42,308 nucleotides of DNA from an uncultured bacterium (lineage in GTDB: Bacteria > Gemmatimonadota > Gemmatimonadetes > Gemmatimonadales > Gemmatimonadaceae), in contig CAXBQP010000026.1 of the NCBI GenBank assembly GCA_963978095.1, positions 1 to 42,308 of the forward strand, read 5' to 3'. The notes beneath the pieces are model-generated. The model was not told the origin of the DNA. It saw nothing but the letters and a program-made list of their open reading frames with translations, and did no database searches. Numbering within the stretch: the first letter of the stretch is position 1; each line of letters begins with the position of its first letter. Both the position numbers and the translations under genes were made by a program. Below are positions 1 through 42,308 of this stretch, in pieces.

Positions 1-3000
1 AGGAGCGGGAGGGCGAGACCGGAGAACGGAGACGGTGCGGGAGTCACGACCGGCGCCGGGGCGATCTTCTCGATCTCCGACTTGAGCGCGTCGGCCTCGG
101 CGCTCGGACTCTTGCTCAGCGCATCCACCAGCGCGCGCGCCTCGAGATACGCGGCGTGCGTCGCCTTGGCACCGCCGTACATTGAAGTCGTGAGCGCGGT
201 GAGCTGCGCGAGGCCGGCCGCCGAGGTCTTCACGCGCGGGTCGAGCTTGAGGGTGATCGGCTGCGTGTAGTGCTTGCCGTCCACGGTCAAGCGTACCGTA
301 TAAGTACCCGGCTGGGCCCACGGTGAACCCGGCGACGTGTAGGTGCGCCCGGGGACCGCCCCGCTCGATCCATCACCGCCCCCGCGTCCCCCGCCGCCGG
401 CACCGATGGGATCCATATGCAGATCCCAGTTGAAGCGATGCATCCCGCGCGTGGTGCCGAGCGTCAGCGACGGGGCCGGCCAATAGAGCGGGAGCCCGCA
501 ATCCGGCGCGTTCGGATTCGACTGGCAGATCTGGTTGTACTTGTCCGGATCCGTCGCCGGTTCGGCGCTCATCTTGCGGTCGTCGCTCGTGTAGGAGCGC
601 ACCACAGTGCCCGACTTGTCGAGGATCTCCAGTCGCACCGGGCCAGTCGCGTTCGACGCCAGGTAGTAATCGATGATCCCGCCCGGGGCGGGGTTCTCCC
701 CGGCCGGAACTTCCGGCGGCCACGGCGTGGGATCGTTCGTCGCGAAACGCACGCGCAACGCCGTCGACGGCGTGAACAGGAAGTGGCCGTTGGCCGCCTT
801 CAACGCGGCCATCTGCCGGAGCGGCGTCACGTTGTCGAGGATCCAGAAGCCGCGTCCGTGCGTCCCCGCCACGAGATCGCTGCACTGGCAGATGCTGTCG
901 TCCTTCACCTGGATGTCGCGCACGCTGATCGACGGCATGTCCACCTTGAGCGACTGCCAGTGATCGCCGTCGTCGAAGCTGACCCAGACCTGCAGGTCGG
1001 TCGCAGCGTACAGCAGTCCCTTGGTGCGCGGGTCTTCGCGGATCGAGTTCGCCGCGGCGCCGCCGGCGATCCCGGTGTTGATCTCCGTCCACGTCTTGCC
1101 GCCGTCGTGCGTGCGGTAGAAGTGAGGGTTCAGATCATCGAGACGGAGCGTGTTCGCGGCCGCGTAGGCCGTCTGCGTATCGAAGTGCCCGGCCTCGATG
1201 TTGAAGATACGCGTCCACGGCTTGATCGACGCCGGAGTGACGTTCTTCCACGTCCGGCCACCGTCACTCGTCGTGGAGATCGTGCCGTCGTCGGTGCCGG
1301 TCCAGATCACCCCAAGGCTCTTGCTCGAGAGCGACATCGCGGTGATCGCCCCGGCCGCGGCGGGCGTGATGTTCGCGGCGTATTTGCCGGCGGTCGCTGG
1401 CACCGCCCACGAGGCGCCGCGCGTGAGATCGCCGCTGATGCGCGTCCAGCTGTGCGCGCGGTCGGTGCTCTTCCACACCACGTTCGACGCATAAAACAGC
1501 GTGCTGTGATCGACCGGCGACCACTCGATCGGCATCGTGCGCACATTGCGTCCGAACTCGGTACCGCGCTGCGATGCGTCCGGGCCGACCGCAGAGGTCT
1601 GCCCGGTCCTGCGATTGTACAACGACACGCCGGTGCGCTGGCTGCCGTAGACCCAGTCCGGGTCCTTCGGGTCGGGCGCGGCCACGCCATACTCCTGGAT
1701 GTTCACCGGATGCCAATCGTGGAAGGTGATCTCACCATCCATCGAGCGACTGTCGACGCACGCCGAACCCGAGTCCTGCTGTCCGCCGCACACCCGATAC
1801 GGAAAGCTCATGTCGGTGCTCACATGGTACATCGCAGCCGTCGGCTGGTTGTACCAGTTGCTCCACGACTTGCCGCGATTTCCCGACACCACGCCCCCCT
1901 GATCGGCCACCACGATCAGAATGTTCGGATCGTTGGGGTTCACCCACGACTTCTGATAGTCGTCACCACCGGGCGCCCCGCGCACCGCGCTCCACGTCAG
2001 CCCCCCGTCCTCGGTGCGCCAGAACACGGTGCTCGCGCTGTAGATCACCTTGTCATTCTTGGGATCCACGGTGATGGTCGGCAGATCGCCACCGCCGATG
2101 CGCACGAGCGGACGATTGTCCGGCGCACGATTCGAACCACCGTCGGCGGCGGCCAGTTTCCAGTGTTCACCACCGTCGACGCTCTTGTAGAACCCCACCG
2201 ACCCGCCGCCGGCGCCACCACGGCCACCGCCGCCGGCCGCTCCGGCCACCATCGCGTACAACGTCCCCGGCGCACTCGGCGCGACCGCCAGGTTCGCCTC
2301 GATCACCGGGGGCAATCCCTCATTGATCGCCTTCCACGTCGTGCCGCCGTCGACCGACTTGAAGATTCCTTTTCCCGCGCCGCCGAAGCCCTGACCTTCG
2401 ATGAAACTCTGTTGCTGCTCCCAGAGCGCGGCGTACACGGTATTCGAGTTCGACGGATCGATGCGCACATCATTCGCGCTCGTGTACTCGTCCTGGTACA
2501 GCACTTTCTGGAACGTCTTGCCGCCGTCCGTCGAGCGGAAGATCCCGCGCTCCGTGTTCGGTCCGTACGGATGGCCGAGTGCCGCGACGAACAGGCGGTT
2601 CGGATCCTTGGGATCCACGTCGATGTTCGCGATCATCTGCGTATCGAACAGGCCGAGGTGCGTCCATGTCTTGCCGGCGTCGATGGACTTGTACACGCCG
2701 TCGCCGACGGCGAGATCGGGGCGGATGATCCCCGCGCCGGTACCCACGTAGATGATGTTCGGATTCGAGGGCGCCACCGCGATCGCACCGATCGAGCCCG
2801 TGGGTTGTCCGTCGAAAATCGGGACCCAGTTGGCACCGTAATCGGTCGAACGCCAAACGCCGCCGTTATCGAAGCCGATGTAGGCCACATTCGGTTGGCT
2901 CGGTACACCCGCGACGGCGCGCGCACGACCCGCACGCGTCGGGCCGATCTGACGCCAGTGGAGCGCAGCGGTCGGATCAACAGGCGTTTGCGCGGTCGCG

Positions 3001-3110
3001 GTTGCGGACGGCATCAGCAGGCCGGCGAGCGCGAGGAGGACGGTGAGCGGGCGCACGGAAGTGAGGCGCACAGGTCGGGGCCGGGTAGGGGTGTGGAACG
3101 GGCGCGGCAT
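1..3110 (-). CDS. Secreted VPS10/BNR (Asp-box) repeat beta-propeller protein, glycosyl-hydrolase-like; 3' end runs off the left edge
   Basis: Absent from the ORF track. Manual translation from ATG 3110 (alternative GTG 3071): signal peptide (PLTVLLALAGLLMPSATATAQ), then LHWRQIGPTRAGRARAVAGVPSQPNVAYIGFDNGGVWRSTDYGANW and repeated SxDxGxTW Asp-boxes. The same frame is open at position 1. Only the ends and some internal parts were translated. Confidence 0.85.
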   Translation of the reverse strand, partial: MPRPFHTPTRPRPVRLTSVRPLTVLLALAGLLMPSATATAQTPVDPTAALHWRQIGPTRAGRARAVAGVPSQPNVAYIGFDNGGVWRSTDYGANWVPIFDGQPTGSIGAIAVAPSNPNIIYVGTGAGIIRPDLAVGDGVYKSIDAGKTWTHLGLFDTQMIANIDVDPKDPNRLFVAALGHPYGPNTERGIFRSTDGGKTFQKVLYQDEYTSANDVRIDPSNSNTVYAALWEQQQSFIEGQGFGGAGKGIFKSVDGGTTWKAINEGLPPVIEANLAVAPSAPGTLYAMVAGAAGGGGRGGAGGGSVGFYKSVDGGEHWKLAAADGGSNRAPDNRPLVRIGGGDLPTITVDPKNDKVIYSASTVFWRTEDGGLTWSAVRGAPGGDDYQKSWVNPNDPNILIVVADQGGVVSGNRGKSWSNWYNQPTAAMYHVSTDMSFPYRVCGGQQDSGSACVDSRSMDGEITFHDWHPVNIQEYGVAAPDPKDPDWVYGSQRTGVSLYNRRTGQTSAVGPDASQRGTEFGRNVRTMPIEWSPVDHSTLFYASNVVWKSTDRAHSWTRISGDLTRGASWAVPATAGKYAANITPAAAGAITAMSLSSKSLGVIWTGTDDGTISTTSDGGRTWKNVTPASIKPWTRIFNIEAGHFDTQTAYAAANTLRLDDLNPHFYRTHDGGKTWTEINTGIAGGAAANSIREDPRTKGLLYAATDLQVWVSFDDGDHWQSLKVDMPSISVRDIQVKDDSICQCSDLVAGTHGRGFWILDNVTPLRQMAALKAANGHFLFTPSTALRVRFATNDPTPWPPEVPAGENPAPGGIIDYYLASNATGPVRLEILDKSGTVVRSYTSDDRKMSAEPATDPDKYNQICQSNPNAPDCGLPLYWPAPSLTLGTTRGMHRFNWDLHMDPIGAGGGGRGGGDGSSGAVPGRTYTSPGSPWAQPGTYTVRLTVDGKHYTQPITLKLDPRVKTSAAGLAQLTALTTSMYGGAKATHAAYLEARALVDALSKSPSAEADALKSEIEKIAPAPVVTPAPSPFSGLALPL

Positions 3111-3236
3111 CGCGAATCTATAATGATGCCCGTGGTTGCCCTGCCCGGCAATGAGCGGTCAGTGCGCGGTCGCCGACCGACCTATTTCCGACTGTGTGAC
3201 TTCAGCGTGTGGCGCAGCGTGAGCAAACGGCGCAGA

Positions 3237-4973
3237 TCACGGCGGTGGGGGCTGCGTGCCGGCACCCCCCGAGAGGGCGTTCCCAATATCGAGCCGGAGT
3301 GTGAGGTGCACGCTGCCGGGGGGCAGATGGTGCGTGGCGGCGCTATCCGCGACATGACCGAGCTGCGCGAGCACCGGTGCGTCATCGCCGCGCTCGATCG
3401 CACGGTTCACCACGGACCGCGCACCGGCATAGTCACCCTCACCGATCAGATCGGTGGCCAGTTCGATCAGCGCCACGGGCTGATCGGGTTCCTCGGCAAG
3501 ACTCAGACGGAGCTGCACCACGGCGGCCGTATCGTTACCCACCTCGTGCAGGCGGCGGGCGAAGTCCTCGCGGATCTTCCAGGGCGCCACCGATTCCTCG
3601 ATCGCGCGATCATAGATCCGGATGGCCTCCTGCGTCTGTCCATTCACGAAGAGCAGATCACCGACGGCGTGCGACACGCGGAAGCTCCGTGGTGCATCCT
3701 GCGTGCTGGTCATCCACAGCTGGTAGTCGTTCCGCCAGACGGTGTGACGCTCAGCGCTCCGGAGCACGCCGAGCACCACCAGCAGCCCGACGCAGCCGTA
3801 GCCCAGACGCCGGAGTGGTACCGTTGGAACAGGCACAGACCGCACGACCCACCGCGCGAGGGCTACAACGGAGAGCAGGAAGCCGAAGCTCGGGAGGAAG
3901 AGCGTCCGCTCCGCCACGACGATCCCCGTGGGCACCAGCACATTGCTGACAGGGAGTAGCGTGATCACGAGCCACGCGATCCCGAATGTGACGACGGCGG
4001 CGCGTCGTCGGAACCAGAGGAGACTCGCACCGGCCGATACGATCACCAGTGACCCCGCCACCTGCCGAAGCCCGAAGCGTGTGGCCGTCACGATCTCGCC
4101 AGGGGAGTAGTCCACCTGAAGATGCTTCGGCCAAGCCAGCAGACGCAGCCAGACGGGGACGACGCCGAGCATCGTGAGCGCACGCCCTCTGATGCCAACT
4201 CCCTGAAGGGCTTCCGCAGTGAAAGTGCCTGACACGTTCCCGGCGAGCACAACCGTGCGCAGGATCAGCGCAGCAAGACCGGCGAGCGAGAGCGCGGCGA
4301 ATCCAGGCCACAGTCTTCGGACGCGCGGCGCCAGCGGAAGATCCGGGGCCACGAGGAGCCATTCTGCGGCCATCAGCAACGCAGGCAGCACGAACGCATG
4401 CTCCTTCGTGAGCGCGGCCGTGACGTAGAGTGCCGCGAACGCGGCCCAGTCCGCGCGATCCGGGTTGCCCGCGGCACGGATGTCCAGATAATGCGTGAGA
4501 AGGAGGAGCGTGAGCAGCGCGACGATGAGCTCCCCCTGATTCACCGCCAGCGCCACCGACTCCACATGCACGGGATGTGCTGCGAACAGCAGCGCGGCGA
4601 TCAGCCCGCCGCGCATGCCGAGCAGGCGACGGCCGAGTGCGAGGACACCGAGCGCGACGGCCGCGTACAGCACATAACTGGACACGCGGAAGAACACCGG
4701 CGCGCCGTTGCCGATCACGTACTGGATGGCCACGACGAACGAGGCGATCGGTCGATACAGCTCGGGATTGAACGGCGGCGGCCAATATGGTCGCGTCAGG
4801 ATCTCCCGGATGTGGTCGAGATCATGCACGCGTGCATTTTGCTGCACGAGCAGCACATCATCGAAGGCGAACTGGTTCGGGAGACCGGCCACGGAGGCCA
4901 GGAGCGACACAACAGAAACCGCGATCTCCTCACGCCAGCTGCGTGGGGGATCGCGGCGGGAATTCTTGCGCAT
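3237..4973 (-). CDS. TMTC-like (GT-C fold) membrane glycosyltransferase with C-terminal TPRs
   Basis: FAFDD acidic pair after TM1, YRPI, HPVHVESVA, KE and AERTLFLPS motifs typical of TMTC/DUF1736 proteins; many TM segments; TPR-like tail. Confidence 0.75.
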   Translation of the reverse strand: MRKNSRRDPPRSWREEIAVSVVSLLASVAGLPNQFAFDDVLLVQQNARVHDLDHIREILTRPYWPPPFNPELYRPIASFVVAIQYVIGNGAPVFFRVSSYVLYAAVALGVLALGRRLLGMRGGLIAALLFAAHPVHVESVALAVNQGELIVALLTLLLLTHYLDIRAAGNPDRADWAAFAALYVTAALTKEHAFVLPALLMAAEWLLVAPDLPLAPRVRRLWPGFAALSLAGLAALILRTVVLAGNVSGTFTAEALQGVGIRGRALTMLGVVPVWLRLLAWPKHLQVDYSPGEIVTATRFGLRQVAGSLVIVSAGASLLWFRRRAAVVTFGIAWLVITLLPVSNVLVPTGIVVAERTLFLPSFGFLLSVVALARWVVRSVPVPTVPLRRLGYGCVGLLVVLGVLRSAERHTVWRNDYQLWMTSTQDAPRSFRVSHAVGDLLFVNGQTQEAIRIYDRAIEESVAPWKIREDFARRLHEVGNDTAAVVQLRLSLAEEPDQPVALIELATDLIGEGDYAGARSVVNRAIERGDDAPVLAQLGHVADSAATHHLPPGSVHLTLRLDIGNALSGGAGTQPPPP

Positions 4974-5044
4974 GGTCGGACGAAGTGAGCGAAGGGACAG
5001 TCCCCCACATACGCATCACCGCGGCGAGCGTTGAGCGCGCGCGA

Positions 5045-5581
5045 TCAGCCCAGTTCCAGCTGCCAGTAGCCCACGCTCATCCACTGCCCGAACTTGATCC
5101 CGATGTTCGGGAACTCGGCGACCTTCACGAAACCGAACTTCTCGTGTAATCGCACGCTCGCGTCGTTCGGAAGTCCGATGCCGCCTACGGCATTGCGGAT
5201 GCCGCGCGCACGGAGCAGCGGAAGCAACGCCGCGTACAGCGCGCTCCCTCTCCCCCTGCCGGCTTGCCCGGGAGCGCAGTACACCGTCACCTCGGCCGAA
5301 AAACGGTAGCCGGCGCGTGGTTTCCATTTGGCGGCATATGCATATCCCACGAGCTCGCCCGCAGCTTCCGCGACGAGCCACGGAAGGCCGGAGGCTTCGA
5401 TCTCCGCGATGCGCGCACTGATCTCGTCCGCTGTGACCGCTTCTTCTTCGAACGTCACGGTCGTGTGCAACACGAAATGGTTGTAGATCGTCGCGATGGC
5501 CGTGGCGTCGTCCGCAGAGACGGGACGCACGCGCAACGCCGTCGCGGTGTCCGACGGGTTACGCGGCGGTGTGCCGTGCAT
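5045..5581 (-). CDS. GNAT N-acetyltransferase (phosphinothricin acetyltransferase/ArsN1-like)
   Basis: IYNHFVLHTTVTFEEE, GYAYA, GRGRGSALY, NDASVRLHEKFGF, KFGQW. Start taken as ATG 5581 (uncertain), overlapping the MFS stop. Confidence 0.85.
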   Translation of the reverse strand: MHGTPPRNPSDTATALRVRPVSADDATAIATIYNHFVLHTTVTFEEEAVTADEISARIAEIEASGLPWLVAEAAGELVGYAYAAKWKPRAGYRFSAEVTVYCAPGQAGRGRGSALYAALLPLLRARGIRNAVGGIGLPNDASVRLHEKFGFVKVAEFPNIGIKFGQWMSVGYWQLELG

Positions 5582-6821
5582 GACCCAATGTGGTGCCGCG
5601 TGTGAACGCGAGCACGCCAAGCAGTCCCAGGAGCTGGATCGCACCGGCGATATAGAACGGAGTGCCCGCGGCGGTGCTCGGCATTCCCGGAGAGATCGCG
5701 TACGCGAAACTGGCGCCGAAGAGCGTCGGCCCGACCATCCCGGCAATCCCGCTCAGGCTGCCGAGTGCGCCTTGCAACTGTCCCTGCGCTTCCGGCGAGA
5801 CGCGTGCCGACATCAGCGCCTGCGCCGACGGGTTGTAGAGCCCCGCGAGTGAACCGAACGGGATTCCCAACATGAACCAGAGAGGTGATGCGGCGATTCC
5901 ATAAAAGACACTCGAAAGCGCGGCGCAGCTGAGTCCGATGATCGCGGAGTTGCGTTCGCCGAACGTCCGGACCACCGGGCGGATGATTGCCCCTTGCACC
6001 ACTGAGCTCGTGATGCCGACGATCGCGAGAGTGATCCCGGTGCGACTCGCGGTCCATCCGTAGCGGTGCCCCACATACAGCACGTAGACGGCAGGGAGCA
6101 CCTGATGGGCGAGCTGATAGCAGATCTGCACGGCCGCGAGCCCCACGAGTGTCGCGTTGGAGCGCAGGAGTCGCAACGAGCCGAGGGGGTTGGCGCGCTT
6201 CCAGGCGAACGGTTCGCGTCGATCGAGCGGGAGCGACTCGGGGAGCGCGAAGTACCCGTACACCGCGTTCGCAGCCGTGAGCGCACCGGCGACCCAGAAG
6301 GGGAGTCGTGGGTCATGCGCGCCGAGTGCGCCACCCAGCGCGGGCCCGAGGACGAAACCGAGGCCCCACGCCGCGCCGATCATGCCGAAGGCACTCGCGC
6401 GCTTCTCGACCGGGGTGACATCGGCGATGTATGCGCCAGCGGTCGTGTACGTCGCACCGCAGATGCCGGAAGTGATGCGCCCGAACCAGAGCCACCCGAG
6501 CGTCGGCGCCGCGGCCATCACGAGATAATCCACGCCGAGCCCGATCAACGCGAGCAGGATCACGGGTCGCCGCCCGAAGCGATCGGAGAGCGAGCCGAGG
6601 ATCGGCGAGCAGAGGAACTGCGCGGCTGCGTACGCGCTGCCGAAGAGCCCCCACATGTTCGACGCGCGGACCGTGTCACCGTGCAGGAAGGTGACGACCA
6701 GCGACGGAAGCACCGGTACCACGATCCCGAACGCAAGAACGTCGAGGATGACGGTGAGGTAGAGGAAGCGGAGAGCGCGGACGTTGGCGGCGACGGGCAC
6801 GACAGAAGATACCGGTCGCAC
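5559..6821 (-). CDS. TCR/Tet-family MFS drug:H+ antiporter
   Basis: Motif A GSLSDRFGRRPV, TM1 D-x-L-x-x-G-I-x-x-P-V-L-P, GRITSG, motif C GFVLGPALGG, LPESL; about 12 TMs. Confidence 0.9.
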   Translation of the reverse strand: MRPVSSVVPVAANVRALRFLYLTVILDVLAFGIVVPVLPSLVVTFLHGDTVRASNMWGLFGSAYAAAQFLCSPILGSLSDRFGRRPVILLALIGLGVDYLVMAAAPTLGWLWFGRITSGICGATYTTAGAYIADVTPVEKRASAFGMIGAAWGLGFVLGPALGGALGAHDPRLPFWVAGALTAANAVYGYFALPESLPLDRREPFAWKRANPLGSLRLLRSNATLVGLAAVQICYQLAHQVLPAVYVLYVGHRYGWTASRTGITLAIVGITSSVVQGAIIRPVVRTFGERNSAIIGLSCAALSSVFYGIAASPLWFMLGIPFGSLAGLYNPSAQALMSARVSPEAQGQLQGALGSLSGIAGMVGPTLFGASFAYAISPGMPSTAAGTPFYIAGAIQLLGLLGVLAFTRGTTLGHARHTAA

Positions 6822-6843
6822 TCGGCTACTGTCGAGATGGGCG

Positions 6844-8211
6844 TTATCGGGGGCGGGGCTTCAGCTCGTACCGATCCACGATGCCACCATTCCCTGTGGA
6901 GAGCCGCGATCGCACGAACTCAACCACGGCGCGCGTCGAATCCACCGTGACGCGCACATGCCCGGGACTGCCGAAGAGCGTGCCTGACCGGTAGCCGTAC
7001 TCCTCGGCGCTGTTGATCCCTCCTTCCCGCGCAAGGCTGGGTTGCGGAACCTCCTGATACGCGATGCCGTCCCGTTCCTGACGCACGTACAAGTGATCGT
7101 GCCCGTGGAAGACCGCGGTCACGTGGTACTTCAGCAGCAGGTCGTGGATCGGGAGCGCCCACCCCGGACGCCGCGCGGCGAAACCCGGTGACCCGTCGAG
7201 ATTCGCGCCGCCCCACTCGAAGAATCGCGAGGCTTCGGCGCCACCGCGTGCTTCGTACCCCGTGCCGCCGACGAGATGGTGCAGGAAGACGAAGGTGTAG
7301 CGCGCCGTCGAGCGGTCGAGTGTGCGCACCAGCCAGTCGTATTGCTCCTTGCCGAGCGTCCACGCCCAACTCGTGCCGGCACGGTTCGGACGATCGGTCG
7401 TTGCGACGAAGGGGTCGAGCACGAGGAATGCGGCATCGCCCCACTGCCACGCGTAGTAGTTCTTCGCGGACGGAGCGCTGACATAGAAATCATTCGCGAG
7501 GACCGGAGGGAAGTAGCGGGTCCGCATGGCTGCGGCCCAGCTCGCATTCGCCGGGGTCCACCCGAGCTCACCGTCGTGGTTCCCTTGCACGAGGAAGACA
7601 GGCAGCGTGTTCCCCACCAGACCGAAGTACGATCGTTGCGCGTAGTACTGCGCGGAGGCGGTGCGGAAGTCGGGATATTTCTCCGACATGAAGGTATCGC
7701 CGAGGTCGATCAGGAAGTCGGCGCTGTCGGCGCGCATGTTGCCGAGTGCGGTCGCGTAGATGCGTGTGTCGGAGCGTTCATCGAGATGGGAATCCGCTTG
7801 CAGTACGAAGCGGAAGCCGGCTCCCGGGCGACGAGCCGTGCGAAAGCTTCCGGCGAGCAGGGGCTCCGCTCCTTCGATGTGATAGCGATACGCACGATCA
7901 GCCACGAGACCGGTGAGCTCGACCGAGGCCGGCTCCCCCGCCCGCAGATGTTGCGGGAGCCGACGCGGGGCCTCCCCCTCGAGCACCACGACGACATCGC
8001 GATCAGCGGCGGAGAGGAGACTGAGGGTCACCGCGGTCGAGGTCGGGCGCGCCAGGATTGCATTGAGCGCGATCGGGGGCACGTCGGTCTGAAAGCTTCC
8101 GGTCTTCGGAGGGCCGCGCCGTCCGCCCTGCGCGCTGACAATCGGCGCCGACAGCGTGAGTCCAATCGCGAGTGCGAGGCAGAACGGAGACGAGCAGCGG
8201 GCGTGACGCAT
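6844..8211 (-). CDS. Secreted calcineurin-like metallophosphoesterase (purple-acid-phosphatase-like, FN3-type N-domain)
   Basis: Metal motifs ADSH, LGD, GNHD, FLHH, GHDH; signal peptide from ATG 8211. Confidence 0.85.
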   Translation of the reverse strand: MRHARCSSPFCLALAIGLTLSAPIVSAQGGRRGPPKTGSFQTDVPPIALNAILARPTSTAVTLSLLSAADRDVVVVLEGEAPRRLPQHLRAGEPASVELTGLVADRAYRYHIEGAEPLLAGSFRTARRPGAGFRFVLQADSHLDERSDTRIYATALGNMRADSADFLIDLGDTFMSEKYPDFRTASAQYYAQRSYFGLVGNTLPVFLVQGNHDGELGWTPANASWAAAMRTRYFPPVLANDFYVSAPSAKNYYAWQWGDAAFLVLDPFVATTDRPNRAGTSWAWTLGKEQYDWLVRTLDRSTARYTFVFLHHLVGGTGYEARGGAEASRFFEWGGANLDGSPGFAARRPGWALPIHDLLLKYHVTAVFHGHDHLYVRQERDGIAYQEVPQPSLAREGGINSAEEYGYRSGTLFGSPGHVRVTVDSTRAVVEFVRSRLSTGNGGIVDRYELKPRPR

Positions 8212-8242
8212 GGGATCGGCGCGCGAGAGGGTGTAGCCGTCA

Positions 8243-8300
8243 GACGCCGGGAAATCACCGACGTTAGCTTCTGGCGTAACACCTCTCATTGGGATGCGTC
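8243..8300. promoter_or_regulatory. Putative back-to-back ECF-sigma-type promoters (TAAC-N16-CGTC on both strands)
   Basis: Plus strand: GTAAC 8276-8280, 16 nt, CGTC 8297-8300. Minus strand: CTAAC 8267-8263, 16 nt, CGTC 8246-8243. Confidence 0.4.
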
Positions 8301-8346
8301 ATATAGGTGCGTCGTGTCGAATCGATGGTCGTGCGGGAGCGATTGA

Positions 8347-11310
8347 ATGCGGAGGGTGAGAATGGGTGGTCGCGGAATCTTCTGGTCTGTGCTGGTGGTC
8401 ATCGGTCTCGCACCTCGCGTGAATGGGGCGCAGCGTCCACGTCGTGAGGCGGCGGATGCGCCTCCGGCCGCCGGTTTCACGCAACTGCTCGGGCGACCGA
8501 CCGATCATGCCATCACGCTGAGCCTGCTCTCCGGCCGGCGAATCGACAGCTATGTGGAGTTTGGCATCAGCGCACAGGCGCTGACGCGGCGGACGCCGTC
8601 GCAGACGCTCACCGCTGGTGTCCCGCTCGAGGTCGAGTTGCGGGATCTCGACCCCGCGACGCGCTACTTCTATCGGGTCCGTACGCGCGATGGTGCAACC
8701 GGCGACTTCGCGGCGGGGGAACTGTACTCGTTTGTGACCGCCCGACGCTCCGGAAGCAGCTTCAGTTTCGCGCTGCAAGGCGACTCGCATCCGGAGCGCG
8801 CGGGGACGATGTACAGTGCGGACCTGTATCGCCGCACGATGACGCGCGTCGCCGCTGAACACCCGGATCTCTACTTCACGCTCGGTGACGATTTCTCGAT
8901 CGAACGCCTGATTTCGTCGCAGCAGCTCTCGCAGCCTGCCGTGGACCGGGTCTACGCCGATCAGCGGGAGTTCCTCGGCCAGATCGGTCGCGGCACTCCG
9001 CTCTTTCTCGTGAATGGCAATCACGAGGAGGCCGCGCGCTTCCTGCTCGACGGTACACCCACGAGCGCGCCGGTGCTCGCGGCGCGGGCGCGGAACGCGA
9101 TGTATCCCCTTCCTGCGCCCGGAGGGTTCTACACCGGAGACGAGGAGCAGGTGGAGCATGTGGGGCTCCTGCGCGATTACTACGCGTTCACGTGGGGCGA
9201 TGCGCTCTTCGTGGCCATTGATCCGTATTGGCATTCGCAGGTGATGGTCGACGCGCCGCCGGGTGGGGGTGGCGGCGGTCGAGGGGGACGCGGAAGGGGC
9301 GGTGGCGGCGGTGGTCGCGGGCGTGGGGGGAATGCCACGCGTGACGCACTCGCCGGACGAGGCGGTCCTGGTGATCCCACGCGCGATCGCTGGGCGGTGA
9401 CCTTGGGCGATGCCCAGTATGCCTGGCTCAAACGGACCCTTGAAGGGAGCACCGCGAAGTACAAGTTCGTGTTTGCGCATCATGTGATGGGAACAGGGCG
9501 CGGCGCCGTGGAAGAGGCGGATCTGTTCGAATGGGGCGGTCGCGACCGGAATGGCGCGGATCGCTTCAAGGAAAAGCGCCCGACGTGGGAGCTGCCCATC
9601 CATCAGCTCTTCGTGAAGACCGGGGTGACGATCTTCTTCCAGGGGCACGATCACCTGTTCGCCCGACAGGAGAAGGATGGGGTGATCTATCAGGAGACGC
9701 CGAATCCCGCGGACGACAGCTATCAGGCCTTCAATCGTGAGGCCTATCGGTCGGGCGACGTGCTCCCGAACGCGGGGCATCTCCGGGTGAACGTCACGCC
9801 GGACAGTGTACGGGTCGAATATGTGCGGTCATTCCTGTCCAAGGACGAATCACCGACGCAACAGGACGGCGCGGTGGCATTCGCCTACACGGTGCGGCCG
9901 CGCAGGGCCGTTCCGGCGCCTGCCCGCTCAGCGCCCCCTTCCGCGGACCAGCACGGCGCATTGCAACTGCGGAGTCGCTCCGCGCAAGGAGGTGTTCTGC
10001 CCGTCCGCTACACCTGCGACGGCGTGGGCCTCTCTCCCGCCCTCTCGTGGAGTGGCGCGCCTGCTGGCACCGTCGCGTACGCGATGCTCATGACCACGCA
10101 GCCACCGACGGGCGGACCGAAGTTCAACTGGTTGCTCTACGATATTCCCGCGACCACCACCACCATCCCCGAAGGGTCCACAGCGGTCGGGACCTTCGGA
10201 TTCGCCGACGACGGGGCGGGACGTGGCTATGCGCCCCCCTGTTCCAAAGGGCCGGGGCCCAAGCAGTACACCTTCACCCTTCATGCACTCTCGGCGCGTC
10301 CTGCACTCGGTGATCCATCACAGGTCCGTGTGACGGGGAGCGTGCTCGCCGAGTCGATCGCGGCACGTACGATTGCGACGGCGACGCTGACGTTGACGGC
10401 GACACGCGACGCTGCGATGACGAACTGCGGATACATCGTCCGCTCGCTCGAGTTCTATCGCGCGGAGAACGCCCTCGATGTCAGCTGCGAGGGCGGGGTC
10501 GCAGCGATCAGCAGTGACGGGATCCAATCCCGACATCCGATGATGAACGGGATCACCGCGACCAATCAGCAGGTGCCGATCCCGCAAGATTTCACCGGGG
10601 CCAACGCGTGGCATTTCCCGCTGACGCCGACTGTTGCCGCGACCAAGGTCGCCGCCGTCGATGGCCCGATCGGGATCGCGGTCAATGGCGTGCCGATCTT
10701 CAATCCCTGCAAACAAGGTGGTTGCGATCCGGTCACCGGACGGGGCGATACCAAGGTCGAGGGAGAGCTGGACCTCTGCAACGGGCACGCGGGGCGTGCG
10801 GACGACTATCACTATCATGCGGCACCACTCTGCATGATGCGCGACCAGGCGGCGGACTATTGGGACACGCACCCACTCGGCTGGGCCCTCGATGGCTACG
10901 CGATCTTCGGGTTCAACGGACCCAATGGTCGGCCGGCGGCGCGTGATGCGATGTGCGGGGGGAACACGGACGCGCATCCGAATGCGCCCGCCGGCTACGC
11001 GTATCATGTCACCGAGAAGAGTCCGTATGTGCTCAACTGTTTCTATGGGGATCCGAGTCCCGATCTCGCGCGGCAGGGGAGCAAGTATGCGCCGATCCGT
11101 CCGCCCGGGCGGCCGATGCGCATGAGCGACATGACGCTCGACGCGACCGCGGCGTCGCTCGCGGTTGGCGGCACGACGACGATGCATTGGAAAGTGCGCT
11201 CGACGACATATCAGGTGCGCTACACGCGGACGTCGGAACGATGCTGGACCTTCACTTTCCTGACCGACGAGGTGACGACCGGCTCGTCGAACTACTGTCG
11301 GCGGACCTAG
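8347..11310 (+). CDS. Secreted fusion: metallophosphoesterase + YbhB/YbcL (PEBP-like) + YHYH domain
   Basis: GDSH/LGDD/GNHE/AHH/GHDH motifs; then YTCDG..SP.LSW..P.GT...YAPPC..GPG..Y.FTL.AL (PEBP); then GPIGIAVNGVPIFNP...GHAGRADDYHYH...LGWALDGYAIFG (YHYH). Confidence 0.85.
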   Translation: MRRVRMGGRGIFWSVLVVIGLAPRVNGAQRPRREAADAPPAAGFTQLLGRPTDHAITLSLLSGRRIDSYVEFGISAQALTRRTPSQTLTAGVPLEVELRDLDPATRYFYRVRTRDGATGDFAAGELYSFVTARRSGSSFSFALQGDSHPERAGTMYSADLYRRTMTRVAAEHPDLYFTLGDDFSIERLISSQQLSQPAVDRVYADQREFLGQIGRGTPLFLVNGNHEEAARFLLDGTPTSAPVLAARARNAMYPLPAPGGFYTGDEEQVEHVGLLRDYYAFTWGDALFVAIDPYWHSQVMVDAPPGGGGGGRGGRGRGGGGGGRGRGGNATRDALAGRGGPGDPTRDRWAVTLGDAQYAWLKRTLEGSTAKYKFVFAHHVMGTGRGAVEEADLFEWGGRDRNGADRFKEKRPTWELPIHQLFVKTGVTIFFQGHDHLFARQEKDGVIYQETPNPADDSYQAFNREAYRSGDVLPNAGHLRVNVTPDSVRVEYVRSFLSKDESPTQQDGAVAFAYTVRPRRAVPAPARSAPPSADQHGALQLRSRSAQGGVLPVRYTCDGVGLSPALSWSGAPAGTVAYAMLMTTQPPTGGPKFNWLLYDIPATTTTIPEGSTAVGTFGFADDGAGRGYAPPCSKGPGPKQYTFTLHALSARPALGDPSQVRVTGSVLAESIAARTIATATLTLTATRDAAMTNCGYIVRSLEFYRAENALDVSCEGGVAAISSDGIQSRHPMMNGITATNQQVPIPQDFTGANAWHFPLTPTVAATKVAAVDGPIGIAVNGVPIFNPCKQGGCDPVTGRGDTKVEGELDLCNGHAGRADDYHYHAAPLCMMRDQAADYWDTHPLGWALDGYAIFGFNGPNGRPAARDAMCGGNTDAHPNAPAGYAYHVTEKSPYVLNCFYGDPSPDLARQGSKYAPIRPPGRPMRMSDMTLDATAASLAVGGTTTMHWKVRSTTYQVRYTRTSERCWTFTFLTDEVTTGSSNYCRRT

Positions 11311-11313
11311 CGC

Positions 11314-11586
11314 TCACGCCAGAAAGCGCCGCGCCACCTGCTCGAGTCGATCATCACCCGACCGCTCCGCGTCGACGCGAATCGCCTCGACGAACCGCTT
11401 CAACTTCGGCTCCCCCCAGTAGTAGCCGGTCGCCCGTTCGGCGAGCTGCGTTTCATTGACGCGCGCGGCTTCGAGGAGCGCCTTGGCCGCCGCCTGGTCG
11501 TAGCCGGGGTCGTCGCGCCCGGGGAGATCGTAGAAGCGCCGCGGCATCTCGCCTTCGGCGTCGTCTCTGAGGAATGCTCGGGACAT
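11314..11586 (-). CDS. Small hypothetical protein (90 aa)
   Basis: ATG start, protein-like composition, fills the gap between genes; upstream TGnTAAATT -10-like element. Confidence 0.7.
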   Translation of the reverse strand: MSRAFLRDDAEGEMPRRFYDLPGRDDPGYDQAAAKALLEAARVNETQLAERATGYYWGEPKLKRFVEAIRVDAERSGDDRLEQVARRFLA

Positions 11587-11610
11587 GGGTCGGGAAAAAG
11601 GAGACGTGGC

Positions 11611-11621
11611 AATTTACCACA
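11611..11621 (-). promoter_or_regulatory. Putative extended -10 element (TGTGGTAAATT) upstream of the 90-aa gene
   Basis: TG-n-TAnnnT match 25 nt upstream of ATG 11586. Confidence 0.35.
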
Positions 11622-11749
11622 GTGTCCCCTCGAGGAGACGGTCGCCGTGCGTCGCGTGCATCCGCGTGCGACCCGCGTGCGACCCGCAAGAAAATCGCCC
11701 GGCTCGGACGCATCGTCCGAGTCGGGCGATTCCCCGCGCACCTGAGCGG

Positions 11750-14700
11750 TTAGCGATCGTCGTCCTGGAAGGGCAATCCGCTGCCGCCGGTGCCGTTCGC
11801 CCGTTCAACGCGCATCACCTGCTTGTACGTCTTCCCATCGACGACGATGCTCACGAGATAATCTCCCGGCGCCACCGACGCCGCCCCGCGCCCGCCGGCG
11901 AAGGCGCCAACCCCACCGCGCCCTGCCAGCGACCGGAACAATGTCATCAACTGATTCTGATCCGGCGGCGCGGCTGCGGCCGCGCCCTCACCCGCCGGAG
12001 CCCCCGCCGGAGGACCACCGGCACGCCCCGCCGCCGACTCGCCCGGACGCTCATTCCACACCGGCGGACCACCAGCACGCCCGGCCGCACCACCACCCGC
12101 GAAGGCTCCCATCATCTGTGTGGCGAAGCCCATGATCCCTTCCGGACTCTTGAGCGCCGCGCGCACCTGATCGAGCATCGGCTTGGGCATGGCGTTCTCC
12201 TTCTCCAACGAATCGAGCGTCGCAAGCGTACGGCGCGCCTGCAGTACCGAGTCGCGCAGCGCCGCCGGCGAGAGGGGCTCGCTCTTCAGTGCTTTGCCGC
12301 GGTAGTTCCATACCACACGGTTGATCCCCGCGGTGCGCGGGCCGCTCAACGTGGTGAGCGTGTCACCCGATGCGTCCTGGATGACGACCTTCACCGGCGC
12401 CGCCGCCGCCGCATTCAATCGATAGTAGATCGCACCGCCGTATGCGGGGCTCTGCCCCTGGAACAGCTTGTGTCCGCTGCTCTCGCCGTTGTACGCCCTC
12501 TCCCCCCACTGATACTGCACGGGGCTCTTGAACAGCGTCGCGCTCGCGGCGAGGGTCTTCTCGTCCATCTGCTGCAGCGCGGCGATATCGACGATCCAGA
12601 TGCTGCGTCCGTGCGTCGCCGCGATCAGCTCCCCATCGCGCGGATGGATCTGCAGATCGTGCACCGGCGTGCTCGGCAGCCCCACCATGAACTTCTGCCA
12701 GCTCTTCCCCTTGTTGAGCGACACATACGCGCCAAGATCGGTGCCCACGAACAACAGATTCGGGTTCCTGGTGTCCTCGCGGATCACGTGTACGAAGTCC
12801 GCGCTTCCCGTGGGAAGATTGTTGACGATGCTCGTGAAGCTCTTGCCGCCGTCGGTCGTCGCGTAGACGTACGGCGTGAAGTCGTTGTTGCGGTGGTTGT
12901 CGAAGGTCACCCAGAAGGTGTTCTCGTCGAAGTGCGAGAGTTCGGCGCGCGAGACGTACGTTCCCACCGGAACACCCTTGAAGCGGCTCGTGAGTTCTTC
13001 CCACGCGCCGCCGTCGTTCTTCGTCATCCACACCCGCCCGTCGTCGGTGCCGGCGACGAGATGCCCGGCCTTCAACGGCGATTCGTTAAGCGTCACGATC
13101 GTCGCGTAGGTCTCGGCGCCGGTGGCATCGACCGTGATGCCACCGGTGGTCTGCATCGAGATGCGGATCTTGGTGGTGTCGCGATACGAGAGGTCGGGGG
13201 AAATGAAGAACATGTCATCCCCCGCCTTGGTGGACTTCAGCACGCGGTTCGACCCGAAGTACATGGTCTGCGGGTTGTGGTGCGAGATGAAGTACGGAGT
13301 GTTCCAGTTCCAGCGCAGATCCATGTCGATCGAGTCGCGCTTCTGCGAGGCCTTGAGCGCGTCCTGCCGGGCCTTCTGCTCCTTCGTCATCGGCTTGGTC
13401 GTGTCGGGACGGTCCACGACGATCGAGTCCTCCCACTGCAGATACCTGTTGCGCCACGCCGGCTTCTGCAGCGCCGTGCGCTCGCCGGTGCTGATCACGT
13501 AGCGGCCGATCGCGCCCCCCTGCGATTCGCCGAAGATGATGTCCGGGTTGGTCGGGTCCATCGCCGTCACGAACCCGTCGCCACCGTTGTACGTGAACCA
13601 CATCGCGTTGGTGATCGGGCCGGCCTTCCGCTTGCTCGGGCCGCACCAGCTGCCGTTGTCCTGCGCGCCGGCGCAGACATTGTACGGCACCGACATGTCG
13701 AAACTCACCGAGTAGAACTGGCCGATGGCCAGCTGATTCATGACATCATAGTTGCCGCCACCGTCCCAGCTCTGCGCGACCCCGCCGTCGTCGCCGACGA
13801 TCAGGTGGCTCGGATCCTTCGGATCGATCCACATCGCATGGTGATCCACGTGCACGTCGTTCGTGGCGTTCTTGGCGGTCTTGCCACCGTCATCCGAGAA
13901 CTTCACCGGGGTGCTGCTCCAGTATACGCGGTCCGGGTTGGTCGGATGCACCCGCACCTGCGAGTAGTAGAACGGACGGGTGTTCTCGTCGTTCGTCTTC
14001 ACCCACGTCTTGCCGCCGTCCGCCGAGCGGTAGAGCCCGCTCGGGGATTTCTGCGCCTTGACCTTGGGATCCTTCTTGGCGTTCGGCGCGGTGTCCGCCT
14101 CGACCATCGTGTACATGATGTCCGGGTTCGACAGGGAGATGGCGATCCCGATGCGCCCCTTCAACGTCTCCGGGAAGCCGCCCCCCTTCACCTCGGACCA
14201 GGTCGCGCCGGCGTCGGTGCTCTTCCAGAGCGCCGAGCCCGGACCACCGGAGTTCAGGAAGTACGGACCGCGCACCCGCTCATAGCTCGACGCCCAGACG
14301 ACGTTCGGATCGCGCGGATCCAGCGCGACATCGACGAACCCCGCCTTGTTGCTCACGAACTTCACGAGCTTCCAGCTCTGCCCACCATCGGTGGTCTTGT
14401 AGAGCCCGCGTTCCGGGTTCGGTCCCCACGCATGACCGAGCGCGGCCACATATACCGTGTTCGGGTCCTTGGGGTGCACCACAATGCGCCCGATGTGCTG
14501 CGTCTCCTGCAGCCCCATCATCTTCCACGTCTTGCCGCCGTCGGTGCTCTTGAACAGCCCGCCGCCCGGGGAGATCGTGTTGCGCGAGTTCGGCTCACCG
14601 GTGCCGAAGTACACCGTGTTGGTGTCACTCGGCGCGATCGCGAGCTGGCCGCCCGAGGCCACACGCTCGTTGTCGAGCACCGGGCGGAAGGTGGTGCCGG

Positions 14701-14929
14701 CGTTGGTCGTCTTGAAGACGCCACCCGCGGCCGTGCTCACATAGAACGTGCGCGACGGCCACGGGATGCCCGCGATATCCGTGACGCGCCCCTGGAAGTT
14801 GGCGGGGCCGATGTTGCGCCAGCGGAAGTGCTGGAGCGAGGCGGAGTCGAGCTGCTGCGCGGCGAGCGGTGCGGCCAAGAGCAGGAGGAGCGACGCCGAG
14901 GGGAGGAGCGTGCGGAAGCGCATGGGCAC
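11750..14929 (-). CDS. Secreted VPS10/BNR repeat beta-propeller protein (glycosyl-hydrolase-like)
   Basis: Signal peptide, WRNIGPANFQGRVTDI, many KSTDGGKTW Asp-boxes, VHVDHHAMWIDP, ATHGRSIW. Confidence 0.88.
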   Translation of the reverse strand: MPMRFRTLLPSASLLLLLAAPLAAQQLDSASLQHFRWRNIGPANFQGRVTDIAGIPWPSRTFYVSTAAGGVFKTTNAGTTFRPVLDNERVASGGQLAIAPSDTNTVYFGTGEPNSRNTISPGGGLFKSTDGGKTWKMMGLQETQHIGRIVVHPKDPNTVYVAALGHAWGPNPERGLYKTTDGGQSWKLVKFVSNKAGFVDVALDPRDPNVVWASSYERVRGPYFLNSGGPGSALWKSTDAGATWSEVKGGGFPETLKGRIGIAISLSNPDIMYTMVEADTAPNAKKDPKVKAQKSPSGLYRSADGGKTWVKTNDENTRPFYYSQVRVHPTNPDRVYWSSTPVKFSDDGGKTAKNATNDVHVDHHAMWIDPKDPSHLIVGDDGGVAQSWDGGGNYDVMNQLAIGQFYSVSFDMSVPYNVCAGAQDNGSWCGPSKRKAGPITNAMWFTYNGGDGFVTAMDPTNPDIIFGESQGGAIGRYVISTGERTALQKPAWRNRYLQWEDSIVVDRPDTTKPMTKEQKARQDALKASQKRDSIDMDLRWNWNTPYFISHHNPQTMYFGSNRVLKSTKAGDDMFFISPDLSYRDTTKIRISMQTTGGITVDATGAETYATIVTLNESPLKAGHLVAGTDDGRVWMTKNDGGAWEELTSRFKGVPVGTYVSRAELSHFDENTFWVTFDNHRNNDFTPYVYATTDGGKSFTSIVNNLPTGSADFVHVIREDTRNPNLLFVGTDLGAYVSLNKGKSWQKFMVGLPSTPVHDLQIHPRDGELIAATHGRSIWIVDIAALQQMDEKTLAASATLFKSPVQYQWGERAYNGESSGHKLFQGQSPAYGGAIYYRLNAAAAAPVKVVIQDASGDTLTTLSGPRTAGINRVVWNYRGKALKSEPLSPAALRDSVLQARRTLATLDSLEKENAMPKPMLDQVRAALKSPEGIMGFATQMMGAFAGGGAAGRAGGPPVWNERPGESAAGRAGGPPAGAPAGEGAAAAAPPDQNQLMTLFRSLAGRGGVGAFAGGRGAASVAPGDYLVSIVVDGKTYKQVMRVERANGTGGSGLPFQDDDR

Positions 14930-14974
14930 GAGGGGGAGAGGACGGTTGAACCGGCGAACACTGAATTGTAGCGA

Positions 14975-15011
14975 AGCAGCCCCCGCGTCGGAGGGCGACG
15001 CGGGGGCTGCT
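14975..15011 (-). terminator. Intrinsic-terminator-like hairpin after the S9 peptidase
   Basis: Perfect 16-bp inverted repeat agcagcccccgcgtcg/cgacgcgggggctgct with a 5-nt loop, 24 nt after the stop; only a short U-tract. Confidence 0.6.
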
Positions 15012-15034
15012 GTCGTGCGGGGACTGCGAGCGAG

Positions 15035-17458
15035 TTACTTCGCCGGCCCACCCTTCAGCAGCCAGTAGTCGAACCACTGCCGGATCCGTCCGAGGCGGTC
15101 CACCAGCAGCCAAGGCTCGCCCGAGCGCGAGAGCTCGTGCGTCGAGCGCGGATAGCGCACGAACTCCGCCGGCACCCCCTGCGCCTTGAGTGCCATGTAC
15201 CAGAGGTCGGCGTTCCCCATCGGCGTGCGCCAGTCGTCCTCGCTCTGCACAAGCAGGGTGGGGGTCTTCACGTTCTTCACATGGCGGATCGGCGAGAGCG
15301 TGTCGTACATCGCCTGATTCTCCCACGGACGGCCGAAGAACTCGCCGTTGGTGAGACTCTGCACGTCCGACGCGCCCCACCAGTAGGTCCAGTCGGAGAT
15401 CATGCGGTCGGTCTCCGCGGCCTTGAATCGGGTGGTCTTGGTGGTGACCCACGCCGTCATGAAGCCACCGTACGAGCCACCGGTGACCCCCATCTTGGTG
15501 GAGTCCACGTCCGCCCGCGCCGCCGCGATGTCCACCGCCTTCATCAGGTCGATGTAGTCCTTGCCACCCCAATCACCACGGCTCGCGTTGGTGAACGCGC
15601 CGTTCGTGCCGCTCGACCCGCGCGGGTTCGTGTAGAGCACGAACACCCCGCCGCCGGCCAAGCTCTGGAACTCGTCGAACCACCCTTCGTTGTACTGCGA
15701 GTGTGGGCCGCCGTGGATGTACAGCACCACCGGATACTTCTTCCCCGGCTGGTAGCCGTACGGCTTCATCAGCCACCCTTCGATCTCCAAGTTGTCGACC
15801 GACTTGTACACGATCCGCTCGGCGTCGGAGAAGGCGACCTCCTTCTGCAGCGCATCATTGAAGCTCGTGAGCCGACGCTCGTTCTGCCCGTTGATGTCGG
15901 ACACGTAGTACTCCGGCAGGTGCGTCACATCGCTGGAGGTATAGACGAGCTTCGACTGCGCCTTGTCCATCACCAGATCGGCGATCACGCGACGTCCGCC
16001 GAGGATCGGGGTGACCTGTTTGGTGGCGGGGTCCACCTGCCAGAGTCCGGCGCTGCCGCCGGTCGTGGTGACCATGCGGATCTTGCCGTCCTTGAACCAC
16101 TCGATCTGTCCCGGTTCGTACTTCCAGCCGCCCAGGATGTCGACCGGCTTTCCACCGTCAACGGAGGCGAGGAGCAAGCGCGAGCTCGAGAACTGCCCGG
16201 GGCGTCCGACGAAGGCCAGCTGCTTGCTGTCGGCCGACCAGATGATGTTGGTCTCGCTACCGAAATAATCGATCTTCTTCGGCTTGCATGCGGCCGCATC
16301 CCCCGCTTCGCACGCGGCGACGGGAAGAATGTAGAGATCGGTGTCGTTGCGGTCGGCGTCGTCGCGCACATGGTTGGGCGGGAGCTTGGCCACGGAATCA
16401 CGCTCACGCGCCACGAGCGAATCGGAGCGGAGATTCTTGTCCGCGCTGAACACCACGTACTTGCCGTCGGGCGAGACACTCGGCGCGACGTGCGTGTAGT
16501 TCGTGCTGGTGATCGCCTTGCGGTCGCCCGAGCCGCGCTGGATGAACAGCTGCACCGGTGCGGTGCCGGCAGGCGGCAGGAAGGAGCCCCGTCCGCCACG
16601 TCCACCGCCGGCGGCCTGTGCCGCGGCGATCGGGTCGGCGGTCGCGCCGCGTCCCGTCGAGGGAATGAAGCCCGCGTCGTTGGAGCGGGTACGCTCGTCG
16701 ATGAAGTGCTTGCCATCGAAGCGGATCGGATTCACCGGCTTGGTGATCGAGCCCTGCGGCGGGCGTGCGAGCGGGAGCATCTTCGCGTAGGGATCCGCGT
16801 TCGGGATCGCCGTCGGATCAGCGGGGGCGTCGGTGCCCGGTGCGGCCGCGCCACCGGCGCGACCACGCCCACCACCGTTGCCGCCACGTCCGCCGCCATT
16901 CCCGCCACCGCCGTTGCCGGCGAAGATCGAGAAGCTCTTGTCCGCAGGCTGCGCAGCGGCGTTTCCGCCACCGAACCCGCCGCGTCCGCCCGCCGCACCA
17001 CCACGCCCAGCGGCACCACCAGCGGCACTTCCAGCAGCGCCCTCGACGGCAAAGGCTTCGCCCCCTTCATCCATGCGCACCGCCCATGCAGTGCCTCGGC
17101 TTCCCGGGCGCTGTGACGTGAAATAGAGCGTCTTGCCGTCATCCGACCAGCGCGGCGCGGCGCTCTCAAAGGCAGGCGCGGTCATGCGGCGCGCGGCGCC
17201 ACCGGCTACCGGCTGAATCCACACTTCGGTGTGGCGCGCATTCTTGTCCTCGAGCACCGTCGTGACAGTGAAGGCCAAGGTGTTGCCGTCGGGCGACAGA
17301 ACCCCGGCGCCAACGCGCTGGATCTTGTACCAGTCCTCAGGCGTGAAGGCGCGGCCGCCGGACTGCGCCGCGAGCGGCGCGAGCGGCGCGCCAGCAATCA
17401 GCAGCAGTGCGCCGACACGCAGGGCGACATCGTGGACGGAACGAGGGAAGTGGATCAC
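15035..17458 (-). CDS. S9 family (prolyl oligopeptidase/acylaminoacyl peptidase-like) serine peptidase, secreted
   Basis: IHGGPH, NPRGS, nucleophile GGSYGG, acid D in EDDWRTP, His in STHELSRSG; propeller repeats (SPDG); signal peptide. Confidence 0.92.
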   Translation of the reverse strand: MIHFPRSVHDVALRVGALLLIAGAPLAPLAAQSGGRAFTPEDWYKIQRVGAGVLSPDGNTLAFTVTTVLEDKNARHTEVWIQPVAGGAARRMTAPAFESAAPRWSDDGKTLYFTSQRPGSRGTAWAVRMDEGGEAFAVEGAAGSAAGGAAGRGGAAGGRGGFGGGNAAAQPADKSFSIFAGNGGGGNGGGRGGNGGGRGRAGGAAAPGTDAPADPTAIPNADPYAKMLPLARPPQGSITKPVNPIRFDGKHFIDERTRSNDAGFIPSTGRGATADPIAAAQAAGGGRGGRGSFLPPAGTAPVQLFIQRGSGDRKAITSTNYTHVAPSVSPDGKYVVFSADKNLRSDSLVARERDSVAKLPPNHVRDDADRNDTDLYILPVAACEAGDAAACKPKKIDYFGSETNIIWSADSKQLAFVGRPGQFSSSRLLLASVDGGKPVDILGGWKYEPGQIEWFKDGKIRMVTTTGGSAGLWQVDPATKQVTPILGGRRVIADLVMDKAQSKLVYTSSDVTHLPEYYVSDINGQNERRLTSFNDALQKEVAFSDAERIVYKSVDNLEIEGWLMKPYGYQPGKKYPVVLYIHGGPHSQYNEGWFDEFQSLAGGGVFVLYTNPRGSSGTNGAFTNASRGDWGGKDYIDLMKAVDIAAARADVDSTKMGVTGGSYGGFMTAWVTTKTTRFKAAETDRMISDWTYWWGASDVQSLTNGEFFGRPWENQAMYDTLSPIRHVKNVKTPTLLVQSEDDWRTPMGNADLWYMALKAQGVPAEFVRYPRSTHELSRSGEPWLLVDRLGRIRQWFDYWLLKGGPAK

Positions 17459-17549
17459 CGGGGAAATCTCCAGAGCTGGTGGTGGGTCAACGACAGAGTA
17501 CGCGCGTGGCGGCGGGGATGCTCAAGGTGTGGAGGCACCGGGGAAGCGT

Positions 17550-18107
17550 TCAACGGGTCCGGTATGAGGCGCGGCAGGCATCGCTCTGGGATGTGATCGG
17601 CGCCTTGAATTCCAATATTTTCGATACATTTAGGAAACATTGTAAAGCCACTAACACGACAATTACGGTCTTCGTGAGCCAAATACTGGTATCGGACACT
17701 CTCCGGCGTGCGTACCACCACCCCGCCAGCACCATCGGTACCTCGAGGGCGACATCGGCAAGTGGGTACCGGTAGAAATCAGCGCCGATGAACGGAGCGC
17801 CGGGCCAGAACACCTTGCTGCCGGTGACGAAGTCGAGCGGGAGATGGAGCGCGATCAGCAGCGTGGAGGCGAGGGCGACCCGCCGATCCCGCGTCACGGC
17901 CCAGCAGATCGCGGCTGCCAGGGGCGCTTGGAGCGCGAGCGCGGGGATCGCGTGTGAATACAGGCCGTAGGGACTGCAGACCCTGGCGAGCGCAAGCCCC
18001 ACGTCGACGATGTCGGGCGCCAGCGCGGCCCCGAACAACCAGAGCAACCGCCGTTCCTTGAGCGAGGCGCCGGCGCCGTAGGCAAGCGCGAGATGTCCCG
18101 TGATCAC
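17550..18107 (-). CDS. Membrane-bound metal-dependent hydrolase-like protein (YdjM-like)
   Basis: GH at the N-terminus, APDIVD, YSH, LHLPLD motifs; hydrophobic. Confidence 0.65.
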   Translation of the reverse strand: MITGHLALAYGAGASLKERRLLWLFGAALAPDIVDVGLALARVCSPYGLYSHAIPALALQAPLAAAICWAVTRDRRVALASTLLIALHLPLDFVTGSKVFWPGAPFIGADFYRYPLADVALEVPMVLAGWWYARRRVSDTSIWLTKTVIVVLVALQCFLNVSKILEFKAPITSQSDACRASYRTR

Positions 18108-18120
18108 GCGCGCATCGGCG

Positions 18121-18891
18121 TCACGCCATCGGCTTGCGGTCGTCCAGCGGAACGAAGTTCGACAAGAACAACTTCTCCTGCGGCGTGAGGCTGCCGATCC
18201 CGGTGGCGCTGATCTTGTCGAGGATCCGATTCACTTCGTCGCGGTTCAGCTCGTGCACGCGCGTGAGGTCGACGCGATTCCACCCGGCAAGCTGTTGCGC
18301 GGAGACCTTGGGGCTCGTCGCCGCAGCGCGGAACTTCCGGTCGCCGCGCGACAGATCCGCCCATCCGAGGAACAGGAATGCGCCCAGCAGCCCTCCCAAG
18401 TGCGCGAAGTCGGCGACGCCGCCGCGCGACCCGTTCATCCCGCTGTACACCGAGGACACGATGTAGAACACGACGAGCCAGCGCACTTCCACGGGGAGTA
18501 TCCCCCAGACCAGCACTTTGTCGCGTGGCCAGAACCGTGCGTACGCGAAGGTGACGCCGAGGATGGCGCCCGAGGCGCCGATGATGGGCGACTGCCATGC
18601 GAAGAGCATCGACACGAGCGCGCCGAAGATCCCGCTCACGAAGTACAACTGGACGAAACGGGTGCTCCCGATCCGGGCCTCCACGCGCGGCCCGAAGAAA
18701 TAGAGCCCCAGCATGTTGAAGAGGATATGCGAGGTGCCACCGTGCAGGAACATGTACGTCACGATCGTCCACGGCTCGCGGATGGCGAACGCGGGGATGA
18801 ACGCGAGCTGATCCGTGAGCGCCGGCATCGTGAGTTGCACGAAGTAGGCGCCGATGTTGGCGAACAGGAGGCGGAGGACCCAGGGCGTCAT
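18121..18891 (-). CDS. Rhomboid intramembrane serine protease with a C-terminal helical tail
   Basis: TYMFLH..HILFNM, GASG nucleophile, AHLGG; tail EVNRILDKISATGIGSLT. Start reassigned to ATG 18891. Confidence 0.9.
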   Translation of the reverse strand: MTPWVLRLLFANIGAYFVQLTMPALTDQLAFIPAFAIREPWTIVTYMFLHGGTSHILFNMLGLYFFGPRVEARIGSTRFVQLYFVSGIFGALVSMLFAWQSPIIGASGAILGVTFAYARFWPRDKVLVWGILPVEVRWLVVFYIVSSVYSGMNGSRGGVADFAHLGGLLGAFLFLGWADLSRGDRKFRAAATSPKVSAQQLAGWNRVDLTRVHELNRDEVNRILDKISATGIGSLTPQEKLFLSNFVPLDDRKPMA

Positions 18892-18946
18892 GACCTGAAA
18901 CCTAACCCGCGGAGCGCCGACGTTCCCGCAGCGGCCTCCGGCGACG

Positions 18947-21067
18947 CTACGGCACCACCCGCGCCGCCACCCACCGCGGAATCCCCATCTCCTCGCTCGT
19001 CGGCAATTTCTTGGTCCGATTGTACTGGTTCCGCGCCGCCACGAGCTTGTCGAACCGCTGGATCCACAGCTGCGCTCCCAAGTCATACCGGTTCGTCACA
19101 TTCCCCAGCCAGTACGGCCGGTTCTCGGCGCGCCACGACCGCTCGTACAGCTCCTTCGTCAACACGTAGCCGTCGCGCAGATCCTGCATGCGGGAGTTGA
19201 TCGTGCTCGCGATCTCGCCGAGATCGTGGCCGGGATCGCCGCCGACCGCCACGGTGTCCTGCGCGTGCGTGTACAGCTTGGCGATCTCATCGGCGAGCTG
19301 GAACTTCATGCCGATGAAATCGAGCCGCCGCGCGCCGAGCTCCATGGCGTCGAGGGCATCGGTGTTGCGCAGGGCGCCCGTTTCGCGCGCCTCCGCGATC
19401 AGCACCAAGGCGCTCTCCGCCGCGATCCGCAGTTGCCGGCTGTAGGGACGCAACTGGGCCGCGCGCAACTGGCCGTCCACCGAGAAGGGATCCACCCAGA
19501 ACATCGCGTCGTTCCCCTCACCCGCCTTCGCCGCGCCGATCGCGAGATGCGCCGCCGTGAGCTTGCGCTGCGCTTCGTTCAGCTTGCCGGTGGCATCACC
19601 ATGGAACTGCACGCCATAGCTCGCCGCGAACTCGGGGATCGAGGCCTCCCCCTTTTGCCACGCGGCCGCCGCCCCGAAGAGGATCCCGTACCACGTCTGG
19701 TTGAAGATCGATTCGCCGTCGTCGTCCCACGTGGTGTTCAGCATCCCGGTGGCACCCATCTGCTGTCCCTCACGCACGAACCCCTGGATGTTCCGGAGCG
19801 CGATGTCGTTGTTCGGGTACACGCGGTTCCAACTCGCAACGCCCGGCGCGACCCACACGTCCATGCCCGCGTCGAGGTACGGCTTGAGCTTCGGCCCGAA
19901 GTTCTTGTAACTCCAATAGTCCCACCCCACCGCGATCATCGAGTGCGGGAGTGACTTCACCAGATCCGGGTGCCGCTCGGCGATATCGCCCCAGAAGAGC
20001 AGCTTCTTCTCTGCGGGACGCAGCGCGAGCTCCACCTGCTTCAGGAAATCCAGATACACCGAACCGATCCCCTGCGCCTTCACCGCATCACGCGTGCGCC
20101 CCATCCCGAGCTCGAAGGTCTCATCGGCGCCGATATGCACGAACTTCGACGGGAAGATGCTGGTGATCTCCTCGAACCAGCTCTTGATGAGGGGCACCGA
20201 CTGCGGGTCCCCCGGTGCGAGTACGTGCCCGTGGTCGTTCTCGGCGAGCGCGGAATAGAGATCGTACTTGAGCACGTGATGCAGGTGCCCGAATGCCTCC
20301 TGCTCCGGGATCACGTCGATATGGTACTGCGCCGCGTACGCCACGAGTTCCTTGACGTCGGCCTGCGAGATCGTCCCGCCCGGTGGCCCGATCAACGGAT
20401 TCTTCTTGTACTCCAGCGTATGCTCGTAATACGGCGAGTACACGTTCATCTTGTACGCCGCGAAGGTCCGGATCTGCTTCTTCTGGAACTCGAGGGTCGG
20501 GATCGGCCCGCGCGAGAGGTCGTCCTGGATGCCGCGGTACTTCATCGCGGGCCAATCACGGATCACCGTCGCATACACCGTCGGCTGTCGGCTCGTCCCC
20601 TGCAGCAGCTGCTTGACCGTCTGCACGCCGTAGAAGACCCCGGCCGACGTTGCGGCGACGACATCGGCGCTCGTGGCCGACGTGACGACGACGTATCCCT
20701 CGGGCGACGCGGCCTCACTCAACGTCTGGTTGTGCCTGGCGAGCAACGCCTTGCCGCTCTCACTCGACGCCCGATGCAGACGGACGACGAATCCGCCCTC
20801 GGCGCCGGTGGTGACTTTGAACCCGCGTTCGCGGAGTGACTCGCCGAGGTCCTTGGCCGCGAATCGATCGTCGGCGTTCGAGGCTGACGCGATCGCGATG
20901 GTGCCGCCCAGTGGCACGAACTTCCCTCCGCCGATCTCGCGCGGCCGGGGAATGAGGTGCGGATCGTCCGCTTGGGCGGCCGCGGTCCCGGCAACAGCGC
21001 TGGTGAGAAGCACGAGCGCCAGCGTGCGGGACGTCACGCGCGCGGCGATAGAGCGGCAGGTGGTCAT
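18947..21067 (-). CDS. GH20 beta-N-acetylhexosaminidase, secreted
   Basis: DWPAMKYRG..DD.SRG, VIPE..FGH, catalytic HIGADE; signal peptide. Confidence 0.88.
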   Translation of the reverse strand: MTTCRSIAARVTSRTLALVLLTSAVAGTAAAQADDPHLIPRPREIGGGKFVPLGGTIAIASASNADDRFAAKDLGESLRERGFKVTTGAEGGFVVRLHRASSESGKALLARHNQTLSEAASPEGYVVVTSATSADVVAATSAGVFYGVQTVKQLLQGTSRQPTVYATVIRDWPAMKYRGIQDDLSRGPIPTLEFQKKQIRTFAAYKMNVYSPYYEHTLEYKKNPLIGPPGGTISQADVKELVAYAAQYHIDVIPEQEAFGHLHHVLKYDLYSALAENDHGHVLAPGDPQSVPLIKSWFEEITSIFPSKFVHIGADETFELGMGRTRDAVKAQGIGSVYLDFLKQVELALRPAEKKLLFWGDIAERHPDLVKSLPHSMIAVGWDYWSYKNFGPKLKPYLDAGMDVWVAPGVASWNRVYPNNDIALRNIQGFVREGQQMGATGMLNTTWDDDGESIFNQTWYGILFGAAAAWQKGEASIPEFAASYGVQFHGDATGKLNEAQRKLTAAHLAIGAAKAGEGNDAMFWVDPFSVDGQLRAAQLRPYSRQLRIAAESALVLIAEARETGALRNTDALDAMELGARRLDFIGMKFQLADEIAKLYTHAQDTVAVGGDPGHDLGEIASTINSRMQDLRDGYVLTKELYERSWRAENRPYWLGNVTNRYDLGAQLWIQRFDKLVAARNQYNRTKKLPTSEEMGIPRWVAARVVP

Positions 21068-21109
21068 CGACAGTGGGGTGAGCGGATACCGTCGAAGATG
21101 GCAGACTGC

Positions 21110-21742
21110 CTACCGCACGCCAAGCCCTGCCTTGGCATTCACATTGTCGGGCGACACGGCCAGTACCCCGTCGAAGATCGCCTTGGCCTCCGCACTCTTG
21201 CCGAGCTTGAGCAACGCCCAGCCCAGTCCGGTGCGGTAGTCCATCTCCGAGGGATAATCCTCGGTCAGTCGGCGATATGTGGCTTCGGCACCACTGAAGT
21301 TTCCGGCGCTGTATTGCGCCAGCCCCAGTCGGGCGAGCGCCGTCGCATTGCGCCCATCCACGGCGAGCACTGCGCTGCACGCGCGTTCGAGCTCACGCCA
21401 GTTGCGCTGGGCCAGCAGGGGCAGTGTCAGTCCGAGCTTGGCCTCGATCGCCTTGGGATCCGTGGCGACGGCTTCCGAATAGCTGGCGATCGACGCCTTG
21501 AAATCACCCTGCAGATATTCGAGCCACCCGATCCGGATCGCCGAGAAGTAGGCGTTGCCTCCGGCCGCACGCGCATCGCGCGCCTTGGTCAGCGCACCGG
21601 TGTAGTCCCGCTTGGCTTCGAGGACGTACGACTCGCGGTAGAGTCCCGCCGCGCGCGCCTCCTGGGCACGGAGCATGCCACCGGGCATGATGACGGACAG
21701 GACGATCAGGACACGAACGGCACGGCGGATCACGGCATGCAT
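21110..21742 (-). CDS. Secreted tetratricopeptide-repeat protein
   Basis: Probable start ATG 21742, signal peptide ending LRA-Q, about 4-5 TPRs (RIGWLEYLQGDF, RLGLAQYSAGNF, GLGWALLKLGK). Confidence 0.8.
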   Translation of the reverse strand: MHAVIRRAVRVLIVLSVIMPGGMLRAQEARAAGLYRESYVLEAKRDYTGALTKARDARAAGGNAYFSAIRIGWLEYLQGDFKASIASYSEAVATDPKAIEAKLGLTLPLLAQRNWRELERACSAVLAVDGRNATALARLGLAQYSAGNFSGAEATYRRLTEDYPSEMDYRTGLGWALLKLGKSAEAKAIFDGVLAVSPDNVNAKAGLGVR

Positions 21743-21779
21743 CGGCGGGAACTCCGGAGGAAGATGAACGAGATGGGGG

Positions 21780-23000
21780 TCAGCGTGGTGCGATCCGGAC
21801 GCCGAGTCCGATGCTCTGGAAGGAGCCGTTGGCGGCGGTCTGTTCGAGTTGCAGCTGACCGTACGCGGTGATGGCGCGCGTGGCTTGCCAGCTCGCGGTG
21901 CCGGTGACCCCCCCCGTGGTCCGGTCGAGGAAGGACAGGATCGTCGGCCCGGCGGCACTGAAGGCCCACTGCTCCTTGCCGAAATGACCGGCGAGATCCA
22001 CCGTCAACCGGTCGTTGCGCAGTGTCACCGACGCCATCGGGCTCACGGCCGAGAAGGCCGAATCCGAGGTGATACGCATGCCCCCGCTGATGGAAACATT
22101 CGGCGACAGCCAGGCGAACACGGACGGCGCCACCTGCAGGTTGTTCGCACCCGTGCGCGCGATCATCGACACGGTCGCGGCGACGCCGATCGAGCCACCG
22201 ATGCGCGTGCTGAGCGCGGCGCCCGAGTTCGAGCGTCCGGCGCCGCTGAACGCGAAGCCGATCAACTCGGTCGTGGAGATGCCGATGTCGCGCGCGATGG
22301 CGCCGTACACTTCGCTTTGGGCGTCAAAGGCGCCGGTCTTGCCGACGAAGGTCGGGGAGGTCACGGTCCGGACCGCGACGCGGACCGCCGACGCATGGTC
22401 GAGTCGGATCGGCAGCTGCGCATAGTAGACCTGCGCCTTGGACGACGCGCTCGTCGCGCTGATGAACGCGGCCCATGCCTCGACACTCACGCCAGGCGGC
22501 CCTCCGAGGAGTGAGATCCCCTTGAGCGCGTCCTCGTTGGAGGCGTCGAACGACAGCGCTTCGGTCCACGCCGTCCGCGCCTCGCCAAGGGCGCCCCGAT
22601 CGAGCAGGTTGTATCCCAATGTCGTGAGCGCGAGCCCCAGCCCCGTCGTGGCCTCGAGGAGACTGCCCGGCAGCGTGCGGGCGCGCCGGTACAGCTGCAC
22701 CGCATCGGCCCCATGGCCCTGCCGCAAGGTGAGCCACGCCATGCGCACCGCCACATCGTACGTCGCCGGCGCCGCGCCGAAGGCCTCGATGAGTATCTGT
22801 TTGGCCGCCGTGAAGTCACCGCGCGCCTCCAGGGCGAGCGACTGATCCCATGCCGTACCGGTGGCGGCTTGCGGCAGTCGCACCGGAGGTCCGTCCTGCG
22901 CCGCCAGACGCGGGACGCCACCGGCGAGCAGCAGGGTCGTCAGGGCGCAGCGCGTGAGCACACGAGCGGTGCGAGCGGTGCGAGCGGAGTGCGGCATCAT
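21780..23000 (-). CDS. Exported protein with N-terminal TPRs and a putative C-terminal beta-barrel
   Basis: Start ATG 23000 overlaps the upstream TGA (ATGA); signal peptide; TPR helices, then amphipathic beta-strand pattern ending SIGLGVRIAPR. Confidence 0.7.
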   Translation of the reverse strand: MMPHSARTARTARVLTRCALTTLLLAGGVPRLAAQDGPPVRLPQAATGTAWDQSLALEARGDFTAAKQILIEAFGAAPATYDVAVRMAWLTLRQGHGADAVQLYRRARTLPGSLLEATTGLGLALTTLGYNLLDRGALGEARTAWTEALSFDASNEDALKGISLLGGPPGVSVEAWAAFISATSASSKAQVYYAQLPIRLDHASAVRVAVRTVTSPTFVGKTGAFDAQSEVYGAIARDIGISTTELIGFAFSGAGRSNSGAALSTRIGGSIGVAATVSMIARTGANNLQVAPSVFAWLSPNVSISGGMRITSDSAFSAVSPMASVTLRNDRLTVDLAGHFGKEQWAFSAAGPTILSFLDRTTGGVTGTASWQATRAITAYGQLQLEQTAANGSFQSIGLGVRIAPR

Positions 23001-25096
23001 GAGACCTCGGCCTGTGGATCGTTGTCCTGCGGGGCAATCAGTACCACCCGCTCCGTGGAACCACGGGTGACACTCACACGGTGTGCGTGTCCGGACAGGG
23101 ACACCAGTGCGGACGTGCGGAAGGATGCGCTCCGCCCCGCAATGGCCAGTGCCCCCTCGCTGCGCCGCGACGCGTACTGCACGTCCCAGTCGTTGAGACC
23201 CGGCGCGACCACGGTGAGCAAGTCGAGGAACGCCCACGGCCACGCGAAGAGCAGTCGACGCGGGACACGGTCGGTCCACTCGATCGTCCCCTCCTGGTCG
23301 AACGGGACCCGCGCCATGGCCAACAGCAGGTAGCGCAACAGCGAGTCCTGCGCCCCGTCGAAGGCGACGATCACGAGCGCATTCTCGTACGATTCCAGAT
23401 ACAACGCACCGCGCGCCGAGCGCAACGCGCGGCGACCCCACAGATCGACGTCGACGCGGGCGGGTTCCTGCCGGTCCGTCGCGGGATCGGTGAGCAGCCA
23501 TCGCGAGCCCGGTGGGAACGCGAGCGCACCCGCCAGCGCTTCGTCACGCATGATCGGCCGCACGCGGGCCCCGATCGCCGGGATCACGCGATGCGAGATG
23601 GTGACGGTCCGATCGGTGCGGCTCACGACGTCCCCGAAATCCGCCGCGAGCGTCTCGCTGCCGAGCGTCGGACCGCGCTGGACGTGGAAATGCAGATGCG
23701 GCACCAGCGAGCGCCCGCTGTTGCCACAGCGTCCCAACTCGGCGCCGGCGCGAATCGGATCGCCGACTTTGACGTTGATGCTCCCCGGCTTGAGATGCGA
23801 ATACACCGAGTACAGGTCGGAACCGTGCGCGATCACCACGGTGTTCCCCCAGTTCTCCCGCGCATTCATGCCGCCGATGGGATTGTCCGGCACCCCATCA
23901 CGGACGGATTCGACCGTTCCGGTTCCTGCGGCGAGCACGGGCAGATTGTAGCACCGGAAGTCGCGGGGTTCGCGCCCCTCGCCTTCCCAGGCGCGGCCAT
24001 CACTGCCGAGAATCTCGAAGTCGAACGCATGGCGCCACGGTCCCTGATGCGTGTGGGCACCGTCGTGCCCCTGTGTCACGGTCCAGGTGCCCCGGAACGG
24101 GAGCCGGAAGGGGAGCCACGCGAACTCGCCGAATCGCCGGACCCGCATCAGGTGACGCTCGAGGGCGTCCTCGGGGCTCGTGGCCGTGCGCAGCGCGGTG
24201 CTGGGATTCCGGTCGCGCTCCCGCATGCGCAACGCCGTGACCACCAGCAGCGACGTCACCGCGAACGGGAGCGAGAGCAATGGCAATGAGAGCACACCAC
24301 TGAGCGGCATCAAGGCGTACGTCACCACACTCGCGAGTGCACCACCGAGCACGGCGAGGAGGATCGAGGCGGGATGCGGGACGAAGTAGACCCCCCCCAC
24401 CGCCATCGCGGTGAGCATCGCATTGAACGCCGCGGTGAGATCCGTGGGGCCGAGATCGACCCCACTCCGCAAACCGGCATGCGCGAGCGCTGCACCGAGG
24501 ATCCCGGCGACCGCCAACAACAGCGCGATCCGGCTGTGCCACGCGATCGCCGCCACCACCAGCAGGCCGGCGATCGTTCCGTGCAGGTACAGCACGGCGG
24601 CGGGAATGTCGAGCCAGCTCGTGTCGAACCATGCGACCGGGATGGCCGCGAGATGGTCCGGTGTCGCGCCGTCGGCATGCGGGGTGAGGCGGGCGGTGAG
24701 TTGCACGACCCACGTGGCGGCCACGAAGGGCAGCGACAGCGCGGGCAGTGCCTGCCGGGCGAGCAGGTGGGTCAGCGCAGCCCCGAACAGCACCGCCAGC
24801 GTCGCTCCGGCGATCACGAGGGCCCAGGAGCTCCCGTCGGGCCCGGTGATCGCGGCGAGTGCGGTCAGCACGGCGGCGCAGGCGTATGATCCGTCGCGCA
24901 CGGCCTCGCGGCCGAAGCCGAGGGCGAGCGTCACCCCGTGGGCCACGAGGACGGCGACCAACGCGGCAGCGGCGGCCCGTGGAAAGGTGCACAACGCGGC
25001 CAGCACGAATCCGCCCGTCACGAGATTCCGCGACAGCAGGACCTGCGCGAAGGGCCGCAACGCGCTGTCGAGGAGCGCCCGCACCGTCAGTCGCAT
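22997..25096 (-). CDS. Urea-transporter-family membrane domain fused to an M23 metallopeptidase and a C-terminal domain of unknown function
   Basis: Two UT-like repeats (FAQVLLSRNLVTG...LSLPFV; AAFNAMLTAMAVGG...LSLPFAVT), then H..AFDF, PVLAAGTGTV, GNTVVIAH, YSHL, GNSGRS..PHLHFH. Confidence 0.82.
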   Translation of the reverse strand: MRLTVRALLDSALRPFAQVLLSRNLVTGGFVLAALCTFPRAAAAALVAVLVAHGVTLALGFGREAVRDGSYACAAVLTALAAITGPDGSSWALVIAGATLAVLFGAALTHLLARQALPALSLPFVAATWVVQLTARLTPHADGATPDHLAAIPVAWFDTSWLDIPAAVLYLHGTIAGLLVVAAIAWHSRIALLLAVAGILGAALAHAGLRSGVDLGPTDLTAAFNAMLTAMAVGGVYFVPHPASILLAVLGGALASVVTYALMPLSGVLSLPLLSLPFAVTSLLVVTALRMRERDRNPSTALRTATSPEDALERHLMRVRRFGEFAWLPFRLPFRGTWTVTQGHDGAHTHQGPWRHAFDFEILGSDGRAWEGEGREPRDFRCYNLPVLAAGTGTVESVRDGVPDNPIGGMNARENWGNTVVIAHGSDLYSVYSHLKPGSINVKVGDPIRAGAELGRCGNSGRSLVPHLHFHVQRGPTLGSETLAADFGDVVSRTDRTVTISHRVIPAIGARVRPIMRDEALAGALAFPPGSRWLLTDPATDRQEPARVDVDLWGRRALRSARGALYLESYENALVIVAFDGAQDSLLRYLLLAMARVPFDQEGTIEWTDRVPRRLLFAWPWAFLDLLTVVAPGLNDWDVQYASRRSEGALAIAGRSASFRTSALVSLSGHAHRVSVTRGSTERVVLIAPQDNDPQAEVS

Positions 25097-25118
25097 CGCG
25101 CGCCGTGCCCCGCCGCCC

Positions 25119-26456
25119 TCAGAGCCACGACGGCATCTCCTCCTGCTGCACGAGCGTCTCCACCGTCTCGGCGCGGCGAATGACCGCGTGGTGGCCGTCG
25201 AGCCCGACCATCACGACGTTGGGACGCGCGGTGATGAACTGCATCCATTGGGTCACGTTGTAGGCGCCGATCCGCCCGACCACCACCCGGTCTCCCGCCT
25301 TCAACGGCGGAAAGAGGATCCGGTCGCGCACCACGTCGATGTTCATGCAGAGTGGGCCGACGAACACCGTCGGCTCCGCGGTGCCGTGGACATCCTGCGC
25401 CGGGAACACGTCGTGGCGATACCACCACGCGGTCGGCAGCAGGTTCACGCCCGCGTCGATGACCACCGCGCGACGACCATCGGTGAGCCGCTTGTTGCCC
25501 ACGACGCTCGCCACCAGGATCCCGGCGTCGTCGACGATCGCGCGCCCCGTCTCGAGGACGATCCGCGGCCACTCCGCACCGCCGTACGCTTCGTCGAGTC
25601 CGGCCGCGATCTTCTCGACGTACTGCGAGAAACTCGGAGTCGCCTGCTCGCCGGGGAGATACTGCGATTGCAACGTGTTCCGCGACGCGAAGCCGCCCCC
25701 CATGTCGATCGTGTCGATGGACACATGCGATTCGTCGCGCAGCCGCGCGGCGAGCATCGCGATGCCCTTGGCCGCCAACCGATACGCATCGGCCTCTTGA
25801 ACGAAAGTGCCGACGTGGATGTGCAACGTGGTGATCTCCAGCACGCCACGTCGCACGATGCGCCGAGCGGCCTCCAGCGCCGAGCCGTTCTCCAGATTGA
25901 AGCCGAAGCGGTCCCACGACTGAGTGGGCAACTCGGTCATGTTCACCCGGATCCCGACCGTCGGACGGATCCCCAAGCGCTCGGCGACCTTCTCCGCGAG
26001 CGCGACCTCGTCCAGATGGTCCATCTGCACATGGGCGCCCGTGGTGAACGCCATCTCCAACTCGGCCTCGGTCTTGGCGGGGCCGTTGAACAGGATCTGA
26101 TGGCCCGGCATGCCGAGCCGCAGCGCCATCTGCATCTCGAGACCGCTGACCACCTCCGCCCACGCCCCCTCTTGATGCAGCACGCGGCAGACGGCCCCGA
26201 GATAGTTCGTCTTGTAGCTCCAACCGATCGTGAAGCGCGGGATGCGCGTCGCCATCTGGTCGCGGAGCTCGCGCATCCGCTCCCGGAGCATCCGCTCCGA
26301 GAAGAGGATCAACGGCGAGCCGTAGGCGGCGACGAGGTCGGCGATCGGTACCCCTTCGAACTTGTCGTACACCCGGATGGTGGGGCGCGAACCGAACTTG
26401 CTGATGCTCCCCACCTGATGGCGGACGATCACGGGACGTTCGTAACGCGGCTTCAT
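25119..26456 (-). CDS. Fold-type III PLP decarboxylase (diaminopimelate-decarboxylase-like, substrate unknown)
   Basis: SYKTN (PLP Lys), EVVSGLE, NGPAK, HIHVGT, IDMGGGF, ETGRAIV, GPLCMNID, GAY. Start ATG 26456 overlaps the ATP-grasp TGA. Confidence 0.88.
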   Translation of the reverse strand: MKPRYERPVIVRHQVGSISKFGSRPTIRVYDKFEGVPIADLVAAYGSPLILFSERMLRERMRELRDQMATRIPRFTIGWSYKTNYLGAVCRVLHQEGAWAEVVSGLEMQMALRLGMPGHQILFNGPAKTEAELEMAFTTGAHVQMDHLDEVALAEKVAERLGIRPTVGIRVNMTELPTQSWDRFGFNLENGSALEAARRIVRRGVLEITTLHIHVGTFVQEADAYRLAAKGIAMLAARLRDESHVSIDTIDMGGGFASRNTLQSQYLPGEQATPSFSQYVEKIAAGLDEAYGGAEWPRIVLETGRAIVDDAGILVASVVGNKRLTDGRRAVVIDAGVNLLPTAWWYRHDVFPAQDVHGTAEPTVFVGPLCMNIDVVRDRILFPPLKAGDRVVVGRIGAYNVTQWMQFITARPNVVMVGLDGHHAVIRRAETVETLVQQEEMPSWL

Positions 26457-27538
26457 GCGGAGGGCGTGGCGAAGGGAAGGATGCCGAGCGCGGAGAGCTG
26501 GCCGAAGGTCGCCATGTCCGCGACCTGGTCGAGGGAGATCCGGACGAACATCTGTCCGGTCTTGTAGGCCGGCAGGGGGGCGGTCATGGGCGCGCCGAGC
26601 GCGAGTCGGGCGCACGCCGAGGGCAGGTTCTGGCCGGCGGCTGCGGTGAGATAGCACCAGGCGGGAAAGCGCGGGTTGATCTCGATCACGCGCAGCGCCT
26701 CTGCGGTCATCTCGCCCTTGGCCGCGATGATCTCCACTTCGAGCGGGCCGCGCCAGTTGAGCGCACGGATGAGGGCCGCGGCCAGTGTGAGCAGCGCCGG
26801 ACTCCCGACGGTGACCCCTGACCAGCCTTTGCCTTTGTCCGTGAGCGCGAGTTTGCGCATCGCGACCGCTCCGATCATCGCGCCCGTGCCGTCGCCCAAC
26901 GCGCACACGTTGTACTCGTCGCCGTCGACGTGCTCCTGGACGATGACGGGGAGTCCCCAGGTGGCTTCGTAGTAGCGGAACGAGGCGAGCGCATCGGCCT
27001 CGGTGTGACAGACGTATGCCCCGTAGTAGACCCCTTTCACCACGACGGGCAGCCCGAACTTCTTGATGAGCTTCCCGAGGCTGTCCGCGCTCATCAGCGG
27101 CTCCGAGTCCGGGATGTGCACGCCAGGCGCGGTGCCAAGCTTGGGGAGCTGCGGTTTGGAGCTGCGATCGATCGCGTCGACCGTCGGGAGAAAAGTGTGC
27201 ACGCCGAGGGCGAGCAGCTCGTCGCGGAGCAACGCGACCGCACGAATCTCGGAGTCCAGCGTCGGGATGAACACCGTGATGCCGAACTGTGCCACGAGCT
27301 CGCGCATGCGGTGCAGGAGCGCGTCACGACCGGCCGACGGGAGGGGAAGGATCGCGCCCCCGTCGAGCAGTCCGCTGGCGTAGAATCCCGGATCGAGTGG
27401 GTCGTAGCCCAGTCCGATGATGCGTCCGTGGAAGTTCGGGTCGAGTCGGAGCGCACGCGCGACCGGCACCCCGGGCGCGGGGTTGTCGGTGGCATTCATT
27501 CCCGTGACCGCGATGGTCGCGGCGAGCGGCGTGTTCAC
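26453..27538 (-). CDS. ATP-grasp carboxylate-amine ligase
   Basis: IPTLDSE, LPVVVKG, IVQEHVDGDEY, GPLEVE, IEINPRFP motifs; GTG start overlaps the PqqD TGA. Confidence 0.88.
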   Translation of the reverse strand: MNTPLAATIAVTGMNATDNPAPGVPVARALRLDPNFHGRIIGLGYDPLDPGFYASGLLDGGAILPLPSAGRDALLHRMRELVAQFGITVFIPTLDSEIRAVALLRDELLALGVHTFLPTVDAIDRSSKPQLPKLGTAPGVHIPDSEPLMSADSLGKLIKKFGLPVVVKGVYYGAYVCHTEADALASFRYYEATWGLPVIVQEHVDGDEYNVCALGDGTGAMIGAVAMRKLALTDKGKGWSGVTVGSPALLTLAAALIRALNWRGPLEVEIIAAKGEMTAEALRVIEINPRFPAWCYLTAAAGQNLPSACARLALGAPMTAPLPAYKTGQMFVRISLDQVADMATFGQLSALGILPFATPSA

Positions 27539-27786
27539 TTCACCAGCCCATGTTCGCGAAGTCGCCCGACCAGCTCGTAGACATCGCGCGCGATGTCGTC
27601 CTCCGGCTCGGTGTCGAATTGGTCGTGCAGGGCGGCGATGACGGCCTCGGGCGTTGCCCCTTCCTTCAAGGCGCGCAATGCCGCGAGCGCCGTGGCATTG
27701 ACGTTGTACGTGTGGCCCGTCAGCGGGTCGAAGACAAAGCCGGCGTCGGAAATCGCCAGTTCACGCAGACGTTCGGTGTTCGACAT
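27535..27786 (-). CDS. Stand-alone PqqD-family / RiPP recognition element (RRE) protein
   Basis: 83 aa: beta strands (LAISDAGFVFDPLTGHTYNVN), then helices (ATALAALRAL; PEAVIAALHDQF; IARDVYELVGRLREHGLV). Alternative start ATG 27825. Confidence 0.82.
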   Translation of the reverse strand: MSNTERLRELAISDAGFVFDPLTGHTYNVNATALAALRALKEGATPEAVIAALHDQFDTEPEDDIARDVYELVGRLREHGLVK

Positions 27787-27842
27787 TCGGATGCCCGGGG
27801 AGGTGGAGTCCAACAGCTCGTCCATTCCGCCTTCTACGGACA

Positions 27843-27851
27843 AATCTAGCA
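27843..27851 (-). promoter_or_regulatory. Putative extended -10 element (TGCTAGATT) for the PqqD operon
   Basis: TG-n-TAnnnT match in the intergenic region upstream of the PqqD gene. Confidence 0.35.
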
Positions 27852-27914
27852 CTCCCTGACATGCCTATCCGCGCGTTGGGCGGGCCAACCCGAGATTGGG
27901 CGAGCCGGTTCGCG

Positions 27915-28547
27915 CTAGGTCCGGGTCGGCGTCAGGCGTCGATCGACCGCGACGAGCAGGGCGCTCATCACGACGATCGCGACGGTGATCAGGCCGGACA
28001 CTTTCAGGACGACCGGATATCCGAGCGTGTTCACATCGAGGAAATAGTACGGATACCATCCCTCGGCGGCCCCCCGGGCCAGCGAGTAGGCCAGATACCC
28101 CGCCGGGTATCCCAACCAGCTGACGATGTGGCTCACACGAAGCGTCCCCTTGGGGGCGAAGCGCCACCAAAAGAGCAGCACGAGGAGCGGTACGATGTCG
28201 TGCACGAGTTCATCGGCCGCGATGGAGAGCCCTTTCGGATGCCAGGTGCTGCGGAGCAGCGCCGAGTAGGCGACGCCGACGAACGCGATGTGGACCGTCG
28301 TGGCAGCCAATACCCCCGGGCGGCTCGCCCAGGCGGTCAGCGCGCCTTGGCGCGCACGCGCCAGGACGGTGAAGAGCACCGCCACCACGAGGTTGGTCGT
28401 GATCGTGAAGTAGCCGACCAACAGCCAGAGCTCATGGAGTGCCGGGGTCCCACGTGCCTGGGCGCGCATCAGGGCGGTCACCACCTGCAGGACCAGCCCG
28501 GCCCAGCAGCAAGCCGCAACGAAGGCGGCAGCGGATCGACGAGTCAT
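27915..28547 (-). CDS. Pr6Pr / FAR-17a-AIG1-like membrane protein
   Basis: YFTITTN, LVHDIVP, WLGYP..Y..Y...RG...GWYPYYFLDV; probable start ATG 28547. Confidence 0.8.
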   Translation of the reverse strand: MTRRSAAAFVAACCWAGLVLQVVTALMRAQARGTPALHELWLLVGYFTITTNLVVAVLFTVLARARQGALTAWASRPGVLAATTVHIAFVGVAYSALLRSTWHPKGLSIAADELVHDIVPLLVLLFWWRFAPKGTLRVSHIVSWLGYPAGYLAYSLARGAAEGWYPYYFLDVNTLGYPVVLKVSGLITVAIVVMSALLVAVDRRLTPTRT

Positions 28548-28747
28548 GATGGCGGGAGCGTTAGTTGTACGGAAATAGGAACGGAGGCGACGACGTTCGG
28601 ACGGCACGCGAACGGTGCCCTGTGGGCCGCGTGACGGCACAGGGCGCCATCCAGCGCCGGGGGAGCCAAAAGATGCGTGACGGTGCCCCGCACCGCCAGC
28701 GTCCCCGTCCCGGCGCACGGCTGGAAACCTTTCGCGCCGGTCGTCCG

Positions 28748-28793
28748 TTGAGTGCAAGTATCCACTTGCTTACACTGCAAGTGATCACTTGCA
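28748..28793 (+). promoter_or_regulatory. Sigma70-like promoter with two overlapping palindromes (putative TetR operators)
   Basis: TTGAGT 28748-53, N17, TACACT 28771-76; GCAAGT-atcc-ACTTGC 28754-69 fills the spacer; perfect TGCAAGTGATCACTTGCA 28776-93 covers the expected +1. Confidence 0.75.
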
Positions 28794-28904
28794 TCGGGCC
28801 TTCTGCGGGATCGGCGCGCAACGCGTCGGTCCGATGACGCCCGTCGGGTGCATCCCCGGCTTCCACTCGCTGCTCACCACCACCGCGCGCAGGCGCGTTC
28901 GACC

Positions 28905-30923
28905 ATGTCCGTTCCCGTTCCGACCCGCACCCATGTCCTGGCCGCCGCCGCCCGCGTGTACGGCGCGCTGGGATTCCGCGGCGCGACCACCCGCAAGATC
29001 GCGGAGGCCGCCGGCGTCAATGAAGTCACGCTCTTCCGGCAGTTCGGCAGCAAGAACGCCCTGCTGCTGGAGGCGCTGCGGGTCTCGGGGGCGGTGCATC
29101 CCGACGCCGTGCTGCCGACGGCCCCGGTGGATCCCCTGGCCGAGTTGACCGCCTGGAGTTCGCACATGCGGAAGTCGCTGTTGGCCATGCGTGGCATGAT
29201 CCGCAAGGCGATGGCGGAGTTCGAGGTCAATCCGGCGATGCCGAAATGCATGACGCACGGGGCCGAACAATCCCTGATGCAGTTGCGGGAGTACCTCACG
29301 CGTCTCGTCGATCAGGGCATGGTGCGCGCCGATGCGGATGTCGTCAGCGCGGCCTCGATGCTGATGAGCGCCATCTTTCACGACGCGCTCGGTCGCGACA
29401 TCATGCCGCACGCCTTCCCGCAGCCCGTGTCGGCGGCGCCGGCCAGCTACGCGCGCCTCACACTCCGCTCGATGGGCTATGAGCCCACGGCGAGCCGGCC
29501 GTCGAACGACCGCAAGCGCACGATCCAGCGCGTGCGACGCGCGCTGACGGTCGTGCTGCTCGTCGCGACCACGCCATGGGCGGGCGTCGCGCAGGGTACC
29601 GCCACGGCCCTCTCCCTCGCGGAGGCGCTGACCATGGGGCAAAAGGCGAGCCACGCCGTGCGTAGCGCCGAGGCCGGCGTGATGCGGGCCGGGGCGCAGC
29701 AACAGCAGGCGCGTGCGCAGTACTTGCCGCAGGTCAACGGAACGTTCGGCTACCAACGCCTGATGCAATCGCAGTTCTCGGCCATCACGTCCGGGAGCGG
29801 TTCCGGGTCCGGGTCGGGATCTGGGTCCGGTTCCGGGTCGGGCGGCGGCACCAGCAGCTTCGGCGACATCACCAAGATCTTCGCGTCGCCCAACACGGCG
29901 ACGCTCGGACTTTCGCTGACGCAGAATCTCTTCACCGCCGGCAAGTTGGAGTCCGCGACCAAGGGGGCGGCCGCCGCCCGAACGGCCGCCGACATCGGTC
30001 TCGACGCCGCGCGCGCGCAAGTCAATCTCGATGTCGCCCAGGCGTATTTCGACGCCGTCGCCGCCAAGGCGCTGGTCGACATCGCCGACAGCACCCTGGC
30101 CCAGGCCGAACGGACGCTGTCGCAGACCACGGTCAGCAAGCAGGTCGGGAGCGCGGCCGAGTTCGATCTGTTGCGGGCGCGGGTGGCGCGTGACAACCAG
30201 CGTCCGGCCCTGATCCAGGCGCGCGGCAACTACGACCTCACGATGATGCGTCTGCGTCAGTTGCTCGGGATCCCGCTCGACAGACAACTCGCGCTCACCA
30301 CGCCGATCCGGGACGAAGGCGTCGCGGCGGAGGCGCCCGGAGCGGATACCGCGGTGGCGCATCGCGCCACCGTGCGCCAAGCGGCCGCCAACGTGACCGC
30401 GCAGCAGTTCGCCCTGTCGGCGGCCGAGCGGAACCGCCTGCCCGCGGTGCAGGTTTCGAGTGCGTATCAGCGCTTTGCGTATCCCGCGGGCATCCTGCCG
30501 CTCGCGCTCAACCAGTACTACCCGAACTGGACCATCTCCCTCGGATTGTCGGTTCCGGTGTTCACCGGTGGCAAGCTCGATGCGGATCGCGCCATCGCCC
30601 AGGCCAACCTGATCGACGCGCAGCAATCCCTGGAGCAGTCCCGTGAACTCGCGGCGCTCGATGCGCGGACGGCGATCCTGCAGCTCGAGCAGGCGCAGGC
30701 CGCGTACGCGAGCAGCGTGGGGACGGACGAGCAGGCGCGCCGCGCGTACGGGATTGCCGAGGTGCGCTTCAACGAAGGGATCTCCACGCAGGTGGAACTG
30801 TTGCAGAGCCGCACGCAGTACGAACAGGCGCGGCTGACCCGCGTGCTCGCGGCGCGTGATCTGGAGGTCACCCGCTTGCGCGTGGCCTTCCTGAAGGACC
30901 TGCCGGTGACGGTGCGGCGCTAA
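28905..30923 (+). CDS. TetR-family regulator fused in frame to a TolC-family outer-membrane efflux protein
   Basis: HTH GFRGATTRKIAEAAGVNEVTLFRQFGSKNALL; no stop before an internal signal peptide (RRALTVVLLVATTPWAGVA-Q); then OEP repeats (AQYLPQV, VAQAYF, RNRLPAV, FNEGIST.VELL). Alternative start GTG 28848. Confidence 0.85.
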   Translation: MSVPVPTRTHVLAAAARVYGALGFRGATTRKIAEAAGVNEVTLFRQFGSKNALLLEALRVSGAVHPDAVLPTAPVDPLAELTAWSSHMRKSLLAMRGMIRKAMAEFEVNPAMPKCMTHGAEQSLMQLREYLTRLVDQGMVRADADVVSAASMLMSAIFHDALGRDIMPHAFPQPVSAAPASYARLTLRSMGYEPTASRPSNDRKRTIQRVRRALTVVLLVATTPWAGVAQGTATALSLAEALTMGQKASHAVRSAEAGVMRAGAQQQQARAQYLPQVNGTFGYQRLMQSQFSAITSGSGSGSGSGSGSGSGSGGGTSSFGDITKIFASPNTATLGLSLTQNLFTAGKLESATKGAAAARTAADIGLDAARAQVNLDVAQAYFDAVAAKALVDIADSTLAQAERTLSQTTVSKQVGSAAEFDLLRARVARDNQRPALIQARGNYDLTMMRLRQLLGIPLDRQLALTTPIRDEGVAAEAPGADTAVAHRATVRQAAANVTAQQFALSAAERNRLPAVQVSSAYQRFAYPAGILPLALNQYYPNWTISLGLSVPVFTGGKLDADRAIAQANLIDAQQSLEQSRELAALDARTAILQLEQAQAAYASSVGTDEQARRAYGIAEVRFNEGISTQVELLQSRTQYEQARLTRVLAARDLEVTRLRVAFLKDLPVTVRR

Positions 30924-30952
30924 CCATGACTTATTTCCAGAGGAACACCCTG

Positions 30953-32083
30953 ATGCAGTCCCGTTTGATCCGCGCCCTGCGGGCGCCCCTGCTCACGCTC
31001 GCGCTCGGCGCGACCGGCCTCCTGATGGCATGCGGAGCGAAGCCCGAGGTGGCGAGCACCGCGCTGCCCGAACAGATCATCGGACCGGAGCTCGTGGCGA
31101 TCGTGGCCACGACGACGATCACGAGCGGCCCGTCGATCTCCGGCTCGCTCGTGGCCGACAAAACGGCGGCCATCCGCGCCGAGGTCGGCGGACGGGTGAC
31201 CGCGGTCCTGGTGGAGCCGGGCGCGCACGTGAGCAAGGACGCGCCGCTCGCGCGGGTGGACGACAACGCGGTCCGCGAGGCGATGCTCGGTGCCAAGAGC
31301 GGCGTCACCCAGGCGCAACTGGGCGCCGATATCGCCAAGCGTGACCAGGATCGTGCGGAACGGCTCCTCGCCGCCGGTGCGGTCGCGGAAAACGCCGTGG
31401 AGAATGCCCGCCGCGGGAATCTGGCGGCGCAGGCGGCACTGGAAGATGCCAAGGCGCGGCTGGCGAATGCGCAGCGGAACCTCGACAATACGACGCTGAA
31501 GGCCCCGTACGACGGAATCGTGAGCGAGCGTCAGGTGAATGCCGGTGACATCGTCGCCCCCGGCGCGCCGATGTTCACGATCGTCGATCCCTCCACCATG
31601 CGGCTCGAAGGGTCCGTGCCGGCCGATCAACTCGGCGCGGTCCATCTCGGTGCGAGCGTCAAGTTCGGCGTGACCGGGTATCCCGGCACGTCGTTCGTCG
31701 GTACGATCAGCAACATCTATCCGAGCGCCGATCCGCAGACCAAGCAGGTGCGCCTGTATGCGCGCATTCCGAATGCCGGAAGTCTGGTCGCGGGGTTGTT
31801 CGCCAGTGGACGCGTCGCGAGCACCAGTCACTCGGCGCTCGCGGTACCCCTGAACGCCGTGGACCAGCGCGGGCTCAAGCCCTCGGTCCTGCGGCTCAAG
31901 GGAGGGAAAGCCGAGAAGGTCCAGATCACCTTGGGGGTCCGCGATGACGAGACCGAGAACGTCGAAGTCCTCGCCGGCCTCGCGGCGGGGGACACCGTGC
32001 TCGTCGGGCGCGCGCAGGGCATCACGATCGGCGCACCGGTGAAGGTCAGCGCGCCGTCCGACAAACCCGTCGCGAAGAACTAG
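30953..32083 (+). CDS. RND efflux periplasmic adaptor (MFP), lipoprotein
   Basis: Lipobox LMAC, IRAEVGGRV, LKAPYDGIV, GLAAGDTV. Start ATG 30953 follows AGAGGA; alternative ATG 30926. Confidence 0.9.
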   Translation: MQSRLIRALRAPLLTLALGATGLLMACGAKPEVASTALPEQIIGPELVAIVATTTITSGPSISGSLVADKTAAIRAEVGGRVTAVLVEPGAHVSKDAPLARVDDNAVREAMLGAKSGVTQAQLGADIAKRDQDRAERLLAAGAVAENAVENARRGNLAAQAALEDAKARLANAQRNLDNTTLKAPYDGIVSERQVNAGDIVAPGAPMFTIVDPSTMRLEGSVPADQLGAVHLGASVKFGVTGYPGTSFVGTISNIYPSADPQTKQVRLYARIPNAGSLVAGLFASGRVASTSHSALAVPLNAVDQRGLKPSVLRLKGGKAEKVQITLGVRDDETENVEVLAGLAAGDTVLVGRAQGITIGAPVKVSAPSDKPVAKN

Positions 32084-32092
32084 GAACCCACC

Positions 32093-35000
32093 ATGTTCAT
32101 TTCAGATTTCGCCATCAAGCGCCCCATCGTCACCGTCGTGTCGATGGTGGCCCTGGTCGTGTTCGGCGTGTTCTCCCTGGCCCAACTGCAGACGGACGAG
32201 TTCCCGGATGTCGCGCAGCCCATCATCAACGTGGCCATCCCGTATCCCGGGGCCGCGCCCGACGTCGTCGAGCGCGAGGTCCTGGATCGCGTCGAAGAAG
32301 CGATCAGCGGGATCAGCGGCGTGGACCGGATCAACGGCAGCGCGCAGGACGGATTCGCCAACATCACCGTGGCGTTCGTCTTCGAGAAGGACATTCAGCA
32401 AGCCAGCCAGGACATCCGCGACAAGATCAGCTCCGTGCGGGATCAACTCCCGCCGGAGATGAAGGAGCCGGTGCTCTCGCGGTTCGACCCGAGCGACCAG
32501 CCGATCGTGCAGCTCTCGCTGAACGCCACGACGCTCGACGCGCCGAGTCTCACGCGGATCGCGGATCCCGAGATCACCAAGGAACTGCGCGGCATCGCGG
32601 GGGTCGCCGAAGCGACCGTCGTGGGAGGGATCGAACGGGAACTCACGGTCGAGATCCGTCCGGACGCGATGCAGGCCGCCGGGATCAGCGTCGCGCAGCT
32701 CGTGGGCGCGCTCCAGCAGCAGAACCTCTCCGTGCCCGTCGGGAAGATCGACGGCACCTTGGACGAGCGCTCGATCCGCTTGCGCGGCAAGCTCGAGACG
32801 CCGGCCGACTTCATGAACCTCGTGGTCGACCAGCGTGGCGGCCGTTCGATCCGCCTCGGGGAGATCGCGACGGCCAAGGATGGCGTGGCCGAAGCCCGCT
32901 CCTCGGCGATCTATGGCACGAGCAGCACCGGCGCCCAGAGCGACGCCGTGGGGATCATGATCAAGAAGTCCAAGGGATACAGCACGTCGCAGGTCGCGGC
33001 CAAGGTGCTGGCCAAGGTCACCGCGTTGAAGACGACGCTCCCCGCCGGCGTGCACCTCGACGTGATCCAGAACGCCGGCGACCGCGTCGAACGGTCGGTC
33101 CAGAACGTGGAGGAGACGCTCGTGGAAGGCGCGGTCCTGACCGTCCTCGTGGTGTTCCTCTTCCTCAATTCGTGGCGCTCGACCGTCATCACCGGGCTCG
33201 CGTTGCCGGTGTCGGTCATGGCGAGCTTCATCGCCGTGTTCGCCTTCGGGTTCACGCTGAACACGATGTCGCTGCTCGGCCTGTCGTTGGCCATCGGCAT
33301 CCTGATCGACGACGCGATCGTGGTCCGCGAGAACATCGTGCGCCACATCGAAATGGGGAAGGATCATTTCCGCGCGTCGCACGAGGGAACCGACGAGATC
33401 GGGATGGCGGTTGCCGCCACCACGTTCTCGATCGTCGCGGTGTTCGTGCCGATCGGATTCATGTACGGCACGGCAGGGCAGTGGTTCAAGCCCTTCGCGC
33501 TGACGATCGCGATGGCCGTGTTGGTGTCGCTCTTCGTGTCGTTCTCCCTCGATCCGATGCTCTCCGCCTACTGGCCCGATCCGGAGACGGAGGCCGGCGA
33601 GCACAAGAGCTGGATCTCTCACAAGCTGGAGCGGTTCAACGCGTGGTTCGACCGGATGAGCGAGAAGTACACGCGCGTGATCCGCTGGGCGCTCCGGCAC
33701 CGGTGGAGCATGGTCACCCTCGCCGCCCTCTCGTTCGTGGCCGCCATCTGGCTGCAGGTGAAGTTCGGTGGCTTCGGCTTCGTGCCGGACAGCGATCGCA
33801 GTGAGTTGACGATGCAGGTGCAGACGCCGCCGGGGTCCAATCTGGACTACACCCGCATGAAGACCATGGAGGTCGCGCGTCTCGCGCTCGGCCACAAGGA
33901 TCTCGTGAACTACACCTTCGCCACCGTGGGCGGCAGCAGCGCGGGAATGCAGCCCGGGGCGGCCATCGGCGCCGTGGACCTGGGCACCGTGTATGTCCGC
34001 ATGAATCCGAAAGCGACGCGCACGGTGTCCCAGCAGGAGTTCGGCGGCATCTTGCGCGATCAGATCGCCAAGATCGGCGGCGCCAAGGCGTACATCTTCA
34101 CCGGCGGGATGGGGGGCGCCCGCAAGCAGATCCAGGTGGAGATGCGCGGCAAGGATGCCCGCACGCTCAACGCCCTCGCGGACAGCGCGCTGAAGCTCGT
34201 CGCGAAGGTGCCGAACGTCGTCGACCTCGCGCTGAGCACCAAGGGACAGAAGCCCGAACTCGAGATCAACCTGAATCGCCAACTCGCCGGCTCGATGGGC
34301 GTGACGGTGGGGCAGGTGGCGCAGGCGCTGCGGCCCGCGTTCGCGGGCGTCGACGCCGGTGATTGGGTGGATCCCGCCGGCGAGAACCGCAAGGTGCGCG
34401 TGCGTCTCGCCAGCGAGGCACGGACCAAGCAGTCGGATATCCAGCGCCTGCCGATCGTGGCTTCAGGACTGGGCGCCGGGCGCGGGAGCGTGATGCCGTT
34501 GGGGCAGATCGCCAGCGTCACGCCGGGACTCGGACCGGCCCTGATCTCGCATTTGGATCGCGAAAATGTGGTCGTCGTCGAGGCCAACGTGCAGGGCCGG
34601 TCGATCGGCGAGGTGAACCAGGACATCAGCAAGGCGCTCGCCGGCCTCTCCCTGCCGGCCGGATATCGCATCACCGCCGGCGGCGAGGTGAAGGATCAGC
34701 AGGAGGTCTTCGGCCGGATCTTCGCGGCGCTCGGCGTCGCGGTGCTGCTGATGTACCTGATCCTCGTCATGCAGTTCGGCAGCTTCCTCGAGCCGATCGC
34801 GATCATGGTGTCCCTGCCGCTCTCGCTGATCGGCGTGGTGCTCGCACTCATCCTCACCAAGGGCACGCTGAACATCATGAGCATGATCGGCGTGATCCTG
34901 TTGATGGGGATCGTGGCCAAGAACGCCATTCTCCTGATCGACTTCGCCAAGTGGGGGCAGGAGAACGGCCTGGAGCGCGAAGATGCGATCGTCGAGGCTG

Positions 35001-35290
35001 GTCGCGTGCGCCTGCGTCCGATCATGATGACGACGCTCGCGCTCGTGGCGGGGATGGTGCCGGTCGCCCTCGGCAACGGTGAGGGCGCCGACTTCCGCGC
35101 GCCGCTGGGTCGCGCGATCATCGGCGGCGTGATCACCTCCACCGTGCTGACATTGCTCGTGATCCCGACGATCTACGAGATCCTCGACGACTGGCGCATC
35201 AAGTTGACCGGGATGTTCGACATTCCGGTGCGTCCCAGCACCGAGGAGTACATGGTGCCCAAGGAAGCGCGGAAGAAGTCGACGCACTGA
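32093..35290 (+). CDS. RND efflux permease (AcrB/AcrD/AcrF family)
   Basis: MFISDFAIKRP, GILIDDAIVVRENI, VAKNAILLID, RLRPIMMTT; 1065 aa. Confidence 0.95.
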   Translation: MFISDFAIKRPIVTVVSMVALVVFGVFSLAQLQTDEFPDVAQPIINVAIPYPGAAPDVVEREVLDRVEEAISGISGVDRINGSAQDGFANITVAFVFEKDIQQASQDIRDKISSVRDQLPPEMKEPVLSRFDPSDQPIVQLSLNATTLDAPSLTRIADPEITKELRGIAGVAEATVVGGIERELTVEIRPDAMQAAGISVAQLVGALQQQNLSVPVGKIDGTLDERSIRLRGKLETPADFMNLVVDQRGGRSIRLGEIATAKDGVAEARSSAIYGTSSTGAQSDAVGIMIKKSKGYSTSQVAAKVLAKVTALKTTLPAGVHLDVIQNAGDRVERSVQNVEETLVEGAVLTVLVVFLFLNSWRSTVITGLALPVSVMASFIAVFAFGFTLNTMSLLGLSLAIGILIDDAIVVRENIVRHIEMGKDHFRASHEGTDEIGMAVAATTFSIVAVFVPIGFMYGTAGQWFKPFALTIAMAVLVSLFVSFSLDPMLSAYWPDPETEAGEHKSWISHKLERFNAWFDRMSEKYTRVIRWALRHRWSMVTLAALSFVAAIWLQVKFGGFGFVPDSDRSELTMQVQTPPGSNLDYTRMKTMEVARLALGHKDLVNYTFATVGGSSAGMQPGAAIGAVDLGTVYVRMNPKATRTVSQQEFGGILRDQIAKIGGAKAYIFTGGMGGARKQIQVEMRGKDARTLNALADSALKLVAKVPNVVDLALSTKGQKPELEINLNRQLAGSMGVTVGQVAQALRPAFAGVDAGDWVDPAGENRKVRVRLASEARTKQSDIQRLPIVASGLGAGRGSVMPLGQIASVTPGLGPALISHLDRENVVVVEANVQGRSIGEVNQDISKALAGLSLPAGYRITAGGEVKDQQEVFGRIFAALGVAVLLMYLILVMQFGSFLEPIAIMVSLPLSLIGVVLALILTKGTLNIMSMIGVILLMGIVAKNAILLIDFAKWGQENGLEREDAIVEAGRVRLRPIMMTTLALVAGMVPVALGNGEGADFRAPLGRAIIGGVITSTVLTLLVIPTIYEILDDWRIKLTGMFDIPVRPSTEEYMVPKEARKKSTH

Positions 35291-35313
35291 TCGCGAGCGG
35301 TCGCGCCACCGCC

Positions 35314-35904
35314 TTACGCCGAACGCTCCGGCCATCGGAACAGATCGAACACCCGTCCCATCGAGAACACCGAATCCACGAAGTCCACGCCGAACGCGCG
35401 CGCGAGCGCGAGCGACCGCACGTTCTCGGCATGAATCATCGACACCGGGCGAACGCCGAGCGTGGTACGCGCGTGCGCCCACACGGCGGCGGCGGCCTCG
35501 CGCGCGTACCCCATCCCCCACGCGGCGCGATCGAACGTGTAGCCGAGTTCGTCCTCGATCGCATCGGGTACGCCGAGTGGCGTGCCGCCGAGCATCTGCC
35601 AGCCTGCGCGCGCGGTCGGACCATCGGGAGTCGCCATCAGTTCGAGGCGCGCGAGTCCGCAGCGGCCGAGGAGCGCCCCGTCGACCTTTCGCACCACCGC
35701 GAGCTGGCCGCGGCCGTAGCGCGCATAGCTCGCGATGGTGCTGTCGATGAACTGCTCCGACGCGTCGCGCGACCGCGGCGCTCCGGTCGAGATGTAGCGC
35801 GCGACGTCGGGGTCGGCGTGTATGCGGACGTAGAAGTCCAGATCATCGCGCGTGATGGGGCGGAGCAGCAGTCGCTCCGTCTCGAGGGTGCAGGGCCACG
35901 TCAT
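35314..35904 (-). CDS. RimJ/RimL-like GNAT acetyltransferase
   Basis: LETERLLLRP, ELGYTFDRAAWGMGYAREAA, N.RS..LA; probable start ATG 35904. Confidence 0.85.
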   Translation of the reverse strand: MTWPCTLETERLLLRPITRDDLDFYVRIHADPDVARYISTGAPRSRDASEQFIDSTIASYARYGRGQLAVVRKVDGALLGRCGLARLELMATPDGPTARAGWQMLGGTPLGVPDAIEDELGYTFDRAAWGMGYAREAAAAVWAHARTTLGVRPVSMIHAENVRSLALARAFGVDFVDSVFSMGRVFDLFRWPERSA

Positions 35905-35934
35905 GGATGGATGGTAAGGTCGGGTGGACATGGC

Positions 35935-35964
35935 AAAAAGGGCCGCGACGACGTCGCGGCCCTT
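35935..35964 (-). terminator. Rho-independent terminator of the Spy-like lipoprotein gene
   Basis: aagggccgcgac/gtcgcggccctt inverted repeat ending in TTTTT on the minus strand, 21 nt after stop 35985. Confidence 0.75.
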
Positions 35965-35984
35965 CGGGTGCAGCACACGACCAG

Positions 35985-36536
35985 TTACGGTTTCGTTGCG
36001 GGGCCCAACGGGCCGACCCAGCCGACCGGCGGGGTGACCACCGTGTGCGCGACGATCCACGCTTTCTGTGCCGGCGTAAGCAACGCCGCGATCGCCGTGC
36101 GCAGCGCGTCCAAGCGCGCCGTGAGGCGCGTGAGAATCGGCTTGGCGAGGTTCAGGAGGGCGATGATGTCGGCCGCACTCTTGCCGGCCTTCTTGGCGGC
36201 CGTCGCCTGTTCGTGGATCGCATTGAGCGCGAGCAGATCGGCCTTGTTGGCTGTTTCGAACGTGGTGCGCAACGCCGCGATCGCACTGAGCTGGCTGGTC
36301 GTCAGCTTGAGCGAATCCGGAAAGGCGGCGCGTGCCGCCTCAACGTTGGAGGTCGTCGGACCGACCGCGACGTGAAACGGTTCGGTGGGAAATCCGTTCG
36401 TCGCCGCGAACGTCAAGTTCGTGGGATTCACCGCGTCCAACTGCAGCTGGCTGACATCGGCCTGCACTGGCGCCGTGCTCTTCGAGCACGCCACGGCAGC
36501 GATCAGTACCAGCCCGGCAATCGCGATTCGACGCAT
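35985..36536 (-). CDS. Lipoprotein with two LTxxQ motifs (Spy/CpxP-like)
   Basis: MRRIAIAGLVLIAAVAC lipobox; LKLTTSQ and LLTPAQK flank helical segments. Confidence 0.65.
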   Translation of the reverse strand: MRRIAIAGLVLIAAVACSKSTAPVQADVSQLQLDAVNPTNLTFAATNGFPTEPFHVAVGPTTSNVEAARAAFPDSLKLTTSQLSAIAALRTTFETANKADLLALNAIHEQATAAKKAGKSAADIIALLNLAKPILTRLTARLDALRTAIAALLTPAQKAWIVAHTVVTPPVGWVGPLGPATKP

Positions 36537-36681
36537 CGTCTCACCATCTCCTGCTGGGGAAGATCCGGTGTGACGCCCGCCCGCCACGCGGGAACGGAGC
36601 CGTCACTATGCAACAGAGAATAGTACCAAGTAACCCTGAGCAGGAGTTGGCGCGCTACCCCCCTGCAGGATGACAGTTCTG

Positions 36682-38130
36682 CTAACCCGCCCGCGCGGCC
36701 GCCTGCAACAGGTCCCACGCCCGCCGGATATGCCGCTCCTCGGTCCCCAAATTCCCCAGGGCGACCCGGATGACGTAGGTAGGACCTAACATCGTGTGGG
36801 ATATGAAGATATCCCCGCTTTCGTTGACCCGGTCGAGGATGCGCGCGTTCCGGGCGTTGGTCGCCTCGACCCCCTCGCCGGGACGCACATGTCGGAAGCA
36901 TATCGTGCTGAACGGGTGGGGGGCGGCGACCTCCCATTCCGGGGCCTCCCGGACCCACCCGGCGAACTGCGACGCCAGCGCGCAGTGATGCCGGATCCGT
37001 GTCGCGATCCCCTCGGCCCCGAACGCGCGCAGCACCATCCACAACTTCAACGACCGGAATCGACGGCCGAGCTGGTAGCCGTAGTCCATGTAGTTGACCA
37101 CCACGTCCTGCTCCGCCGTCTCCAGGTATGCCGCCATCAAACTGAAGGCACGCTTCAGCACCGCCGGCTTCCGCACGAAAAACACCGAACAATCCATCGG
37201 GGTGAAGAGCCATTTGTGCGGGTTCACCACGAACGAGTCCGCGCGGTCGACGCCGTCGAGCAGGTGGCGCAGTTCGGGAACGGCGCCCGCGACGCCGCCG
37301 TACGCCCCGTCCACGTGCAACCAGAGCTGCTCCCGCTGCGCGATGTCGGCGATGGCCGGCACGGGGTCGACGCTGGTCATGCTCGTGGTGCCCACGGTCG
37401 CGACGACCGCGATCGGCTTGAAGCCCTCGGCGCGATCGGCGGCGATCGCGGCCTCGAGCAGTTCCGGACGCATGCGGAACTCCGCATCGGCCTTCACGCG
37501 CACGACGTTCTCGGCGCCGATCCCAAGAGTCATGGCGGCCTTGTCGATGCTGTTGTGCGCCCACTCGGAGCAGTACACGCGCATGCGGGGGATGTCGCGC
37601 CCCGCGAGTCCGAGCCGACGCACCTCGAGCGACGCGTCCGCCTCGCGCGCCGCCGCGAGCGCGTAGAGCGTGCTCGTGCTCGCGAGGTCGTTGACCATGC
37701 CGAACCAACCCGGGGTCAGACCGAGGAGCTGTCGCAACCAATCGGTGACGACCTGTTCGAGTTCGGTGGCAGCCGGGCTCGTGCGCCAGAGCATCCCGTT
37801 CACGTTCAGCGCCGCCATCAGGAACTCGGCCAGGATGCCGGGCGCCGTGGCGCTGTTGGCGAAGTACGCCATGAAACCGGGGTGGTTCCAGTGGGTGAGT
37901 CCCGGCAGGATGGTCCGCTCGAAGTCGGCGAGGATGGTGTCGAGCGATTCGCCCTGTTGCGGTGGAGCGGGAGCGAGAACGTCGCGGGTGGCGCCGGGCA
38001 CCAGCGGCGGCAGCACCGGATAGCGGGCGGGATCCTCGAGGTACCGCGCGATCCAGTCAGCGAGCTTGTGTGCGTGGGCGCGGAACTCTTCGAGCGGGAT
38101 GTCGTGGGTCTCGGCGGACGGCAGTATCAT
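36682..38130 (-). CDS. Group II PLP-dependent (aromatic-L-amino-acid-like) decarboxylase
   Basis: THWNHPGFMAYF, SPAATELE, HNSIDKA, VGTTS, HVDGAYGG, NPHKW, GRRFRSLKLW. Confidence 0.92.
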   Translation of the reverse strand: MILPSAETHDIPLEEFRAHAHKLADWIARYLEDPARYPVLPPLVPGATRDVLAPAPPQQGESLDTILADFERTILPGLTHWNHPGFMAYFANSATAPGILAEFLMAALNVNGMLWRTSPAATELEQVVTDWLRQLLGLTPGWFGMVNDLASTSTLYALAAAREADASLEVRRLGLAGRDIPRMRVYCSEWAHNSIDKAAMTLGIGAENVVRVKADAEFRMRPELLEAAIAADRAEGFKPIAVVATVGTTSMTSVDPVPAIADIAQREQLWLHVDGAYGGVAGAVPELRHLLDGVDRADSFVVNPHKWLFTPMDCSVFFVRKPAVLKRAFSLMAAYLETAEQDVVVNYMDYGYQLGRRFRSLKLWMVLRAFGAEGIATRIRHHCALASQFAGWVREAPEWEVAAPHPFSTICFRHVRPGEGVEATNARNARILDRVNESGDIFISHTMLGPTYVIRVALGNLGTEERHIRRAWDLLQAAARAG

Positions 38131-38211
38131 GGGGAGAAGAATAACGAAACTTCAGCGCCGTCAGGCGCGTATAGAGAGGACGCACTCACCACCCCGAGTC
38201 CCCCTCCACGG

Positions 38212-40674
38212 ATGATTGCCCTGCTTCCGGTCCTGTTCGCATTCCAAGCCACGGTTGGGGTGCGCGTGCGCGCCAACTGCGACTCCGCCTGTCAGGCCCG
38301 TGCCACCGCGCGTGAAGGCGCCCGGGTCCTGCGCGAGGAGACTGGGGGGACGCGTCCGACGCGTGAACCACGACGCGTGCCGGTCACGCCCGCCTTGCTG
38401 GCGTCCGCGTACCATGATGCCGCCGCGAAGTCGCTCGTGCTGCGGGCACGGGCCACGCGACTCGCGCAGGACTCCTTGCTCGCCAGCTATGACGCGACCA
38501 CGTATCAGCGCATCAGTGTGGGGATGGGGATGAAGGCGGTGGCGCGTGACCGTCTCGCGTTGCGCCACGAGGATGCGTCGCGCGTCCGGTGGGAGCGCGG
38601 CAAGGGTGCCGTGGTCGAGCTCAAGGGGGATCGCACCGCGGTGCCGCTGGTGGGTGGGGCCAGCAACGTGACGGGAAATGTCAGCGGGATGTCGCCCGTC
38701 CCCTATTACCCCGGGCGCGAACAGCTCTGGATCGGGGGCGGGTTGGTGCAGTCCGACGTCGACGAACGGGAGTTCGTGCATCCGATCGCGAGCGGCGCGG
38801 AGGCGTACTACACGTACGCCAGCGGCGACTCGGTGGTGATGGGGCTGCCCGACGGCAAGAGTCTCGTCCTGCGGGAGCTCAAGATCGCGGCGCGAAGCCC
38901 CAAGTGGAATCTGAGTGTCGGGTCCTTCTGGTTCGACGAGGAATCGGCGCATCTGGTCCGTGCGGTGTATCGCATCAGCGAGCAGCTGGACGTGTGGGCG
39001 TTCTCGGACGAGGAGACGCAACGGCGGAAAGCGGATTCAGTCGCGCGGGTGCAGGCCGGGGATACGACGGCGCCCGGTGGCCGTGGTGGTCGCGGTGGTC
39101 GCGGCGGGCCTCCGAACGCAGGCGTCTCCTTCCTGGCGAAGGCGATCCTCTCGCCGCTGAAAGTCGACGTGAGTGCGATCACGATGGAATACGGGCTCTA
39201 CGACCAGAAGTTCTGGCTCCCGCGTTCACAGGCGTTCGAGGGCAACGCACAGGCGGGATTCATCCGGATCCCGGTGACGATGGAGCAGAAGTTCAAATAC
39301 GAATCGGTGAACGCCCTCGAGGCGCCACTGCCGATTCTGGCGAGTGGTCCGACGCGGCTGGTGCAGTATCGGGACTCCCTGGTAGCGGCCAAGACCCCGG
39401 CCGCACTCCGCGATTCCCTGATGCGGCTGGCGCGCGCGGCGCGGGTGCAGGAACTCGCTGCGCTCAAGGCCAAGGAATGTGCCACGAGCGACACCTACAC
39501 GCGGCAGGTGCGGCGCTATCAGGGGACGCTCGACGTGACCCAGAAGATCCCCTGCGACAGTACGAAGCTCGCGAACTCGCCGGAGCTGCCCGCGTCCATC
39601 TACGATCCGGGCGAGGACATGTTCGGATCCTCTGATCGCGATGCCTTGGTGAAGGCGTTGGGTCTTGGTTTGCAGTCCGGCTGGGGGCCGCAGAAAATCC
39701 AGCTCGCGTATGGACTCGCGCAAACGCGCTACAATCGCGTCGAAGGATTGGGCACCGGCGTCGTCGCCTCCAGCGTGCTGGGGCAAGGCTACACGGCGTC
39801 GCTCGGGGTTCGGAGCGCCTTCGCGGATCGCCAGCTCAACGCCGAGTTCGGCGTGGCGCGCAGCAACGGGCGCTCGACTATCCGGGGAAACATCTACCGT
39901 CGGCTCGATGCGATGAACGACTGGGGTACCCCGCTCGACTTCGGTGCCTCATTGGGCGGGTTGCTCTACGCCCGCGACGAAGGCGCCTATTATCGCAGCT
40001 GGGGCGCCGAGGTGAAGGGGACCACGCCGCGGTGGGGGCAGCTCGACTGGCGCGTGTTCGGCGAACAGCAGTGGGGCGCCGAGGTGAACTCGCGCTGGAC
40101 GCTGTTCGGGGGCGGCAATGATGTGCGGTTCATCGCGAATCCGACGGCCGCGCGCGTGACGTCGTATGGCGCCTCGGTACGGCTGCACAACTCGATGGGC
40201 CTTGATCCCAAGGATTGGCGATTGCTGAGCGACATCCGGTTGGAGGGTGCGACCGGTGATCAGCGGTATGGCCGCGGGCTCATCGACCTCACCGTCTCGA
40301 AAAGCGTCGGGCGACTCGCGGGCGCGATCACGACGAGTGGGGGGTGGACCATCGGTGACGTCCCGGTGCAGCGGCGCTTCTACCTCGGCGGGTCGCAGAC
40401 CATCCGGGGGCAGAGTGCGCTGACGGCGGCGGGGGATGCGTTCTGGATGACGCGCGCCGAACTCGGGACGAGCACCGCGCTCGCGCGCCCGATCGTCTTC
40501 ATCGATGCCGGCTGGACCGGAGATCGTCGTGCGTGGCATGCACAGGGACGCGCACTCAGTGGCATGGGGGTCGGGGCGAGTTTCCTGGATGGATTGGTGC
40601 GTGTCGACCTGGCCCGCGGGATGTATCCCGCCACGCAGACGCGTCTGGATTTCTACTTGGAGGCGCGCTTCTAG
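38212..40674 (+). CDS. Outer-membrane beta-barrel protein (BamA/TamA-like C-terminus) with a large N-terminal domain
   Basis: True start probably ATG 38212 (the ORF-track start overlaps the decarboxylase); RYNRVEG, FYLGGSQTIRG, F.DAGW, C-terminal DFYLEARF. Confidence 0.75.
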   Translation: MIALLPVLFAFQATVGVRVRANCDSACQARATAREGARVLREETGGTRPTREPRRVPVTPALLASAYHDAAAKSLVLRARATRLAQDSLLASYDATTYQRISVGMGMKAVARDRLALRHEDASRVRWERGKGAVVELKGDRTAVPLVGGASNVTGNVSGMSPVPYYPGREQLWIGGGLVQSDVDEREFVHPIASGAEAYYTYASGDSVVMGLPDGKSLVLRELKIAARSPKWNLSVGSFWFDEESAHLVRAVYRISEQLDVWAFSDEETQRRKADSVARVQAGDTTAPGGRGGRGGRGGPPNAGVSFLAKAILSPLKVDVSAITMEYGLYDQKFWLPRSQAFEGNAQAGFIRIPVTMEQKFKYESVNALEAPLPILASGPTRLVQYRDSLVAAKTPAALRDSLMRLARAARVQELAALKAKECATSDTYTRQVRRYQGTLDVTQKIPCDSTKLANSPELPASIYDPGEDMFGSSDRDALVKALGLGLQSGWGPQKIQLAYGLAQTRYNRVEGLGTGVVASSVLGQGYTASLGVRSAFADRQLNAEFGVARSNGRSTIRGNIYRRLDAMNDWGTPLDFGASLGGLLYARDEGAYYRSWGAEVKGTTPRWGQLDWRVFGEQQWGAEVNSRWTLFGGGNDVRFIANPTAARVTSYGASVRLHNSMGLDPKDWRLLSDIRLEGATGDQRYGRGLIDLTVSKSVGRLAGAITTSGGWTIGDVPVQRRFYLGGSQTIRGQSALTAAGDAFWMTRAELGTSTALARPIVFIDAGWTGDRRAWHAQGRALSGMGVGASFLDGLVRVDLARGMYPATQTRLDFYLEARF

Positions 40675-40822
40675 GCTGCCACCCCCAGCCGTGTCCGCGG
40701 TTGGGCGTCGGTCGCGCCGCGGGCCAAGGACTTGCGCGCGCTCGGCGGTCGGCGTCCATTCCTAGGTCTTCAACTTCGCCCGACCGATTCCCCTCCCTCC
40801 GCACCCTGCGCCCCCGCCATCG

Positions 40823-41968
40823 TTGCTGGTGAACGCCGAGACCCTGCTCTGGCAGGCTCGGCTGCGCCGGGCGCTCGTGGCGCTGCTCGTCGTCGGGATG
40901 CTGGCGCTCAAGTCGCGCGGGGTGTTGTCGTCGGACTCCGTGCTCGCTCGTGATGTCGGCCAAGGCGCCGCGCTACTGGCCGCCGGGGTCCTCGCTGTGC
41001 TGTATCTCGCGTGGATCCAGCTCCAGATGCATTGGCTCGATCGGCATCGGCAATCCAATGTGGATGCGATGGTGGTGGCCAACGTCGTCGCCGATATGCT
41101 GCTGCTGTTCGGGGTGATGTTCTGCACCTCGCCGGCGGATGAGTACCACCGCGCCTTGATCGTGTCGGTGTTCACGGTGCAACTGACACAACTCTCGTTC
41201 GGTGTACGGGCGACGATCTACAACCTCGCCTGCGTGGGGTTGTTCTACACGATCCTGGTGGCGGTCGCGACCTCCGCCGATGCCATCGTGTCACCCGCGG
41301 AAGTCATCTGGGATTTTGCCCTGTATTTGATCGGTTCGCTGATCTTCGTCTCGTTGCACTGGACCATGACGCGGCGGCTCGAGCGGATCGTGCACGTCTT
41401 CGACCGGGCGCAGGACGGGGATTTCTCGCACGAATACGACGTCGCGCTCGATCGCATGCCGGATGCCATCACGATGGTGGGGCGCGCGTACAATCGCATG
41501 CGCGGAAAACTCGAGGCGGTGGTGCTGACGGATTCCCTCTCCGGCTGCTACAATCGCCGCGGCTTCGACCAGATGGTCGCGCGTGAGCTCGCGCGTGCGG
41601 TTCGTGGCGGCCATGTGACGGCCATCCTCGCCCTCGACATCGACCATTTCAAGAAGGTGAATGACGACTTCGGCCACCTGACCGGAGACGAAGTGCTGCG
41701 CGAGATCGGTGAACTGTTGCGCGAGACCGCCCGACTCGGCGACGTTGTGGCGCGCATCGGTGGCGAGGAGTTCTCGATCCTCGCACCCGACACGACCCGG
41801 GAAGGGGCGCTGATCCTGGCCGAGCGCATTCATCAGGCGTTCCGGCATCGCACGTTCCGCAGCCTGAATGGGGTGCGCCCCATCACGATCAGCATCGGCA
41901 TCGCGGCGGACGAGGCCCGCTCTGACGAAGTGCTGGCCACGTTGCGCGCCCGCGCCGACGAAGCGCTC
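40823..41968 (+). CDS. Membrane diguanylate cyclase (GGEEF), C-terminus apparently truncated
   Basis: About 6 TMs, HAMP-like linker, TDSLSGCYNRRG, DIDHFKKVNDDFGHLTGD, RLGD I-site, GGEEF. Homology stops at RADEAL; the ORF continues in unrelated sequence to 42184. Confidence 0.8.
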
Positions 41969-42100
41969 GATCCACTGCAGCATCGCGTCCACCAGGGACC
42001 AGCTGTCGAGCGTGGCGCGCACGGCGTCGACCGCATCGGTCCAGAAGAACCAGCCCAGGCCCAGCGCCAGCACGCTCGACAGCAGCAGCGGCAGCAGGGC
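41966..42100 (-). pseudogene. Fragment resembling the N-terminal part of an EI24/CysZ-like membrane protein
   Basis: ALLPLLLSSVLALGLGWFFWTDAVDAVRATLDSWSLVDAMLQWIE. No credible start; upstream RMIV is in another frame. Family call from recollection only. Confidence 0.45.
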
Positions 42101-42308
42101 ACGATCATGCGGCTTGACGCCCGTCGTCGCGCCCGCACGCTTGCACGAACGAAGCGAATCCAAATTCCCGGTTGGGTGGGCTGAGCAGGCACCCCCAACC
42201 TCCAGTAGTCACAGTAAAACTAGACAGATAACGTCAATAGCCACAAGAAGAGGAGCGGAAGAGGGCACCAGAGTGGAACGAGGCGAGGGCTTGTCAAGGT
42301 CGCCACAG

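Follow-up and report, generated by a model that had tools for sequence, protein, structure and literature searches.

Six co-directional genes on the minus strand, at positions 21110-27852 of the window (the whole 42,308-nt stretch of DNA from an uncultured Gemmatimonadaceae bacterium analysed here), form one operon and one functional unit, and recurrence of the same gene order elsewhere strongly supports the conclusion that they travel together across several phyla. The four-gene core and two envelope proteins of this cassette may encode an undescribed ligate-then-decarboxylate pathway that is assembled by an RRE at a protein with a urea-channel fold and is served by outer-membrane handling, a reading that we put forward tentatively and whose chances we judge to fall a little short of even. 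Consistent with the original prediction that no characterised pathway has this composition, none was found in the literature or in NCBIfam.

The cassette begins with a PqqD-type RRE protein (27535..27852, 105 aa counted from GTG) and continues with an ATP-grasp ligase (26453..27538, 361 aa), an alanine-racemase-fold (AR-fold) PLP decarboxylase (25119..26456, 445 aa), a UT-M23 fusion protein comprising a UT channel, an M23 domain and a C-terminal beta-rich domain (22997-25096), a secreted protein with TPR and an outer-membrane beta-barrel (21780..23000, 406 aa) and a periplasmic TPR protein (21110..21742, 210 aa), all on the minus strand. The PqqD and ATP-grasp genes are joined by a GTGA overlap (27535-27538), while ATGA overlaps join the ATP-grasp gene to the decarboxylase gene (26453-26456) and the UT-M23 gene to the TPR-barrel gene (22997-23000); gaps of 22 nt and 37 nt separate the decarboxylase from UT-M23 and the TPR-barrel from the TPR gene, respectively. 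The open reading frames and the letters at the junctions bore out this layout as originally described, and all six domain assignments were confirmed, by Pfam matches above cut-offs and, for the barrel of the fifth gene, which has no Pfam match, by an AF2 model. The proposed -10-like element upstream found no support, as a consensus scan of the minus strand ahead of the cassette revealed nothing promoter-like. Terminator-like sites were not commoner than in shuffled sequence, a search at Rfam gathering thresholds of the window and six loci gave no riboswitch or other RNA element in or before the cassette, and PADLOC matched no defence system.

Comparison with other genomes confirmed the earlier suggestion that the genes belong together. 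Among related loci with at least 3 kb of upstream sequence, the PqqD, ATP-grasp and decarboxylase genes preceded UT-M23 in that order in 60 of 61, and a TPR gene lay downstream of UT-M23 on the same strand in 57 of the 58 loci with at least 2.6 kb of downstream sequence, an arrangement that recurs far beyond chance. The core context was repeated in 80 further metagenome loci. The species-level genome collection contained 245 stretches with UT-M23 relatives, and such relatives also occurred in 26 of the 301 Bacteroidota sampled; in Gemmatimonadota, full-length UT-M23 was present in 1 of 201 sampled genomes, namely that of the window, and was missing from both further genomes sampled in the genus. 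Given this rarity in the phylum, the role of the cassette cannot be a core function.

The decarboxylase scored above cut-off with Pfam Orn_Arg_deC_N (112.6 bits) and Orn_DAP_Arg_deC (46.1 bits), and its nearest solved relative was FigC/FslC (7kh2), with 197 bits compared with 120 bits for the best DAPDC. Profile comparison gave 301 bits for FigC and 212 bits for DAPDC, and the enzyme also lies nearer to FigC than to BtrK (77 bits; 139 by profile). Residue K82 and the C370-M371 pair are invariant, with the pair matching C354-M355 of FigC, and no acidic residue follows the catalytic Cys. Such a Cys-Met pair distinguishes FigC from DAPDC and ODC, and the characterised relatives act on linked substrates, FigC/FslC on a conjugated amino acid, BtrK on glutamate bound to a carrier and MccE on a group bound to a peptide (PMC7857480). 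At the level of sequence, it is strongly supported that the decarboxylase groups with FigC, SbnH, MccE and BtrK, as an enzyme whose substrate would be an amino acid with its side chain already attached to a larger entity. Two more specific identities were rejected. As a lysA product it reached 203 bits against the TIGR01048 cut-off of 297.9, and the genome carries a separate, true lysA of 431 bits on another contig (G000:C12:2953-4170), which answers the concern raised at the outset that this gene might be the only lysA of the genome. As an FslC/FigC N-citrylornithine decarboxylase it reached 206.5 bits against the NF041039 cut-off of 500, and no IucA/IucC-type NIS synthetase was found among the scanned window genes. 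A citryl conjugate is probably not the substrate, because the third residue after the Cys is Ile373 and not the citryl-carboxylate-contacting His357 or Lys347.

The ligase matched Pfam ATPgrasp_Ter (33.5 bits, above cut-off) and ATP-grasp_3, and its profile matches included carbamoyl-phosphate synthetase (5e-18) and the stand-alone protein 2pn1 (6e-14), with carbamoyl-phosphate synthetase, biotin carboxylases and urea amidolyase among its nearest solved relatives and only weak matches to Ddl. Residues K168, E286, N288 and R290 are invariant in 41/41 sequences. A natural fusion of an ATP-grasp domain, the decarboxylase tail described below and a decarboxylase (P0136) shares 39% identity with the window's ligase (E 2e-76). 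In the pathway that we favour, the ATP-grasp enzyme would form an amide while leaving an alpha-amino-acid end free, and the decarboxylase would convert that end into a primary amine. The order is that of FigA/FigC (FslA/FslC) in rhizoferrin synthesis and of SbnH/AcsE in NIS siderophores, where the side chain is ligated first and decarboxylation comes second, although here an ATP-grasp ligase stands in place of an NIS synthetase. The BtrI/BtrJ/BtrK set of butirosin synthesis in Bacillus circulans is similar in pairing an ATP-grasp enzyme with an AR-fold decarboxylase that acts on a carrier-attached amino acid, and in encoding a small accessory protein beside the enzyme pair. In contrast to butirosin, the operon has neither an acyl-carrier protein nor thioester chemistry (a PP-binding domain is absent from the operon and its flanks), the accessory role falls to an RRE with the decarboxylase tail as its predicted ligand, and the set is extended by a membrane channel/peptidase and by outer-membrane parts.

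The accessory protein matched Pfam PqqD with 44.6 bits (cut-off 23.4) and the NCBIfam models NF033530 (lasso_PqqD, 43.7 bits) and TIGR04353 (43.7 bits, cut-off 35), and its closest solved relative is the lasso RRE TfuB1 (6jx3). Orthologues in other phyla start immediately ahead of the LRELAIS motif, so that translation probably begins at an internal ATG (27825 or 27786) and yields a protein of about 83-96 aa. Although the protein passes the cut-off of TIGR04353 (PqqD_rel_X), the model of the HPr-rel-A system, we rejected membership of that system, as no HprK-related kinase A was found in the window and the sole match in the genome, on contig C23, reached 26.6 bits against a cut-off of 200.

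A likely ligand for the PqqD protein lies within the operon itself. Residues 1-22 of the decarboxylase (26391..26456, minus strand) form an N-terminal tail with a leader-like motif followed by N/S-K20-F-G. The motif, Y5-E-R-P8-V-I10 (YERPVI; 26427-26444, minus strand), fits YxxPxI and with it the lasso RRE leader motif, which passages of PMC13381572 and PMC12710340 give as [Y/W]xxPx[L/V/I/F/A]. The tail aligned without indels in 65/65 decarboxylase orthologues, with the Y5-to-K20 spacing fixed, and E6, P8 and K20 were invariant in 45/45. A regular expression for the motif gave 66 matches in the 80 loci, all at decarboxylase N-termini, and a single match in the whole 2.98-Mb genome. Structure prediction placed residues 1-13 of the decarboxylase against PqqD residues 47-55 and 75-101, with the tail added as a strand to the PqqD beta-sheet and the Tyr in a pocket of helix 3. 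This complex scored 0.64, on a scale that is the model's own confidence, compared with 0.00 for the best of three controls; runs shared at least 52% of contacts and the partner pLDDT was at least 69. It thereby passed a mark attained by 116 of the 157 solved complexes and by 2 of the 215 mismatched pairs, a rough calibration since the alignments were self-made. PqqD is thus predicted to bind the tail motif as an added beta-strand, with the qualification that, because structures of RRE-leader complexes have been solved, the pass may reflect likeness rather than binding. A search of low weight for PqqD fusions among longer proteins found none. We propose that PqqD would serve as an assembly adaptor for the decarboxylase, not as a chaperone of a free precursor peptide, and would probably also hold the ligase, whose gene overlaps its own.

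A different role for the tail would make it a carrier, the ligase loading a dicarboxylic amino acid onto Lys20, the decarboxylase acting on it in its own active site, and M23 cutting the isopeptide bond so that the product is released at the channel. This would be a cycle like that of BtrI/J/K with the carrier fused to the decarboxylase, and BtrK and MccE, with their carrier-bound glutamate and peptide-bound group, offer precedent (PMC7857480). The invariance of K20 in both ortholog sets (45/45 and 65/65) and the indel-free spacing from Y5 argue for it, as does its presence in 77 of the 80 metagenome loci, the remaining three being matches of the regular expression in non-coding upstream text in which the Lys is not read. 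Querying metagenomes with P0129 brought up nothing but relatives of about 50% identity, each with the Lys. More distant relatives point the other way. Of the 150 best representatives of clusters at 50% identity, 28 have [Y/W]xxPx 40-48 residues before the GSP anchor. Position +15 is Lys in only 16 of them and T, P, R, S or H in the remaining 12; the ATP-grasp-fused P0136 has Arg at this position. The N-x-F-G pattern is better kept than the Lys itself, suggesting a structural role, and residues 14-30 lie outside any confident predicted interface. We therefore consider a carrier function of the tail unlikely.

The original prediction had PqqD deliver a separate peptide to the enzymes. In a conventional RiPP pathway of this kind, PqqD would present an unlinked ribosomal precursor to the ATP-grasp enzyme, M23 would be the leader peptidase, and the motif on the decarboxylase tail would be incidental or competitive. 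Such a pathway would agree with the scores of the PqqD protein as a peptide chaperone (NF033530 and TIGR04353, as above) and with the combination of an RRE, a protease and an ATP-dependent amide former, which parallels lasso B1/B2/C, and ATP-grasp enzymes are known to make graspetide cross-links. The likeness to lasso systems extends to an export protein, and B1 RREs (TfuB1/FusB1) provide the top family and structure matches of PqqD. Unlike in lasso pathways, the "leader" here is the N-terminus of a 445-aa enzyme and not of a short precursor, the six proteins include neither an Asn-synthetase-like cyclase nor a transglutaminase-like B2 cysteine protease, the peptidase is an M23 domain fused to a channel, and the decarboxylase has no lasso counterpart. 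Searches for a precursor were also negative: when ORFs of 30 aa or more from the 80 loci and the window were clustered all against all, no conserved small ORF emerged beyond shadows of the core genes, no ORF of 15-90 aa was conserved upstream of PqqD in six Bacteroidales loci, and a query with tail residues 1-40 against a word-indexed library, which needs shared 5-residue words, returned one 164-aa fragment and no stand-alone tail peptide. Leader-like motifs were confined to the decarboxylase. Moreover, an AR-fold decarboxylase requires a carbon that bears both a free alpha-amine and a free alpha-carboxylate, and an ordinary peptide has no such carbon. With no precursor gene found and the decarboxylase's own tail as the predicted ligand, delivery of a separate peptide looks unlikely, and we regard a conventional RiPP pathway as quite improbable.

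The UT-M23 protein would provide the membrane site of the ligate-then-decarboxylate pathway. Its channel domain (24227..25096, minus strand; residues 1-290, Pfam UT 137.1 bits) superposes on UT-B and dvUT with a VIA Z of 36 and an rmsd of 2.4 A over about 300 residues, and scored 94.7 bits with the urea-transporter equivalog TIGR03441, below its cut-off of 274.6. Like the urea transporters (dvUT, UT-B/SLC14), it has both GFN segments and carries the pore signature LPxL(S)xPF in both halves, which reads LPALTAPF and MPALTWPF in dvUT; it differs in having Ser for the signature Thr in both halves and about 400 extra residues that are presumably cytoplasmic. The M23 zinc-peptidase domain (23627..24124, minus strand; about residues 325-490, Peptidase_M23 58.1 bits) matched Csd1/2, LytM and EnpA in structure (VIA Z 13-15), and its metal and catalytic residues H350, D359, H434, H467 and H469 are invariant in 50/50 sequences, the first motif being H-x8-D instead of the canonical HxxxD, with H356 variable (33 H, 14 K). 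Lys and Arg residues lie on the termini of the UT-M23 protein and not on its central loop, and no hydrophobic segment follows residue 295; from these features and the topology of UT proteins, we infer that the M23 domain faces the cytoplasm. The C-terminal beta-rich domain (22997..23626, minus strand; about residues 491-699) was modelled by AF2 with pLDDT mostly >85, had no fold match in Foldseek and only Z 7-8 to half-barrels in a VIA-wide search, and gave uninformative Atlas feature scores of 0.77 and 0.75.

Two further proteins would extend the route outward. In the AF2 model of the TPR-barrel protein (pLDDT 79.5), helices at 48-165 precede about 15 strands at 173-403, and Foldseek matched BcsC (9b8a, 2e-10), OmpG and PelBC, with BcsC and PelBC as the top matches spanning both the TPR and the barrel. 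Its Myxococcota homologue (hhalign 97.8%, E 8e-13) lies upstream of PqqD and is in turn homologous to the fifth gene of Bacteroidota (97.1%, E 5e-11); a direct comparison of Gemmatimonadota and Bacteroidota barrel profiles was not significant (5.7%), so that homology across the three phyla follows through the Myxococcota intermediates. The periplasmic TPR protein matched TPR_16 (50.5 bits) and other TPR families and has a signal-peptide-like hydrophobic N-terminus. A TPR array fused to a barrel with a second TPR protein alongside recalls BcsC, PgaA, PelB/PelC and AlgK/AlgE, but at 406 aa the operon's barrel protein is much smaller than these polymer porins, reaches 16-29 bits with the PgaA model (cut-off 366), and is accompanied by no glycosyltransferase synthase in the operon. 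A dedicated TPR-barrel of the polymer-export kind is a poor match for the narrow urea-type pore. The likeness of the barrel to uptake porins such as OmpG would allow flux in either direction.

The compartment scheme of the original prediction stood as far as the cytoplasmic enzymes, the inner-membrane channel/peptidase and the periplasmic and outer-membrane parts are concerned; it probably fails in its separate PqqD-bound peptide, and the exported amine-containing peptide or oligomer that it envisaged is a candidate product at most. In the ligate-then-decarboxylate pathway, the zinc M23 domain would cut an amide bond on the cytoplasmic face of the UT-fold pore to trim or release the product, and a small neutral amide or amine compound would leave through the pore to be handed on by the TPR protein and the barrel.

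Were flux inward, the barrel, TPR protein and UT pore could import a short conjugate or a small compound resembling urea or an amide for salvage or detoxification; M23 would cleave it in the cytoplasm before the two enzymes, ligase and decarboxylase, convert the pieces. UT channels are bidirectional and the pore signature is conserved here, the barrel resembles OmpG-type uptake porins with a TM-score of 0.6-0.7 (normalised to the target), and the ligase relatives include carbamoyl-phosphate synthetase, biotin carboxylases and urea amidolyase. Against this, such ATP-grasp matches are generic to the superfamily, the operon has no urease, allophanate hydrolase or binding protein, and in all characterised relatives the sequence of ATP-dependent ligation and then decarboxylation serves biosynthesis (PMC7857480), making uptake and conversion a decidedly doubtful account. 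Remodelling or recycling of peptidoglycan stem peptides by a Ddl-like ligase, a DAPDC-like decarboxylase and an M23 endopeptidase is very unlikely, for while all three enzyme families have peptidoglycan-related members and the NCBIfam matches of the M23 domain are peptidoglycan peptidases such as Pgp3 and MepM, these models all fall far below cut-offs, the Ddl matches are weak, DAPDC is a more distant relative of the decarboxylase than FigC is, the acidic residue behind the catalytic Cys is missing, the neighbourhood contains no Mur or Mpl genes, and action of M23 on periplasmic muropeptides is itself unlikely because the domain would be cytoplasmic.

A bolder version of the ligate-then-decarboxylate pathway, which we consider highly improbable, would have the two enzymes cycle repeatedly, each round adding a dicarboxylic amino acid by its side-chain carboxylate to a terminal amine and then removing the alpha-carboxylate. 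The resulting oligo- or polyamide, of the oligo-GABA or oligo-beta-alanine type, would be a thin, uncharged, linear chain threaded through the UT pore, cut by the M23 domain and sent out by the BcsC-like barrel, and the amide-binding ladder of the pore would suit a string of amides. BtrJ and BtrK act twice in butirosin synthesis. If true, this would be a secretion system for a polymer neither ribosomal nor made of sugar, assembled by an RRE that reads a leader motif on an enzyme.

If the ligate-then-decarboxylate reading holds, an RRE would read a leader motif on a full-size enzyme, which would widen the targets of RRE-based genome mining, and the UT-M23 protein would combine a urea-transporter fold with a peptidase of the M23 family in the cytoplasm, an architecture of which we know no studied example. 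The pathway would be wired to a dedicated route across both membranes, and the producers of its metabolite would number in the hundreds, mostly uncultured bacteria of freshwater and sediment that belong to several phyla.

The window is an entire 42.3-kb contig of a 2.98-Mb genome in 101 contigs, and six co-directional genes, as proposed in the original prediction, were found on its minus strand at 21110-27852. They encode a PqqD protein (27535-27852), an ATP-grasp ligase (26453-27538), a PLP decarboxylase (25119-26456), a UT-M23 fusion (22997-25096), a TPR-barrel protein (gene 5, 21780-23000) and a TPR protein (21110-21742), all called as ORFs and, gene 5 apart, from Pfam/NCBIfam matches. Each domain claimed earlier was upheld by these two databases, and direct reading of the sequence confirmed the GTGA overlap at 27535-27538, the ATGA overlaps at 26453-26456 and 22997-23000 and the gaps of 22 and 37 nt, while the suggested -10-like element found no support in a consensus promoter scan. 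In other phyla, orthologues start a short way ahead of the LRELAIS segment, which is conserved, so an internal ATG is probably the true start of PqqD.

According to the gene annotation of the window, the flanks are unrelated to this cassette, with a co-directional Pr6Pr membrane protein gene and then a divergent TetR/OEP/HlyD/AcrB set upstream, and GH20 hexosaminidase and rhomboid genes downstream. The Pr6Pr family gene (27915-28757, minus strand) scores 119.6 bits on NF038065, where the cut-off is 30, and is separated from the PqqD ORF by 62 nt; like-sized ORFs, matched by size and place, occur in the related Gemmatimonadota loci L002 and L003 and are absent from other phyla. In the divergent set, a 691-aa open frame (28848-30923, plus strand) runs from TetR_N (31-76) into outer-membrane efflux protein repeats (257-474) without an intervening stop. 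The frame is either an odd fusion, the outcome of a lost stop or an ORF called too long, and is followed by the HlyD and AcrB genes. Farther along, a group II PLP decarboxylase gene (36682-38130, minus strand; Pyridoxal_deC, 312 bits) overlaps an opposite-strand 1292-aa ORF (36796-40674, plus strand) whose sole domain matches, to ShlB/Omp85, are at its C-terminus; its N-terminal part is probably spurious.

To assess conservation, the UT-M23 sequence was scanned against one genome per species, where 333 stretches matched and 245 encoded a relative. The best 80 of these 245, which were kept, span Gemmatimonadota, Myxococcota, Bacteroidota, Verrucomicrobia, Nitrospiraceae, WOR-3 and others. Among them, PqqD, ATP-grasp and decarboxylase genes precede UT-M23 in that order and on the same strand in 60 of 61 loci whose upstream sequence reaches 3 kb or more, and a TPR gene lies downstream in 57 of the 58 loci with at least 2.6 kb, so that the genes do co-occur in other genomes. 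The sole upstream exception, L011, is a split operon, since its decarboxylase orthologue (47% identity) sits on a separate contig of the same genome. The same core context was kept in 80 more metagenome loci retrieved with a divergent decarboxylase. Distribution is patchy: full-length UT-M23 was present in 26 of 301 sampled Bacteroidota (seed genome included) and in 1 of 201 sampled Gemmatimonadota genomes, the window's own, nine further Gemmatimonadota matches being to the M23 part alone; it was not found in the two other sampled genomes of the window's genus. In one sampled Bacteroidota genome (G217:C1:2246027-2248188), the UT and M23 parts are two adjacent pieces with a TGA within the first, a split or broken copy. 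Ten Bacteroidota loci (e.g., L035:4303-5103, plus strand) also encode, between PqqD and ATP-grasp or just upstream of PqqD, a protein of 266 aa bearing a C-terminal sorting domain for type IX secretion.

The decarboxylase is not lysA: its 203 bits fall short of the lysA model's cut-off of 297.9, and a separate lysA on contig C12 scored 431 bits. Its closest solved relative is the N-citrylornithine decarboxylase FigC/FslC (197 bits versus 120 for the best DAPDC), and profile comparison gave the same order (301 versus 212 bits). FigC has been grouped with SbnH, AcsE, MccE and BtrK, all of which use an amino acid side-chain-linked to a larger group, and a substrate-loop Cys-Met pair sets it apart from DAPDC and ODC (PMC7857480); in the cassette decarboxylase C370-M371 is invariant. 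The ligase keeps the ATP-grasp signature residues, and its solved relatives are generic (carbamoyl-phosphate synthetase, the stand-alone 2pn1 protein, biotin carboxylases, PurD and Ddl), as are the names in the source annotations of its family of at least 1,489 clusters. In one library protein, P0136, a cassette-type ATP-grasp domain (39% identity, E 2e-76), the decarboxylase's N-terminal tail and the decarboxylase itself are naturally fused. P0136 is therefore part of this system and is independent evidence that ligase and decarboxylase act together.

This tail, residues 1-22 of the decarboxylase, lies outside the alignable region of FigC and DAPDC. Its pattern, xKxRYERPxI-x9-NKFG, was free of indels in 65/65 orthologues from every phylum sampled, with E6 and P8 invariant in 45/45. 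According to two reports, discrete lasso RREs recognise [Y/W]xxPx[L/V/I/F/A] (PMC13381572; PMC12710340), a motif that YERPVI fits, and the top family and structure matches of the cassette PqqD are lasso B1 proteins. We predicted the complex of PqqD with the full-length decarboxylase, using a separate alignment for each of the two proteins. The score was 0.64 (runs 0.78, 0.60 and 0.64; best of three controls 0.00), past a mark that 116 of 157 solved complexes attained, as did 2 of 215 mismatched pairs, a calibration that does not extend to the own alignments used here. Across runs contact agreement was at least 52% and partner pLDDT at least 69, and the confident interface set decarboxylase 1-13 against PqqD 47-55 (third strand) and 75-101, with Y5 adjoining PqqD 75 and 79-81. 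The prediction supports binding of the decarboxylase tail by PqqD, and the passing score may mirror likeness, because RRE-leader complexes are already solved. A second PqqD gene in the genome (G000:C23:14709-14909, minus strand) scored higher, at 63.6 bits, and has a weakly scoring HprK-related match roughly 4 kb away (C23:10457-10630, minus strand; 26.6 bits, cut-off 200); it may represent a separate RRE-dependent cluster.

The tail might instead be a carrier arm, with a building block ligated to Lys20. This lysine is invariant in the main clade (65/65; 45/45), and of the 80 loci from metagenomes 77 showed Lys at the corresponding +15 position, counted from Y5, the other three being regex matches in upstream non-coding text. 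However, among the best 150 sequences from a profile search run exhaustively over 1.84 billion representatives, a [Y/W]xxPx motif stood 40-48 residues ahead of the GSP anchor in 28, of which just 16 had Lys at +15; the other 12 had T, P, R, S or H, among them P0136, which belongs to the system yet has Arg. As the lysine is not kept in the wider family, P0136 included, docking of the tail by PqqD as a putative adaptor was ranked above covalent tethering, and the weakened carrier model now seems unlikely. A conventional RiPP pathway would share the lasso-like PqqD and add an unlinked precursor. No conserved small ORF was found alongside the cassette among the ORFs of related loci, and the tail regex gave 66 matches in 80 loci, all at decarboxylase N-termini, and a single match in the window's genome; we consider such a pathway improbable to a slightly greater degree.

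The AF2 model of UT-M23 was confident (pLDDT 88.7, pTM 0.83). Residues 1-320 superpose on urea transporters (Z 36, rmsd 2.4 A), with both UT pore signatures present (Thr to Ser), and residues 325-490 on LytM/M23 domains (Z 13-15). H350, D359, H434, H467 and H469 were invariant in 50/50 sequences and H356 was variable, so the first metal motif is H-x8-D rather than HxxxD. Four K/R lie in residues 1-24 and four in 291-307, after the last membrane helix, with none in the central loop; hydropathy revealed no membrane-like segment beyond residue 295. Both termini of UT proteins are inside. From charge, hydropathy and this topology, we infer that the M23 and beta-rich C-terminal domains are in the cytoplasm. 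Residues 616-634 of the C-terminal domain (about 23195-23251, minus strand) have a mean hydropathy of 1.5 and lower model confidence and may lie against the membrane. A 781-aa library representative, P0157, holds a decarboxylase PLP domain (29-276) and a UT domain (471-638) in one chain, which could reflect either a genuine decarboxylase::channel fusion or read-through in the gene call.

Gene 5 was modelled as helices (48-165) followed by about 15 strands (pLDDT 79.5), matching BcsC, PelBC and OmpG. BLAST alone suggested that it was lineage-specific, whereas profile comparison linked the Gemmatimonadota protein to a Myxococcota TPR-plus-beta protein encoded upstream of PqqD (97.8%, E 8e-13), and the latter to Bacteroidota gene 5 (97.1%, E 4.7e-11); the direct Gemmatimonadota-Bacteroidota comparison was not significant. 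There is a tension between the two membrane parts: a pore of urea size is suited to tiny solutes, but dedicated TPR-barrels typically serve the export of polymers. Uptake and conversion is considered as improbable as the RiPP pathway, and peptidoglycan-peptide chemistry less probable again. A thin linear oligoamide built by repeated ligation and decarboxylation would reconcile pore and barrel, and is the most speculative of these proposals.

Cassette proteins scored below every equivalog cut-off, and PqqD_rel_X, whose defining kinase neighbour is absent here, was the sole curated NCBIfam model naming any of the six at family level. The chemistry resembles that of BtrJ/BtrK and FigA/FigC, but without the acyl-carrier protein of the former type or the NIS synthetase of the latter; recognition resembles lasso B1-leader pairs, without a separate precursor, cyclase or B2 protease; the channel has the urea transporter fold; and the outer part is BcsC- or PelB-like, without a glycosyltransferase synthase. 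The cassette fails a defining feature of each compared family. No description of it was found in a literature search whose coverage was poor for subscription journals, where one may exist. The operon is real and conserved, and undescribed as far as searched; this analysis adds the lasso-leader identity of the tail, a controlled PqqD-decarboxylase complex prediction, a natural ligase::decarboxylase fusion and the loss of constancy of the tail lysine outside the main clade.

Follow-up and report, generated by a model that had tools for sequence, protein, structure and literature searches.

What does a urea-channel fold do with a peptidase attached to it? The window analyzed here, the whole 42,308-nucleotide stretch of contig CAXBQP010000026.1 (GCA_963978095.1) from an uncultured member of the Gemmatimonadaceae, contains an open reading frame (22997-25096, minus strand) predicted to encode a 699 aa protein that we call UT-M23. 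A first-pass annotation described it as a urea-channel-fold protein fused to an M23 peptidase and suggested that the peptidase may face the cytoplasm and act like the peptidase of a peptide-processing transporter, and that the permeant may not be urea. The gene is one of six that occur in a fixed order: RRE, ATP-grasp, FslC-like decarboxylase, UT-M23, TPR-barrel, and TPR. The features of this locus are as follows.

27535..27786, minus strand: stand-alone RRE (PqqD-like), 83 aa (Pfam PqqD, E 2e-11)
26453..27538, minus strand: ATP-grasp ligase (PRK12767/ATPgrasp_Ter-like), with E286-x-N288 invariant
25119..26456, minus strand: PLP fold-III decarboxylase, closest solved relative FslC
26391..26456, minus strand: decarboxylase tail (residues 1-22), with a lasso-type [YF]xxPx[IL] motif, G16, and K20
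24137..25096, minus strand: UT-fold membrane domain of UT-M23 (residues 1-320; Pfam, AF2, structure match)
23627..24115, minus strand: M23 zinc peptidase domain (residues 328-490; H350, D359, H434, H467, H469)
22997..23563, minus strand: C-terminal open β-sheet domain (residues 512-699; no known family)
21780..23000, minus strand: signal-peptide-like start, TPR (Pfam), and predicted YaiO-like outer-membrane β-barrel, 406 aa
21110..21742, minus strand: exported all-TPR protein, 210 aa (Pfam TPR)

Pfam places a UT domain at residues 10-288 (E 9e-40) and Peptidase_M23 at residues 384-474 (E 1e-15), both over cut-off. Pfam gives these two families only, with no C39 peptidase, ABC membrane domain, or ATPase in UT-M23. 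Pfam, an AF2 model (mean pLDDT 91.5), and structure comparison all show the two-repeat, 10-TM UT fold. This domain aligned with dvUT (3k3f) over 299 residues with a VIA Z of 33.3 and an rmsd of 2.4, and UT-B also gave a Z of 33; the sensor Amt 6eu6 has a related fold (Z 12.3). The M23 domain aligned with that of EnpA over 121 residues (VIA Z 13.5, rmsd 2.2). The proposed fusion of a urea-channel fold with an M23 domain is thus borne out. There were 397 matches, and both Pfam domains are found in each of the best 120, so the fusion is no accident of assembly. A search for shorter proteins returned fragments, stand-alone UTs, and other M23s, with no clear naturally split form; splits of UT-M23 in loci L074, L078, and L112, which may be frameshifts, were left out. 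In a quick tree, the fused UTs formed one side of a branch (SH-aLRT 89). The Yut model TIGR03441 gave 94.7 bits against a curated cut-off of 274.6. Compared with known urea transporters (dvUT 3K3F, UT-B, UT-A; PF03253), which share the fold over about 300 residues (rmsd 2.4), UT-M23 differs in its fusion to the M23 and β domains, in an altered filter, and in having no urease linkage.

The C-terminal part of the protein, where about 180 residues had been left unassigned, is a 188-residue domain (residues 512-699; AF2 pLDDT 93.2) that does lie outside known families. No Pfam family was found in the window's member, and none occurs in more than 2 of 84 members. Foldseek returned nothing at E 0.001 or better, there was no PDB sequence match better than E 0.053 and no Atlas match, and the best VIA match (Z 8.9 at 7% identity) does not stand out. 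The structure matches are unspecific β-sheets, and we draw no claim from a weak likeness to lipid-binding sheets.

All 136 distant relatives examined, and all 97 members of an overlapping set, have H350, D359, H434, H467, and H469 in the M23 domain. In the peptidoglycan peptidase 6JMX, the residues aligned with H434 and H467 are H216 and H247. The zinc motifs had been described as intact from HAFD (residues 356-359) and HLH (467-469). They are intact, but the first His was misplaced: H356 of the quoted H..D occurs in only 95 of 136 relatives and the invariant residue is H350 (H-x8-D359, 136/136). Judged by these residues, the domain is very probably an active peptidase; it scored below all NCBIfam equivalog cut-offs. 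It shares the fold and the full H/D/H/HxH set with M23 endopeptidases (LytM, MepM, Pgp3, LasA) and differs from them in its H-x8-D first motif and in its predicted cytoplasmic location.

Several indirect signs support the suggestion that the M23 domain faces the cytoplasm. None of 136 relatives has a TM-like stretch between UT and M23, the Lys/Arg means are higher on the side of the N- and C-termini, and in UT-A1 an intracellular loop joins the two UT domains (PMC12171576). Three relatives are fusions of UT-M23 with a C-terminal TPR. We rejected these as a sign of a periplasmic C-terminus because all three keep a signal-like hydrophobic segment before the normally exported TPR, a feature that speaks for a cytoplasmic M23. 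Very probably, the M23 domain is cytoplasmic.

UT pores pass dehydrated urea in single file, according to excerpts of PMC4357013, and we saw no sign of a peptide-wide pore, which makes the analogy with a peptide-processing transporter weak. The divergent channel motifs that had been singled out, GSYACA (residues 69-74) and LSLPF (120-124 and 274-278), are present, but these changes are mostly clade-specific and say less than was proposed. The repeat-1 Asn position is Asn in 123 of 136 distant representatives, its loss (as in GSYACA) is specific to the clade of the window protein, and the Thr-to-Ser change keeps the hydroxyl. On sequence grounds, the informative filter changes are those at the dvUT E187 and T294 positions. 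By numbering taken from secondary papers, the window protein does not have the canonical filter (Q24/E187, F80/F243, T130/T294) and instead has C73, A74, A167, and Ser at both Thr sites, including the T294 position. The E187 site is Ala in 43 of 58 fused UTs and Gln in 9 of 10 stand-alone UTs. At the T294 equivalent, Thr is present in 8 of 10 stand-alone UTs and in 2 of 58 fused UTs, which mostly have Ala, Ile, or Val there (Ile or Val in 57/136). The window protein retains N225 and the Sm leucines L77 and L228. Polar residues have gone from the outer filter with no visible widening, so a slow or shut pore is possible.

The earlier observation that the window holds no urease genes extends to the whole 91%-complete genome, in which no urease alpha subunit or urea carboxylase was found over cut-off. 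UT-M23 is the sole UT of this genome. Among 45 carrier genomes, counted alone and whatever their completeness, five gave a urease match. With urease scarce and the filter changed, a role in metabolic urea uptake is very unlikely. The quoted motifs do not serve as an argument for a permeant other than urea.

Of 80 decarboxylase-anchored loci, 70 have UT-M23 as the next gene, seven have no room for it, and three lack it (L076 and L089, with 8-10 kb of room, and L122, with 757 bases). Of 46 UT-anchored loci, 45 contain the decarboxylase and one has no room for it. Where there is room, a TPR gene comes next in 59 of 61 loci. Some groups often carry the cassette: in a sample of 301 genomes built around a myxobacterial carrier, it occurs in 37. 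In that sample, a UT was found in 36 of the 37 decarboxylase-positive genomes, and of seven UT-only genomes six have stand-alone UTs and the seventh is below cut-off. In other groups it is patchy (2/301 genomes in Gemmatimonadota, 2/151 genomes in another sample). Carriers span a GC content of 0.29-0.73. A promoter and terminator scan and a GC profile gave nothing above chance. We found no description of the six-gene set in the literature searched; the cassette is unmentioned in the text of RRE-mining papers, whose large datasets may list this RRE family.

The decarboxylase (445 residues) has K82, H214, E302, R305, C370, and Y399 conserved. Its match to FslC, named N-citrylornithine decarboxylase, has an E of 5e-57, and it also matches BtrK in sequence (E 1e-20). 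It falls below the curated cut-offs for both LysA (202.9 vs 297.9 bits) and FslC (206.3 vs 500 bits). We rejected a housekeeping LysA assignment because of the LysA score and because a true lysA is on contig C12. The ATP-grasp ligase has no signal peptide. Weak profile matches raised a urea-carboxylase-like role for it, which was set aside as the cassette has no carboxyltransferase partner. In the TPR-barrel protein, residues 165-406 gave ESM Atlas feature matches to YaiO clusters (score 0.95), a lead only, and there was no match to Pfam YaiO.

The N-terminal peptide of the decarboxylase had been named as one to assay with the M23 domain, and this hint pointed in the right direction: the tail has an RRE-binding-type motif and an invariant Lys. 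P8 and K20 are found in 103 of 104 rows and Y/F5 in 101 of 104. The Y5-K20 spacing is 15 in 103 of 104 rows, the remaining row being gapped, and positions 17-19 and 23-28 vary. The spacing from K20 to G46 is 26 in 102 of 103 ungapped rows; because a fixed spacing of this kind would fit a packed arm no less than a swinging arm, Lys20 could be structural. None of the PDB homologues of the decarboxylase aligns before residue 28. Across the genome, the decarboxylase holds the one copy of the full tail motif, and no recurring short YxxP ORF that could be a separate precursor peptide was found in the loci. A GxDS-like motif scan of 126 loci for a phosphopantetheine carrier gave one short ORF, antisense inside the decarboxylase gene.

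The RRE scored over the cut-off of TIGR04353 and below that of the lasso PqqD model NF033530. It has N30 in 72 of 72 rows and D68 in 54 of 72, which match by spacing N33 and D70, the YxxP-binding residues of LppB in excerpts of PMC13381572. The LppB structure led us to expect covariation between the tail Tyr and the RRE Asp before we looked for it. RRE residue 68 is Asp in 60, His in 5, and Asn in 3 of the 68 Tyr-tails, and Asp in none, Tyr in 7, and Ser in 3 of the 10 Phe-tails. After tree correction this comes to about three changes (2-4 in bootstraps) with one independent pair on starred branches and is not significant. In a blind MI scan, the tail accounted for 8 of the 100 top-ranked pairs against 5.2 expected, which is no clear enrichment. 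The RRE probably binds the YxxPx[IL] motif of the tail.

The gene set may assemble a small amide compound on the tail of one of its own enzymes and cut it off at the pore. An ATP-grasp enzyme and a PLP decarboxylase build tri-β-alanine on a carrier, and free Asp is no substrate, in the part of PMC7183216 that describes such a system. By analogy with CtaD/CtaF and BtrJ/BtrK, the RRE would present Lys20 to the ATP-grasp ligase, which would load an acidic amino acid via its side-chain carboxyl, and the PLP enzyme would remove the α-carboxyl, possibly over repeated rounds. The predicted cytoplasmic M23 domain would cut the small amide-linked product off Lys20, and the altered urea-type pore would pass it outward. 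We tentatively favor this possible role for UT-M23 as a release-and-exit gate joined to a CtaD/CtaF-like ligate-and-decarboxylate cycle on Lys20. Doubtful, but the fullest form of this idea, is that the RRE-presented lysine on an enzyme tail is a covalent carrier for non-ribosomal ligate-and-decarboxylate cycles, and that M23 on a repurposed urea channel releases the product and meters it into the TPR/barrel route. The products on the tail lysine could be β-alanine- or GABA-type amides, possibly oligomers. Against the favored reading, a pore-thin molecule should need no dedicated TPR-barrel exit, the known Cta/Btr systems use thioester carriers and not lysine, and three loci hold the enzyme genes without an adjacent UT-M23.

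Those same three of 80 loci fit a different and somewhat unlikely arrangement, in which the RRE is an adaptor that only clamps the ligase to the tail, the enzymes use free small molecules as FslA/FslC do, and the cytoplasmic M23 domain trims or matures an amide at the pore so that it can be exported. No solved relative is closer than FslC, the tail spacing is fixed, and the signs of RRE-tail binding fit such an adaptor equally well. However, it leaves the invariance of Lys20 at a fixed distance from the RRE motif, amid the variable positions, unexplained, and RREs usually present a substrate (PMC13381572, in excerpt). We consider it distinctly unlikely that the cassette is a sensing or regulatory switch in which the ATP-grasp enzyme writes on the decarboxylase tail, M23 erases, and the UT domain, supplied by the barrel and TPRs, acts as a solute sensor or importer, with flow inward. 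Writer, eraser, and target would all be cytoplasmic and a sensor of related fold exists in Amt. The loss of polar residues from the outer filter is family-wide, and Ile/Val at T294 mimics the T334V substitution, by which the flux of urea, water, and NH3 is blocked (PMC12171576). Yet the cassette is not accompanied by any conserved regulator or output gene (its most frequent extra neighbor occurs in 13 loci), and a switch gives the decarboxylase no stated substrate.

The lasso-type leader motif, the RRE, the lack of any other precursor in the loci or genome, and a membrane protein whose fused peptidase lies on the inner side would suit a tail that is a RiPP precursor fused to its own enzyme, modified by the ligase, cut by M23 in the manner of peptidase-containing transporters (the analogy of the first-pass annotation), and exported as a peptide. 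This is very unlikely, as it would cost a 445-residue enzyme per product, the tail has no variable core or length variation, and UT pores are single-file pores for small solutes in the excerpted PMC4357013. Finally, UT-M23 could be a periplasmic DD-endopeptidase of the ordinary kind, acting on peptidoglycan and held in place by a working urea channel, with neighbors that modify the wall. The solved M23 matches are largely wall hydrolases or their regulators, the database names are MepM and urea transporter, and the TPR and barrel partners are envelope proteins. The topology signs and the scarcity of urease make this highly improbable, and the closest M23 matches among plasmids are haloarchaeal. 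Haloarchaea are not known to have peptidoglycan.

Parts of the cassette resemble several known systems. Closthioamide CtaD/CtaF/CtaE and butirosin BtrJ/BtrK/BtrI both pair an ATP-grasp enzyme with a PLP decarboxylase in excerpts of PMC7183216; the cassette has an RRE and a conserved Lys tail, with no phosphopantetheine carrier found, and we liken them without a claim of orthology. Release by an M23 domain on a channel is our own proposal for the cassette. Discrete-RRE RiPP systems (lasso B1, LPP LppB, PqqD), as excerpted from PMC13381572, share the stand-alone RRE, the N and D residues, and the matching motif. In the cassette, a full-length enzyme carries this motif at its N-terminus, and we found neither a lasso cyclase nor a B2 protease nor a short precursor. 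Rhizoferrin FslA/FslC (FigA/FigC) provides the closest solved decarboxylase, but the ligase here is an ATP-grasp enzyme rather than an NIS synthetase, and FslC does not align with the tail. FslA is an NIS synthetase. PgaA, BcsC, and YaiO-type proteins are TPR plus barrel exopolymer exits, and the cassette likewise has exported TPRs and a predicted YaiO-like barrel. Unlike those exits, it has no glycosyltransferase or synthase, and its inner-membrane part has the UT fold.

The database names 'urea transporter' and 'diaminopimelate decarboxylase' would mislead reconstructions of nitrogen and lysine metabolism. If any reading other than the ordinary peptidoglycan endopeptidase is true, it would widen three textbook assignments: an M23 peptidase would work in the cytoplasm, the UT fold would be used for something other than urea, and the partner of an RRE would be the tail of an enzyme and not a precursor peptide. 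If the tail lysine is indeed a carrier, the cassette would be a new kind of biosynthetic assembly line.

The open reading frame at 22997-25096 on the reverse strand encodes 699 residues, with Pfam UT (10-288) and Peptidase_M23 (384-474) domains each above cut-off. An AlphaFold2 model built on 109 relatives (pLDDT 91.5) matched dvUT (Z 33.3, rmsd 2.4, 299 aligned) and UT-B (Z 33.8) over the UT part, and M23 domains (Z 13.5) over residues 328-487. The fusion proposed in the first-pass annotation, with its suggested structural comparison to dvUT, is thus borne out, and every motif quoted there was found in the sequence. The roughly 180 residues it left without assignment correspond to residues 512-699. 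Modelled separately, these form an open beta sheet (pLDDT 93.2) whose best fold match was unspecific (Z 8.9 at 7% identity), and Foldseek returned no match at E 0.001. The family comprises 397 matches, the best 120 of which all contain both UT and M23, and clustering at 50% left well over 100 near-full-length representatives. Near relatives are from Gemmatimonadota, including the one at locus L002 (86% identity), which makes the host a probable member of this phylum as well. In one relative, P0160, a signal-like segment connects UT-M23-beta to a Cys-rich repeat protein.

The main alignment combined the query with one close and 134 distant representatives, 136 sequences in all (15 listed matches outside 640-790 residues were omitted). 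H350, D359, H434, H467 and H469 are each present in 136/136, and in 97/97 ORFs from the loci, a set that overlaps the alignment. H434 and H467 align with two residues, H216 and H247, that were mutated in the PDB entries for the 6JMX peptidase. Because H350 is invariant whereas H356 is found in 95/136, and given the 6JMX alignment, the first ligand is probably H350, within an H-x8-D motif. The zinc motifs described as intact-looking are therefore complete, with a probable change of first histidine. Mean consensus identity is highest in M23 (0.61), followed by UT (0.46) and the beta domain (0.35). M23 enzymes cleave amide cross-links to side-chain amines. Among plasmids, only four M23 genes, all from haloarchaea, matched this M23 at E 1e-20 or better; haloarchaea have no peptidoglycan.

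A cytoplasmic M23 had been suggested, and three observations point the same way. Across all 136 sequences, no TM-like stretch separates UT from M23. Family mean Lys+Arg counts on the side of the termini are 2.2 (N-terminus), 1.5, 0.65, 1.0, 0.5 and 6.7 (38 residues past the last helix), and on the opposite side 0.4, 0.1, 1.7 (34-residue linker), 0.3 and 0.45. Three relatives (P0137, P0151, P0255) carry a small TPR fused at the C-terminus directly after a basic-then-hydrophobic, signal-like segment, which is what a cytoplasmic C-terminus requires; only the P0255 segment reaches the 19-residue hydropathy threshold. The T5a-Pb loop of characterised UTs faces outside (PMC4357013), and UT-A1 has an intracellular link after its first UT domain (PMC12171576). 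We infer that M23 lies on the cytoplasmic side.

Pore sites, numbered after dvUT, were mapped by alignment, and 10 stand-alone UTs served as a small control set. The change shared across the family sits in the outer half. At the E187 site, stand-alone UTs have Gln in 9/10, whereas fused UTs have Ala in 43/58 and Gln or Glu in 0/58. At the T294 site, Thr occurs in 8/10 stand-alone versus 2/58 fused UTs (Ala 25, Ile 15, Ser 7, Val 6). The window protein retains Ser at this site, but Cys replaces F80 and Ala replaces N81. In mammalian UTs, a Thr-to-Val change at the T294 equivalent stops urea, water and NH3 (PMC12171576). The divergent channel motifs noted earlier are thus present but partly local, since the repeat-1 Asn, lost in the clade of the window protein, is kept in 123/136 distant members. 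In a quick tree, a branch with SH-aLRT 89 sets the fused UTs apart on one side. In the genome that the window comes from (91% complete), neither urease alpha nor urea carboxylase scored above cut-off. Of 45 carrier genomes (L013 was dropped as the same assembly as L011), five had a urease, a raw count from possibly incomplete assemblies.

UT-M23 is the fourth gene of a tightly packed run (RRE, ATP-grasp, PLP decarboxylase, UT-M23, TPR-barrel, TPR), in which three of the first four pairs of neighbours overlap by 4 bases. Of the 46 UT-anchored genome loci, 45 contain the decarboxylase. The RRE is missing from 11/46: ten of these loci stop short of where it would lie, and the other, L027, seems to have decayed. 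The apparently decaying cassette (L027:9465-11792) has a truncated decarboxylase and a broken UT, with no ligase or RRE within 9 kb upstream. Of 80 decarboxylase-anchored metagenome loci, 70 have UT-M23 next, seven have no room and three are without it. These last three (L076, L089, L122) have ligase and decarboxylase genes without an adjoining UT-M23, with an RRE in L089 and L122; two are Phe-tail loci. A TPR gene follows in 59/61 loci having room; in some loci the barrel partner lies upstream, has diverged or went undetected. Across 301 genomes centred on a myxobacterial carrier, UT occurs in 36/37 that are decarboxylase-positive. The nearest solved relative of the decarboxylase is FslC; its identification as LysA was rejected, as a true lysA sits on C12, another contig of the same genome.

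Other genes in the window are:
8347-11310, forward: 987-aa ORF with metallophosphoesterase, PBP (PEBP) and YHYH domains
18947-21067, reverse: GH20 hexosaminidase, downstream of the cassette and sharing its orientation
27915-28547, reverse: 210-aa membrane protein without a Pfam match, upstream of and co-oriented with the cassette
28848-30923, forward: single ORF with TetR DNA-binding and outer-membrane efflux (OEP) domains, heading an RND operon; a fusion or a frameshift
36682-38130, reverse: group II PLP decarboxylase, antisense over the start of the following frame
36796-40674, forward: 1292-aa frame with an Omp85/ShlB-like domain at its end; the real start is probably further downstream

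The hexosaminidase and the 210-aa protein are syntenic only in L002 among the 46 loci. Thirteen low-GC loci, among them L121 (7192-7788), have a heavy-metal-associated/AraC regulator upstream of the RRE, with DUF2202 in four; a link to metal response is possible. One clade (examples of its genes are L074:3816-4655, L103:14125-14934 and L064:7401-8150) has an upstream type IX-sorted FG-GAP protein in seven loci, and in five a short barrel-like protein without a TPR or Pfam match replaces TPR-barrel.

The decarboxylase N-terminus reads [YF]E[RK]Px[IL]...G..[NS]K with fixed spacing, P8 and K20 each occurring in 103/104 rows, and none of 50 PDB relatives aligns to this tail. Discrete lasso RREs recognise [Y/W]xxPx[L/V/I/A/F/Y], and N33 and D70 of LppB hydrogen-bond the Pro kink and Tyr (PMC13381572); judged by spacing, their putative counterparts in the cassette RRE are N30 (72/72) and D68. 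A change of D68 alongside tail Tyr-to-Phe was the expectation set before counting. The 79 distinct tail-RRE68 pairs were Tyr-Asp (60), Tyr-His (5), Tyr-Asn (3), Phe-Tyr (7), Phe-Ser (3) and Trp-Asp (1). This covariation is consistent but not significant, because a careful tree (44 of 79 rows) contained about three changes and one supported independent pair. In a blind MI scan this pair came 14th, and the tail as a whole was not clearly enriched. A five-member clade (L029, L032, L033, L036, L046) has His for Asp at RRE68 and retains the tail Tyr.

ATP-grasp and PLP decarboxylase enzymes make carrier-bound beta-alanine oligomers in closthioamide and the GABA unit in butirosin (PMC7183216). No separate precursor or carrier protein was found in the loci, which makes the invariant Lys20, which the RRE would present, a natural substitute. 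Together with the amide cleavage known from M23 enzymes, this leads us to favour, tentatively, a pathway in which a substrate would be loaded onto RRE-presented Lys20, decarboxylated, released at the pore and exported. The fixed arm length of the tail, the three loci in which the enzyme genes are split from UT-M23, and a narrow pore that fits poorly with a dedicated barrel weigh against it.

The RRE may instead act merely as an adaptor clamping the ligase to the decarboxylase tail, which we consider rather unlikely. It is less probable still that a modification is written on and erased from the tail, with UT, altered in its outer pore, as sensor or importer. The tail, with its lasso-like recognition motif, could also be a RiPP precursor joined to its own enzyme, an option we regard as improbable. 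A periplasmic peptidoglycan peptidase anchored by a working urea channel would need the opposite topology to that predicted, and seems very unlikely.

A literature search returned no match to the operon, and term look-ups in RRE-mining papers found no mention of the cassette; supplements, some of them large, and subscription papers may still bear on both points. We looked in the fusion protein for defining features of UT and of peptidase-transporter systems, and in the cassette for those of Cta/Btr and of RiPP systems. Each comparison left a defining feature missing: the canonical UT filter, the C39 peptidase with ABC membrane domain and ATPase, the phosphopantetheine carrier (by motif scan) and the separate short precursor, respectively. 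We therefore regard the architecture as new, built from parts that belong to known families and working by a mechanism that is proposed only.

Follow-up and report, generated by a model that had tools for sequence, protein, structure and literature searches.

The window analysed here is a stretch of 42,308 nucleotides from an uncultured bacterium of the Gemmatimonadaceae (contig CAXBQP010000026.1, positions 1 to 42,308). Its minus strand carries a six-gene operon coding for a PqqD-type recognition element (RRE), an ATP-grasp ligase, a PLP-dependent decarboxylase, a urea-transporter-like protein fused to an M23 peptidase domain (UT-M23) and two secreted TPR proteins (Table 1). The PqqD gene is found two genes upstream of the decarboxylase gene, whose ATG (26456-26454) overlaps the TGA (26455-26453) of the ATP-grasp gene. 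The segment from 26456 to 26391 of the minus strand translates to MKPRYERPVIVRHQVGSISKFG, which is the M1-G22 segment of the decarboxylase. All non-truncated homologues among the matches listed begin at the same point as the window protein.

Table 1. Genes and sequence elements of the operon in the 42,308-nucleotide window.
Feature	Coordinates	Strand	Evidence
PqqD-type recognition element (RRE), about 83 aa from ATG 27786; open frame extends up to GTG 27852	27535..27786	minus	Pfam PqqD 1.9e-11
ATP-grasp ligase, 361 aa; start overlaps PqqD stop, stop overlaps decarboxylase start	26453..27538	minus	Pfam ATPgrasp_Ter, ATP-grasp_3
Fold-III PLP decarboxylase (Orn/DAP/Arg type), 445 aa	25119..26456	minus	Pfam PF02784 2.5e-32 and PF00278 6.1e-12
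Decarboxylase N-terminal tail, residues 1-33	26358..26456	minus	translation, AF2 pLDDT, profile and PDB alignment starts
Leader-like motif Y5-E-R-P8-V-I10, family form [Y/F/W]xxPx[I/L/V/M]	26427..26444	minus	conservation across pairs
Conserved block behind the motif, S19-K20-F21-G22 (N-K-F-G in the family consensus); putative acceptor lysine or further docking element	26391..26402	minus
Urea-transporter-like membrane domain fused to M23 peptidase domain, 699 aa	22997..25096	minus	UT 9.1e-40, Peptidase_M23 1e-15
Secreted TPR-plus-beta-rich protein, 406 aa; start overlaps UT-M23 stop	21780..23000	minus	translation; BLAST relatives in 6/80 genome loci
Small secreted TPR protein, 210 aa	21110..21742	minus	relatives in 60/80 genome loci

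The operon spans Gemmatimonadota, Myxococcota, Bacteroidota, Ignavibacteria, Cloacimonadota, Nitrospirota, Aquificota-like and other lineages, with at least 590 genome loci. Of 125 loci where 1700 nt or more precede the decarboxylase gene, 124 have the PqqD and ATP-grasp genes upstream of it in the same orientation; the genes of the cassette are mostly spaced by 30 nt or less, and the UT-M23 gene is present downstream in 114 of the 116 loci with enough sequence. A cluster of TPR-family proteins recurs at 66 loci, usually lying some 3.5 kb downstream from the start of the decarboxylase gene, and proteins of the TPR-plus-beta-rich type also trail the cassette at other loci. The sole locus of the 125 without the upstream PqqD and ATP-grasp genes (L116) is rearranged, with convergent TPR and barrel genes; its contig stops 1.3 kb further on and it is not a clear counter-example. 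The whole cassette accompanies every tail-bearing relative whose context is visible, and no cassette devoid of PqqD or of the decarboxylase tail was seen among the loci with context. This near-perfect co-occurrence says little because the entire cassette travels together. Long Myxococcota frames (813-1022 aa) were considered as ligase-decarboxylase fusions and rejected: the ATP-grasp protein is encoded in another frame at 8 of 8 loci and the long frames are high-GC artefacts. The AF2 model of the window ATP-grasp protein (mean pLDDT 95.4) has as nearest folds 2pn1, carbamoyl-phosphate synthetase, biotin carboxylase, PurD/PurK and the L-amino-acid ligase RizA. These are generic small-molecule ATP-grasps, and their likeness does not separate the two uses of the decarboxylase tail discussed below, docking and carrying of an intermediate.

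The decarboxylase has both Pfam domains of the fold-III PLP type. The lysine in its conserved W-S-Y-K-T-N-Y stretch, which presumably binds PLP, is K82, and it does not vary in any of 102 sequences. The protein stays below the LysA threshold, with 203.1 bits from the lysA profile TIGR01048 against an equivalog cut-off of 297.9, and it reaches 206.5 bits with the NCBIfam FslC model, whose cut-off is 500. Its nearest PDB chain is the N-citrylornithine decarboxylase 7kh2 (4.6e-57). A separate paralogue in the genome of the window has 31% identity to the decarboxylase and is aligned from residue 41. The Pfam catalytic domain begins only at residue 62, and the alignments start at residue 34 with the lysA profile, at residue 29 with the FslC profile and at residue 28 with 7kh2. 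Judged by these starting points, the catalytic fold has been extended at its N-terminus by residues 1-33. The AF2 monomer model has a mean pLDDT of 92; the blocks of residues 1-10, 11-20 and 21-30 have values of 62, 55 and 69 and every later block is at 85 or above. No secondary structure is present before residue 32, the tail being modelled as low-confidence coil, and it is predicted to be disordered. A plain N-terminal strand of the decarboxylase sheet domain was ruled out by the coil extending to residue 31 and by the profile starts at 28-34. The low pLDDT could instead reflect a tail that folds solely within the homodimer. This would suit an explanation in which the tail belongs to the working enzyme itself, as an active-site lid, a dimer arm or a regulatory segment; its resemblance to leaders would then be accidental and the ligand of PqqD a different one. 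Contacts that form only between the subunits of the dimer would be invisible in the monomer model, but the closest solved relative and all the family profiles are without the segment.

The tail is conserved in a strict manner. The motif [Y/F/W]xxPx[I/L/V/M] was found in all readable tails across 160 related loci from many phyla. Pro8 is invariant both in the 102 aligned family members (102/102) and in the 182 non-identical decarboxylase/PqqD pairs (182/182), position 5 is Y/F/W and position 10 is I/L/V/M in 125 of 125 pairs. The mean column identity of the decarboxylase alignment is 55% (102 sequences) compared to 100% at P8 and, on this measure, the tail is more strictly conserved than the enzyme body. 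A three-position motif in one protein could be due to chance, which its strict conservation excludes. Among 116 full-length representatives of clusters at 50% identity, the motif is present in all 13 best-scoring ones and in 6 of the 103 lower-ranked ones, 75 of which have 25 residues or fewer ahead of the catalytic domain. Relatives devoid of the tail (P0141, P0142, P0144, P0149 and P0173) are nested within the family. The earlier note had proposed, from the sequence of this one protein, that the decarboxylase carries a leader-like N-terminus, and had called for a check of the motif in homologues; the extension is real and the motif, in its family form, is kept in all the tails that are readable. 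A segment that is conserved yet disordered resembles a typical docking motif. The second block is conserved to the same degree (K20 in 124, G22 in 115, F21 in 103 and N at position 19 in 99 of 125 pairs). It lies outside any known recognition motif, a point in favour of an intrinsic role of the tail, and binding to a recognition element leaves the conservation of Lys20 and Gly22 unaccounted for. The near-invariant Lys20 block fits either assembly of the enzymes or modification of the N-terminus, the two uses that the earlier note had put forward for a docking onto the ATP-grasp protein. Across the 125 pairs the tail has this invariant lysine and is devoid of an invariant acidic partner.

The small protein encoded upstream matches PqqD (PF05402) with 44.6 bits (cut-off 23.4) and no other Pfam family at E values up to 0.01; the alignment of the family profile to the window begins at 27786. 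When compared to the PDB, the profile of this PqqD family finds as closest chains TbiB1 (5v1u, 5e-12) and TfuB1 (6jx3, 9.3e-11), whereas the PqqD structures of the PQQ pathway, 3g2b and 5sxy, match far more weakly (E = 0.01 and 0.076). Model TIGR03859 gives 17.5 bits on the window protein, with a cut-off of 46. The positions that contact a leader were mapped through the alignment to 9x8z, in which positions 30, 67 and 71 of the family profile correspond to N33, D70 and F74 of LppB. In LppB, D70 is reported to form a hydrogen bond with the Tyr of the leader, N33 to hold the kink at its Pro in place and F74 to pack against that Pro; the consensus of lasso-type leaders is given there as [Y/W]xxPx[L/V/I/A/F/Y] (PMC13381572), which the motif of the decarboxylase tail fits. 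The contact residues are Asn in 123, Asp in 100 and Phe in 114 of the 125 PqqD sequences. The window protein keeps Asn52 and Asp90 but, as a point against leader binding by this copy, has Leu94 in place of the pocket Phe found in the 114 relatives. By likeness, the operon PqqD is closest to the leader receptors of the lasso-B1 type.

Covariation between the two proteins was scanned by APC-corrected mutual information (MI) over 450 decarboxylase and 85 PqqD columns (38,250 pairs) in 125 sequence pairs (Neff 105). The top pair joins tail Y5 to the leader-contact Asp of PqqD (z = 8.3, MI 0.348), and it coincides with the Tyr-Asp hydrogen bond known from solved receptor-leader complexes. The second-best pair, with an MI of 0.325, looks like phylogenetic noise. 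In the 182 non-identical pairs, the PqqD position is Asp in 140 of 145 cases when tail residue 5 is Tyr, in 11 of 14 when it is Trp and in 0 of 21 when it is Phe; the partners of the 21 Phe tails have 13 Tyr, 6 Ser, 1 Gly and 1 His instead. Within the Phe clade, reversion to Tyr is accompanied by a regained Asp (L151, L134) or by Asn (L102). Parsimony counts four changes between Phe and non-Phe, which provide two to four independent contrasts, none of them in the opposite direction. A phylogeny-aware sign test of the Tyr/Asp association is not significant (median p 0.25-0.5), but it is underpowered because there are only about four independent changes. Taken as a group, the tail columns show no excess of high MI values with PqqD after entropy matching (p = 0.75). 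The lack of significance in the test of independent contrasts leaves room for a tail that is an intrinsic part of the decarboxylase, but the strongest covariation between the proteins targets the leader-contact Asp of PqqD and not the enzyme body, and the motif varies exactly inside the Y/W/F...P...I/L/V set accepted by leader receptors. We regard an intrinsic role with a coincidental likeness to leaders as distinctly unlikely.

Structure prediction of PqqD residues 23-105 together with tail residues 1-36, a prediction for which the earlier note had asked, gave a median score of 0.56 compared to 0.02 for the best of three controls. This is a weak pass: of 157 solved complexes 116 attain the mark, against 2 of 215 mismatched pairs, and passing scores of 0.60 or less account for only 18 of the 157 solved complexes and for both passing mismatches. 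At least 85% of the contacts are shared among the three runs and the pLDDT of the partner is at least 55. Similar B1-leader complexes are already solved and the pass may thus reflect likeness or memory rather than binding by this particular copy.

PqqD-type recognition elements serve as class-independent beacons for peptide natural-product clusters, and an element without a neighbouring precursor is usually taken as a sign that the precursor was missed. A conventional small precursor could be encoded elsewhere, or be too small or too divergent for detection, in which case the decarboxylase tail would compete with it or be irrelevant. The small-ORF searches reached 3 kb to the left and right of the cassette and took in reading frames of 18-70 aa, a range that a hidden precursor might escape; no conserved ORF of that size was found in 160 loci. 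ORFs of at least 60 aa yielded none that is conserved beyond the known genes and their antisense shadows, and none was evident upstream of PqqD. The two largest clusters of small ORFs, from 12 and 11 loci, mostly comprise antisense frames of the TPR gene that lies downstream. A regular expression for the tail gave 171 matches over the 160 loci, 145 of them at decarboxylase starts while the other 26 look random, and the statement of the earlier note that no small precursor ORF lies in or next to the operon holds across these loci. A word search for shorter proteins with the tail returned one candidate, of 164 aa and with 97% identity over the tail. The tail profile matched each of five whole genomes once, always in the fused protein. 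Its 32 matches in Bacteroidota (31 of 401 genomes) all lie in frames of 449-520 aa and its 39 matches in Myxococcota (39 of 351 genomes) all in frames of at least 380 aa. No free-standing tail peptide was found among these 752 genomes, as 71 of 71 matches belong to frames of at least 380 aa; such peptides may exist in unsampled phyla. A lasso-type B1-B2-C cluster on another contig of the same genome implies that leaders of the YxxPxL type probably exist in this cell, which speaks for a precursor located elsewhere, but that cluster is supplied with its own B1 protein. We consider a hidden precursor very improbable.

The earlier note had proposed the decarboxylase tail as the missing ligand of an orphan PqqD-type element. 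This proposal is supported in part, by the motif, the B1-type PqqD, the Tyr-Asp covariation, the weak pass of the predicted complex and the lack of a separate precursor; binding itself is likely, at a probability of roughly 0.7 for the reading as a whole. Residues 1 to ~33 of the decarboxylase would form a disordered, leader-like docking tail bound in lasso-B1 fashion by the stand-alone PqqD of the operon. The aromatic residue at position 5 would occupy the first hydrophobic pocket of PqqD where, in case of Tyr, its hydroxyl would hydrogen-bond the alpha-3 Asp (Asp90). The kink at Pro8 would be held by the conserved Asn52 and Ile10 would fill the second pocket, while the residues that follow the motif would add a strand to the PqqD sheet. 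Since the tail looks like a label read by PqqD, the latter probably grips the whole enzyme rather than a small peptide. Most probably PqqD would thereby link the decarboxylase to the ligase, because the PqqD and ATP-grasp genes are translationally coupled; a contact between PqqD and the ATP-grasp protein is presumed in this arrangement. The amide product of the ligase might then be passed directly to the decarboxylase, a channelling in keeping with the closest solved relative, whose substrate is a conjugated amino acid.

The tail could also be a substrate. PqqD would present it to the ATP-grasp protein in the manner of a RiPP precursor, with the N-K-F-G loop handed to the ligase; Lys20 would be acylated by an amino acid or dicarboxylate; the enzyme would decarboxylate this group while it is still attached to the tail, and the UT-M23 protein would release the product through its peptidase domain, clipping off the amine at the mouth of the channel. 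Lys20 is well placed for such a role, being 10 residues past the end of the motif where a RiPP core would begin, but it is replaced in relatives that appear intact (N-P-L-G in L131, N-P-Q-G in L127, N-T-F in P0128 and Arg in the fused form P0133). The use of a conjugated and not a free amino acid by 7kh2 and the presence of an amide-cutting M23 domain within the cassette agree with a carrier function, for which BtrI/BtrJ/BtrK, LysW/LysX and scaffold-peptide pathways are reportedly precedents. The nearest folds of the ATP-grasp protein, however, are small-molecule ligases and carboxylases rather than enzymes of the RimK/LysX or graspetide type. Covariation with the ATP-grasp protein is modestly raised over the columns of the tail (p = 0.005), a pair of tail I18 and one ATP-grasp column taking third rank, but the MI values are no larger than those of obvious noise pairs, and the placement of the tail on the ATP-grasp protein by covariation was rejected as too noisy. 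We deem this use of the tail as a carrier rather unlikely. If true, it would be a scaffold-peptide pathway with the scaffold fused to one of its enzymes, present in hundreds of species of many phyla.

If the docking of the tail to PqqD is true, the PqqD fold and its Tyr/Pro/aliphatic code would be a general device for protein-protein docking that extends beyond peptide maturation, and would provide a short portable tag for the assembly of enzymes. Genome mining would have to allow for ligands that are tails of enzymes. It also offers a first concrete and testable handle on a widespread, unstudied operon. No published account of the arrangement of decarboxylase tail and PqqD was found in the literature.

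Several known systems share parts of this organization. In case of the PQQ pathway, PqqD (3g2b, 5sxy) belongs to the same family PF05402 and works on its own as a chaperone, offering the segment that it binds to a partner enzyme, as is proposed for the protein of this cassette, but the cassette is without a radical-SAM partner or a PqqA-like peptide. FslC/FigC of rhizoferrin synthesis (7kh2) is the closest relative of the decarboxylase body and decarboxylates a ligase-conjugated amino acid, which is the logic expected here; the alignment to it starts no earlier than residue 28 and it does not carry a leader-like tail, and its partner ligase is reportedly not an ATP-grasp. The BtrI/BtrJ/BtrK proteins of the butirosin side chain and LysW/LysX combine a small protein and an ATP-grasp, whose genes are neighbours and which act on a tethered intermediate, the Btr system adding a fold-III PLP decarboxylase. 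The small protein of the present cassette differs from theirs in having the PqqD fold, and is neither an acyl carrier protein nor a LysW-type zinc ribbon with an acidic C-terminus; if anything is a carrier in this cassette, it would be the decarboxylase's own tail. In graspetides the ATP-grasp cross-links a precursor whose core supplies donor and acceptor side chains; the ATP-grasp protein of this cassette has carbamoyl-phosphate synthetase and the other enzymes named above as nearest folds, and the tail offers an invariant Lys that is not paired with an invariant acidic residue.

The closest parallel is with the pairs formed by lasso receptors and their leaders. The best PDB matches to the PqqD family are lasso receptors (TbiB1 5v1u/5v1v, TfuB1/FusB1 6jx3, PbaB1 9x90) and LppB-LppA (9x8z), and as in those pairs the ligand motif is of the [Y/W]xxPx[aliphatic] form, and the contact Asn, Asp and Phe are kept; the covariation of Tyr with Asp is what their hydrogen bond would lead one to expect. 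Neither a B2 leader protease nor a C macrolactam synthetase is encoded beside PqqD as in a lasso peptide cluster, and the cassette is likewise without a cyclase or a kinase. One clade departs from the lasso pairs by having Phe at the first motif position together with the loss of the Asp. Lasso leaders belong to separate peptides of 35-200 aa, whereas the ligand at this locus is the N-terminus of a 445-aa enzyme, from which, unlike those leaders, there is no sign that the tail is removed. Judged from its sequence, the enzyme-fused leader-like ligand would represent a variant of the lasso-B1/PqqD RRE-leader pair, in which a tail of the decarboxylase stands where the others have a separate short precursor.

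The decarboxylase is encoded in a tightly packed set of six genes on the minus strand that forms a single operon in the window, and at both junctions between the genes coding PqqD, the ATP-grasp enzyme and the decarboxylase there is an overlap of four bases. Residues M1-G22 of the decarboxylase are encoded at 26391-26456. The gene directly upstream of the operon probably lies outside the unit; none of the 80 related genome loci has a counterpart.

Genes of the operon and other features observed in the window
Product	Position	Strand	Remark
Pr6Pr-family membrane protein	28757-27915	minus	NCBIfam NF038065, 1.4e-34; directly upstream of the operon
PqqD-like protein	27786-27535	minus	alignment to the family profile begins at the ATG (27786); open frame extends to 27852
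ATP-grasp ligase	27538-26453	minus	
Fold-III PLP decarboxylase	26456-25119	minus	
Urea-transporter-like domain + M23 peptidase fusion (UT-M23)	25096-22997	minus	
Secreted TPR-plus-beta-rich protein	23000-21780	minus	
Small TPR protein	21742-21110	minus	
Three consecutive genes that look like an efflux system (from translations only)	28848-35290	plus	691 aa, TetR-like N-terminus followed by a part resembling an outer-membrane factor; 385-aa membrane-fusion-like protein; 1065-aa RND-type pump
Prolyl-oligopeptidase/S9-kind peptidase-like protein (from translation only)	15035-17458	minus	807 aa; long Gly/Ala/Arg-rich low-complexity insert near the N-terminus

The earlier note had observed a leader-like tail at the decarboxylase N-terminus. 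This is confirmed: residues 1-33 are an add-on to the catalytic fold, and their motif (Y5-E-R-P8-V-I10; [Y/F/W]xxPx[I/L/V/M] in the family) is kept across relatives. Alignments to Pfam, to the lysA and FslC profiles and to the closest solved chain (7kh2, N-citrylornithine decarboxylase, 4.6e-57) begin only at residues 28-62. The protein scores below the curated cut-offs of both LysA (203 vs 298 bits) and FslC (206 vs 500 bits), and the same genome has, in addition, a LysA-like paralogue whose alignment begins at residue 41. The AlphaFold2 model, built on a 102-sequence alignment, has a mean pLDDT of 92 with values of 62, 55 and 69 in the first three ten-residue blocks, and secondary structure is absent before residue 32. 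Because of this low-pLDDT, structureless N-terminus, the possibility that the tail is simply the opening strand of the sheet domain was discarded.

The best 120 relatives listed from a search of 5.8 billion proteins (63-99% identity) start with MKP(R/K)YERP(V/I)I, and most have a length of 445-451 aa. Pro8 is invariant in the 102-sequence alignment, which reaches down to 38% identity and has a mean column identity of 55%. In 125 loci where decarboxylase and PqqD were paired, the residue at position 5 is Y in 95, F in 18 and W in 12, Pro8 is always present and position 10 is invariably I, L, V or M. A second conserved block, N-K-F-G (S19-K20-F21-G22 in the window), has Lys20 in 124 and Gly22 in 115 of these loci. 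Of 116 full-length sequences that represent 50%-identity clusters, the 13 best-scoring all have the motif; among the other 103, which rank lower, it occurs in only 6, and 75 of the 103 have hardly any sequence ahead of the catalytic domain. In a tree that omits the tail columns, most tail-bearing proteins fall into one clade.

At least 590 related stretches were identified in a one-genome-per-species scan, of which 80 were kept together with 80 from a metagenome scan. Where 1700 nt or more of upstream sequence is available (125 loci), PqqD and ATP-grasp genes precede the decarboxylase on the same strand in 124; where 2500 nt or more lies downstream (116 loci), the UT-M23 gene is present in 114. 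Intergenic gaps are mostly shorter than 30 nt. Titled genome records assign the hosts to Gemmatimonadales, Myxococcota, Bacteroidota, Ignavibacteria, Cloacimonadota, Nitrospirota, Persephonella, Melainabacteria, Gammaproteobacteria and others. From this co-occurrence it follows that the cassette genes work together; by itself it does not tie the tail to PqqD, since the entire cassette moves as a block. The one locus of the 125 that lacks PqqD and ATP-grasp upstream (L116, metagenome) is rearranged and has a contig end nearby. In it, a RecG-like gene and one coding an 872-aa TPR protein precede the tail-bearing decarboxylase, a small TPR gene and a barrel gene are convergent with it, and PqqD, ATP-grasp and UT-M23 are absent from the visible 7.5 kb. 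Sister-clade metagenome cassettes L087, L089, L093, L138 and L165 have ~0.7-2.4 kb extra between ATP-grasp and decarboxylase; the UT-M23 match is much weaker in L087-L090 and L093, and the tails of L087-L090 keep [Y/F]xxPxI with an altered N-K-F-G block. One 871-aa cluster representative (P0133) looks like an ATP-grasp-decarboxylase fusion that keeps Y-V-R-P-S-I internally, in the linker, with Arg at the Lys20 position (a single sequence, possibly a frameshift artefact). Very long Myxococcota frames were rejected as fusions, being high-GC artefacts.

A separate precursor was searched for in the related loci. Besides the known genes and antisense shadows they contain no conserved ORF of at least 60 aa, no recurrent element upstream of PqqD and no second motif-bearing frame; across the 160 loci, no conserved ORF of 18-70 aa was found in the 3 kb on either side of the cassette. 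A tail-only profile had exactly one match per genome in five genomes. Among 401 Bacteroidota genomes it matched 32 times, in 31 of them, and among 351 Myxococcota genomes 39 times, in 39 of them; the matches in both phyla all lie in frames of at least 380 aa.

The PqqD family profile matches the lasso peptide receptors TbiB1 (5e-12) and TfuB1 (9.3e-11) best in the PDB, followed by 9x90 and 9x8z; the true PqqD of PQQ synthesis ranks after the lasso receptors (E = 0.01). In two published studies, most discrete lasso receptors are described as recognising [Y/W]xxPx[L/V/I/A/F/Y] (PMC13381572), and many receptor groups, including FusE, McjB, PqqD and StsC, as binding a W/Y/LxxP/L/I sequence (PMC12710340). 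The former study also reports that in the 9x8z receptor D70 forms a hydrogen bond with the leader Tyr, that N33 holds the kink at the leader Pro, on which F74 packs, and that complex formation is weakened by D70A and nearly abolished by N33A (PMC13381572). N33, D70 and F74 align without gaps with positions 30, 67 and 71 of the family profile, which are Asn in 123, Asp in 100 and Phe in 114 of 125 family members; the window PqqD has N52, D90 and an atypical L94. Contig C23 of the same genome carries a lasso-peptide-type cluster (locus L086, about 1-1971, minus) in the order PqqD-like B1 (profile E = 1.2e-6), B2-like protease and asparagine-synthetase-like cyclase. The cell therefore has two leader receptors, which may read similar motifs.

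Covariation was analysed in 125 decarboxylase/PqqD/ATP-grasp triples aligned to family profiles (Neff 105), using APC-corrected mutual information between each of 450 decarboxylase and each of 85 PqqD columns. Among these 38,250 pairs the strongest is tail Tyr5 with the PqqD alpha-3 Asp at profile position 67, the counterpart of D70 (z = 8.3; 0.348 vs 0.325 for the second-ranked pair, which resembles noise). The tail columns as a group are not enriched for covariation with PqqD when entropy-matched (p = 0.75). Of 66 further loci in the sampled genomes (8 + 58), 62 contributed pairs, which brought the set to 182 non-identical pairs. PqqD has the Asp in 140 of 145 pairs with Tyr at position 5 (the rest 3 His, 1 Asn, 1 Glu), in 11 of 14 with Trp (1 Glu, 1 Asn, 1 Gly) and in none of 21 with Phe (13 Tyr, 6 Ser, 1 Gly, 1 His). 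The pattern makes chemical sense, as a tail without the hydroxyl would pair with a receptor without the acceptor. Phe has essentially one origin, in a Bacteroidota clade, plus one sister-clade locus, and two or three Phe-to-Tyr reversions accompany a regained Asp or an Asn in PqqD. Switching amounts to four parsimony changes; PqqD moved the opposite way in no contrast, and the sign test (median p 0.25-0.5) is unable to reach significance because there are only 2-4 independent contrasts. In the Phe clade (e.g. L024, L038, L069, L078, L098, L124) the Asp is changed to Tyr or Ser and the second tail block drifts from M-N-K-F-G towards M-P-S-K-F-G, which looks, from the sequences, like a co-ordinated shift of the whole interface.

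Complex prediction with PqqD residues 23-105 and tail residues 1-36, with a separate alignment for each, gave scores of 0.61, 0.55 and 0.56 (median 0.56; best of three controls 0.02). The runs agree in at least 85% of contacts, partner pLDDT is at least 55, and the outcome is classed as "weak support". Of 157 solved complexes, 116 reach the mark used, as do 2 of 215 mismatched pairs. Passes with a score no higher than 0.60 comprise only 18 of the 157 solved complexes, and both passing mismatches. Since similar receptor-leader complexes have already been solved, the pass may reflect likeness to them and not binding by this copy.

We consider it probable (about 0.7) that PqqD binds the decarboxylase tail. 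The proposal that the tail is the ligand of the orphan PqqD is supported in part: the motif, the lasso-type receptor, the Tyr5-Asp covariation, the weak complex pass and the lack of a precursor speak for it, while the covariation rests on few contrasts. Binding could serve the docking onto the ATP-grasp enzyme that the earlier note envisaged. PqqD, translationally coupled to the ligase, would hold the decarboxylase beside it, and the amide product of the ligase would pass straight to the decarboxylase, whose nearest solved relative (7kh2) acts on a conjugated amino acid. Alternatively, the tail could be a true substrate that is loaded at Lys20 by the ATP-grasp enzyme, the decarboxylase acting on the group tethered to itself and the M23 peptidase releasing the product. 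The N-K-F-G block occupies the place expected for the start of a RiPP core, and the conservation of Lys20 matches that of Pro8. A modest enrichment of tail-ligase covariation (p = 0.005) also speaks for this reading, although individual pairs are no stronger than noise. Against it, a few outlying relatives have Lys20 replaced, and the ligase has its nearest folds in carbamoyl-phosphate synthetase, biotin carboxylase, PurD/PurK and an L-amino-acid ligase rather than in protein-modifying ATP-grasps. Given binding, docking is preferred over covalent loading at roughly two to one.

Among the matches listed, the literature on PqqD, ATP-grasp, decarboxylase and RRE does not describe the cassette, and that on orphan or non-RiPP RREs and leader-like protein interactions does not include the tail-PqqD case. 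Searches joining PqqD and ATP-grasp with urea transporter and M23, or with diaminopimelate decarboxylase, found no publication. The consulted portions of the RRE-Finder paper mention neither cassette nor tail, and large mining supplements could list the PqqD group uncommented. The tail-PqqD pairing would be a new variation on leader recognition, widespread and directly testable. It would work like the lasso B1-leader pair; however, the ligand of the latter is a separate, processed precursor, and the lasso cluster has a B2 protease and a cyclase alongside, both of which the cassette lacks.
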